A stretch of DNA of 63,048 nt, filler included, from Squatina squatina (Eukaryota): assembly GCA_031763465.1 (NCBI GenBank). It is 4 parts of 4 records of this genome, joined end to end, with 100 filler letters (N's around TTAATTAATTAA, not from the genome) between each part and the next. Parts side by side here need not be neighbours in the genome. Positions count along the whole stretch, not along the records: positions 15,630 to 31,168 come from JARFOE010000013.1; 3 more parts are not named here. One strand, given 5' to 3'. This document shows positions 1-63,048 of the stretch, in pieces; within the stretch, counting starts at the first letter, position 1, and the number at the start of each line of letters is the position of its first letter. Made by a program: the position numbers and the translations under genes. The notes under the pieces are model-generated. The model was given only the letters and a program-made list of their open reading frames with translations. It made no database searches and was not told where the DNA came from.

Positions 1-804
1 TACTAATTTGTGGTTTGGTGTCAAAATGTTGTTTGAAAGTGCTCTCGACAAGTGCCCCGGGATGTTTTATGACGTTAAAGGCATGATATAATATGCAAGT
101 TGTTGTTTGGCCGACTCATCTGGCCAGTGCTGCCTTTGGCATAAGCAGACAAGTCTGTGTTACCAGCATCCGTATCACACAGAGTGTCGGAAAACAGCAT
201 TCTATAAATGCACAACCTTAAAATTATTAGCCAGTGGCAATCACTTATAAAGAAGTTCAGCCTGCTGTTTCCTATTGAATCAATGGCAATTACCGGGAAA
301 TGTCAGGACAGACTTTACTGGCCTTCAGAGGAGCTGCTTTTTATATCAGTGTTACCCAGACTGCAGAAGCATTTCTATTTACAGAGACCCCACAACCCTT
401 AATCCGGAAATCAACACGTAATCTAGATTAGGCATAACCATCACAATAACCAACGCACCCAACCCACCTCCGCCCTCCCCCACCATGCCGACATCACTGA
501 TTACACCCCGAGACCCGCACTCACCCTCCCCACACCTCCGACCCACCGACCCCACCCTCCTCCCAAGGCCATTACTTACCTTTGTGTTGTCAGCGTTCCA
601 AACTCCCTTCACTTATCTGATTGGAACTCCTCCTGCAGTGCCGTCTCTATAGGAATGAGGTCCGAGGCTCAATATCTGGGGCTTCTTGGACCTCACCATT
701 TGTGCGCAGGGTAACTGCCCTGCACGGTGGGTTGCTCCTGAATTTTGAGCCAATTATGTCTAACCTTGTAAATACTGTAAACATGTTTTCCTATTATGTT
801 TCAG

Positions 805-1898
805 GAGTCCTCATAAAGTCTTGCAATCCAGTAGTGTTCAGTTTTTACAATTATCTCCGTGCCCACCCCTTGCTGATGCGAAGACATTTTGCTTCCCCTG
901 AAGGCTCTTTGGCTGCTTTAGGACTTGCAACAGAGAAAAGCAGTGAAGATGAAATCAACCTTATTGAGAGGAAATTATTTTTCACCACAGCAAATGCTCA
1001 TTTTAAAGTTGGTTGCCCTGTCTTGGCTCTTGAGGTTCTGTCTAAAATCCCAAAGGTCATAAAAAACTCAAAAACATCCTTCAAAAGTGAAAATTGCAGG
1101 TTGAGTGTCGAAGACCAAAATGATGCTAAGACTGTAAGTGCAACGAAACATGAAGGAAACACTGAAAATGCAGACTGGTCACAGACTGTAACTGGTTTAT
1201 CTGGTCCGGACTGGGGAACTAGTAATTCTGCTGGCTTTGACTGGAGTGCGCCAGTAGTAACGTTTGCTGAAGAACCACTAAAACTTGAATGGGATGATAA
1301 AGAAGGTGAATTTGAAGAGGAGGATGCAGGTGGGTTGACCATGAAAGTTGCAGAAATAGAGCATATAGCTAAAGATGAGAAAAAAGGTGTTCCTGAAGAG
1401 TCTCAAACTCTTCCGAGAGAGGATTCCACTTCTGCTGACTCTCGGGTTGATGTAATAGCAGAGCAATTAAAATTCAGAGCGTGCTTGAAAATTCTAATGA
1501 CTGAACTTAGAACATTGGCTACAGGCTATGAAGTAGATGGAGGGAAGCTCCGATTTCAACTGTACAACTGGTTAGAAAAAGAGATCTATGCTATGCATCA
1601 AATCTGCAATTATAAAACTGAAGCAGACTCTGCTACTGAAATAGATAAAAATATCAGCTCATTTGACCAGGAAGAATTAACTGAGAATACAGAAGGAGCT
1701 TCATATGAGAGGCATCAAATTGATCGTCGGAGGCTGCAAGCAAAGCAAGAACATGCAGAAAGACGGAAATGGTGGCTGCGGAAAAATCAGGCTCTGCTTA
1801 GAGTGTTCCTAAGCTACTGCAGCTTGCATGGAGCTCAGGGTGGTGGCTTAGCCTCAGTCAGAATGGAACTTATCTTTCTATTACAAGAATCACAGCAG
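805..1898 (+). CDS. DMXL2: DmX-like 2 (rabconnectin-3 alpha), large internal exon
   Basis: tttcag| acceptor and |gtaaag donor. Open frame with ERKLFFTTANAHFKVGCPVLALEVLSKIP and DVIAEQLKFRACLKILMTELRTLATGYEVDGGKLRFQLYNWLEKE, typical of DMXL. The GLDN neighbour favours DMXL2 over DMXL1. Confidence 0.93.
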
Positions 1899-4800
1899 GT
1901 AAAGTACTCAAACTGCTCAGTAAATAAAGCAGACTGAAATACAGTCATAAGGTTTTAATTGTGAGAATCTAGAGGTCCTACTCACTGATGTATATGATGA
2001 AGTGACATACTATACCTCAGCATTACACATTTTTCAAATACAGCGGGTAAAATAGAGTGTCTTCCTATTTTCCACTTTTTTCTCTTTGCTCTTGAATTAT
2101 ATTCCACACCCCGAAAAAGAAAAAAGAATGGAATCTTCCACTTCCATGATAATATGAATATAGGTTGAGTAAGCTGATGCAAAACCAATTAGTGATTAGA
2201 TTGTTATCATTCATATTGATAATTGTATGATTGTTAAGATTTAGATAAGCATATGAGGGAGAAGGGAATAGAGGGTTATGCTGATGGATATAGATGAGGA
2301 AAGATGGGAGGAGGCTCGAGTGGAGCGTAAACGCCAGCATGGACTGGTTAGGCCGATGGCCTGTTTCTGTGCCGTATATCCTATATAAACCTATGATTTT
2401 TGTGGAGTAATGACACAAAGCAATTGAAATGCATATAATAATTTTTTGTAGTATCTGATCTGAATAATTCTGGGTTTAAAATGGTTACATACTTTCAATA
2501 GTTGTGTTATGAAGGACCAGAATTTGAGAGAAAATGCTGGCCTTTGTTTTGATGTAGCTGTGTAACAAGAGATCTGTCAGAACTATATCTTTTATACTCT
2601 ACAAGAGCAATGTCAAATTTACATGACTCATAACAGTAGGTAGCACTATTTTTGATACAACTGCTGGTTTAAAAGATAAAAGTTAGCAATCCATCAGTTT
2701 TTAAATTCTGCCTTTGAATTGAGATTTTTATCTTTATCATCCGGGCAAAGTGAAGAGTGGAAAATTGTGTGGAAAGAACGACACACTTGTAATGGAGCTT
2801 GCCTGACTTCATTTCTAACTCTCCTCTTTCCAGATAATTATACGTATGAATTTGATGTAAAGGTGTGGCCACATGAAGGACCCAGAATAAGTGATGAATT
2901 CCCACTCAACAATGTAAAATTAAATTATTTTGTTCATACTGTAAGTGGCAGCTTTTTAGCCAGAAATGCAGGTTTTAATGGATAAAGTAACACTTAAATC
3001 TTTGCCAGTAGGTAACTTTTTAAAATTTACATCCATGAATTCTTTCTGTTACAAGCAATTTTTCCACATTGGGGCTGAATTTGCGATCGGAGGCTTCCTG
3101 CGTGCGGATGCCTCCGATCGCAAATATCTCTACGAACTTGCCTGAGGGTCCGGGAGCCACGTAGATTTGCTGTCTTCTGCCTCCACAGTTGGNNNNNNNN
3201 NNNNNNNNNNNNNNNNNNNNNNNNNNNNNNNNNNNNNNNNNNNNNNNNNNNNNNNNNNNNNNNNNNNNNNNNNNNNNNNNNNNNNNNNNNNNCCTTCTCG
3301 CTCTATAATTATTTCTGTGTCTCTCTCGGTCATTTGGTTTGTGTTGTATTCTTTTCTCTCAATGGACAGCTCTCACACATTTCTCACAATAGGAGAATTT
3401 GCTTTTTAATGCTTTCCCAACAAGTTACGTTGGCCCTGTTTATAAACATTTAAAAAAAAATAACTCATGAAACCCACTACAGGAACAGGTGCCACTGCTA
3501 ATGGTTGAGCATCAATGCAGGCAGGTGATTTGTGTTGATCTCTGTTGTGCAGTCTGAGAGAGGTACTGTGGGAAGACGAGAAGGAAGCAAAGAAAGGATA
3601 AATAAAGTGTGCAAGACACCCAGGATCACTCTTGTGCACTGGTATAATGTCAAATTGTCTTTGGGTCTAGCATTGCATCCTGCAGAGTTTCAGTGCTATT
3701 ATGCAATCTCTTGATGGTAAATTCACCATCTTTATCTCCCAGTAGTGCATCTTGGCACAGATAGCATTCGTTTCCCTCAACTCCAGCCAACCACTCCCTT
3801 TCAGGTACATCTGGAGGTCCTGTACTTTAAACATCTGGTACTCCCAAGGGAAGTAAGCTGTTAAAATCAAAATTCTGTCTGGCCAATCAGTGGGAAATGT
3901 GTGTGGCATTCAAATTTGATTAGAATGGCGGCGACAAATGATTTATGAATGACCTTGCTATGTAGTTTACCAAAATAAATCAGATAACCAGATCTTGGAC
4001 ACTGCATAGGACTGATATCCAAAAATAACAGTTTTCAGCATTAAATTGTATTGCTATTGCTTCCATAAAGCAAAACTAAACCAACTTTGTCCCATGTTAT
4101 AAATAAATTTTTTTTTTTACACACTATTAATTTTATGCTGTCATTTATTTCAGTTCTTAACCAGGGTTTTAAATATCACTGCAGACAGCAAATGGGAATT
4201 TTGATATCTGGGATCTGAACAATATATGTCTGAATGAGAGCACAAGTTTAGTCCATATTGCTCGCTGAACCCACTGGAACTGATTTTTGGCGAAATAGTT
4301 TTCATATTTCAAATACCCTTGCACTCATTATTCTTTGCTACCCATTCGCCTTCCCTCCTCCCACCCTCCCACATTCTTTTGCCTCCCTTCTGTCCTGAAG
4401 GTGTTAACTCATGATGGGATACAGTCCCATAAGTGCTAGCAGCGCACTGGTGCTTCACTCAGAGTTTCTCCCTCAAGCTCACTGCTGAGATGCAGTTATG
4501 AAGGGCACTGAAAGAAAAGGAAGAGTGTACAGGCTACCCTATTGAACTGGCAAAAGTCGATGAACAGTTCCAAAAAGAGCAAACAACTTAGTTTGCAATC
4601 AAGAACTCAAAAACAGCCCTGTATGTGGGCCCTATGACCAGTGCCACTGGTTTAATGTGAACAAATTAGTTAAATTCTGTTTTATTTCAATGAATCCAAA
4701 ATTTTCACGAGCATTTCCTAATTTGGCCCCTTTTCTGTGACAGATACTTAAGGGCTTTCTCCGTGATATGAAAACAAATAGTTAAATTGAAAGTGCAGTG

Positions 4801-6010
4801 GGACATGAGCTTGTTGGAACTTAAGCTGTAGGTTTANNNNNNNNNNAAGTAAGGTGAATTTTAATCCATTTATCTCTCTAGGCCGAGCCAGCGTAGGACC
4901 CATGTGATACCCCAACCTCTGCATATGCGCAGAAACGTTTACCTTTCATGTACGCACAGAACTTCACCCATTCAATTATGTGTGAGACACCGTGTATACA
5001 CCACAAAAACATCTCTGGACATTCCAGAGAAACGTACCAAAGAGTGTATTGGTTGTAAAATTGTTGATCTCTATCAGCAAACACTGACAGGACTGGNNNN
5101 NNNNNNNNNNNNNNNNNNNNNNNNNNNNNNNNNNNNNNNNNNNNNNNNNNNNNNNNNNNNNNNNNNNNNNNNNNNNNNNNNNNNNNNNNNNNNNNNCCAT
5201 GATCATATTGACTGGCGGTGCAGGCTCGAAGGGCCTAATGGCCTACTCCTGCACCTATTTTCTATGTTTCCCCCACCCTGGATATTTCTTGGCTTTGTGT
5301 GTTTTTTTTTAAAGCAAGACATTCTTCTTAAACATAACAGGCATTGGAGAAAGATCCCTGCAATTATCTTAATTTCACCTTTGTGTGCAGCTCCTTTCTC
5401 AACTCACCCTTCAAAAAATTTTAAAATGCGACTCAGTGAAAATTACACTTTTGCATGCTTTTTAAAAAAAAACCTAGAATATAACTAATGACTATAACTG
5501 CTGTTTAAGTCCTGACAAGTCGATAGCTCACCCCACGCCCATTGTTACTACATTTATATGCCACATGTGAGGCCAATTGGTTTCAGTCTTCACATTAAAA
5601 AGAAGAATTTGGAATATTCTGAAATGCAATGTAATAAAAAAATTTTGAAATACAATGTAATAAATTTTGAAATACAATGTAATAAAAAGGAATCTAACTT
5701 ATTTAGTTGCTTTGGAGCAGTGGAATTAGTCATAGACCTTGATCCAGGGCTGTGTTTCAATTGTACTATTTTGACTTTTTTTTCGCATATATGATATTTT
5801 ACAAATTTTATGTCACAGTTGTAAAAATGTAGGATATACTAAGTAGGTTATTAGTAAAGAATCAGTATTTCGTTAACGTATTTCTTTCACCATGAAAAGG
5901 TTGTCCCATCTGTATCACTAGGAAGCTTTTACAGCATTTGAGTGCAATGTTAATCCATTATACGGCTGCACATATAATTATGTCTAATACTAATTTTACT
6001 CATCTGATAG

Positions 6011-6202
6011 GAAACTACTGTGAAACAGCTTCAGTCTCCTCTTCCTTTGCCGACCACTTTGCCCCTCCTTTCCGCAAGCGTAGCTTCAACCAAAACTGTG
6101 ATAGCCAACCCTGTCATGCATTTGAGTAACCACATCCATGATGTCTTGTACACAGTGGNNNNNATGAGTTTTCCACCTCTTCCAGGTCTTAAGGATGAAA
6201 AG
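6011..6202 (+). CDS. DMXL2: DMXL2 exon (contains a 5-N gap)
   Basis: atag|GAAACT...AAG|gtaac; ETTVKQLQSPLPLPTTLPLLSASVASTKTVIANPV, in phase with the preceding exon ending ...QESQQ. Confidence 0.92.
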
Positions 6203-6753
6203 GTAACAATTTTATTATGGCTTGCTGTCTTTGAAAGCACTAATAGTATTGGTTACAGTAGTTAGTTTACTTCTGAAGCTCATCCCAGTGGGGTTCATAT
6301 CCTCCTTTGAAGGAAGAAGATAGTTTTCTTTGGGTTCAAGATGACATGTCAACTGTAGTACATCAGGGCACGGTTGATGTCTGTCCAGCCAGTTTGGCTC
6401 ATTAGTGGGACTGAAAAAGGTAGACTTGTCGCTGTGGACTGGCATTCTTCCCACTTGGCTCCAGTTAGCTCTTAAAAAAAAATACACTGCCTTAATACGT
6501 AGGTGGTTCCTGAATAAACAAGCTGCAGACTGTGGTTTTAGCTGGTTAAATTTCCACAGTACCCCTGTGCATACTTGGGGATCATTTACCCTTGGCTTTT
6601 CCAACATGCTCCGAACATTGTTTTTAAGCATTGTATTTAGTAATTGAAGCACAATCTGCTGAAAGGATGAGGCAATACAGACTTTACTTAGATTAATGTG
6701 AAGTGTTTCCCCAGCTATCCTTTAACTTTTGAATGTATCGCATTCCTTATTAG

Positions 6754-6830
6754 GTTTTCATTCTGCACACTTTGGCAGCTTCACTCTCAGCCTGTATTTA
6801 CCAATCTCTATGTGACAGCCACAGCTACAG
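6754..6830 (+). CDS. DMXL2: DMXL2 exon
   Basis: ttag|...|gtaaat; VFILHTLAASLSACIYQSLCDSHSY. Confidence 0.9.
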
Positions 6831-7126
6831 GTAAATGTATTCATTATATTAACAGTTTTCAAACTGTGTAGTGGGGATAGAATGGTTCAGTCAGTTTTAC
6901 TGTTAGATGTCTTCACAAAGGAAAATGGTGCTTGAGATCCAATTGACTGATCCAGCTATTCTATAATAATCAAAAATGAATGTATGATACTTTAAATGAA
7001 TATCACCATGTTGGTTTCTATATAGTGATTCCGGAGTGGTTAGTTTGTCCTATTAATAAAACAACAAAATTTTGTCCTCAGTTTATAGAAGGGACTTTTT
7101 TTCAAATTATGGTTTTCTGTTAACAG

Positions 7127-7254
7127 TCAAGCAGCTACAAACCTGTTTACAGGAATGGTTTATCAGGGACTTCTGTTGGGTGAAAGACGTAGACTGCGGA
7201 CTGAAAGCATTGAAGAGCATGTAACTCCAAACTCTTCACCTTCACATTGGCCTG
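7127..7254 (+). CDS. DMXL2: DMXL2 exon
   Basis: aacag|...|gtaaga; FTGMVYQGLLLGERRRLRTESIEEHVTPNSSPSHWP, phase-consistent with both neighbours. Confidence 0.92.
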
Positions 7255-7427
7255 GTAAGATGGAAGAATGTGTTTGTAAGATTAAAATTTAATCAAATAC
7301 AAACCTTCTATTTTTTCTTCTTGATGACTGGTTATGTATGGACAAGATGGCAACTACTCACTTAAGGTACAAGAATGTTTTCTTCCTGCTTAACTAGTTA
7401 ATAATGTATCCCATTTGTTTGTTCCAG

Positions 7428-7503
7428 GTGTTTCATCACTGATTAATCTTCTTGGAACAGCTCAGGAAGATGATCAACCTAAATTGAATGTGTTGCTTTG
7501 TGA
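7428..7503 (+). CDS. DMXL2: DMXL2 exon, 3' end lost in gap
   Basis: ttccag|GTGTTTCA; VSSLINLLGTAQEDDQPKLNVLLC. Confidence 0.9.
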
Positions 7504-10500
7504 NNNNNNNNNNNNNNNNNNNNNNNNNNNNNNNNNNNNNNNNNNNNNNNNNNNNNNNNNNNNNNNNNNNNNNNNNNNNNNNNNNNNNNNNNNNNNNNNN
7601 NNNNNNNNNNNNNNNNNNNNNNNNNNNNNNNNNNNNNNNNNNNNNNNNNNNNNNNNNNNNNNNNNNNNNNNNNNNNNNNNNNNNNNNNNNNNNNNNNNNN
7701 NNNGTTCTGGGCTGGACTGAATGCGGACCCTGGACTCCATTGCCCAATTGGCTTGCCTTGAGGGTTGAATAAAATGTGACTTGTGCTGGTTTTTCATAAT
7801 TCAGAAAAGAAAGTCAAAGGGGTGGGGGTTCTATCCTAAGTTGTTAGGCTTGACACTGGCACCACAGCCAGATGCATAGTGGTCCTGTTCAACCTAGTTC
7901 TGTACTCCCTTTCTTCGTGTGCTCTCAGGATGGCGTAATCCATGGATGTTGCAACTTTCTAAATTATTTTTACACCTTTTATTAGGTTTCATTTGTTGAA
8001 TTGCTATTGATGGTGCTGGATGTTTTAAAATTGCATCTTTCATCCCATTTGGAAATAATTTTTTCCCCTCTTCTGGTTTGCAAGCTCTAAACTTTATTTT
8101 GACTGTTAGGAAAACTTAACAACTTCCTTTGCCCGTATGCTCTGTGTCTCATCTGTGATGGTGAGTTCCAGATGTTTTGCCAACAGTAAGATATCTGCAT
8201 TCAAAGTGGCAATAAAATCTTAAACTCTTCCCAGTCCCCATCCCTCAATCCTAGACAGTATTTATTGATTAGATGACCATTGACAGTGCTGAGTTCCCTT
8301 TCATAAGGGTGCAGTGGTTTAACTTTATTCAGCATAAAATGATTGAATAAAATAGTCATTTAAAAACAATAATCTTCAGTCACCAAGTAGTTGAGTTTGG
8401 TGAATATAAAGTCCATTGCAGAAGTATTTTTCCAGCATCAGCCGTGGCAGAATTAGCTGCCATTTAAATCTGAGGAGCAGGTATTTTTAAACAAAAACCT
8501 AATTTATGGTGCAGGTAAACCAAATATTTCAACTGTACCAAATTTGGATCAAAATGTTACCTTGAAGACGGAACCAGTAGCTGTGTCTGTGTCTCCCAAT
8601 TGTGAGACTGGGGCACAACACACACCAGGACTGGATGGTGAGTGGCAATGTTGGTTGCTGTGGAGTTTTGTGTGCATTTCTTAGTTTTGCACTTTTTCTG
8701 CTCTGTGTGTAACTTTCTTCTTCCTTCTCCTCTTCCTCTTCCNNNNNNNNNNNNNNNNNNNNNNNNNNNNNNNNNNNNNNNNNNNNNNNNNNNNNNNNNN
8801 NNNNNNNNNNNNNNNNNNNNNNNNNNNNNNNNNNNNNNNNNNAGCAGCCTCGTGGTTTTCAAACAAATTCAGGAAAAAAAAATGAAGCACATTCCAAGCT
8901 GAAATACCCATATAGATCAAGCAAGATATCTCCCAACAGATTCCAATAATCTGAGTACTTGTCGGTCAGTGCCCTTTAAATAGTGCTGGAACTGGCTATT
9001 TGCAACCTATGCCATCCAGGACCGCTGGACGAGTCTGGCTCTCAATGGGCCCCTTGCTAACTTAGATGACACTGACCCAATTGGCATATGTAGTAATTCC
9101 GGCTCCCTCTTGGTTTCAGCAAAAGTTCCGGCATTGGGCCGGAAGATGGCAGTAAGCTTTTTCTTTAGCGATTTTTGTCTCCCTGCCACACTATTCATTG
9201 CTGAAAAACAAGGAGCAAAATCAGCACTATTCCGTTAATGCCATGATAATATTTCAAACATGGAACATCAAAGAAATGAGGCAACCATACATTCTGAGTG
9301 ATACTGTGTGCCATTATTACATTGTGTTGCTAGGCTCTAAATAGCAGCCCGTGCAGCCATACTGAACTGGGATTTTACATTGGTAATGTTATGCATATCA
9401 TAAAAGTGTGATTGACGTGCTTGAAAAACTCAACTGTATCAGAAAACGTTTTCAAATGAATTGGCATAATTAAAATTCATTCAAGATAATTGTCAAAGTC
9501 AACTTTCATCTAGGGCAATCATTCCTTCCACATACTTGTACTGCATAGCACTACACTGTTAGCAGAAGAAATTGCGATTTTTTTTTCCACCGACCAGCAG
9601 TAACAGAGCCCCATTATTAGCAAATGCACGCAATGGGGAAAGACTGCAGGGAATGAAAGTTCAAAACATTCCTTTATTTTATTGACTGATGGCTTAAATA
9701 ACCAATCATAAGCTATTAAGCAATTTTATTTTCACAACTGGTTTCAGTTATGAATCACACATTATTACTGATAATTGAGTGAACCACACAGACTGATTTG
9801 ACCATCAGAGAGGTAATTTTGTCTGCACAAGCCATAATTTGATGAGCGAATGGCAAATGGTAGATATCCGGCTGGAACTCAAGGTCTTGTCATTTAATAT
9901 TGAGATTAAAAACAGCATAATTTGGAGTTTAGTGCAAGGCTGACATAATTGAGAGGTTCAGCAGTGTCTAATCATAATCACAAAACTATAGCGAATTAAC
10001 AAAATTATGTAACCCTGCTGTTTTATTGGGCATGCTATTTGGCTGTTGCCTGTAAACTGAAATTCACTGGGGTAATTTTAATACAACTTGCCAATGGAAA
10101 ACTGACTGGATCGGGTCAAACACAGATTTGACGGCTCGTCCGAATTTACTCTCCATTAATTTAAGGTGTAACTACTGGTGTAATGCTGATTTTGACTTGA
10201 ACTGTTGATAGAACTCCTGCAAAGTTTTTTTTAAACTGAAATAAACTTTGGGACTGCACTCTATCAGTTATTTAAAAGAATTTCATTTGCATTTGAATAG
10301 AATTTTGAGTTTGTACAAAATAGGGATTTTAATTGAGCTTCAATTGATTATCAGCTTTTGCATGAACTGATGTTCCCCTTTCACACCTAAACAAATATTT
10401 GTGTGGAATCAGTGCTAACTTTTATGCTTTTCATTTAAAAGCATATTTAAAGTTTTGGATTAATTTTAAATGTATTCCATGTTTATGGTGATTGAAACAA

Positions 10501-10718
10501 ACAGTATTAATAATTAGGACAATATAGACCTGTGTTTATATTTGAGTATAATGCTGGTCAAGTTTAGATGATGCCTCTTGAATGTCTTGGAATATTAATC
10601 TAAGAATCTTGGGAAGATAATGCTAAACTGAGCTATTTAGGTTTAGGTCAACCATTATTATATGCAATGACACTGTCAAAGATTTCTCTCAGCATTTCTA
10701 TCACATTGCTCTGAACAG

Positions 10719-10803
10719 TTCCTCCAGAAGACATTGACCGATATCGACGGAGATTTAACATGAAGATGTTGGTTCCTGGTAGACCTGTAAAAGAGACTTC
10801 AAC
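10719..10803 (+). CDS. DMXL2: DMXL2 exon, 3' end lost in gap
   Basis: aacag|; PPEDIDRYRRRFNMKMLVPGRPVKETS, resembling human EDIDKHRRRFNMRMLVPGRPVKD. Confidence 0.85.
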
Positions 10804-11256
10804 NNNNNNNNNNNNNNNNNNNNNNNNNNNNNNNNNNNNNNNNNNNNNNNNNNNNNNNNNNNNNNNNNNNNNNNNNNNNNNNNNNNNNNATTCCCCTAGA
10901 GACCAAAAATCTATCGATCTCAGCCTTGAATATATTCAACGACTCGGCATCCACAGCCTTCTGGGTTTGTGAATTCCAAAGTTTCATTTTTCTGAATGAA
11001 TATACTTGTAACCATAACGGTTATAAAATCCAGTTATTGATCAGCTTTTATGCCCCTATTGGTTAACATGGAAAATAACAAATGTCTCTGACAAATTCTG
11101 TACAAAACCAGTTGCAGAATAGTGGAGCAAAGTGCTCATTGAACACATTGTATCATTGAATTTAACCAGGAAAGCACAAATCTCATCAACTGCCATATAC
11201 TTTCGAAATTCTTCACCTGATCCCATTTTAATCCATTGTTGTATTTGTGCTTTAAG

Positions 11257-11393
11257 CCATTCCTACCTCCATCTGAGAGTGGATTTCTGTATGACTCAGA
11301 TGAAAGTATCCCTAGTGATGATGACGAGGACGATGATGATGCTTTTATTTCTGACACTCAGCTGCAAGAGCATTCAGATCCTAACTCTTACAG
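11257..11393 (+). CDS. DMXL2: DMXL2 exon (acidic stretch)
   Basis: tttaag|...|gttagt; PFLPPSESGFLYDSDESIPSDDDEDDDDAFISDTQLQEHSDPNSY. Confidence 0.9.
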
Positions 11394-12801
11394 GTTAGTT
11401 ACAAGGATCTGTGTTGCAATAACAATCACGTCATGCAATATTTAAATCTGTATATAAAAAGCCAATAGACAAAAGTCACTTGCAGAATTGTTTGTTTAAA
11501 CCTAGCTGCTTTAAGAGGCTTTTAGTATGTGTATATTTTATAAAATTGGCAGTGTATAATTCAGTTTCGAGTGGGATAAAGTGTAGGGGAAGTTCTTTCT
11601 ATTCCATTCTTTCTATTCAAAATATTTCCACTTTTTTATTTAAGTAAATGATGCTCTCTCCAGATGTCAGTTTTATCATTAACCTGGTGATTCTTGATGG
11701 GCTCCCTATTTCCTCGGCCTTTCCGCTGATAGTGATCAGGGTTTAGGCAGCGAAGGGAGAGGAAGATAGGGACATGAACAGACAATGTTCTGGAGTGAAA
11801 AGTATGGGCTTCATGACTGGATGTAGGATAACAAGATCATCCTGTTATTGAGCACAACGGTAAGTTTATGCACCACTACAATGACTTGACCAGGCAACCA
11901 GGAAGGTTGATGGAGCTGGAGCCAGAAACTTGTAAATGCTGGCCGGTACCAAAGAAGAATTTGCAAAGTTATAAACGGGGATTCCCAAGGCCAGATGGCT
12001 TCGGCTGGGCCGGTCTGACCCTCAGACTGGTCTAAAGACGCATCTGTGTCCTCCTCTTATTTGCAGTGGAGTTGTAAAGAAGTTCCTTACAATTTATTTC
12101 ATTGGAGTTACCTGGCACGGAGGATGGCTGTAGTTGGGAGTCTCCAATTTAGCCCTACTGTTGATGTTTTTTCAAAAAAATTGTGGACTAAGTAGTTGGT
12201 AATGCCAGTTGCATTTATTTTACAGATNNNNNNNNNNNNNNNNNNNNNNNNNNNNNNNNNNNNNNNNNNNNNNNNNNNNNNNNNNNNNNNNNNNNNNNNN
12301 NNNNNNNNNNNNNNNNNNNNNNNNNNNCCTTTTGCAAAGTCATTGTTGTGGATGTTCCACAACATTGTTCTTCATGTAGCTTCAGTTCAGTTCCATTCCT
12401 CTTGTTGAATGCAACTACCACAATCTCTGCAATATGAATATTTTGAACTACCACTCTTGGTTCCAATTGGTGAGCCACAAATCTAAATGTAGAATCCCAT
12501 CACCTGGATTTATGCTCCATATGTATTAAATTATTTGATGTACAACAGTTTGGTAAATGTGCCTAATTTGCATAAAAGAAAAAGGTTGAAACCTTTTGGT
12601 ATGAAGAGAGAAGGCAAAATTGAATGAATGAAGTTTATAGGAGATCAATCAATTTTCTCAATACAGTAAAGTAGCTGTTTTTGCCAATGTAATACTGCCA
12701 GGGTTTCATTTTTTAATTCAGTAAAAACATTTTATTCATTTTCGTTTTTTTTTATTTCTGTGCATGTGTAATGTGCTGTGACTGTGTGCTGTGTTGTGTA
12801 G

Positions 12802-12864
12802 TCAGTAGAAGACCATGTGGACCAAGTCAAACAAAACTGCGTAGCGGAACATCGTGGAAACAAG
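12802..12864 (+). CDS. DMXL2: Probable 63-nt (21 aa) frame-preserving DMXL2 exon
   Basis: tgtag|TCAGTA...AACAAG|gtagtc; SVEDHVDQVKQNCVAEHRGNK, phase 0-0, lying between identified DMXL2 exons. Confidence 0.6.
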
Positions 12865-13531
12865 GTAGTCGTATCCCTTACCCACCCCCTCATCTTTAGC
12901 AGCTGTTGTAAGTGCACTAGCTTCAACATCTTGTTTAATGGCGNNNNNNNNNNNNNNNNNNNNNNNNNNNNNNNNNNNNNNNNNNNNNNNNNNNNNNNNN
13001 NNNNNNNNNNNNNNNNNNNNNNNNNNNNNNNNNNNNNNNNNNNACCTTATCCCAGCAAGGATTCAACACCTTCAGGAGAGGAGGTGAGGGAAGAAAACGG
13101 AGAGAAAATTGATAACAGTTTAAGGAAAATAAAATATAAAGTGAATATTTGCTTCTTTCAATGTTTCAACTGTAGGTTGTTTTGGCTATTGTAGCTTTTT
13201 AAATTGTTTGTGTTTGATAATGCACTAGAACTTACTTCTTCTCGTTAATAAAATGAATACAATAATCAATAAATATATTAATTGTCAAAATGAGCATAAT
13301 TTCCACTATAAGCTGCTTTGCTCAGTAGAATGAAAAGCATATGGTATTTACCCACATATAACCGGTCAGGAATTCTCCCTTAAAAAATCATTAGGTAAAT
13401 TGGAAGAAATGTTGATGCAAAGACAATAAAGTGTACAATTGCATTTGTTTTCTGTATACTACATTGACATTTTAAAATTGATTCTGTGATGCTGCTCTTG
13501 TAAGTGGCTAATGTCTTTTTCCTCATTTTAG

Positions 13532-13592
13532 CTCATAAAGAGGAACTTGAACAATGTGAAAAGGATGACTTCCCATCCGGCTCACCGGTATT
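13532..13592 (+). CDS. DMXL2: DMXL2 exon at the start of the C-terminal WD40 region
   Basis: ttttag|...|gtgagt; LIKRNLNNVKRMTSHPAHRY. Confidence 0.9.
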
Positions 13593-14490
13593 GTGAGTAC
13601 TGAAATGAGATTAAGCTCATTCAATTCCTCATTCATTTTCTCTTCGGAGCTGTTATAAATTAGCAGAAATATTAGGTTAGAAATAAAGACTCAAGCCAAC
13701 CACTGCATAAAAACAGAAATTATGAGTATTTTAATTCATGACTAACACAACGTTCGAGGTTTATATAATGGCCCGAAAATCCAGTCAGAGGCTTCCTGCG
13801 TGCGGGGGCCTCGGACCGGAAATATAGAAACATAGAAAATAGGTGCAGAAGTAGGCCATTCGGCCCTTCGAGCCTGCACCACCATTCAATATGATCATGG
13901 NNNNNNNNNNNNNNNNNNNNNNNNNNNNNNNNNNNNNNNNNNNNNNNNNNNNNNNNNNNNNNNNNNNNNNNNNNNNNNNNNNNNNNNNNNNNNNNNNNNN
14001 GATACAATGCTATACATGAGTTATTCTCCATGGGATGTGAAACGGCCTTCACTGGATGGGGGAGTGGGGTGGGGCGCCAAAGGTGTGTCACCATTCCTCT
14101 CCAGAGTCAGGCAACACCTGAATCCAGAGCTGATTTAGTGTCACTGCAAAGTGGCAGCTACTTCACAGCGACACTAAAACTACAGTATAAGTGTAACCTA
14201 TATCTATTTTGCTGTTAAAATTTACGTATGAACCAGTTTGACACCAACTAGATCTCAAATCCCGAATAGAAAGGAAAACGTTATACAATGAATTACAATA
14301 CAATGCAATGTATTAAAGAAGGTGCATGTACTATTTAAAATGTTAGATATGTTCTGTGCAAATATGTCAAAATTAAAAACATTTGGCAATATTGCATTAA
14401 AGAAAAAATCATTTTACTGTATTAAGAATTTATAGCTGTACCAGTTGCACATGCATGAATAATTGTTCTCTATTATAAAATCATTTGTAT

Positions 14491-14806
14491 TTATTCAGCT
14501 GGTAAGAAATGTAGACCATATTCCTTTAAATAGCCATTTTCCCATGTATACAAATGACGATCATGTGGATTATAGGATAGCATTGTAAGCGTATCATTTG
14601 ATGATCTTAAATCAAAACTTACATCAAGTTGTTTCTCTTTCAACAAATCAAGCGCAAAAACTATTTTGGAGTCCTTCGTGTCTGTGAGGTAGAGAATCCC
14701 ACGTGCAATGAATGCATTGCCAGCCTTTGATTTAGGGTATGTGGTGTTAATATTCTGAACAATCGCAAATGATTTTTCATTGATTTCAATTTGGCCAACA
14801 ATGATC
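14491..14806 (-). CDS. GLDN: Gliomedin, C-terminal part of the olfactomedin domain (3' part of last exon; 5' boundary uncertain)
   Basis: [26 protein letters not shown]...[19 protein letters not shown]...stop matches the gliomedin C-terminus. Convergent with DMXL2, as in human. Confidence 0.88.
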
Positions 14807-15300
14807 GATGGTCTAATATGGCTTCCCATGAGTCTGTTTATACATTACTTCAGTCTTCTTCAGACTAATTGTAAGCCTGTAGCTGTGAATCTCTTCATCA
14901 GCAGCTGATGGTCCTCCTTGGAATATGCCACAAGCACGCAGTCATCAGCCTACAAAAGCTCTTGTATAATTTGTTTGGAGAGCTTAGTCGGCACTGGTCG
15001 TCTTTGATAGATCCAACAGTTACGCGGTTGTGCGGATTCATATCCCAGCTCCTACATGAAGATCCCTAGTTGCATCATCCAGCATAGCTGTGTGAAAGAG
15101 TGCGGATGGAACAGGGTTCTGTTCACGTCCTTGTTTCACACCATTCAAAATAGGGAACGGTTTGCACAGAGTACCGTCCATACACCCTCTGCCACACATC
15201 CCATCACCGAGCTGTTTCAGAACCAGGAAGAGCCAACAATACATGTAGTGTTCAGGTGAACACCTTATGCTGAGCTTTCTCCAAGGCTTCACGAAAAATA
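14807..15300 (-). mobile_element. Decayed RTE-clade LINE, reverse-transcriptase fragment
   Basis: Minus-strand translations PFPILNGVKQG, ELL*ADDCVLVA (YADD motif mutated to TAG-ADD at 14941-14961) and [12 protein letters not shown]. Confidence 0.8.
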
Positions 15301-15573
15301 TTCCCTTCACTGCCGCTGATTCTGGAGGTGCTGAGGTTTACAATCAGCACTTTGGGATGTTTCTGAGAGCTGTGATAAGGCACAATATAAATAAATGCGA
15401 GACTCTCGACTCACCGCTTGACTTTCCAATGCCTTTTCATAATAACTCCGATGGTCTTCGTACGCAGTGAAGCCGCTTCCACCTCTTTTTGGAATTTTAA
15501 GTTATGGTTCCAGGTGATTGAAGTCTTTGNNNNNNNNNNNNNNNNNNNNNNNNNNNNNNNNNNNNNNNNNNNN

Positions 15574-15585
15574 TTAATTAATTAA
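15574..15585. other. Artificial scaffold-concatenation linker TTAATTAATTAA
   Basis: Palindromic six-frame stop flanked by 44 N on each side. Confidence 0.97.
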
Positions 15586-16799
15586 NNNNNNNNNNNNNNN
15601 NNNNNNNNNNNNNNNNNNNNNNNNNNNNNATACAAGAACACCAAGGTGAGAGATGTCAGTTATAGGAAACAAATTTTTTTTCTACTTTTAGTGTCCAGAA
15701 TGGACATGAAAAACTACCAGACTAAGTATTGCATACGCCACATGCGGAGTAAAGTTCCCTTTACAATGTATCATATTCTTTGGATACAACCTCGAGTACC
15801 TCTATTGCACAGGTGTGAATTTTTATGTTTCCTACACTGACCATCTTTATGACCAATCCCAGACTCAGGTCTTGACTTGTTGGATTGAGTGAAACACTTT
15901 CAATTATGTGTTGTCATTTGCAAAGCCCAGGTTGTACTCGTTCCCAAACATTTGTGGTTTTATGGCTTCCTGTGAAACTTGCTTTGCATGAATTCGTTAG
16001 ATCATGTTTTGGCCTGCACAGTGGTGCTGCAAGTTTCAGACGAAGCTGGAGTGTCTAGTTTGCACCCAGGATAAGCAAAGGTTATGCATACATATACACA
16101 CATATTATCTACCAACCCAAGAGGTCAAACACCTGATGTAGATGTAGTATGTGCATGACTCAGTGAGATGGGAAATTTAGTGCTAATTTGTAGACATTTC
16201 TATGCTGTGGACTTATGTCCAGTAGCATCCAGTTGAGGCTGCCCAAATTGTAGTTGACAGGAAAAAGAGACTTCTATCCTATCGGTTTACATTAGGAAAG
16301 TGTTTTGTTGTTAACTGTGTCTACTAGCAAACAATCATCACCTCTATGTTTGTGTCTGCTTCACCTCTCTCCCTCCCCCTCCCTGCACTACCCACTCCCT
16401 GTACTCACACATATGCAGAAACAAGGTCAGATTTCAGTAGTTCTTAGTAAAGTTATGTAGAATTCCTAGCCTTCCTAATCATTTCTTGTATCTCTTATTT
16501 AACCAGTGTACCATTCTCCCCACTGTCTCCTCTGGTCTCTCTCAGCAGATGGTTATGTTTCCATTTCTGAGAGTTTATGCTGTAGAATCCAGGAAATTAA
16601 ATTGCAAATGAAATTAGACACTTTTGAGCTCTCTCCCAGATATCAGAAAGAGGAGGTATTCACTGCCTCAATCATTTGGAAAGTGATATTGACAATTAAT
16701 TACAGTGATTAGACCAATCATTAAATCTGTTGCAATTATACAGTTTTGTTGTTTCAACTAAGTAGCATTGCACTTTAATCTCAGTGACGAACTGCTTAC

Positions 16800-17003
16800 C
16801 CCATATGAATCATTGGTCCTTCTGGCCCACAAAAGAGCCCGGAGGCTACAGCTAACACACAAGACACCAAGGTCCCAATCAGTGTTTTTATGTGAAAGAT
16901 ATATTGAACTGAAGCACCATTCAGAAATCCGATCACCTCTGGCAGGCCACTTGGCATACCTGATGGGCAGAAAAACTGGGAAGACCAAACAAATAATGTT
17001 AAT
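16800..17003 (-). CDS. CLC-family chloride channel/transporter exon (selectivity-filter and gating-glutamate motifs)
   Basis: cttacag|...GG|gtaag; PSGLPEVIGFLNG (GSGIPE-like) and LAVASGLFCGPEGPMIHMG (GKEGP-like). Confidence 0.9.
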
Positions 17004-17968
17004 CTGTAAGAATTAGACAAGAATCCTTCAACGCAGCACAACTGTGATATTAGCCATGTTCTTCATTCTGATTATTAAATATTTTGGGAGGCAGCATAGG
17101 TGTCANNNNNNNNNNNNNNNNNNNNNNNNNNNNNNNNNNNNNNNNNNNNNNNNNNNNNNNNNNNNNNNNNNNNNNNNNNNNNNNNNNNNNNNNNNNNNNN
17201 NNNNNATTTAACAATAAAAATTATTCCATACATGTCTGCATGTTGGTAGTTTAATTGTGATGCTACAGTACATGATGGTAAACCAGCCAATAAATTCATA
17301 TCAACTCCATAAGCCCCCTGCTAAGCCCTCACCTACCCCACACACACACAGCCTCAAAAGTAGCTGAATGTAAACCTTTGTACTGGTGCCTAACAATATC
17401 TCATAAATCTGTTGTGCGAACTCCCTCCAGCAGTTTCTTTGCTTACTGAGACTGATTGGTTACAAACAACAATCACCACACCCCCACATTATTCCTTTGC
17501 TAAATATTTATACTTAAAGTCATTATATTCTGAATAAAATTAAGCATCTTTGGAAAGAAAATTCACCCCCCACTCCCCAATCATTTTCCCTTTCCTTTTC
17601 TTAAGGCACTGACTTCTGTTGGGATACAGCCTCATGTACACTGGTCACCCTCCAGAATCTTGCCAGGTGCCCATTCTCCATTTGTGAGACTAGGCAGTAA
17701 ATGTTGGTAGGACATCCCATCTGAGCCCAATCCTGTCCTCGGTCAATGTCCATACAAGACACACATATACTGTCCTATAGACTCACAGCATTCGGTGCAA
17801 GAACACAAGCTGATTTATGTGCTCCTAGTCCTAAACCTTGAGGTCAAAGACAGCAACCTAAAATGAGCTCTTGAATAGATTCTTTCTTAATATATTTACA
17901 TTAACAAATAAATCTGCCAGTGTTGAAATGAAAATATTTAAATAGTGGACAAGAATTGTGCTCATTAC

Positions 17969-18207
17969 CTGTAAGGCATTTCTCGCAGCCATTTTTTATA
18001 AATGTCGCTGTGAGAAGGTAGATAATCCAGACTCTCATGCGATGCCAGACTCTCTCGATCTTTCTGAGTGTATTTAACTCTAACTAAATTATCCCCACCA
18101 TTTCTTCTTTGAACATTCTGTTTACCTATCTCAGGTCTGCCTTCTTGTAACAAGGGACGTTCCTCAGAGTCCCTCCATTTCTTGGTAGACTTGAACAGAG
18201 AAGTCAT
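17969..18207 (-). CDS. First coding exon of the CLC-6/7-like gene
   Basis: ATG at 18207, acceptor upstream at 18268, donor |gtaatg. Contains EERPLL (acidic dileucine) and ESLDY, the conserved N-terminal motif of CLC-6/7. Confidence 0.8.
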
Positions 18208-21200
18208 TTAGCAGTAGCTTTCAGAGCCTCAGCAATCAGCAGCTTCAAAAGTTCAAAAAGGAAAGATCCTGGACGAAAATGGAAAGAGTACTGAGTGCTC
18301 ACCACCACAAAGGTTCTGAAGGAGAAAAACAGCAGATGATTTAGGCACTAGATCATGTGCTTTGGTTTATTCTCGCGAGGAATAGAGCTGGCTGGTGAGG
18401 GCTTCCATTAACCTGTTTTATCCAGGTTTGTTTATTGTCAGGAGATGATGAGTCAACAGAGGTACAGCCTTCCTAGTAACTTAGGAACATAGAAATTGTT
18501 GATAAAAAAGACCACGATCTACAATCTCTAGCAATTAGCCTACAGCAGACCCAGATATGGCACGAGGAAAACTGGTGTCCTAAGTGTGTTTTATGAAGCG
18601 GTAGGATTACCTGGCTATTTTGACTCAATATTGGTCTTTCAATACATCCCAACGTCTGCTTTGTTTTTCTCACTGCCACTCAGCATTGTTGCATTAGCTT
18701 CAATTTATTGCCAATCAGGATCCCCAGATCTCTTTCATTTTCCATGCACATTATTTTCTTTCTATTTAATAGTTTCCCTCATTAACATATTGTTAGGTAG
18801 CTGCCAAGAACACGTGAAATAGCCCGCCCCAATATTGGGTCAAACACCTTTCAGGTGTCTTTGGGGTGCATGACGTTAGTCCCCGAAATTTTCCCTTTCC
18901 ATCCGCAACAAGGTCCAATTTCCACACAATGGGCAGATTGCTGTGAGAGAACTCGGGAAAACAGTTTTAATGGCGGAAATTGGGTGGAAATGACTTCTAC
19001 CTGATTTTCCTGCTTAAAAAATATTCTCGCACCATTTATACACTGTTAATATACTGCAAACATTGAGGAAATATACTCTCTTTATATTCATTAAAGTAAG
19101 TGCTGGGGAATGGAAATACTTTTTTATTTCAAGCACCCAGAGGACAGCACAGCTTCCCTACAATATACACCTTGGTTATAACGTCAGAAGACCATCTCTT
19201 CAGCACCAGTATGGAAATGTCACAATCCAGTTGAAGCAAATTTCAATACCCAGTCACTAACACCACAGGCCAGGGNNNNNNNNNNNNNNNNNNNNNNNNN
19301 NNNNNNNNNNNNNNNNNNNNNNNNNNNNNNNNNNNNNNNNNNNNNNNNNNNNNNNNNNNNNNNNNNNNNNNNNNNGCCTGCTCCGCCATTCAATGAGATC
19401 ATGGCTGATCTTCCAACTTCAGTACCCTGTTCCTGCTTTCTCCCCGTATCCCCTGATCCCTTTAGCCTTAAGAACTATATCTAACTCCCTCTTGAATATA
19501 TTTAATGACCACCTGTTTTGGCTATTGAATGAATTTACGGATGATTCTGATTAATAAGGTAACTCGGTGCAGTCAGATCATTTACGTGACTTCATAAATA
19601 CAAATATTAAAACAATCCTCAAAACACTGACATTACAATTAATCTGCACCACAATGCAGCATAATAATGAGCAAAAACTTCCAACGATTCTGATTGAATG
19701 AGTTTAGTTTGCAAGTAATTTTCACTTTTAATTTTGACTGTATAAATGCATCTTTCAACTGTCCGAAAAATATCTATTAACCAGTACTCTATTTTATGCC
19801 CTTTAAGCACACTTTCTATCCATCTTGCCACATTCCTTATATCATGTCCTTAATTTTAATCACAAAGCCTCTTATGCAGCACCACATCATACGCCTTTTG
19901 AAAAACACTTGGTGCGACAAAAACAAACATTTTTGCATGTGTTAAATCTTTTCATTTGTATTTCATATTGTTAGAATCAGCAAGCAAGGGGTTAAACCAG
20001 TATCATACAAGGTACTTCTCAAAAGAGAACATTAATTTATTTCCAGATGAGCTGACTATGGCATTCTTCCGAGTGCAAATTGAGGAGGCTGATAACAAAA
20101 AATTCAAGGTGTTAATTGCACAAAGCCGTCACATTCAATGACAAGTATTTTTGCCACTGTCAAATAATGCCTTAATTCAATATTGATTAATGGCTATTTG
20201 CTTTAATTTATTCATAATTGTATTGTCTACTGTTTTGGTGTCTAAAAGAATGGAAGACCCAGGACACAGATCAAATGATGGGCTCCAGTATGGGCCAGTG
20301 ACTTTGATTGACATCTGTTTCTGAGACCTTCTGAGAAGTGGGCGGGTCACAGATTGCATGCAAGATCCACTTGTTATTGGCTGCTTACTGATTGATAACT
20401 CACTCCCAGTATAATTATGAAAGCAGAGGACCCTGACCGCTGAGCTATCAATCCCTTGAGAACTGATTGGAGGCTTCATTGATTGACATCTCAGCACAGC
20501 AGGTAAGTGTCTTTCACTGAGTGCTTTGTCCCATTGCAACCACATGTAGCTGTTTCGTCTGCAGAACTTGGCTGGGAATTTCCTCGGAGCAGCTCCCATT
20601 CCGCGCCATAACTTTACTGNNNNNNNNNNNNNNNNNNNNNNNNNNNNNNNNNNNNNNNNNNNNNNNNNNNNNNNNNNNNNNNNNNNNNNNNNNNNNNNNN
20701 NNNNNNNNNNNNNNNNNNNAGGCTCGAAGGGCTGAATGGCCTACTCCTGCTCCTATTTTCTATGTTTCTAGGTCTATGTTTTTTTTTTACATCAACTACT
20801 GCCTTTATTAACCAATAATCTTGTGTAACATACATATCTGCTCTGATCAGGCAATAAATGTCTTGGTTTGACACCCTCATCACCCCTCCCCCATTCAAGT
20901 AAAAGCCAAGATTCCAAATGGCTTTTATATCACCATTGCCTTGATGAGAAAATAAGTTACTCTGCACCACTATTGAATTTATTTGTGGCTGGGAACATTA
21001 TTGTGGGCATACATTAAGATTTACAGAGATCCAGGTCTGTTTTTTTTTTGTGGGTGTTTAGTATTGTGGAAAATTGACAAGACATGAATAGGAAGTGAGG
21101 TTTGAGAGAAGGTTTTAGATCTGTCAAAATTAATTGCTGTAAGTTTGTCCTTCAGGGGGCTGTGAAATCTTCACATTCTCTTTGCATGTCATCATACGCC

Positions 21201-22548
21201 GTAGGTCTTGAAGTACAGCCTTAATACTATAGGAACTTTGCCACTTTGATAGAATTGGTATGCTACGTGAATCCACCTGCAAGAATAAAAAAGTGTAAAA
21301 TGTAGATGTACAGTTTTAGTTGTGTGAAATATTATCACGTAGCCGGTACCATGTATAAATTTACGACAAATTATCAGTGTATACTTTCGCATAATCAGTG
21401 CAGTGAGACAGGAGGTATCCCTGAAACCCATGCACGCAAGCAAGCAAGCAAGATGAAGACGGATTTCGGCCCATCTGTAAGACTACCTACGTTCGTTCGA
21501 ACGCTTCGCGTTCTCACTCAATCCGTCTGAATAACTTCGCTAAAAATGTTGCTAAGAATATCGTTTTATAGACGATTTCAGTATCAAAATCACGATAATA
21601 CCTTGCAAAGTTTATTTTGCAATCACTTTTTATTTCCCTTATCTAGCCTGATGCATTTGTACTTCTTGGTCCAATTTTCCTACTAGTCTGGTCCACTGGT
21701 TCCCTATTTTTGGCCTATCCCACTTTGGCATCAGCAGCAAATGTGTTCCCACTCTTTCCCCCAAATCATTAATATCTGTTCAATGTAACAATGGCCCAAA
21801 TCACAACATATTTCCCAAAGTCATCTCTTTCCATGCTGATGCTGCTCCCTTAAGACATTTGCATTCTCTGATTCAACAGGTTATTTATTCACTTAAAAAG
21901 CTTCCCTCCTATTTTATTTATTTACAGGATGTAGGCATCNNNNNNNNNNNNNNNNNNNNNNNNNNNNNNNNNNNNNNNNNNNNNNNNNNNNNNNNNNNNN
22001 NNNNNNNNNNNNNNNNNNNNNNNNNNNNNNNNNNNNNNNATTCCATGGCACTATTTTGAAGAGCAGGGAAGTTCTCCCAGATGCCCTGGTCAATATTTAT
22101 CCTTCAACCAACACCGCCCGGTCATTATCACATTGCTGTTTGTGGGACCTTCATGTGCACAAATTTGGCTATTGCGTTTTCTACATTACAACAGTGACCA
22201 TACTTCAAGAGTACCTCATTGGCTGTAAATTGTTTTGGGACATCCAGCGGTTGTTAAAAGCGCTACATAAATGCAAGTACTTTATAGCCAAACCTTAACA
22301 CCTTACAATCAGCAGAGAGAAATATTTCTGCCCATCAGTCTGGATTGGATTAAATTCTAGGTCTGAAAAAGGTAAATAGACAGCACTGCATGCCCTGTCC
22401 AATTACCTTTGCAAAACTAGTACTACTACATATATATTTACAGTAAACCGTGGAATCCAGTTATTACACATTCTTGTATGACTAAAACCTCCAAATGTTT
22501 ATACAAGGTTCTTGGCAACATTCAACTTCCCAAAATTCCCTTTTCCTA

Positions 22549-22682
<134 letters not shown>

Positions 22683-23356
22683 NNNNNNNNNNNNNNNNNN
22701 NNNNNNNNNNNNNNNNNNNNNNNNNNNNNNNNNNNNNNNNNNNNNNNNNNNNNNNNNNNNNNNNNNNNNNNNNNNNNNNNNNNNNNNNNNNNNNNNNNNN
22801 NNNNNNNNNNNNNNNNNNNNNNNNNNNNNNNNNNNNNNNNNNNNNNNNNNNNNNNNNNNNNNNNNNNNNNNNNNNNNNNNNNNNNNNNNNNNNNNNNNNN
22901 NNNNNNNNNNNNNNNNNNNNNNNNNNNNNNNNNNNNNNNNNNNNNNNNNNNNNNNNNNNNNNNNNNNNNNNNNNNNNNNNNNNNNNNNNNNNNNNNNNNN
23001 NNNNNNNNNNNNNNNNNNNNNNNNNNNNNNNNNNNNNNNNNNNNNNNNNNNNNNNNNNNNNNNNNNNNNNNNNNNNNNNNNNNNNNNNNNNNNNNNNNNN
23101 NNNNNNNNNNNNNNNNNNNNNNNNNNNNNNNNNNNNNNNNNNNNNNNNNNNNNNNNNNNNNNNNNNNNNNNNNNNNNNNNNNNNNNNNNNNNNNNNNNNN
23201 NNNNNNNNNNNNNNNNNNNNNNNNNNNNNNNNNNNNNNNNNNNNNNNNNNNNNNNNNNNNNNNNNNNNNNNNNNNNNNNNNNNNNNNNNNNNNNNNNNNN
23301 NNNNNNNNNNNNNNNNNNNNNNNNNNNNNNNNNNNNNNNNNNNNNNNNNNNNNNNN

Positions 23357-23474
<118 letters not shown>

Positions 23475-23807
23475 CTAAAATATACGGATTTATGGGCATT
23501 AAAAACAATTTCAGCTTCCCCTCAAAAATTCACCTGTGGCATAGCTTGGTGCAAAATCAATCAAAAGAAAGGAACTGTGTACAATGGTTTCCAAACTTTT
23601 CTGGAGGTTGACAGTGGCAGTGACCAAAAGAAAAAAAATCATTGAAATTTTTAGTATCTAAAGCAACAGAAATAAGACGAGCAATACAGAACAATATAGA
23701 AATCTTTTGACCTCAAAGACCTCAGGTTTAGCATGCTGTTTATGTATTTACTTCTATTTCTGAATACTAATTTTCAACATAACTGTAAAAACACTGGAGC
23801 AGATTTA

Positions 23808-24275
<468 letters not shown>

Positions 24276-24479
24276 TCATGATAATTTAAGTGACCTTATA
24301 TGTTATCTTGTTTCAAGAGTAAAGGGAGCATCCATAGTTATAAAATATAATCAGGTGGTGGAACAATTCTGGAGCCTGTTGGCACACTGGTGCATTGTGC
24401 CACAGAACGATCGGAAAATACATGACATGATTCTCAACACGGTAATGTCCTAATCTAGTGCCATTACACTGCATTACTA

Positions 24480-24826
24480 GGTGTATTCTATATGCCACTG
24501 AGTAGGAAGGATGTAGAGGAGCAAATTTGCAGTGAAATTGCAGAAAGGTACAATAACTATAGGGTAGTAATAATGGGGGACTTCAACTTGTCCCAGTATA
24601 AACTGGGACAGTAATAGTGTAGAGGGTAGTGAGGGGGAAGAATTTCTGAGGTGTGTCAGGAGAACTTTCTTGAAGAATACGCTTCTGCCCCAACGAGGAA
24701 GGAGGGATTGCTGGATTTGGTTCTGAGGAATGAGGTGGGTCAAGAGGAGCAAGTGTCAGTAGAGGATCATTTAGGGATCAGTGATCATAGTATCATAAGG
24801 TTTAGATTAGCTATAGAAAAGGACAG
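24480..24826 (+). mobile_element. Decayed CR1 LINE ORF2 endonuclease fragment in an MCM4 intron
   Basis: IMGDFN and PTRKEGLLDLVL...DHLGISDHSIIRF apurinic-endonuclease motifs, with stop codons. Confidence 0.85.
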
Positions 24827-25201
24827 NNNNNNNNNNNNNNNNNNNNNNNNNNNNNNNNNNNNNNNNNNNNNNNNNNNNNNNNNNNNNNNNNNNNNNNNNN
24901 NNNNNNNNNNNNNNNNNNNNNNNNNNAGAGAGGAGAGAAAATGGAAATGTAGCATGGAAACTCTTCTGAGCTTATTAAAAAAGGAAAGAAATATATATAT
25001 TGGTTAGAACACAGAAACCAACTTTTTTTCTGAAGTGATCACACGCACGTTAATAATGCGCTTTTGGGGAGCATACCCAAGAAGTAAATGTATGAAGATT
25101 CTACCGTGATTTGCTCACGAGCACATACAACGTTTAATAAATAAAGGCATATATGTCATATACAGGAAATTGTAAAGAAGTGTTCCAAGAACATCTTGTA
25201 C

Positions 25202-25461
25202 CTTTTTGATATCTTCATGCTCATAAATACTAGGAGCCAGAGCAGCAGAAAGTCGTTCATAGATATCAGGCTTCTTCGAGAGGTCTTTCAGCATGTCAGC
25301 ACGCTCCTCTGTGAACAGTTTCTGTTCCTTTTCATCATCAAGACTGTGAAGTCGTTTCTCATCAGTTTTGCGAAAGTGAATGACATCAATGTGAGTCTTG
25401 TACACGGATTTCACGTTGTTTACTCTTGGATTTACTCGGATAGGAACAGCTCTGTAGATGC
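25202..25461 (-). CDS. MCM4: MCM4 exon
   Basis: [31 protein letters not shown]...[13 protein letters not shown]; AG/GT. Confidence 0.96.
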
Positions 25462-25628
25462 CTAGACAAAACAATTTTACACATAAACAATCCTCCATCT
25501 CACCTAAAAATCAAACATCAACCGTCTGTGAGTTTGAGAACGTAAGTTTTTTTTTAAATCATAAAATTAATTTACCTTGTTCCTCCTTAAAACAAAAGGT
25601 CTCATTACATTAGGTTCCATTACATTTA

Positions 25629-25790
<162 letters not shown>

Positions 25791-26536
25791 TTAAACTTGT
25801 TANNNNNNNNNNNNNNNNNNNNNNNNNNNNNNNNNNNNNNNNNNNNNNNNNNNNNNNNNNNNNNNNNNNNNNNNNNNNNNNNNNNNNNNNNNNNNNNNNN
25901 NNATAATAGCTAGCTGCGATTTTGACCGTTGTGAGATCGGTAATGTAATAACAAAAAGACTTGCATTAGTATATCACCTCATCACATCTCTTCCAACAGT
26001 CCCAAAGCACTTCACAAAGCACTCAGAAGTGCAGTCGCTGGAAGACAAACGTGACAGCACTTTTGTATAAACAGCAATGACCAGTTAGTTTCTGTTTGGT
26101 GATAGTGGTTGATGGAGTAGTGTTGGTAGTGTTGGTCATGAAACTGGGGGACCTCCCTGCTCTTGAACTAGTGCCATGGGACAAGTGTCGTTCAAGGCAG
26201 CAGTATTATAGATTATAGTCCTAATTTTGTTTAAATGCTGTAGTTGCAAAATGCTGTTTGTAAAAGCATTGGTTGAATCTCCATAGTGCAGTTCTGCTGC
26301 CTTGGACTGCAATAACACTTAGATTCCAGGAAACATTTTTGCTCCATAAGTTGTTTCAATGTAACAAGAAAATATCGAGACAGGCTATTTTATTAAAACT
26401 GTATCAAGTATTCGATAATTGATTGTTAAAGCACTGCTTTGAGGTTAGGGGGAAATTATTTTGTTGCAATCCAGTTATTTAGAATTAACTTTACAAATGT
26501 ATCGAGAGATGCTTGTATTTCTGAAGAAAAACTTAC

Positions 26537-26757
26537 CATCTGTTTGTCTGAAAATATTGAACGGTTGTGGATTAGAGCCATGCTGTGTGTGGTGTTGCAG
26601 TTCTTGCACACAGATGGCTCAGCGATCCGGCCACGGTCAACCTCCACCCGTGTGCAGAAAGCACACACTTGGCAGCTAAAAAATGCCTCTTGCATTTCTG
26701 GAATCAGTTGAGAAGACCTGATCACCATGCCACTGACTGTGATCAACTGATCAATAT
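26537..26757 (-). CDS. MCM4: MCM4 exon (zinc finger)
   Basis: [31 protein letters not shown]...CKNC...[11 protein letters not shown]; AG/GT. Confidence 0.96.
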
Positions 26758-26960
26758 CTGTAAGGAAAAATGCAAAACAATAATTATTCACCTTAAACTA
26801 CTTTTAAAACAGAAAAGATATTCTGAACTAACAAACAGCACTATTACAGGTTGCTTCTGAAAATCTAAATCACTCAACAGTTGGCACAAATGTGCAATAC
26901 ATCATAAAACGTATTTACCAACTAAAACCAGCTTCCTTTAGTCTCGCCCCAATTCCCTAC

Positions 26961-27099
26961 CTTCTGGATTCAGACTTCTCATATTTTTGGTTCTCAAAGC
27001 ATTGTACGGCCGAACTTGGATCTGATGCTCCAGTATAGAGTCAGGGAAACGCTCAAAAAAAAGTTCATTGACAGCCATGTCAAAAGTAGGAATCACTTC
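26961..27099 (-). CDS. MCM4: MCM4 exon
   Basis: [46 protein letters not shown]; AG/GT. Confidence 0.96.
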
Positions 27100-27209
27100 C
27101 TATACATTAAAAAGGAGTTGGTTTAGAATCAAAACACTAACATGTTTTGGATTTCAATTTTCTTTCAAAATTTGTGACAATGAAGCAATTATTTATTGTA
27201 TTACACTAC

Positions 27210-27305
27210 CTGTGGGTAACAAATCAACTGTCTGTATAATTCAGGGTCAAATGTTCTCAAATGAGAAGCGTTCACATTTAGAAACGGCTCTCCCACCAAA
27301 TTCAT
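27210..27305 (-). CDS. MCM4: MCM4 exon
   Basis: [32 protein letters not shown]; AG/GT. Confidence 0.94.
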
Positions 27306-27403
27306 CTATAATAAAAGCACATGGTTAAAATTCCATAACGCTGGAATGCTTGCACAAGGGAGACAATTAACAAAAATACAGATGGGGTCAAGATATGCAT
27401 TAC

Positions 27404-27499
27404 CTCCTCAAGTCGTTGCATGTAAAATGGTTCATTGAGGTCCAGGCCTGTAATTTCCTCTTCTTTTGCAGACGGGTCAATAAAGCGCTGAAGGAATCT
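27404..27499 (-). CDS. MCM4: MCM4 exon
   Basis: [32 protein letters not shown]; AG/GT. Confidence 0.94.
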
Positions 27500-28004
27500 C
27501 TGAAATGAAATATTACAAGGATTACTTTCTCTTCTAGAATGTTACAGAAACCACACCTCTCAACACTTGCCTAACATTGCTAGCTCACTCTAGCCTAATT
27601 TACAATGGAAAAAAAACACACCCCAAGTTTCAGCATTAGATACCAAAACGCAGATCCATACATATTGTCAACTGCTTTATTTGATCACAACGGGCAGCTG
27701 TGGCAGATTTTTCATTTGATCTGTATAGTTGTGTGATCCAGAAAAATAACTAGAGTTCTTAGTGTGATCTACTAACTCCAAAAGATGTGTTCACTTGTAT
27801 GTGCACGGAAGGTTTGTCTAACAGGAGTTGATGTATCATGATGATGCTATTTTGTAGCAAATGGAGGATAACTAAGAATTGCTTTGTAATATGTACAAGG
27901 GAAGAACTGAACAGATATTTAAAGAGCAAATCCAAACTGCATTTTAACTTACAAAGTTTGATCCACATACGTTTACAAAAATAAACCAGTTATCTGAAAT
28001 CTAC

Positions 28005-28106
28005 CTGAAACTTTTCTTTGCACGCGGCCACATTGACATCTGTTCCCCAGATTACCAGCTTCTGTCCAAGGGATTGCTCACTGGTCACAACTTCATCTGC
28101 TGAAGG
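28005..28106 (-). CDS. MCM4: MCM4 exon
   Basis: [34 protein letters not shown]; AG/GT. Confidence 0.95.
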
Positions 28107-28235
28107 CTGAAAGCAAGAGATTGGACTCTTAAATGTAAGTAGCCAATAACAAACTTACTTCTTTAAAAAATATATAAATATACATGAATTCGCATAAAAT
28201 TTGGTTAAGCTACATAGCTTCTATCAGGTACCTAC

Positions 28236-28396
28236 CTGGTCTGCATGCAAGTCAACTTGGCGGGCCTTGCGTGCGGAACCAAGGTCAGGACGCTGGCGTA
28301 TAGGTGTACCACGCACACCGCTACGAGGTGTACCTTCCACTCTGGAGCTGGGAGTGCCATAGGTCAAGGGAGAGCTTATGTCAAATTCACTGGCAG
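28236..28396 (-). CDS. MCM4: MCM4 exon
   Basis: [39 protein letters not shown]; AG/GT. Confidence 0.95.
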
Positions 28397-28807
28397 CTGT
28401 GGAACATTAATATATTGTGACAGTTACTTCAACAAAAGAAAGTGACTAAATATACACACTCACACAAAATATATAAAACAGTCTGGCAAAGGTGCAGCTG
28501 GCTCAAAGGTGGAAAAGAATTCTGAAACATTAGAGATAAGCACCAAGAAACTGGAGCTAATGCAATAAAAATAGATTAGTGCTACTCCTCTCAATACAGC
28601 ACTGGTCACTTAATAGAAAAGCACTTTAACACAAGATTGTTTCAGTGCAAAGAAAAATAGCTGGTTGCTTTTCCTGATGTCCTTCACATGGTCCTCTACT
28701 CAGTACAGGCATTTAAGGGGAGAGTAAAATATCTGCTGTTGCTGCTGCAGATGCGGTCTACACTGCTTGCAAAGGTTCAAATTCACTCTGAATGACAAAC
28801 AGCAAAC

Positions 28808-28975
28808 CTGAATGACGTGACCGTGCTGGGCTGGATAAGAAAGATGACTCCTGCACATGTGGGCTCCGAACATCTGCTGCTGGAGAAGTTGGCATCGGCT
28901 GCAGCTCCCCAGTAGATGTTGAATCATCGATCCGCTGCCTTTGTGAAGGTGGAGACTGTACTCCATCACTACGAG
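28808..28975 (-). CDS. MCM4: MCM4 exon (S/T-P-rich N-terminal tail)
   Basis: [34 protein letters not shown]...; AG/GT. Confidence 0.92.
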
Positions 28976-29648
28976 CTGCAAGAGGTTGATTTATTGTTAA
29001 CATGTCTTCACAGTTAAGTGTTTTTTTTAAATGCAAGTGACAACACAATTCTGGCCCCACATGGAGATGAGCTGCAACAACTAGGCGAGCTGTTCAAAGT
29101 TAAAACCAGCAGTAACGTAACTTGACACGTGTCTGAACTGCCCCCTTTAGGATCTGTAAACGGTTTATACAGCTGTAATGTAAATACAAGATGAACAGTT
29201 TATCAAGTTGAATCTCTTAAAATGCTAGGGCAGCCAATCACTGAAAACAAATAACTTTTTCCCTCTTGTCCAACTGGTAGCTTGATGTTGGATTTGCTGC
29301 ACTATCGCTAAAGTGAATACCTGCAGGGAATAGAACCAAGTAGTGTGTGTAACATTTTGAAGGGGAAGGGCACAGCAGGCCTGGGAGTGTAGAGAACTGG
29401 CTGGATATTTAGTGGATATCACTTCAGTTCTTTAGATGACGTTTAAAATTAACAATATCTCAATGGTCGCATGTATTTATCTAATTAAAACATTCAACAA
29501 ACTATTTTTGTACAGAAACAATGACCAAAAATGTGAATATTTCAATAGAATATTTTGTGCCCAATGAACTAGAATGGCTTTAAAGCAAAATTCTGAAGGC
29601 TTCAATAACTTGATGTTAATGGATGCTGCGGTCAACAATAAGACTTAC

Positions 29649-29718
29649 GTGTGGCAGGGTTACTGCCCCTTCCACGCTTGCTTCCTTTACGATTAGGTGT
29701 AGATGTTGGCGACGACAT
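29649..29718 (-). CDS. MCM4: MCM4 first coding exon
   Basis: ATG at 29718; MSSPTSTPNRKGSKRGRGSNPAT|gtaagt, with a cctag acceptor 8 nt upstream of the ATG. Confidence 0.92.
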
Positions 29719-30600
29719 CTTCAGTACTAGGATGGGAAAAAAAATACATTGATATTGAACTGTGCACTTGTAGAATTGTGCCCAAAATGAGGATTTTATG
29801 ACAAAGAACTGGATTCAAAATGGAGTTCTGGGACAGTAAAAGGGCAACAAAATGGAAACTGCATGTACCACTCGCAAGACAGGCTCAGACCAGCAGGTGA
29901 GAAAATTCCTGCGGTCTCCTGTCAATCAAGACAGATTCTAATGCAAATGAGNNNNNNNNNNNNNNNNNNNNNNNNNNNNNNNNNNNNNNNNNNNNNNNNN
30001 NNNNNNNNNNNNNNNNNNNNNNNNNNNNNNNNNNNNNNNNNNNNNNNNNNNGAAACTCCTTACTTCCTTCAATCTTTCCTTCCTTTGTCAATTTTAAGAC
30101 TTTTTTTAATAACCTAGGCTTGGCATCAGATTTGGTGGTGTTCTGTACTATAAACGTTGGTCCTTAACCTAAATTTCTCAATTACAAAAACAAGTGCGTG
30201 AAAGTGGTCTGCGGTAATTTGCTCTGTGGCTTTCCTTGCCATCTGCAGTAATTGCCTACCATCTGTTCTTTCTTGTGCTGATAGGAAATTGCCTCTTTGT
30301 TGGTTATCTTATAGAAAAACAAATGTTGACAATGATATGTTTACTCACTTTTTTCAATATATTGCTAATGTCCCATAGTTTTGCCTGAAGTAAGTTGGAA
30401 GATACATTGTTTTATAAGGACAGGGGTGATATGTAGTTCACAGTCAATTTGCTGCTAAGGTGGAAGGAATTGTGGCAGTGTTCTGGTAAACAAGTGTTTT
30501 AAGAAAGCAGCTCCCTGGGGAAAATGTTCTTGGTTCCTCTTTTGTAGTAAAATTGTTAAGCCATTCTTTATACATGTGGTAACAATTTCAAATTCCTCAG

Positions 30601-30700
30601 ATGACCTCTGCAACAAGAGAGCCGAAACTTCTAGTGGTATCGGGATGCCTTAGAGGGTTAATAGCACTTATGATAAACTTCACTAAATCTGTAGAGGAAG
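30601..30700 (+). CDS. PRKDC: DNA-PKcs N-terminal exon
   Basis: ctcag|[33 protein letters not shown]|gtgagt, resembling human [20 protein letters not shown]...NFTKSMEE. Divergent from MCM4, as in human. Confidence 0.9.
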
Positions 30701-30795
30701 GTGAGTTTCTTGTTTAAATTATATTGAGATATAAATGCTTAATGCACTCCAGCCATGTCGGAAAAAAAATAACAATTGGCAAATATACTTTTTAG

Positions 30796-30851
30796 ATCCA
30801 AGGACATCAAGGGATATTTTTGACTATGCACTGAAATCCATAAATCTGCAG
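30796..30851 (+). CDS. PRKDC: DNA-PKcs next exon
   Basis: tttag|(D)PRTSRDIFDYALKSINLQ|gttagt, phase-consistent with the previous exon. Confidence 0.88.
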
Positions 30852-31011
30852 GTTAGTTCTAAATTGCTGGATGTTGTGTGTAACAGAAAAAAAATGTTTG
30901 GAAACTGGAAGGATAACTGATTAAACTGGTTAAATGTTGTCTTTTAGGAATTGAGAAATTTTGGAGCAGAAATAAGAATATCGATTCAGCCATAATTTGA
31001 AGATTAGGAAG

Positions 31012-31168
31012 TACATAGAAACATAGAAAATAGGAGCAGGAGTCGGCCATTCGGCCCTTCAAGCCTGCTCCGCCATTCAGTATGGTCATGGCTGATTCTC
31101 TACCTCCACTCCATGTTCTCGCATTCTCCCCATATCCCTTGATACCTTTAGTATCTAGCAATCTCTCT
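31012..31168 (-). mobile_element. Shark-type CR1 LINE/SINE 3' tail. Related copies near 2240-2395, 5197-5270, 13824-13900, 19376-19500, 20720-20770, 33520-33745, 35060-35160, 36539-36696, 42240-42350, 46550-46690, 47537-47593 and 48030-48175
   Basis: Recurrent motif ggctcgaagggccgaatggcctactcctgc...ttttctatgtttctatg and variants, often at contig ends. Confidence 0.85.
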
Positions 31169-31212
31169 NNNNNNNNNNNNNNNNNNNNNNNNNNNNNNNN
31201 NNNNNNNNNNNN

Positions 31213-31224
31213 TTAATTAATTAA
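31213..31224. other. Artificial scaffold-concatenation linker TTAATTAATTAA
   Basis: Flanked by 44 N on each side. Confidence 0.97.
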
Positions 31225-31268
31225 NNNNNNNNNNNNNNNNNNNNNNNNNNNNNNNNNNNNNNNNNNNN

Positions 31269-32175
31269 CAGGTGAGAGTGGATCTACAGGTGAGAATGGC
31301 ACCACAGGTGAGAGTGGCTCCTCATGTGAGAATGGCACCACACGTGAGAGTGGCTCCACAGGTGAGAATGGCTCCACAGGTGACAGTGGTTCCTCAGGTG
31401 ACATTGGCTCCACAGGTGAGTGTGGCTCCACAGGGTGAGAGTGGCTCCACAGGTGAGAGTGGCTCCACAGGTGAGAGTGGTTCCTCAGGTGACATTGGCT
31501 CCACAGGTGAGATTGGCTCCAGAGGTGAGAGTGGCTCCACATGGGGTAGTGGCTCCACAGGGTGAGAGTGGCTCCACAGGGTGAGAGTGGCTCCACAGGT
31601 GAGAATGGCTCCACAGGTGAGTGTGGCTCCACACGTGAGATTGGCTGTGCAGGTGAGAGTGGCTCTACAGGTGAGAATGGCACCACACGTGAGAGTGGCT
31701 CCTCATGTGACAGTGGCTCCACATGAGAGAATGGTTCCACAGATGAGAGTGGCTCCACAAGTAAGAGTGGCTCCACAGGTGAGAATGGCTCCACATGTGA
31801 CAGTGACTCCACAGGTGAGAATGGCTCCACAGCTGACAGTGGCTCCACATGTGAGAGTGGCTCCACAGGTGAAAATTGCTCCACAGGAGATAGTGGCTCC
31901 ACACGTGAGAATGGCTCCACAGGTGACAGTGGCTCCACAGGCGAGAAAAGCTCCACAGGTGAGAATGGCAAAACAGGTGAGAATAGCTTCACATGTGGCA
32001 GTGGCTCCACAGGTGAGAGTGGCTCCACAGGTGAGAGTGGCTCCACAGGTGAGAATGGCTCCACAGGTGAGAGTGGCTGTACAGGTGAGAGTGGCTCCAC
32101 ACGTGAGAGTGGTTGTGAAGGTGAGAGTGGCTCTACAGGTGAGAATGGCACCACACGTGACAGTGGCTCCACACA
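31269..32175. repeat. 18-bp minisatellite, consensus CAGGTGAGAGTGGCTCCA, about 50 copies, truncated at the scaffold start
   Basis: Directly visible tandem units with point variants and occasional +1 G insertions. Confidence 0.97.
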
Positions 32176-34844
32176 GTGAGCAGAGCAATTCCTCCATGTG
32201 TGAAATACTATTGAACAGCAATAAATGGTCTATAATGTGTGTTCAAGGTATGATTGATTAGCAATAAAGGACAGTGTGTGTGTGCTGCCTTGGTTAATTA
32301 AAGCAAGCTCAATGATTGGCAGGTTCGATCTTTGGCCACTTCATACAGTTGCCCAATCTACCAGTAATTCGGTGAGATGGGGGCCTGTGCTTTATCCCGA
32401 GTTCCTTAATTGTGTGGGAAGTAAGGAAAGCGTGGCGCTGCCATCAGTGAGCATGTGTCAAACATCAAGAAGTGTAAGTTAGGTTCCCTTAATGACCATC
32501 ATTACCAGAGTGTTGGGAGGTGCAATTAATTCCGTGTGTTATTTGTCAAGTGTGAGGTGATTTATACCCAACACTAAAAGTAAAGAGACAGAATGAAGCT
32601 AATCCATTTCAATAGCTTTTTCTACACTCCTACATGATCAATATACCAACAGTCCATAATATTGGAGTCTGGTGTTTCTACAATACTGATCTACACTTAA
32701 TTGACACAGTTAACTTGAGAAGATTTAAAATTCCATGCAGCAACCCCTATTACTCTCATTAATGCCATGCAAGTTGGGCACAGGTGAGACAAGCAGAGCT
32801 GGCCAATAGAAGCTGCTTTTACAATATGCAACGACCCCCAACCAGTGTCTCCAAGACCTGTACGAATGACTCTGAGATCCTGGCTACTGGCTNNNNNNNN
32901 NNNNNNNNNNNNNNNNNNNNNNNNNNNNNNNNNNNNNNNNNNNNNNNNNNNNNNNNNNNNNNNNNNNNNNNNNNNNNNNNNNNNNNNNNNNNCGTTTGAT
33001 AAAAAGAATAATTGGAAGAGACTTTTTGAAAAAAAATGTTTTAGTAAACGGGTCCTGGAGAAGCTGCAGTCAACAAGGCTGTGAGTTCAAACCAGCCTGA
33101 GAGCTGCTCTGGTCTCGAAATTTTCATCCCAAGACCATTCTATGGTTTCCAAGGATCAGGAGAACAAGGAGAGGAATGGTACAGGCAAATTTCAAGTAAT
33201 GAACCATTAGAACCTTCCTTCCTCTAAAGCAAATTGGTTGGAGGTCAAGAGCAATCAGGTCTTCAAATAACAGTGCATGAACAACGTGATGCTGAGCGGG
33301 AGAGTTTGTTCCAGCATTTCAAATACTGTTAGATGATCAACAACAAATTGAAAAGGAGGTACATGTAAGAGAGTGCACTGAAAGTTTGAGAGAAAGAAAT
33401 GCATGAGTCCTTCTCCTGCTGTTCCTTCTCGTACTGTCAGATTTATCATTTGGAGATCCACATTTGCTGTGGATTATAAATTTAAGATCATCACCATGAA
33501 AACAATGTTTTGAGAATTATTTTTACTCAGAAAAAATTAGGCGATGAGGGCATGGATGCCTTAGCAGAAACAGTGGTGGAAGCAGAATCTATAATAGACT
33601 TTAAGAAGGAAGTGGTTACATTTTACAAAAAGGAAACATGTAAAATGATATATGGGGAAAAGAACTAAGTGGATAGCTGTTTCATAGAGCCTTCAGAGTC
33701 ACAATGGGCCAAATGGCTGCTCTCTGTGCTGTAAAATTCTATGAATGAGCCTGCAATTGCCATCATTAAGATGTTGGGTACATGAATAATTAGACTGTCG
33801 CTCCAAATGAGCAGAAACGAACAATTCACATATACACTTTGCAAACTCCAATCAATTGTACATTCAACAGCTTAGCATCAAGCATTCTGTTTGCACCACA
33901 GGTGTGGTATAAATTAGGATAATACAAGAAATGTAATTAATTTATTGCTATGTGACTGATCTATTATAAACATGAAGGGCTCTGCAATATCAGACATGAC
34001 TGCTTGTGAAGTGGATTTCTCTCTGAAGTAGTATTTTGTGCGCAATCTTGAAAATCCTGTTAGTTGCGATTAAAGCAGAAAGCCACAGGCAGGTGCAGCC
34101 TCAATAACTATGTTTTAATAACCTGTGACGTTAGTGGCTTAAACTTCAGCTCCAATTTGAAATTCTCATTCCCTTGTTGAACTCCTTTGCAAGCTCTGTA
34201 ACCTCCTCCAGCCTTAAACCCTCGGTTCCTCTGCCTCTGGCCTCTTGCGTTTCCCTATTTCCCTTCACCCCACCATCAGCGGCCGTACCTTCAACAACAA
34301 CTTGTATTTATAGTGAAACGTCCCAAGGTGCTTCACAGGAGTACTGAGAGATTTATTAAAAAATAAATCCCCTCCCTAGCCCCTTCCGCCTCTCCATTCC
34401 TGCCCTCCCTTTCCATTTATNNNNNNNNNNNNNNNNNNNNNNNNNNNNNNNNNNNNNNNNNNNNNNNNNNNNNNNNNNNNNNNNNNNNNNNNNNNNNNNN
34501 NNNNNNNNNNNNNNNNNNNNGTGAATTTCCTCAATCGTTTGCGCTGCTGCCGAGATATGGCCACTCATTTACAAAGCTCCACCCCCAACTCAGAACTTTC
34601 TTCGATTTACACAAGTAGCGCACTGGTGTAGATTTACGGCCCAAAATTTAGGCACAGCACACCCTTAAGTCACCTGATATCAACGGAATAGATTTCTAGA
34701 GTTTGGTGCTTTTCTTTGCAACATTTTTTGAATTTTTCCTGCTGACCCAAATTGCAGGTCTCGACCAAGGTTGAACAGAAAGAACGAAGATGAGGTAAAT
34801 CAGGCGTAGTGATTAGATAACACCAAGATCTACATATTACACTG

Positions 34845-35050
34845 ATCCATAAACATTACACTCTGATTACACTGCAATGCCCACATCAAACTAAAGTGCA
34901 CAGTCACTCTGCACTCCACACATTGCAATACACAGATTACACTACAGTGTGCACTTTGCACTCAACACTGCACAGTAGATGTAGAGATCAAACTGCACTG
35001 CACACCGATTACACTGCACTGTACACATTACGCCGAATACACCACACCAC
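34845..35050. repeat. Degenerate CA/CTG-rich low-complexity repeat (units like tacactgca)
   Basis: Repeated cacactgca/gattacact words. Confidence 0.6.
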
Positions 35051-37559
35051 GCGCCAACTACAAAGGAACAGGAGGCCAATCAGCCCTTCAAGCGTGTCCC
35101 ACCATTCAATGAGATCATGGCTGACCTGCGACCTAACTCCTTACCCAACCTCTTCTCGTGTCCTGGCCAATCCCTCAACCAACACCACCAAAAACAGAGT
35201 AACAAGGCATTGCTCCCAGTTCTGCTTGTGAGATCTTGCTGTGCCCACATTGGTTGCCACAGTTCGCAACGTAACAACAGTGACTGCAAGCAATTCATGG
35301 GTTGCGCACTGCTCCGGAATTCCCCGAAATCATGGCAGGCACCGTATAAAGCTCTTTCTCTCCGAAGTCTTGGCTAATCTTAACACAGGAGGAATTGTGT
35401 CTGCACCACTGCGCTTTTCAAAGTGGCCTTCCCTGGAAATTGCACAATGCGATGGGCAACAAGGACGCACCCCGATGGAAGCGTTGCCTCTTTATGACAT
35501 GCGTCCCTCGGCTATCTGAAACACTGCATCCTCACACAAAAACCGGGCTTCCTCATTCAAGGAAGCCTGCAGGAGTTACAGGAAACACCCTGAGGAACCA
35601 AGACTCTGACTCTCCCAGATAATGCATCAAGGAATGACGTCTCTCCTTACTGACAGCTTGTGGCTGCTTGCCCATTGTTTGGATCATTGTCACTTTCCAA
35701 AGACCACACAGTAACACGATTTAAGCTGCCCTGCTAATTAGTTTCCCGACACGGCGCACACACTCTCTTCCTGTTGGGACACACCCCACTTACCCAAATA
35801 CACAATGCTTCGGCACAGGTTGGCAAAAGCCAAGGCTTAGGGTCCCTCGAGTGCAGGGCTACAGCTGGAGTTTGACCTGCTAAAGTCACACAGGCCTACC
35901 CCAGCACACAGCACTAGTAAACTTCCCATTATCACACTTGCTGTATGCCGCTTTTCCCAACATTACAACAGCGGCTATGCTACAGAAAGTACTTCATTGG
36001 CTGTAGAGTGCTTTGGGATGTCCTGAGTTTGTTGCTGGCGCTATGTAAATGCAAGTCTTTCATTCTAGTCCTGTTAGAACCACCCTACTATCCATTGGGG
36101 CATTGACTTGTCAGGTTATCTGGAGCTGAGAGGGAAGAATCCCAGCTCCCCGGCCCTGGTGAAGGGCCTACATCCCCAGGCCCCATTAATGAGTGGAGCC
36201 TGGCATTGGGCTCCACTAGGTGAGACTTAGGCTCACCGTGAGATCCCCCTTTGGGTTGGAATGGTGCCTGCCTTGCTTCTGACTGCAGCGTTGCAACTCT
36301 CCCAATAATTCATCATCTTATTACTTTCAAACAGTTTTGACTGCAGCATCCTCACGGGAACTTAGTGGCTCCCGCTTCCGGCAGGTTCGATCACATGATC
36401 TCCAACCGCCCTGGCCCTACGCTCCTGCCATTGGTCGCCCGATACATCCATCCTCACGGCGCCCCGCCTTCCCACGGCCAATCGGAAAGCAAGCAGACTC
36501 TTCATTGCCCGATTGGATGAATCTTGACCGTCAGTCAAGGGGGAAGCTAGATAAACACCTGAGGGAGAAAGGAATAGAAGGATATACAAATAGGGTGAGA
36601 TGAAGAGGGGTGGGAGGAGGCTCGTGTGGAGCATAAACACTGGCATGGACCAGTTGGGCCAAATGGCCTGTTTCTGTGCTGTAAATACTTCGTAATAGTC
36701 AAACAACCTTCCCCCCATCGCCAATATTTGTATAACTAATAAATGAAAGTGTTCAGAGAAAATGAAAAAAAATGCACAATTTTTTTTAATGTCCCTATGA
36801 TTTTTCTCCCAGCATTTTTGCTCACAGCAGTGTTCAAGTGATTAATCTTCAATTCTTGGAGAGTCCAGGGCAAAATGGAGGGTTGACAACCTTGCGGGAA
36901 CTAGGGGCAAATGCCCTCCAAAAGGACAGAGAAGGATGACAAGTGGCTGAAGGAACAGGCCTCGGTTTCTCATTAAGATCTACATTGTGGCGGGGGGACG
37001 TCGCAACTATCAGAAGAGAGTCGCGATTTATTCCATCCCCTTGATACCAATTCTTATGTGGCTGTTAGTCTGCCCTCGTTCATGCAAATGTAATTTAATT
37101 ACTATTCCCTCACTCGTGTGCCAGTAATTAAATCACAGCTCTTTTTCTGTCCTCTTTACTAACGAGCAGATTAAATAACCAATCAATGGCTCAATAATGT
37201 CATGTGTGCATGCAAGTGCTGGGATCTCAGTGCCGTCAAGCCTTGTCCGAAGAGGACTCTCAGCAGCTGTACGGTTGTAATAAGCTTTGCGTTACACTGA
37301 ATTAAAATGACTGAGGGATGCAGCGCAGATAGGTAATTCCCTTTACTCAAAAGGGTGATATGTGCTTGGAATANNNNNNNNNNNNNNNNNNNNNNNNNNN
37401 NNNNNNNNNNNNNNNNNNNNNNNNNNNNNNNNNNNNNNNNNNNNNNNNNNNNNNNNNNNNNNNNTAATCTCACAACATGCTAGAGTAATCTGTCAGCATC
37501 TGTAAAGAGGACGTACTGGCGAATGCATTGAGCGTAGGCCCTTTGGCAAGAATTGGGAG

Positions 37560-37853
37560 TTCTAACAAGGAGGTCAGTGTCTTAGTGATGTGGATTGAGG
37601 GATACATATTGTCCGGGACACCGGGGAGAACTCCCCTGCTCTTCGTCGAAATAGCGCCGTGGGATCGTTTCCGTGAGAGGGCAGATGGGGCCTCAGTTTA
37701 ACGTCTCATCAGAAAGACGGTACCTCCGACAGTGCGGCGCTCCCTCAGCACGGCACTGGGAGTGTCAGCCTAACTGATGTGCTCAGTGCTGGAGTGGGAC
37801 TTGAAACTTGCACTCTCTTGAACACAGAGGTGAGCGTGCTATCCACTGAGGTA
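37560..37853 (-). mobile_element. DeuSINE (SacSINE1-like) copy: tRNA-derived head plus Deu core
   Basis: Reverse complement matches the 42358-42792 element; B-box-like gtttcaagtccc. Confidence 0.8.
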
Positions 37854-38490
37854 AAGAGACAACATGATTGCCCAGAATTTAATGTCCATGGATCGCTGAA
37901 ATTTCTAATTGGCAGTGATTCTGCAACCAATGCCAAATTAAAACAGAAATATATAACTTGTCATTAATCAAATCCAGGCCCACATTACAATCAAACACGT
38001 GCCTCAATTTAAGGGCCTCGTACCATCTGTTTTTCATGGCAGTTTACTCAATCCGAGCGGCTGTTTAGTCACACTTTTGAAATAATTTTTTTCCTTCAGG
38101 CTGCTGTTTTAATCATTCGTTACAATAAACGTACGGCGTTACACAAACTCCATCACAAGCGGAGCAGGTAGAGAAGTCCTCAGAGGGTGGAGGAGGGGTT
38201 AGCAGAGAGGGGTGGGCGAAAGGGGCGGAGGAACAGGGTGAGGGAAGGGTTGGGGGGAAGAATGGGAAAGGGCATGGGTGAAGTGCCAGAGGGTGGGTGC
38301 CACCTGTGCAACTCTACCCCAGGCTGCAGTCAATATCTCCAGGGAAGTGTGTCAGTAAACTTGNNNNNNNNNNNNNNNNNNNNNNNNNNNNNNNNNNNNN
38401 NNNNNNNNNNNNNNNNNNNNNNNNNNNNNNNNNNNNNNNNNNNNNNNNNNNNNNNNNNNNNNNGTTGAGAAAGAGATGTCAGATACTTAC

Positions 38491-38682
38491 CCCAATCTCC
38501 AGGCACGGCTTCACCTTGTTTCTGTCGCCATTGCCTGGCACGCATCAAGCTGTATTCATTTTCAATCTTAAGACGCTCCTCTTCAGGTATCCATGATTCT
38601 GCCACCTGCAGTCTGTTCAAGTACGCTTGCTGGATACGGAGTGTTAACTGTTGATGTCTAATCATTGCCTGAATTCTTCTGT
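38491..38682 (-). CDS. Unidentified protein-coding exon (192 nt, phase 1-1)
   Basis: tgtttctgtctgttacag| acceptor, G|gtaagt donor, open frame RRIQAMIRHQQLTLRIQQAYLNRLQVAESWIPEEERLKIENEYSLMRARQWRQKQGEAVPGDW. Confidence 0.7.
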
Positions 38683-40326
38683 CTGTAACAGACAGAAACA
38701 AATTCTTAAAGGTTGGGATTATTGTTCAAGAGAAACTTCAGGAACAGATTCCACAAATATTTACAGAATTAGTGAAAATGTATGAAGAAAGGCCAGAAAG
38801 ACAAAAAGTATCCCGGTGGACCGCACCTGATGGTGCCCTCCAACGCTGGTCTTGTTCGAGTTTGCAGGGTCAGGGTCATTTGCAAGAGTTGGTGGGCACA
38901 AATGCTACTTTAGCTGCATCTCTGGCATTTGCCTAACCATGGCTGCTGGAAATTCCAGCACCCACCACATGGGAGGATTGCCAAATGCACCCCCCCAAAC
39001 TCTGATTACATCCTTTACGGCCCCAAATAAATAGGTCAATCTGCTTCTTTAGAATAAAATTGAGGAAACTTCTCTAGGATCGAGGCTACTTCCCTGGTGT
39101 GAACCTCGCTACATTCCATCTTATTGGATGTACCTCCCTCCAGAGATATGGCTGCTCATATGAAATGGCCACTGAAATGGGAACTCCTAATGTAGGTTGT
39201 CTCTGTCCTGGAACTTCATCCCTCTTCCCCCACCCCAATTTTTTTTGGAGGTTCCGCCCCTTACATAGACAAATTGGAATATCCTGGAAATAGTGGAGGA
39301 CCCACATAAACGCTGTGGAATTTTGACCCCTATACACTTTACCTTGCTTGAAGGTGCCCTATTTAACAAATATTGATTTAACAGGACAGATAATCATGTG
39401 TGCCTCTCTGGCTGCACATGGAGCTTCTCCAGAAACACGGAAAAACATCCCCTTTAAGTGTTTGTAGACTAGCATCCAACGGCCTAGCATGTTAGTAAGC
39501 AGGGGGCCAAACAGGGACCGAAGAGTGTTTGCCAAGCTGTGGCAGCTTGCCCTCCTTCCCCCGGGTGTTCAGCAACAGAAACAGGGATCAATAGCACCCC
39601 CAGTGGAGACCAATCTCTGCGGGTAACCAGAAATCTCCCTCAAACATTGTCTCGTTCTCGGTCATTATGCTTGTCTTCTGATTTTTTTTTTTGTCTCTCT
39701 CGTTTTCTCTCTCACCTTTTCTCTTCTCGTCACCTCTGTACTTTTGTTAGACACCCAATGGCCTATTAATGATCTTGAACGGGGACTGCACAAGTCGGAC
39801 ACTTGTGAAGCAGCTTTGACATTGAGGCCTAGGACTCAGGCTTGCCCTTGCTGAATGGCTCCATGCTAAGCCACCACAAATCACAGCATTACATGAAAGA
39901 AAAAATTATTTTTGTGTAATCAGGCTTGGTGCCCTGTGGAGAACTCACAGCCGTAATAAGCCTCACAGCAGATAACCACAGATATGTGAAAAGAATTCTC
40001 ACACAGGGAGTGACTGTAAAATCAATGCAATTAACAGTATGCTGCTAAAATAAGAAAATCTAATTGAAAAGATGTGCTTGCGGAACCTTTGAAACGACAC
40101 ATTTCTAATTCAGCTGCCGGCTAAAGCCGTTACCAAGAGAGCCAACTGTTCCTCGCTCACGGCTGATTGTCTCCCCACCCAATTAACTGTTATATAAAAG
40201 TGTACACTTCCTCATATTCCGATTTTNNNNNNNNNNNNNNNNNNNNNNNNNNNNNNNNNNNNNNNNNNNNNNNNNNNNNNNNNNNNNNNNNNNNNNNNNN
40301 NNNNNNNNNNNNNNNNNNNNNNNNNN

Positions 40327-40509
40327 TGTCGAGCCACGTCTGACCTCTTAAACCCGTCCAGGTAATAGAGGCGCTTTGCCAATCGCTTCGCGGCCTCTTG
40401 GTCAGTCTTGTTGCCGTTGGCCAGAGTGTCGGTGCTGCCCAGTGCCAGCTGTTCCGTGCTGTCCATCTCGGACTCCGAGTCCATCACCAGGTGGTTCAAA
40501 TTGCTGTCA
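40327..40509 (-). CDS. PSD: PH and SEC7 domain-containing protein (EFA6A-like) exon at the start of the Sec7 domain, 3' end in gap
   Basis: ttcccag|; DSESEMDSTEQLALGSTDTLANGNKTDQEAAKRLAKRLYYLDGFKRSDVAR, closest to human PSD as recalled. Confidence 0.85.
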
Positions 40510-40653
40510 CTGGGAATAAAACATTTTTTTTTAAATCGATAAAATCCACTTGCCATTTTTTTGTTGCATTGTGTGCCTCTCCCAAGGGAAACACGCCACA
40601 ATCCAAGCAACAGATACACGTCTCAACTCTTAAAATTTATGTAGCGCCTTACC

Positions 40654-40878
40654 TAGGGTGACCAGATGTCCCGGTTTTGCTAGGACAGTCTCGGTTTTTG
40701 AGGAAATGTCCCAGTGTCCTGACACTTACCTCAAAGATTGCTCAAATATCCCAGTTTTTGTGCCTACTCGCAGTCCCGGCGGAGAACGCAGTGCGCAAGC
40801 GCAGTTCTGGCAATAAACGGACTGCGCAAGTGCAGATTGGTTGTCCCGGTTTGGAACTCTTCCGATCTGGTCACCCTA
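40654..40878. mobile_element. Non-autonomous hAT (Blackjack/MER81-like) MITE
   Basis: Perfect 14-bp TIRs TAGGGTGACCAGAT...ATCTGGTCACCCTA; 8-bp TSD gccttacc / accttatc (6/8 match). Confidence 0.88.
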
Positions 40879-42357
40879 ACCTTATCACAACTCTCAGAAA
40901 CCCCTTAAAGCTCTTCAGACAAAACAACTTACTTTGAAGCACCGTGTCTGTTATGTAGGCAAGCACGGTAGCCATTTTGTGCACAGCAAGATTCCATAAA
41001 TGCCAGCGAAATAAATGATTAGATCTTCCATTTTTGACTTGTTAGGCTGGTTGATGAAGGAATATTGGTTTAGGATACCAGGGAAACATCTGCCCTTCTT
41101 CAAATAGTTCCATGGGATCTTTACCACCACTCAAAGTGTGAGGGACAACATTATGTTTAATTACAGAACAAGGCCTTTATTTAAAACTCTGAGGGTAAAG
41201 ACTATTGAATTTTCTTCCATTGCACACTAAGTATATTATTGCTGTTCAGTCAAATCTTCATTGATTGATGAGGAAAATGAACAGATAATTAATAAGTTTA
41301 AAGATTGGACTGTGATGTCTTCACAGACAATACTGGATTCGCTGATTATTAGAGTCTGGTTAAACAACTGATTTATGGGGTGAAATTGAAAAACCATACA
41401 ACACCTTATCGCATCTCAGAAACATCACAAAGCCCNNNNNNNNNNNNNNNNNNNNNNNNNNNNNNNNNNNNNNNNNNNNNNNNNNNNNNNNNNNNNNNNN
41501 NNNNNNNNNNNNNNNNNNNNNNNNNNNNNNNNNNNCGACTGAGCTTTTCCCTCTGCTGTCACCACCCACCTCTCTTGTATTCTTCAAAGTACTGGGGCAA
41601 AACAGGTGTGTCTTAATGCACGCTGGGGAGGCTGGGGCAGTGGACCTCCCGGGGCTGGTCGGGGTAATTTCCCGAAAGGGATTGGTCTCCGATCGTGTGC
41701 GAATGAGCGAGGCTGTACCTTTTTCACGGCCAGGAAAGCCCAGGAAATCCATTCTTGTGTCTGGCGGCAGACTGCGTCTCTGCGTATGGGACCGCGGGGT
41801 CTGGGAATTGGGCGAGAGCCGGCATGGCGATCGGGCGGCGGCATCAGAGGTTGTCGCGTTCAGAGTATCACAGCCCAGCGATCTTTTGACACAGCTCCCG
41901 GTGGGGACGGTTCTCAGCTCCATGTAGAAAGTCATGACACTTGTATTCTGTGCCATTTCGCACGAAGCCAATCCAGTCACGAGCTAACGGGAAGCAGCAG
42001 AAGCGAGCGTAGTACACAATTACCTTCCCACATTGAGGTACATCGGCTCTCCACCCTAGGAAATTCCAAGAAATTCATTACTGATGAACATCATCAACAT
42101 ATTAAAATGCGAGGAGCTGTAATCTCAAACATCATCTTCNNNNNNNNNNNNNNNNNNNNNNNNNNNNNNNNNNNNNNNNNNNNNNNNNNNNNNNNNNNNN
42201 NNNNNNNNNNNNNNNNNNNNNNNNNNNNNNNNNNNNNNNTTCCCCAACATCGGGAACATTCTTCCTGCATCTAGCCTGTCCAATCCCTGAAGAATTTTAT
42301 ATGTTTCTATAAGATCTCCTCTCATTCTTCTAAATTCCAGTGAATATAAGCCAGAAT

Positions 42358-42792
42358 GTTAGCTGTAACTCAGTGGGTAACATACTCACCTCTGAGTCAA
42401 AAGGTTGTGAGTTCAAGGCCCACTCCAAAGACAAAAATCTAGGCTGACGCTCCAGTGCAGTACTCAGGGTGCGCTGCACTGTTGGAGGTGTAATTTTTCA
42501 GATGAGAAGTTAAATCAAGTCTCCATCTGCCTTCTCAAGTGGAAGTAAAAGACCCCCATGGTACTATTTTGAAGAAGAGCAGGGGAGTTTTCCTGGCCAA
42601 TAATTATTCCTCAAGCAACATCACCAAAACAGATTATCTCGTTGCTGTTTGTGAGAGCTTGCTGTGCACAAATTGGCTGCTGCATTTCCTACACTGCAAC
42701 AGTGACTACACTTCAAAATATACTTCATTGGCTGTAAAGCACTTTGGGATGTCCAGTGGTTGTGAAAGGCGCTATCGAAATAAGGGTCTTTT
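42358..42792 (+). mobile_element. Near full-length DeuSINE (SacSINE1-like). Partial copies at about 1-110, 22040-22285, 25950-26190, 35165-35360, 35920-36060 and 40880-41130
   Basis: tRNA-like head (A-box-like taactcagtggg, B-box gagttcaaggcc), Deu core (gtaaaagacccccatggtactattttgaagaagagcaggggagt) and a tail ending gaaaggcgctat. Confidence 0.82.
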
Positions 42793-42999
42793 TGCAGCTT
42801 ACCCTCCAATTGCCCCCCACCCACCCACAAATGAAAGTGTTTTTTGTCGAGGAATTATCCACAGGTTTAAATCTGCCTAGGTTTCTGCAGCTGCTGCCAG
42901 TAAAGCAGACTGCTACTCCTACGCCTCCGCCGAGCAATTTCCTCTACATCAGCTTTAATTTAAAACAGCTCTTAAGATACACAAGGCTTAATTTTAAAA

Positions 43000-43485
43000 T
43001 TAAAAACAGAAGATGCTGGAAACACTCTGCAGGGTCAAACAGCATCTTGGAGAGAGAGAAACAGCTGATGTTTCAAGTCAATGACCTTTTGTCAGAAAGT
43101 TAGTCTTTCGTGTGGTAGTAGCAAAGCAAATCAAATGTCCACATCCAAGTTGGGTAACCAGGCCAGTTAGAGTTGTCGCCAGTTTTAAACAAGGACAGGG
43201 AAAGAGGGGAGGGGGAGGAAAGAACAAAAGGGAAGGTCTGATCAGATGGAAGGCAGGAGAGATTAAATGACAACAGATCTGATTGTACAAAGGAAAAGGA
43301 GATGGTAGTGGGACAAGTAAAGAAACAGAAGATGGGTTTGGAAGAGGTGTAAATGGGAATGGCAGAATCAAGAGCAGCCATCTGAAAAAAATGGAAGCAC
43401 AAGTTTAAAATCTGAAATTGTTCAACTCTTATGTTGAGGCCAGAAGGCTGTAAAGTGCCTAATCGAAAGATGCGATGATGTTCCT
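43000..43485 (-). mobile_element. Penelope-like element terminal fragment
   Basis: Characteristic end gatgctggaaacactc...cagcatc...gagagagaaacag...tttcaagtc...gacct, followed by a purine-rich tract, as in fish/shark PLE ends (recalled pattern). Confidence 0.65.
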
Positions 43486-43508
43486 TAATTTTTGTTTCTG
43501 CTGTGTAG

Positions 43509-43704
43509 ATTGACTCTTATGGCCAGTGCCTGAATAACAAAGAGCTGCCGAATGACCGGCTTGTGGATACGCTAACGGCCACAACGGAAGATCCAGAGTT
43601 CATGGATTTCATTAGTGACTACAAGTTTCACCTTGCCATGGAGAATGCGATCTGTGATGATTATATGACTGAGAAACTGTGGCGCCCCATGCACTTGGGA
43701 GCAG
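43509..43704 (+). CDS. FUT11: Fucosyltransferase 11 exon, 3' part in gap
   Basis: tgtgtag|[14 protein letters not shown]...TATTEDPEF...[28 protein letters not shown], the GT10 motif with FUT11-type residues. Confidence 0.92.
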
Positions 43705-43804
43705 NNNNNNNNNNNNNNNNNNNNNNNNNNNNNNNNNNNNNNNNNNNNNNNNNNNNNNNNNNNNNNNNNNNNNNNNNNNNNNNNNNNNNNNNNNNNNNNN
43801 NNNN

Positions 43805-45183
43805 GGGGGGGGGGTGAAATGTATTGAATTCTGTCTGTCTGCAAAAAGATAGATTGAATGCAAAAATGAAAAAGCACAAGGGGAAAAAGCGGTGAGCAGC
43901 AGGACTGGGACACCTACACACACACAAAGACATGGCACAGTTCTAAAATATTTTGTGTGTGTGTTTGTGCAATGCATTGAATTCTGCCTGCCTGCAAATA
44001 GATAGATTGCATGCAAAAATTAAAAAGAATCCCACAGGCTGCAATAAGGGGGAAAGCAGTCAGCAGCAAGCCTGGGATTGCTGTCTGGCTCTCTCTCTGC
44101 TCCCTCCCACTTTTTGCAAACGTTGCTGTCAAAGTGGCTGCACGTCAGCCTCTCATTTCCTTTTACGTATAGGAAGTTGCTGGGTGAGAGGTCGATCACA
44201 CACACACACACAATCTTAGGGAAGAGAAAGCACCGACTTGGGGAAGACCAGCAGCTGAGCATTTTTTTTTGTTGTTGTTTTGTTGCTGCTGTTGCAAAGA
44301 TTTTTTTATTTTTTTGCAAAGAAGGAATCCGGGCTGCTGCTTTCTCACCCTCTCTCTCTCTCTCTCCCCCCAACCTCCTTCTCCTTCTGGGGAAAGGGAG
44401 AGAAATCCCCAGCCCTTTGCTGTTACTGCACCTCAAAAAAAAGCCCTCTCTCTCTCTCTCTCTCTGCAATTGCAGCCCAGGGACTGAGAGAAGGAGAGAG
44501 AGAAAGAGAGGAAGGGAGGAAGGGAGCAGGAGGGGGAGGGAGGAAAAAAACCCACCCCAAATAAATCTTTGCAATTTCTTAGATCTGGTGCAAAAAAAAG
44601 AGAAAGAAGAAATCATGTGATAGAAACGGAAGTGGCCAACAGCTGATGACTGGCCCAGGTGAAGTATCCATGTTTAGAAAAAGAGGACATTCAGGAGCTT
44701 CTGAACAACGGGGCTGTGAGCAGACTCTTTGTGTTGTCTTTTATCTTTGCATTTTGATTATTGGTGTGTGTGTGTGACAACTTTGTGCCTCTCCTCCCAC
44801 TTGAACACCACCCACACACCGAGAGAATTGCTTGACTTGAAGTTTGTTACCTGCAAGAGTTAAGGGGGATTTCTTCCTCTTGTCCTAATTTGTCTATTTT
44901 CACTGTATCTCAGATTGATACTATATTTTTTTAAGGGGGGGAGGTGGGGAGGAGTTGCTGCTGATCGTTCAGGAGGTGTTGGAGGGGAATCCCCAGCTCT
45001 CTCTCTCTCTCTCTCTCTCCTACCCACCTTCCCCTCCCCATGCCTGCTGCCCAATGTTGACCTGGTCAAGGACAGTATGCCCAGCAGAAGATGGATGAAG
45101 AGAGGAGACAACAGCAGCTGATGGTTCCAGCCCACCCATTTGTTCAACAATAAGCATTCCTTCCAGGTTAGTCTCCGGGATCC
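43805..45183 (+). promoter_or_regulatory. Putative promoter / non-coding 5' exon region of an unassigned gene
   Basis: Free of transposons, with GA/CT/CA tracts, an ETS-like CGGAAGTG near 44628, a possible donor near 44715 and an exon-like unit 44914-45166 (tctcag| ... ccag|gttagt) holding only short ATG ORFs. Confidence 0.4.
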
Positions 45184-45283
45184 NNNNNNNNNNNNNNNNN
45201 NNNNNNNNNNNNNNNNNNNNNNNNNNNNNNNNNNNNNNNNNNNNNNNNNNNNNNNNNNNNNNNNNNNNNNNNNNNNNNNNNNN

Positions 45284-46024
45284 GGGGAGGCGGCGACAGC
45301 GAGCGCCGATCCGACCTGCGAGGCCGGCAGCGCGGCGCCGCCCAAAGCCCCAGGGCCGGCGCCCGGTGACAAAAGCCGCAGCCCGCCAGAAATAGCCGTG
45401 CGGCCGAAAGACAGTGCGGCCAAAAGGAAAGCTACCTCCGACGCTTCCCGCAGCAGCCTGGGCAGGGCGCCGGCGGACGGCGACAAGCCCCTCTACAAGT
45501 CGAGCGCCAGCAAATGTAAACTACCTCAGGGGAAATGCTCCGCCGGCAAACATTCAGGGAAAAGGCGGACGAGCAGCGAGGACAGCTCGCTGGAGCCCGA
45601 CCTGGCGGAGCTCGGCCTAGACGACGGGAACCTTGCACTGGGGGCCGAGGCTTGCAACACGTTCGACCTGTACGACGGGCCGGCCGGCCGCTACAAGGAC
45701 TTGTATCCGGATGAGAACGAGGGTTTCTTTGCCGAAAATTTCGACCCCGAAGCAAACAGCCCAGTCGTGAAAGGGGAAAGTGGCGAGCCGATTGAGGAAA
45801 TGAGCAACGGAGAGCAGGGTGCCCTGGCAGAGACTGACTCCTTATCAAAAACCCTGGGCCCGGAAGCTGCCGAAAGCCCTGCTGTGGGAGAGGACGACTA
45901 TCAGGTCTACTACCTCAATCCACAGGAAGTGGCTAAAGACGAAGAAAAACAAGAGGGAAGTAATGAGGAGGAACAGGACATCTTTGCTGGCTTAAAGCCA
46001 CTTGAGCAAGAGAGCAGGATGGAG
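45284..46024 (+). CDS. ZSWIM8: ZSWIM8 large internal exon, 5' part in gap
   Basis: SSEDSSLEPDLAEL.LDD..LALGAEA, DDYQVYYLN and DIFAGLKPLEQESRME|gtaaat match ZSWIM8. Follows FUT11 on the same strand, as in human. Confidence 0.93.
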
Positions 46025-46049
46025 GTAAATTATTATTTTTAAAATGTAT

Positions 46050-46283
46050 TTGTGGGATGTGGGCGTTGCTGGCAAGGCCAGCATTTATTGTCCATTCCTA
46101 GTTGCCCTTGAGAAGGTGGTGATGAGCCGCTGCCTTGAACCACTGCAGTCCGTGTGGTGAAGGTGCTCCCACAGTGCTGTCGGGGAGGGAGTTCCAGGAT
46201 TTTGGTTCAGCGGCGATGAAGGAACGACCGATATATTTCTAAGTCAGGACGGTGTGCGTGACTTGGAGGTGGTGCTGTTCCCA
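46050..46283 (-). mobile_element. 3' end of a CR1/L2-group LINE. Second copy at 50418-50696 (-) and a short tail near 62440-62525 (+)
   Basis: Two highly similar copies; the minus strand reads KSWNSLPDSTVGAPSPHGLQWFKAAAHHHLLKGN-stop followed by AATAAA. Confidence 0.75.
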
Positions 46284-47480
46284 NNNNNNNNNNNNNNNNN
46301 NNNNNNNNNNNNNNNNNNNNNNNNNNNNNNNNNNNNNNNNNNNNNNNNNNNNNNNNNNNNNNNNNNNNNNNNNNNNNNNNNNNGGATAAGCTTCCTCATT
46401 TGTCTCGATCTTGTGAGCATCAAATGCTTGGAATGAGACGCACATTTTGCCCCCCGCCACAGTCTGTACATGAATTTCCCCGCCCCCCCCAATTAAGATA
46501 ATATGGTCCAAATACCCTCGTACTAAGCCTAGTGCATCAAACCCATAATTGATAGATTTTTGTTAAGCAACAGGATTAAAGATTACGGAACCGAGGTGGG
46601 AAGATGGTTAAGATACAGATCAGCTGTGATCTAATTGAATGGTGGAATAGGCTAGAGGAGCCGAATGGATTAATCCTGTTCCTATAAATATACTACTCCC
46701 TGTCCCTATTCCAGGATACAATCTTCAAACTCCCGCATTTAACCACACAGTGGAACAATTGGACGTTAATTGAATCTTGCCTTCTCTACCTGATGATTTT
46801 AAGCCGGCCGATTTGATTTCTCTTCCAGATACAAAGGCAGACGACCGGAATGCCACGCTCCCCACGTACCCAACCAGCCGTCCGAAGCAGCAGCCCATTT
46901 TTACTTTGAGCTTGCAAAGACTGTCCTGATCAAAGCAGGAGGCAACAGCAGCACGTCCATATTTACCCACCCGTCAGCCAGTGGCGGCCACCAGGGTCCC
47001 CACCGCAACCTCCATCTCTGCGCGTTTGAAATTGGGCTGTACGCACTGGGCTTGCACAACTTTGTGTCACCAAACTGGCTTTCAAGAACCTACTCTTCCC
47101 ACGTCTCTTGGATTACAGGTTTGAAAGAGAAATACCTCACCGGCTTGAGTTTCTCGACGGCGTACTGTTTGGCTCTTAGATTTCAACGAGGAGCACAATG
47201 TCTGTGGTTCCTCCGAGCATCGGGGATAGTCTTGTATATCTGTCCACCATGTTGAATCTTTGAATAGACAGTTACGAACACTGTAGGCAATGATCATTAT
47301 ACTGTGGCTTGCCGTGCCAATAATGTATATTTACGCAAATTTATGCCCTGCGTGATGGTCAGGGTCTTTTTGGCATTTCCAAGGCTGAAGGCTGAAGGTT
47401 AAAGGACAATGTTCTGTTGCTCCGTGGCCTCCACACNNNNNNNNNNNNNNNNNNNNNNNNNNNNNNNNNNNNNNNNNNNN

Positions 47481-47492
47481 TTAATTAATTAA
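47481..47492. other. Artificial scaffold-concatenation linker TTAATTAATTAA
   Basis: Flanked by 44 N on each side. Confidence 0.97.
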
Positions 47493-48524
47493 NNNNNNNN
47501 NNNNNNNNNNNNNNNNNNNNNNNNNNNNNNNNNNNNGAGCAGGCTCGAAGGGCCGAAGGTCCTACTCCTGCTCTTATTTTCTATGTTTCTATGTTAAAGA
47601 CTGGAAATGGCCACATATGAATGAATTGTTTCCCATTCCAGACGTGGTCTTAACCGCAGACGGTGGAAACATAAGTTTTCAACTGTATACTTAAAGTAAT
47701 TTTGAACAGTTTTCCAGGCGCAAAAAGCCAAAAAAAAAACTGTTTGTGAATTAGAGCCAAAACAGTCAGCAAACTTTCAAAGGTTTCAAGAACATGTGAA
47801 AGCTGCAGGAGCACATCAATGACCTACATTGAATGGGCAGTTAAATAAACTGAGTTCAACAAAGCAATGACTCAATATGCAACACTCCGATCTGCCCAAG
47901 GGAAAGAACAGAACAATGATTTGGACAAAACTCAGGGTGACCCAAATATTCCATCTGGTAGAACAAAAACCTGACCCATCACCTGACTCCACTGATTCTG
48001 ATGCATTAGACATTATCTGATGTAAAATTATCTTAAGGGGGAGCTGGATAAGTACATGAGTACATGAGGATTGGAAGGATATATTGATAAAATGTGATGA
48101 AGTAAGATGGGAGGAGACTCACATGGAGCAAAAACCAGTTTGAGCCGAATGTGTTGTAAATTCTATGTAATTATGAATCCAACTGTAATATTTTGATCTT
48201 AGAAAGTGAACAGCTGTGAGATGGGAGATTTTATAGCACAATTGCAGCTGTCAAGTAAAGAGATGAATTCATTGTCACAGAACACCGATGTCCTTACCTG
48301 ACGTGATCCATGAGCAACATAGACCCCATGGACAACCTGGTAAAATGGCACAGTGAGCTCAAAATACAGTTTAAAGGTTTGTTAACAAGGTCATAATGAT
48401 CTAAATTGCTTCCCTCCGATTCTTTGTGTGTTGGGTCAGTTCAGCGCTAACAGACCTGACATCTAGGAAAGTAGCAAAAACAAATTCCCACCTGACCCAC
48501 TCACTGACACCCCCAAAAATTCCC

Positions 48525-48635
48525 CCCTTGTTTTTAAAATTCTCATCCTTGTGTTCCAATCCCCTCCACGGCCTCCTCGTCCCCCTCCCTATCTCTGTAA
48601 CCTCCTCCAGCCCCTACACCCCTCCCTATCTGTGT
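48525..48635 (+). mobile_element. L2-type LINE ORF2 C-terminal remnant (similar piece at about 34155-34290)
   Basis: Frameshifted FKILILVFQS..HG...PPYLCNLLQP motif. Confidence 0.65.
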
Positions 48636-49051
48636 ANNNNNNNNNNNNNNNNNNNNNNNNNNNNNNNNNNNNNNNNNNNNNNNNNNNNNNNNNNNNNNNN
48701 NNNNNNNNNNNNNNNNNNNNNNNNNNNNNNNNNNNNTGGGTTTTTACAACTACACTCAGAGTAGATGTGTGCAGGTACAAATCTACAGTAATATGCCTTT
48801 GACACTCGCAAATTTTTACCAGACTACAGGCCTTTGTCTAGTGATTGTGGGGGTTATTCCTCTGTCCCACAGAGAAAACACCTAACTGCTGCTCGCCATC
48901 ATTCTCTAACGCCACGGTGAATTTCAGAAACTTGCCAGATAAGAATTTAAATATGTTTGATAAACTGCAGTGTGCCTGTCCTGTTACATGTATGATATAT
49001 ACTTGTGAAGGTTACTAGTACATCCATTTGANNNNNNNNNNGGCATGATGT

Positions 49052-49071
49052 TTCCTTAACTGAGCCACAAG
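49052..49071 (+). promoter_or_regulatory. U12-type (minor spliceosome) branch point and 3' splice site
   Basis: TTCCTTAAC at 49052-49060, AG at 49070-49071, no polypyrimidine tract between them. Confidence 0.8.
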
Positions 49072-49177
49072 ATACTTAAAGCCAGCTCTGACGCATGCTG
49101 GTCCACCGCTCACATCAACACTGCCAGCTTGGTGTGGTCCTGTTGCCAAGCTACTGACCAGCCCTCAAGCATATCAG
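49072..49177 (+). CDS. SLC9A9: Endosomal Na+/H+ exchanger NHE9 exon (C-terminal tail)
   Basis: [35 protein letters not shown]|gtaagg. Convergent with CHST2, as in human. Confidence 0.88.
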
Positions 49178-52100
49178 GTAAGGATGCTATTTCCTTGTTC
49201 TGGATGTGATGATATAGAATTATAGGATTTTTTATTATTGGTTTTTGAAATGCATAGCTGTACAAGACCTGTTGCTGTTATCATCCTGTCTTGCAATAGT
49301 AGTGAAGATTGCCAAGGCACAAGTAATCTTCTGTCAATTTGAGCTGTCTTGCTATGGTTCCCNNNNNNNNNNNNNNNNNNNNNNNNNNNNNNNNNNNNNN
49401 NNNNNNNNNNNNNNNNNNNNNNNNNNNNNNNNNNNNNNNNNNNNNNNNNNNNNNNNNNNNNNTGTGTTGTGCCATTCATGATTTCAGATAACCTTTCATC
49501 ACCTGAGCTGCCTGGCCCTGCAACAGATGACAAATCAAACGATGGCTTTTTGAAAGTGCAAAAAAAAATAGGGAAGTTTCCGAAAGTCTTAGTAAACTAC
49601 AAATTTGATCGTCTTTAAAACCTTGGCCCTGATATTTACGGAAAGCTGGGGAGGGTGTGGTGGAGGCCAAAACCTGCCGAAGCACCCGATAAGGCCAAGG
49701 ACTAAACATCCCACTGATCTTAACGGCAGGGCCTTGTTTGCATGGTGTGGCTCTATCTGACTCAGTCGCTGTCGAATATCAGCATGTGAAGTTCTAAATG
49801 AGTGTAACTAAGCTGGGCCCAAGGCTTCAACCACAATGTTAATCGATACACTGATAAGCCCTGTGTAATACTCTGCAAGAACTAAGTTGCCCACAGTAGC
49901 ATATGGTATAATGTGAAGCAAGTGAATTACCAGCTAGATCACATACTTGTGTATTAATAAATTTGGTCCCTAAATCCATGTCCTGTATTCTATTTGAACC
50001 TGGAAGAAGGGTTATGTCAAACATAAAAGCTAAGCTGACATAAGTTAGATTAATTACAAGGCACCTTATTTAAGCACTTGCATCCTACCATCCATTAGGC
50101 TAATACTTTTTGTGTACTATCATTACCACAATGGCTAGCCAGTGAGTTATGAGTGTGCAATGCATGTCCCTTTAGTCCTTTACGTAATCTCTATGGTAAC
50201 AACATAAGTCCTATGACATCATTGGTGTATTGCAGCCATTCAGAGGTACAAAAGGACTCTTCCCTTGTAAGAAGAGGTATGATCTCACAAAGCCGAGACA
50301 CATCTTTTTGGACTGTATCTTTGGTTTTAAAATTAATTAAAATAAATAATTCCTCTTATTCAGCATGTTTATAAAGTGCTTTATTATGCTTTACTAGCAT
50401 ATTTATTTTTGTTTGTTCATGGGATGTGAGCGTCGTTGGCAAGGCCAGCATTTATTGCCCATTCCTCAATGTCCTTGAGAAGGTGGTGGTGAGCCGCCTT
50501 CTTGAACCGCTGCAGTCCGTGTGGTGAAGGTGCTTCCATAGTGCTGTTTGGGAGGGAGTTCCAGGATTTTGACCCAGCGATGATGAAAGAAATGGCGATA
50601 TATTTCCAAGTCAGGATGGTGTGTGACTTGGAGAGGAACTAGGAGGTGATGGTGTTCCCCTGCTCCTGCTGCCCTTGTCCTAGGTGGTAGGGGTCGNNNN
50701 NNNNNNNNNNNNNNNNNNNNNNNNNNNNNNNNNNNNNNNNNNNNNNNNNNNNNNNNNNNNNNNNNNNNNNNNNNNNNNNNNNNNNNNNNNNNNNNNAAAA
50801 GATTGTTATGCTGTAATGGACAAGAATTAAGTTTATGTGGTGAGTTTAGTTTGTAGCTACTGTGCAAATACCGCAACTTCATGCTGTTCAATACATTTTA
50901 CTGCTAAGGCAGACAGCGAGATGCCGCTTTAGCGAAGCTGATGGCAGAGTGGCACAACTCAGACAGCAACTTGGGAAGTTTCGAATTTAACCACACATCT
51001 TTAAAGCCAATAGACAGAGGAGGCTTTCATCCCATCAGTCTGGATTAATTTTGAGTCCAAGTTCCTAAAGTAAAAAACCAGTCCCCAACGTGCACGCACA
51101 GGATTATGCTAAAATCCCCTTGGTCTTCTACTGTTACTGGATATTTATTTGATAAAGATCTTTATTTTGTACTGAACATCCTAGTTAAGCTCAAAACCTT
51201 GTTTAAAATGTACTCCTGTCGAAGAAACTCAACACAATGCAGAAGACAGAATAGATCAAAACTTAAATCAATGCAGAACACTCTTTGGTACTTCTAATTG
51301 CTTATTTCTATGCTTCTGTCATTTTTTAATAATTTCTGTGAGAAGCAGTATCCCAAGAATCGGTGAGTCTATGCAGCAGTTTCTTACAAGAACTCATTAT
51401 CAAATCAGTATTTGCTTTTTTTCACTCCCAAAAGTCATGTTCGCTGTCGTGAATAATAACTGATTCACTCGCTTCATGTCTGTCATTTGCATTTTTCGAT
51501 ATTATTGCCTTACCTCATGGGAAATCACCTGTCAGGTTCCTTTCTCGCATGCACATCAATGTTAATGCTTTCAAACCACTAGATGCAGTTAAGGAGGAAT
51601 GTCTGTTTTATGTTTTGGCATGCTATACCTGTCCATTTGTTTTTACCTGTCCATCTATTTGTCCACCTATCTACCCCTCTATGTACACTAGCTAGTCACA
51701 GTATCTTAAAAGTATTTAGAGCACCAGAGTAAGTGTGTAACCATCTTCAAGAACAGGAACTGAAAAAAGATATCAGACCGAAAAAAGCTCATGTTCTTTT
51801 TCATAAATTGACCCCATCTTCTCACTGCCTCAACACTTTCTTCAGAAATACATCCAATTGCCTTTTCAACCCATTTATACTGTTTCAATGGCCTTCCCTG
51901 TTACCTTATTCCCAAACTCTTATTACCTTTTGGGTGAAAACATTCCTCCTGACTTCTCTTCTTACTCCTAACTTGTGTCCCCGGGTATTTGAACCATTCA
52001 CCATATATTGAACAATTTGCCTGATCAATTTTAGCAACATTGACAATTTCTAATATTAAAAATTTCAATTAGATAATCTTTCTTAGTTTCCAAAGAAAAT

Positions 52101-54137
52101 AATCCCAAATTCAAAAGACAAAGAAAAAAGGCTCTTCAGCCCATTTGATCTAATCCTTCCAGAATATCAAACACACCATTTTCCCATTACTTATATCTTG
52201 AATGAATCAATGCCCTGGCCTCAACCAACCTTCCTTCCTGCTCAGTCCAGCTAACAATCCTTCTCTGTGTAAAGAAATACTACCCGATATTAATCCTTCA
52301 CAGCCCTGAATCTGGCTGCCCTGGCACATATGAAAGTATTCTTTCAGGTTTACTTTCTCTAAGTACCTTATATACCAATACANNNNNNNNNNNNNNNNNN
52401 NNNNNNNNNNNNNNNNNNNNNNNNNNNNNNNNNNNNNNNNNNNNNNNNNNNNNNNNNNNNNNNNNNNNNNNNNNNNNNNNNNTTTGGCTTGGTCTTTAAT
52501 TAAAAGGAGAAAGTTAGTTTCTGGGTGCGCTGATGCTCAATGTTTCCCCTCGCCTCATAAATACTGTACACTGTAACATGTTTTGTCAGTAGCCTCACAG
52601 AAACCCCGACAAAATACAAGAATGCATTAAACATGGCTTCTTGTAACCTTACGAAGAATAGCGTGCTGTCAGGGGCAATCTTGGCAAGGTTTCAATTATT
52701 GTCCTTTAATTAAATTTATTTTTTTCTAGTCCATTGTATTTTTCTGAGCTGGTTTCCTGTGGTGTCACAACAATAAGAATGAAAATATGGGTTAATAAGG
52801 TTTATTTTGCAACAGGACTCCTTTGTTTGGCTTGCACAACCTAGGGGGAAGGAACATAAACTAACTTGTCTGGTATGAACAATCGAGCAAAAAAACAGGG
52901 AAAGAAACAATCCAGATGAGGTGTACTTTGGCAGTAAAGCACTGTACTCACAATTCTACAGCCGCATGCCATCAATATAATAGAATATATTTTTNNNNNN
53001 NNNNTGATAAATTATCAATTTACTCATTCAACCAGACAACAAAAAAAAAGAACAATATATATATATTCATAGAGCAATGTGTATAACAACTTTAAACCCA
53101 AATGATCAAGTATTTCCAGTGACCAACTCAACACTTTGCACCTTAGTCAACTGCTGATGAGGAAAAGCTCCCTTAAAATCACCAAGTGATTCATANNNNN
53201 NNNNNNNNNNNNNNNNNNNNNNNNNNNNNNNNNNNNNNNNNNNNNNNNNNNNNNNNNNNNNNNNNNNNNNNNNNNNNNNNNNNNNNNNNNNNNNNNNNNN
53301 NNNNNNNNNNNNNNNNNNNNNNNNNNNNNNNNNNNNNNNNNNNNNNNNNNNNNNNNNNNNNNNNNNNNNNNNNNNNNNNNNNNNNNNNNNNNNNNNNNNN
53401 NNNNNNNNNNNNNNNNNNNNNNNNNNNNNNNNNNNNNNNNNNNNNNNNNNNNNNNNNNNNNNNNNNNNNNNNNNNNNNNNNNNNNNNNNNNNNNNNNNNN
53501 NNNNNNNNNNNNNNNNNNNNNNNNNNNNNNNNNNNNNNNNNNNNNNNNNNNNNNNNNNNNNNNNNNNNNNNNNNNNNNNNNNNNNNNNNNNNNNNNNNNN
53601 NNNNNNNNNNNNNNNNNNNNNNNNNNNNNNNNNNNNNNNNNNNNNNNNNNNNNNNNNNNNNNNNNNNNNNNNNNNNNNNNNNNNNNNNNNNNNNNNNNNN
53701 NNNNNNNNNNNNNNNNNNNNNNNNNNNNNNNNNNNNNNNNNNNNNNNNNNNNNNNNNNNNNNNNNNNNNNNNNNNNNNNNNNNNNNNNNNNNNNNNNNNN
53801 NNNNNNNNNNNNNNNNNNNNNNNNNNNNNNNNNNNNNNNNNNNNNNNNNNNNNNNNNNNNNNNNNNNNNNNNNNNNNNNNNNNNNNNNNNNNNNNNNNNN
53901 NNNNNNNNNNNNNNNNNNNNNNNNNNNNNNNNNNNNNNNNNNNNNNNNNNNNNNNNNNNNNNNNNNNNNNNNNNNNNNNNNNNNNNNNNNNNNNNNNNNN
54001 NNNNNNNNNNNNNNNNNNNNNNNNNNNNNNNNNNNNNNNNNNNNNNNNNNNNNNNNNNNNNNNNNNNNNNNNNNNNNNNNNNNNNNNNNNNNNNNNNNNN
54101 NNNNNNNNNNNNNNNNNNNNNNNNNNNNNNNNNNNNN

Positions 54138-54939
54138 GGCCCTTGGGGTCCTTGCTGCGCATCACCTGCAGGCTCTCGCGGATCAAGCCGTTGCGGGACT
54201 TGATGCGGGAGCTGGCCACGGCGCGGGGGTCGCGCACCAGGTGGATCACCTTGAGGTCGACCAGCGGGTCGCGCATGAGCGGGGCGAGCACGCCCAGGTC
54301 GAAGACCCGCACGCCCTTCACCACGATGGTGCTGTAGCGCCGGCACTGGTCCTGCAGCGAGCCCAGCGGCCGCGGCGGGCACTCGCTCTTGCACACGTGC
54401 TCGTCCACCAGTCCCACCGTGCCTTTGCTGTAGGCCGGGCACAGCGGCCGCGAGCACACCACCTTGTTGCGCGGCGCGCCGAAGATGCCCATGCTGCTGA
54501 GGTTGTGGCCGCCGTTGTAGAGCTGGAAGATGGAGAGGTCGCAGCGGTAGAGGAAGGCGAGCATGTCGCGGGCCGCCCCCTGCAGGGTCAGCGCGTCGCC
54601 CGGGTACAGCTTCTGCCAGATGTGCCACATGGGCTCGTACAGGAAGAAGACGTCGGGGTTCTGGTTGAAGAGCTCGCCCACGAACGACGAGCCCGAGCGC
54701 CAGGTGGTGAAGACGTAGACGTGCCGCCGCCTGGGCTGCTGCCCCGGCCCCAGCCCCGAGGCGTTGTGCGGCTCCTCCTGCTGCTGCTGCTCGGCCGTGT
54801 ACCGCAGCGGGTAGGGCACGTACTTGAGCGGGCTGCACTCCTTGGCCCCCTTGTAGTCGGCGAAATGCAGCATGGTGAGCACCACGAGCAGGACGTAGCC
54901 CAGGATCAGCAGAGCCGCCTTCCTCCGCAACACTTTCAT
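54138..54939 (-). CDS. CHST2: Carbohydrate sulfotransferase 2 (GlcNAc6ST-1), 5' part of an uninterrupted CDS; the rest is in the gap
   Basis: MKVLRRKAALLILGYVLLVVLTML signal anchor, 5'-PSB motif TWRSGSSF, FLYEPMWH, 3'-PB motif RDPRAVASS. Lies between U2SURP and SLC9A9. Confidence 0.93.
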
Positions 54940-57061
54940 CTTCTGCCCGCACCCACCGAGTGTCGAGAGAGAGAGAGAGGAGGAGGAGGGGGGGGAAAAC
55001 ACCCACCCCAACAATAATTCACATCAGACGCTCAAGCTCCGGCTCCTCAGATCTTGCAAAACAAAAACCTTCCAGCCTCCTTTATTCAAACCAAATGCTT
55101 CTTCTTGGCTCCGGCCATGCAGGAGAGCGGCTCCTCTCGATTGGAAATGAAATCCTCGCTCTCTGGTAAATGTGTGTTTTTTTTCTCTCTCTCTCTCTTC
55201 CCCCCCCCCTCACCCCTGCCGCCTCAGGTCTTCACCTCCACATCACAAGTCGAAAGGAAGCTGTATCGCCAACTTTTTCTTTAAATTTTTGTTTTGCTTC
55301 TCTCTTGAAGGAAAATGTTAATATTGAGGGTGATCCGACTGCATTGCACACGCTTCTTAACAAGAATGTGAGCTGGCTTCCTTTTTTTAAAAATATATGT
55401 ATCTTTATAGATTGTTTCCGATCCCTTCACCAACTCTTANNNNNNNNNNNNNNNNNNNNNNNNNNNNNNNNNNNNNNNNNNNNNNNNNNNNNNNNNNNNN
55501 NNNNNNNNNNNNNNNNNNNNNNNNNNNNNNNNNNNNNNNAAATGTTTCCAACAATGTTGGTTCCCAAGCTGCTTTTAGCCAGCAGTTCTAAAGCATAAAC
55601 AGAACAGTGCCACATTTGACCAAAGGATGTTTAACGGTAAAGGATATGATTAACCAATCATAGCAGGAATGTTTCCTGCAGTCTCCTACAGAAGGAGCCA
55701 ACGGGAATAACTACGTGTATATTAATGAAGAATGACCTTCTACTAAATTACCCCATAATCATAAATTTAAGAGAGAGAGATACCTGTCCCCGCACATCAT
55801 GCTCCTACATTTTAATTAGACCTTTGCTGCAGCTTGCACTTTCCCATATATTTTTTTCCCATTCTTCATCTGCAAATCTTCAAGGAAAAGGGTGCAGAAT
55901 ACAATGAAATTGTGTCAACTGCTTTGTCTTGTGTTTTCATTTGTCTGTATGCAGGAATTTATTTTTGAAAGCCATGGTTATAGTAACATTTATAAATTAC
56001 TGATTAGCAGTTGCTTTATCCATTTGTTTGTTTGCTGTTTTAACAGGTTAACACTTCTGTTCAAATTGCTGAGAATGTCATACGTTCTTCCGTAAAGATC
56101 GTACCAGCTCTTTTTTAGGCTATAATTTCTTGACATACAGCACTTTGTCCACCAATTTCAGGCACTTGGATGAAACATTGAAGATTTGTTGATGTCAGCA
56201 ATTCAGCTTTTTACTGTTTTTTATTGATCTCTGGATTGATACATGGGATTAAGTTGTCTGTATACCACAGGCTTTCAGGTGGTAAAACCTATAAAGTACA
56301 GATNNNNNNNNNNNNNNNNNNNNNNNNNNNNNNNNNNNNNNNNNNNNNNNNNNNNNNNNNNNNNNNNNNNNNNNNNNNNNNNNNNNNNNNNNNNNNNNNN
56401 NNNGCTTAGATAGTTGGTTATTATAGCCAAGATGTAGCTCTATAACAGTTACTGTGTTCCTTAAGCCACACAAGATTGCAGGTTTGTATGCAGTTTTAAA
56501 ATGTAGCAAGGAAACCAGAAAGATATCTGCTCCAGGCCAAGTGCCCCACTGCTATATGAACATATTTTGCTGTATGGTGTAATGCCCAGGGAAGATGCAC
56601 TTTAAAATATCAACAGTTGAATAGCTCAGACATTATTGCATTTACTTTATTATAAAACAAGAAATTATGTAACTTTCTGTACTGATTTTTATTCAACTCT
56701 CATTGAATGTTAAAAATTACAAAAGGATAACACTTCTGCTTCAGGCTTCCTCATACACCTCCGCAAATACAACACTGCTACTGCTGGTGGAAAAGACATA
56801 CAAGGATCCTCATGAGAAATCTAACATAAAGGGGTCTGTTTTTACACAATCTACAAACTGAGTTTAGGGGACGATGAAGTCATAGCACTATAGAAGTCAA
56901 ATTCTTTCATATACAAAAAAGCACACAGACTGACTGGAGTTGAATATCCATAATGAATATATGTGCATTCAAAAAAAAAGCCAGGAATGATATTCCTCAA
57001 CAGTTTGTTTCAGGCACAGGACAAAACTAAAATTACAGAAAAAAAGGTTATGGACAGTTCA

Positions 57062-57235
<174 letters not shown>

Positions 57236-58929
57236 TCAAAACACATTCTGCCACAATTTACCTGGAATGGTCACTCAATTTCTTTAACAAAGTACACATT
57301 ATACACAAAGATTCTAAAATGCAACAGATTAGGTGATGTGCATATGCATTTGAAACACGCAAAAAGTTTTACAAAACTACAGTACATCAGTACAACAACT
57401 GGCATTTATATGGCATCTTTCATGTAGAAAATCAGCATAGAAGCATAACTAAACAATTGACGTGAGCCAAAGCAGGAAATGTTAGGGCATGTGACTAAAA
57501 GCTTGGTCTAAGTGATGGGTTTTNNNNNNNNNNNNNNNNNNNNNNNNNNNNNNNNNNNNNNNNNNNNNNNNNNNNNNNNNNNNNNNNNNNNNNNNNNNNN
57601 NNNNNNNNNNNNNNNNNNNNNNNNNNNNNNNNNNNNNNNNNNNNNNNNNNNNNNNNNNNNNNNNNNNNNNNNNNNNNNNNNNNNNNNNNNNNNNNNNNNN
57701 NNNNNNNNNNNNNNNNNNNNNNNNNNNNNNNNNNNNNNNNNNNNNNNNNNNNNNNNNNNNNNNNNNNNNNNNNNNNNNNNNNNNNNNNNNNNNNNNNNNN
57801 NNNNNNNNNNNNNNNNNNNNNNNNNNNNNNNNNNNNNNNNNNNNNNNNNNNNNNNNNNNNNNNNNNNNNNNNNNNNNNNNNNNNNNNNNNNNNNNNNNNN
57901 NNNNNNNNNNNNNNNNNNNNNNNNNNNTGACTAAGTCCAACCCTGTTCTTATTGGATGGGATTTTTAAATGTGCATTCCACGATTGTCTCTGTTGACAAT
58001 GAGAGCCATTAGTTTACAATAACTGAATAAGTCAATTTCAATTATTAAAGAGACTCCCAGGATTTTTAAAATCAATGTCTTAGAGATCTAATTCCACAAT
58101 TTTCATTTTTTTGTGAAAATCATAAATTGATGGCATTCTCAGTTAACAGAAGCCATTGCCACCCGACTCAGCAAACTGCAGGTTCACTTGAAGCATTGAA
58201 GAACAGCTGGTACTAGAAGGCATCTGTTGCCTGTGAAACCATACCTTTGCATGAGACAGCACATTCCCAAAATGGGGAATAAAACTGATAGCAGGGGTGG
58301 TGTAATAAGGGGAAAGAAAATAAATACACAAAATGGTGACGCTAAGAATGACCTGAAATTCTTGTGGGCACTAGGTTTACTAACCATCCAGACTACGAGC
58401 ATACCAGAGAAATTACCATCTTCCCTCACCAACCAATTTTGTAAGATCGCAATTTAGGGACACTGAATCCTATTCCAATAACGAGATTACTCAAACCTCA
58501 AAGATTACGGTGATGTTAACCGTTAATGGCAAAGATAGCCCAATTTTAACAATAATTCAGCTCCACCTATTGTCCCCTCCCCCCCCGTTTCTCCTTTTGT
58601 CTATTCAAATCAATTTTTTAAATTAAACTTAACTACTTTTTTTGACCCAATCTAAAACTCTCCTGTATTCTTGTTCTATAAAATCCTTTAGTTCCATTCT
58701 ATCGTTTGTGCCTTTCATCATTCACTTTGATCTGAGTGACATTTTTTGATTGGTGTAAAAAAAAGGAAATGACTTTTGGTGTCAGTTTAAGTTAATTAAA
58801 GTTACAGAACAAAGAATGAATTAGTCACATGGAGGCCTTTCTCTGACAAGTTCCAGATCAGAAAGGGCCAATTATATTCAACAGTGACAACAGGGAGAAG
58901 CGGTCTTTATCTGCGATATCCAAGGGTTA

Positions 58930-59220
<291 letters not shown>

Positions 59221-62200
59221 TCACATCAATTAGAATTGGAGCCAGCTGCCTAGGCTTCAGCATTTCACATGCTTACTTTTTATGCTACAGGAATGTGTCA
59301 AATAGCAGCAAACCCAATTCAACAACAAATAGTAAAACGTACAGATAGTAGAAATAAAAAGGTTGCATCATTTCAGGACTGCTACTTCAAACAAGGCTCA
59401 CCTGAGCAGGGGACTGGTCATTCACATGTGTAAGGCAGATACATTGCATCAAAAATAACTAATATGAGAGAAAAAGCCTATTGTTTCTACGGAACATGCA
59501 TAATCCACTAAAAATACTCAACTGTCAAACATCTAGTATGCATCCGAGTACATGATGTTTTAGTTTAACCTATCTGCTGTACTGAATAGTAGTTTATTCA
59601 ACACACTTGAGTCTTCCTCATTTTCTTAATTAAGCAATACAAGTACAAGATAATCCTCAATACATGTGAATTATCTAGGGAAGCTACCCCATTAAGACCC
59701 TCCTTAACATCGAGTGACCTCCCCCATTGGGCTATATATGAAACATAGATGTGAATATCTGCTGGGTTTGGTTGACCAGAGAAGACAGCAATGTGACCTG
59801 CAGGGACAGTTAATGAACCATACAGCACATGCTCAGCTTTCAAGCATATTAGTTCTATTTGTAGGAGGTCAGATACAGACTGCAACTTAGAATGAGAAAG
59901 CCTGTAACCAAAATGATATTTCATAGATATTCAAACATGGCTTTTCCTGAACTTTAGAGGGATCCACAAGGGGATTCTCAGGAAACCAGAAGATCAGATT
60001 TCTGAATTTTCTGTACTTGTTGACTGATTGGATAATTATTTTCATTGCTATATACTAATAAGACATAACTTCTGCAATGATCGTATTATTTTCTTCTGGG
60101 TAACTGACAGACTTTCCAAGGTTTGGAGAGGGAGTCTCCAAGGGGCTGTTAATATTTGCTGAGTGTACCCTACACGGCAGTGATGTACCATGCTCTTCCA
60201 TTTGTCAGTCTCCACTTACAAACAGCAGTGTACAATTTCCCAAAAAATATATACTACTGTCTTCCGCCCACTCCCGCCAAATAAATTGTCTTTTTGTCGC
60301 TCCAGAAGAAAATAGAGAAAAAGTAAGAATCATCCCCAACTACATATTTCGATTGCATCAACGTTTTGATGACCCGCTCAGGAGCAATAATTACTGTTGA
60401 AAGACTATTCAACAACATGTTAAATCTGTATTGGCTATGTATTTTGTAAAATCACCTTTGTATTAACCAAAAATGTACCTGATGACTGCCAACAGATTTT
60501 AAGCACTTGTTATAACCTCACACGTTCACCTAGATTCATTTTACCACATGTATTTTTGATATGTAACTTTTACAGTTCTTTATATNNNNNNNNNNNNNNN
60601 NNNNNNNNNNNNNNNNNNNNNNNNNNNNNNNNNNNNNNNNNNNNNNNNNNNNNNNNNNNNNNNNNNNNNNNNNNNNNNNNNNNNNNNNNNNNNNNNNNNN
60701 NNNNNNNNNNNNNNNNNNNNNNNNNNNNNNNNNNNNNNNNNNNNNNNNNNNNNNNNNNNNNNNNNNNNNNNNNNNNNNNNNNNNNNNNNNNNNNNNNNNN
60801 NNNNNNNNNNNNNNNNNNNNNNNNNNNNNNNNNNNNNNNNNNNNNNNNNNNNNNNNNNNNNNNNNNNNNNNNNNNNNNNNNNNNNNNNNNNNNNNNNNNN
60901 NNNNNNNNNNNNNNNNNNNNNNNNNNNNNNNNNNNNNNNNNNNNNNNNNNNNNNNNNNNNNNNNNNNNNNNNNNNNNNNNNNNNNNNNNNNNNNNNNNNN
61001 NNNNNNNNNNNNNNNNNNNNNNNNNNNNNNNNNNNNNNNNNNNNNNNNNNNNNNNNNNNNNNNNNNNNNNNNNNNNNNNNNNNNNNNNNNNNNNNNNNNN
61101 NNNNNNNNNNNNNNNNNNNNNNNNNNNNNNNNNNNNNNNNNNNNNNNNNNNNNNNNNNNNNNNNNNNNNNNNNNNNNNNNNNNNNNNNNNNNNNNNNNNN
61201 NNNNNNNNNNNNNNNNNNNNNNNNNNNNNNNNNNNNNNNNNNNNNNNNNNNNNNNNNNNNNNNNNNNNNNNNNNNNNNNNNNNNNNNNNNNNNNNNNNNN
61301 NNNNNNNNNNNNNNNNNNNNNNNNNNNNNNNNNNNNNNNNNNNNNNNNNNNNNNNNNNNNNNNNNNNNNNNNNNNNNNNNNNNNNNNNNNNNNNNNNNNN
61401 NNNNNNNNNNNNNNNNNNNNNNNNNNNNNNNNNNNNNNNNNNNNNNNNNNNNNNNNNNNNNNNNNNNNNNNNNNNNNNNNNNNNNNNNNNNNNNNNNNNN
61501 NNNNNNNNNNNNGTTCGTTGTGTAAATAGGCTTTGTTTGCTGTAAAATAGACTCTGTTTCCTGTATGTCCTGCTGTAAGTCCTATCCCAACCTCAACTGA
61601 ATATTGTGTCAGCCGCTCAGTCACAAGATTACTAACAGACATAGCTGAAAAGGTTGCATACAATGACACCACAAATGTCAGCCAGAACGGGGGTAATTCC
61701 CCCATTAATCATGTCTGGAGACACTCTAAGTGACTGGGATTGATTTTGTGCACATAATTTGTATTATGTAACTCTTCCTTACTGCATTTTGCTGCAGAAA
61801 AAACCTACTGTTATTGGCAGACTTTTTTATAGTTCCAGCCATGAGTTTGTACAGATTCTGGGGGAGAAATTTGCATCGTTTGTGCCTCCCGTTAGCACTG
61901 GGCTCAAACGATTTCTCATGCAAGGCCGCTACCACCTCCCACAAAATTCTGCGGGGGCTAGCGGAGGTGCAAACCAGCAGTGGCCCTATCCTGCGGTAGT
62001 GCCCAAGGCTGCTGCGCCGGCGATGATGCAGTGACCCAGGTGAAATAATTCTCGTTCTGTACTGTAAGGCACCTATACATGCTGACTTTTGTGTAATACC
62101 TAAAAATACGATTGCATCGTATTGGAACCGCGTCGTATAATTGGGAAAGGGTGCAAAAACCCTAACACTGTTTTAACTCTAAATAATTAAGAACCCATTT

Positions 62201-62768
62201 AATATGCATTTGAGGTCTAAACCTTATATAATTAAAAAGTGTTAGTCTTATTATTTGAATATACTTTGTGGCTCATAAAAACCATGATTACACAACTTGC
62301 AAAGTTACCTACATTTAGCACACAGGCAACTGGTTGACTCCACTCAGTGCAAGAACATCTCAACATATCCACATTGAAACCATCTTCTATAATTACAATT
62401 CATATCTTATTCATAAAAAACCCAAAATTAAAAGGAATGCAATGGCCCACCACAAATGTCTCGGAAACTGCGGATGGGTAATAATTGCAGCCTTGCCAGC
62501 ACTGCCCACATTCCAAGAACAAAAGGAAAAACAAATTAAAATAGGATGAATTTTAGATGAGCGTAATTTATGCTTGTAACCAACATTCCCGCGAAGCTGC
62601 GTGACCAGGTGGCGGACTAGAGGTCCTATGCAGGCCACTCACCAGCTTTTAAATGGAAAAACCGCACATGCGCGAAGATTTGAATGAGCCACGCAGCCAG
62701 TTAAAGGGGCCATACACCAAAAAAAGGGAATACTGCTTGTAACTGCAAGTTAGACACTAAAAGAATAC

Positions 62769-62902
62769 CTCTCTTTGCTCGAAGGGGACGAGGAGCTCTC
62801 TTTTTCTTTCCTATCTTTTACACGGAACTCTGATTTAATCACATCTTTCTCTTTGTCCTTTTTGTCACGCTCCCTTTCTCTTTCCAGTTCTTTCTCCTTC
62901 TC
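62769..62902 (-). CDS. U2SURP: U2SURP exon (charged coiled-coil)
   Basis: atttag|EKEKELERERERDKKDKEK...|gtattc, phase-consistent with the next exon. Confidence 0.85.
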
Positions 62903-63048
62903 CTAAATATAAAAAAAACAGCTGGAATTTAGGTCACAATATTGAAGTACAAAAGTAGTCCCCCACAAAAATAAAGCAAACTGACCCCAAGGAAAGGATT
63001 ACACCTAGAAACAACTTTTGGATTTAATTAGATGCAGATTTACTGTTA

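Follow-up and report, generated by a model that had tools for sequence, protein, structure and literature searches.

Two exons of a Squatina squatina CLC gene are assigned by sequence to an ancient clade separate from CLC-6 and CLC-7

The window, the whole stretch of 63,048 nucleotides that was analyzed, consists of four Squatina squatina scaffolds joined by an N44-TTAATTAATTAA-N44 spacer, which occupies 15530..15629 and recurs at 31169 and 47437. The scaffold at 15630-31168 carries all the exons of interest here, those of a CLC gene, an MCM gene and PRKDC. The CLC gene is represented by two intact minus-strand exons, 18272-17969 and 16975-16800, and runs off the scaffold at the first separator. 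Its upstream neighbor, the MCM gene, lies on the same strand (22540..29740, Pfam MCM and MCM_OB, with further exons at 23474 and 22680) and stands head to head with PRKDC (DNA-PKcs) exons on the plus strand (30583..30917, Pfam DNA-PKcs_N, E=7.1e-13 and 0.006). From its sequence features, together with the head-to-head PRKDC exons, we take the MCM gene to be MCM4. The original prediction had placed the CLC gene near MCM4, and the shared scaffold and strand bear out the order of the genes, with the name resting on this assumption; the distance is not supported, because the stretch between the CLC gene and the last identified MCM exon contains four N gaps. Searches of the window for short UBE2V2 motifs and for two motifs from the MCM4 tail gave no match, which, given the gaps, says nothing about synteny. 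The chicken and Xenopus orthologues of the CLC gene lie on sequences of 149.9 and 154.5 Mb, respectively, presumably the chromosomes that carry MCM4. An olfactomedin exon at 14494-14844, considered as nested within the CLC gene, was ruled out, as it belongs to another scaffold.

The first coding exon, exon A (17969..18272, minus strand), is 86% identical to residues 1-80 of P0003, an 827-residue Mustelus orthologue that serves as the reference for residue numbering. It has an acceptor at 18272, a 5' UTR at 18272-18208 and a coding part at 18207-17969 (residues 1-80), with the ATG at 18207 right behind an in-frame TAA and a donor, AG/GTAATG, after 17969. Exon C (16800..16975, minus strand) corresponds to residues 151-209 of P0003, which run from the inner-gate loop to the gating glutamate. 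It is bordered by CAG/TTT at 16975 and GG/GTAAGC after 16800, and matches Pfam Voltage_CLC (PF00654) past the curated cut-off (E=2.2e-09). Both exons have open frames and AG/GT borders. Contigs from a relative's probable RNA run (X19, RNA being the tool's guess) end at 18272 and 17967, at both borders of exon A, and at 16974 and 16800; read by hand, they continue past those ends into sequence matching the neighboring exons of homologues.

Exon A encodes ESLDY (18022..18036, minus strand), common to CLC-6 and CLC-7, and EERPLL (18148..18165, minus strand), an acidic dileucine that fits [DE]xxxL[LI], a motif class described in PMC8946281, and is predicted to act as an endolysosomal sorting signal. 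Exon C encodes, also on the minus strand, GMPSGLPE (16937..16960), which by alignment to E. coli ClcA has Gly at A104, Pro at G106 and the central Ser kept, and within which PSGLPE occupies 16954-16937. Further along are a Thr codon (ACC, 16871..16873) at the position of the CLC hallmark Lys131, which is absent here, and GPEGP (16814..16828), with Pro at R147 and the gating Glu kept (GAA, 16822-16820). The CLC signatures GSGxPE and G(K/R)EGP are thus altered to PSGLPE and GPEGP and are still alignable, and the two exons described in the original prediction are present as claimed.

Together the exons cover P0003 residues 1-80 and 151-209 only, 138 of about 827 residues. They do not directly follow one another: a stretch of about 70 residues between them, 81-150 of P0003, is absent and has no match elsewhere on scaffold 15630-31168. 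As the window is made of four joined scaffolds, the rest of the gene is placed in an N gap or past the scaffold end. Residues 81-150 most likely sit in the gap at 17106..17205, as X5 contigs extend more than 1 kb beyond each gap side and leave no room for the missing exon in 17219-17969; the part past residue 209 most likely lies beyond the scaffold end.

The altered motifs are real. Proline precedes the central Ser in 106 and the gating Glu in 113 of the 120 vertebrate matches listed. Contigs of two other organisms (X2 and X14) span exon C, and the differences listed (10 of 15 and 11 of 18, respectively) keep both proline codons as proline. Of the 13 differences listed within the exon, 10 are synonymous, and the two prolines and the threonine at the K131 position are left unaltered by all of them. 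Because the prolines recur in homologues and are intact in these contigs, an assembly error is not their source.

Exon C is 91-97% identical to its top nine homology matches, eight of which are named sharks or rays, 96% identical to P0003, 74% to the chicken and 71% to the Xenopus orthologue, against 40-41% to CLC-7 and CLC-6. The cartilaginous-fish entries belong to a RefSeq group named "chloride channel protein C-like", which is the same orthologous gene. The automatic names vary by species ("C-like", "B-like", "D-like" or "chloride transport protein 6-like"; examples are XP_078073194.1 of Mustelus, XP_015138137.3 of chicken and XP_002934155.3 of Xenopus tropicalis), and we take the lettered ones to derive from Dictyostelium ClcB/C/D. 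Among the matches listed, shark and ray orthologues have 769-827 amino acids, and the shark protein shares 55-62% identity with those of bichir and chicken, 33% with CLC-6 and 30% with CLC-7.

To place the gene, we built a quick tree of 64 rows and a careful, unrooted tree of 30 rows, in which the gene was represented by its orthologues rather than by the exons of the window. CLC-6 and CLC-7 were represented by teleost proteins, one row each of the 30, and CLC-1/2/K, CLC-3/4/5 and a labeled Dictyostelium row were left out; in the quick tree the E. coli ClcA root was a long branch, which we did not trust. The vertebrate proteins formed one clade in both trees (100/100), nested in a wider animal clade (100/100) from which CLC-6, CLC-7 and a plant CLC were separate. 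Proteins of amphioxus, sea urchin, coral, sponge and a choanoflagellate also belong to this ancient group. AU tests rejected a union of the vertebrate group with CLC-6 (p=1.1e-4) and with CLC-7 (p=2.1e-6). The vertebrate stem is long, at 0.42 changes per column, and in 43 alignment columns the invertebrates are fixed and the vertebrates differ. On these trees, the gene is a member of an ancient, separate CLC clade and is neither CLCN6 nor CLCN7. The original prediction of a separate paralogue kept in non-mammalian vertebrates is upheld, also by the CLCN6/CLCN7 grouping check that it proposed, with the amendment that the clade reaches sponge and choanoflagellate and is not a vertebrate offshoot of CLC-6/7. 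Mammalian CLCs are counted as nine (PMC5362633); this is a further branch beyond them, present in two standard model animals, chicken and Xenopus, under misleading automatic names.

The range of the subfamily was read from a homology search with exon C (129 matches among 157 candidates, 120 listed) and from full-length searches with a shark and a bichir query (best 120 of 315 and best 120 of 194, with about 8000 candidates scored each). Named vertebrates among the matches listed are sharks, rays, bichirs, caecilians, salamanders, frogs, turtles, crocodilians, lizards, snakes and non-passerine birds. The invertebrates listed are amphioxus, tunicates, hemichordates and echinoderms, as well as molluscs, brachiopods, nemerteans, spiders, a copepod, corals and a sponge. 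Names of mammals, teleosts and passerines are absent from the matches listed in the exon C and full-length searches, and both full-length lists reach down to invertebrate scores, which suggests that the mammal, teleost and passerine lineages lost the gene. A profile search returned more distant relatives, the 20 looked up including a choanoflagellate, a haptophyte or green alga cluster and a ctenophore, and an ESM Atlas search returned CLC clusters only. Our literature search, which did not extend to most subscription journals, found no paper describing the subfamily, which is already annotated and apparently unstudied.

The predicted structure of P0003 (pLDDT 84.7) has CLC-7, AtCLC-a and CLC-6 as its best fold matches, about equally (26-29% identity, TM 0.72-0.77), with CLC-1/2/K and CLC-3/4/5 ranking lower (18-24% identity). 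P0003 carries Pfam Voltage_CLC (E=2e-69) and two C-terminal CBS stretches (E=6.3e-11), the latter lying outside the window. The protein resembles the endolysosomal 2Cl/H+ exchangers CLC-7 and CLC-6 in fold, ESLDY, both glutamates and the CBS pair. Unlike the new clade, CLC-6 and CLC-7 keep the equivalents of A104, G106, K131, K/R147 and F357.

It also resembles CLC-7 at its N-terminus. Dileucine and tyrosine sorting motifs have been described for CLCs, including an N-terminal dileucine in CLC-7 (PMC8946281). Among the 70 N-terminally complete vertebrate orthologues (of 143 examined), 68 have a sorting motif, compared with 12.6 from shuffles: 50 have a dileucine only, 16, from frogs, a tyrosine motif only, two have both and two neither. 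The YxxPhi alternative, with Met allowed at the last position, was added after the frog sequences were seen. The bichir protein P0305 has no dileucine, and none of 34 invertebrate homologues has one. We infer that the N-terminal dileucine or tyrosine motif sends the vertebrate protein to endolysosomes.

Pore positions were mapped onto E. coli ClcA by alignment, the equivalents of Glu203, F357 and Y445, which lie beyond residue 209, being read from orthologues and not from the window. The equivalents of E148, F190, E202 and E203 are kept; those of A104, G106, position 113 (E113 in ClcA, Lys in CLC-6/7), K131, R147 and F357 are changed. Among the 120 vertebrate matches listed, the gating Glu (E148) is Glu in 117 and Asp in three, the Asp occurring, along with fragments, in sea turtles. 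The proton Glu (E203), counted in orthologues only, is Glu in 116 with four gaps, and in 23 further orthologues it is Glu in 21, Lys in one and Asp in one. The Phe190 equivalent is kept in 110 of the 120.

The changes fall into two layers. R147 is replaced by Pro in 35/35 invertebrate homologues as well as in the vertebrate matches counted above, and F357 by Val or Leu in 35/35 invertebrates and by Val in 109 of 110 vertebrate matches listed; of the aromatic slide, Phe190 is present and Phe357 replaced. Position 113 has also changed to Ile across the animal clade, in 117 of the 120 vertebrate matches listed. Judged from these homologues, GPEGP and the missing central Phe date back to the ancestor of the clade. 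Of 129 ungapped distant representatives, the 29 with K/R147 all carry Phe357 and Lys/Arg113, whereas those with Pro147 are mixed. By contrast, A104 to Gly, G106 to Pro and K131 to Thr are confined to vertebrates (38 vertebrate versus 34 invertebrate rows); they changed together on the vertebrate stem, and all three codons lie in exon C. K131 is replaced by Thr or Ser in 120/120 vertebrate matches listed, and is Lys in 35/35 invertebrate homologues and in 134 of 139 non-gapped distant representatives. Arg257 is also vertebrate-specific within the clade. Of the two motifs that the original prediction had treated as traits of the paralogue, the Pro before Ser is vertebrate-specific and GPEGP is older. 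We grade two changes that it missed, the loss of K131 in the same exon and the loss of Phe357, as probably the stronger ones.

The central anion site varies by lineage. The central Ser is kept in the window, as predicted with the gating Glu, but in only 95 of the 120 vertebrate matches listed; each of the 10 turtle entries listed has Tyr there, and 15 birds and a crocodilian have Phe, Leu, Cys, Pro or Ala, 25 matches in all having a residue other than Ser. The central Tyr is Phe in frogs (14 of 66 matches listed that cover the position). This Ser/Tyr variation fits an absence of chloride binding as well as weak binding.

Published work on CLC transport offers a guide to these changes. A 2025 mechanism paper calls ClcA K131 universally conserved and reports that it stabilizes Cl at the central site, hydrogen-bonds to A104 and G106, and when mutated to Ala or Met lowers turnover from 2300 to 110-130 Cl/s (about 20-fold), shifts the stoichiometry to about 3:1 and weakens Cl binding, with a Kd over 20 mM (PMC12248016). 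ClcA F357A/L mutants are about 9-fold slower, with a stoichiometry of about 4.3:1 (PMC7274781). At the outer site, backbone amides shape selectivity, and the K165 amide coordinates anions there in simulations (PMC9726985). The vertebrate proteins thus lack a Lys described as universal, and have changed it together with its two reported bond partners in the loop. The vertebrate protein is a natural counterpart of the K131A/M and F357A/L mutants, with non-Lys and non-aromatic residues there; those mutants each carry one engineered substitution in a distantly related bacterial protein, whereas in the vertebrate clade the changes are combined and fixed by evolution. Mutant effects were seen for single changes in other CLCs, and co-evolved changes, the vertebrate-specific Arg257 perhaps among them, may compensate.

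By analogy with these mutants, we tentatively read the vertebrate protein, at somewhat less than an even chance, as a slow, weakly chloride-binding, loosely coupled anion/H+ exchanger of endosomes or lysosomes. Protons would still pass through the two conserved glutamates. Pro at R147 would remove one positive charge and one backbone NH from the outer site, and an effect of the two prolines on selectivity or coupling, as originally proposed, is plausible. Thr at K131, with Gly and Pro at A104 and G106, may weaken central-site binding and loosen the inner gate, and Val at F357 would take away half of the aromatic slide. Turnover might be ten or more times lower, with more than two anions per proton, and the N-terminal dileucine or tyrosine motif would direct the protein to endolysosomes.

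It is unlikely, if worth serious thought, that chloride is no longer the main substrate and that the vertebrate protein either couples H+ to the transport of some other anion or of a weak acid, or conducts protons in a regulated way. Three charged positions have become neutral (K131 to Thr, R147 to Pro and the CLC-6/7 Lys at 113 to Ile), the central Ser and Tyr vary while both glutamates stay, and the long stem and the 43 differing columns point the same way. Yet Ser is the majority residue, the Tyr is kept outside frogs, homologues have an intact fold and intact glycine-proline backbone motifs, and Cl/H+ exchange persists in ClcA mutated at K131 (PMC12248016). Equally unlikely is its fullest form: a tenth vertebrate CLC, in chicken, Xenopus, turtles and sharks, with the chloride site dismantled (K131, R147, F357 and the inner-gate loop) and the proton pathway kept, which would carry some other solute, or protons alone, across the membranes of endolysosomes, and which mammals, teleosts and songbirds would each have lost.

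Less probable again is an ordinary 2Cl/H+ exchanger in which the substitutions offset one another. There is almost no variation at the Glu148, Phe190, Glu202 and Glu203 equivalents, the combination of GPEGP and Val predates animals and has been kept since, conservation of Phe357 among CLCs is only about 76% (PMC7274781), and CLC-5 tolerates neutralization of K210, which shifts Cl/NO3 preference and keeps H+ transport (PMC3243520). Against this, K131 is almost always Lys in the distant representatives, a change of K131 or F357 alone degrades ClcA coupling, and the bulky central residues of turtles are hard to reconcile with a normal site. We consider it improbable that the protein is a transport-poor regulatory or scaffolding CLC, a sensor or partner subunit whose pore is under relaxed constraint and which was hence lost in several lineages: the central Ser having changed repeatedly and independently in the bird, crocodilian and turtle lineages, the Asp and fragments of sea turtles and the apparent absence from mammals, teleosts and passerines among the matches listed would suit it, but both glutamates are kept throughout the clade, most of the differences listed between the exon and the X2 and X14 contigs are synonymous, and shark, bichir and chicken proteins remain similar. 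That the gene is a fragment or pseudogene in this species is very improbable despite the few residues within the window, since the missing parts fall where the N gap and the end of the scaffold are, the frame is open and the splice sites are normal in both exons, and sharks and rays have full orthologues.

The clade provides a natural series in which CLC coupling could be compared: invertebrates with R147P and F357V, then sharks and birds with K131T and G106P in addition, turtles with a further change, Tyr at the central Ser, and frogs with Phe replacing the central Tyr. Its N-terminal motif would give the customary handle for obtaining surface expression.

Two plant proteins bear on the prolines. 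AtCLC-a, a nitrate/H+ exchanger and an equally close fold match, has its nitrate switch as a Pro at the central Ser position. In the shark-type protein the Pro stands one residue before the Ser, and an AtCLC-a-like nitrate switch was therefore rejected. Plant CLC-f shares GPEGP (PMC8839641) but is prokaryote-like, with SSKSSQ, and its GPEGP therefore probably arose independently.

In homologues of the same CLC clade found by database search, the proline that precedes the gating glutamate (GPEGP in the Squatina squatina gene) is replaced by leucine or glutamine, never by lysine or arginine, both in galliform birds (P0288, P0306, and P0310) and in frogs (P0119, P0289, P0290, P0303, and P0307). 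Sea turtles are represented, among the matches listed, by short entries only (P0103, P0105, P0106, and P0117; 146-279 aa). Three of these four carry leucine at both this position and the proline before the central serine (PSGLPE), together with aspartate at the gating glutamate. The CLC gene may be undergoing decay in sea turtles.

The window also contains artificial spacers of the form N44-TTAATTAATTAA-N44 (15530-15629, 31169-31268, and 47437-47536). These join four unrelated scaffolds, and genes on opposite sides of a spacer are not neighbours.

On the first scaffold, exons at 621-11442 (+), which we take to be DMXL-like, converge with an olfactomedin-domain last exon at 14494-14844 (-; Pfam OLF), an arrangement that would resemble that of the GLDN-DMXL2 pair. 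The third scaffold starts with a long, low-complexity tandem repeat (31269-32258) in which several reading frames are open. Further along, at 45284-47252 (+), two open frames (252 and 150 aa) are rich in GC and had no Pfam match; they look like exons of a single gene, presumably ZSWIM5/6-like. On the fourth scaffold, a 295-aa frame at 54139-55023 (-) with a sulfotransferase motif and weak Pfam matches is assumed to encode a carbohydrate sulfotransferase, and is followed by Arg/Ser-rich exons at 57065-59220.
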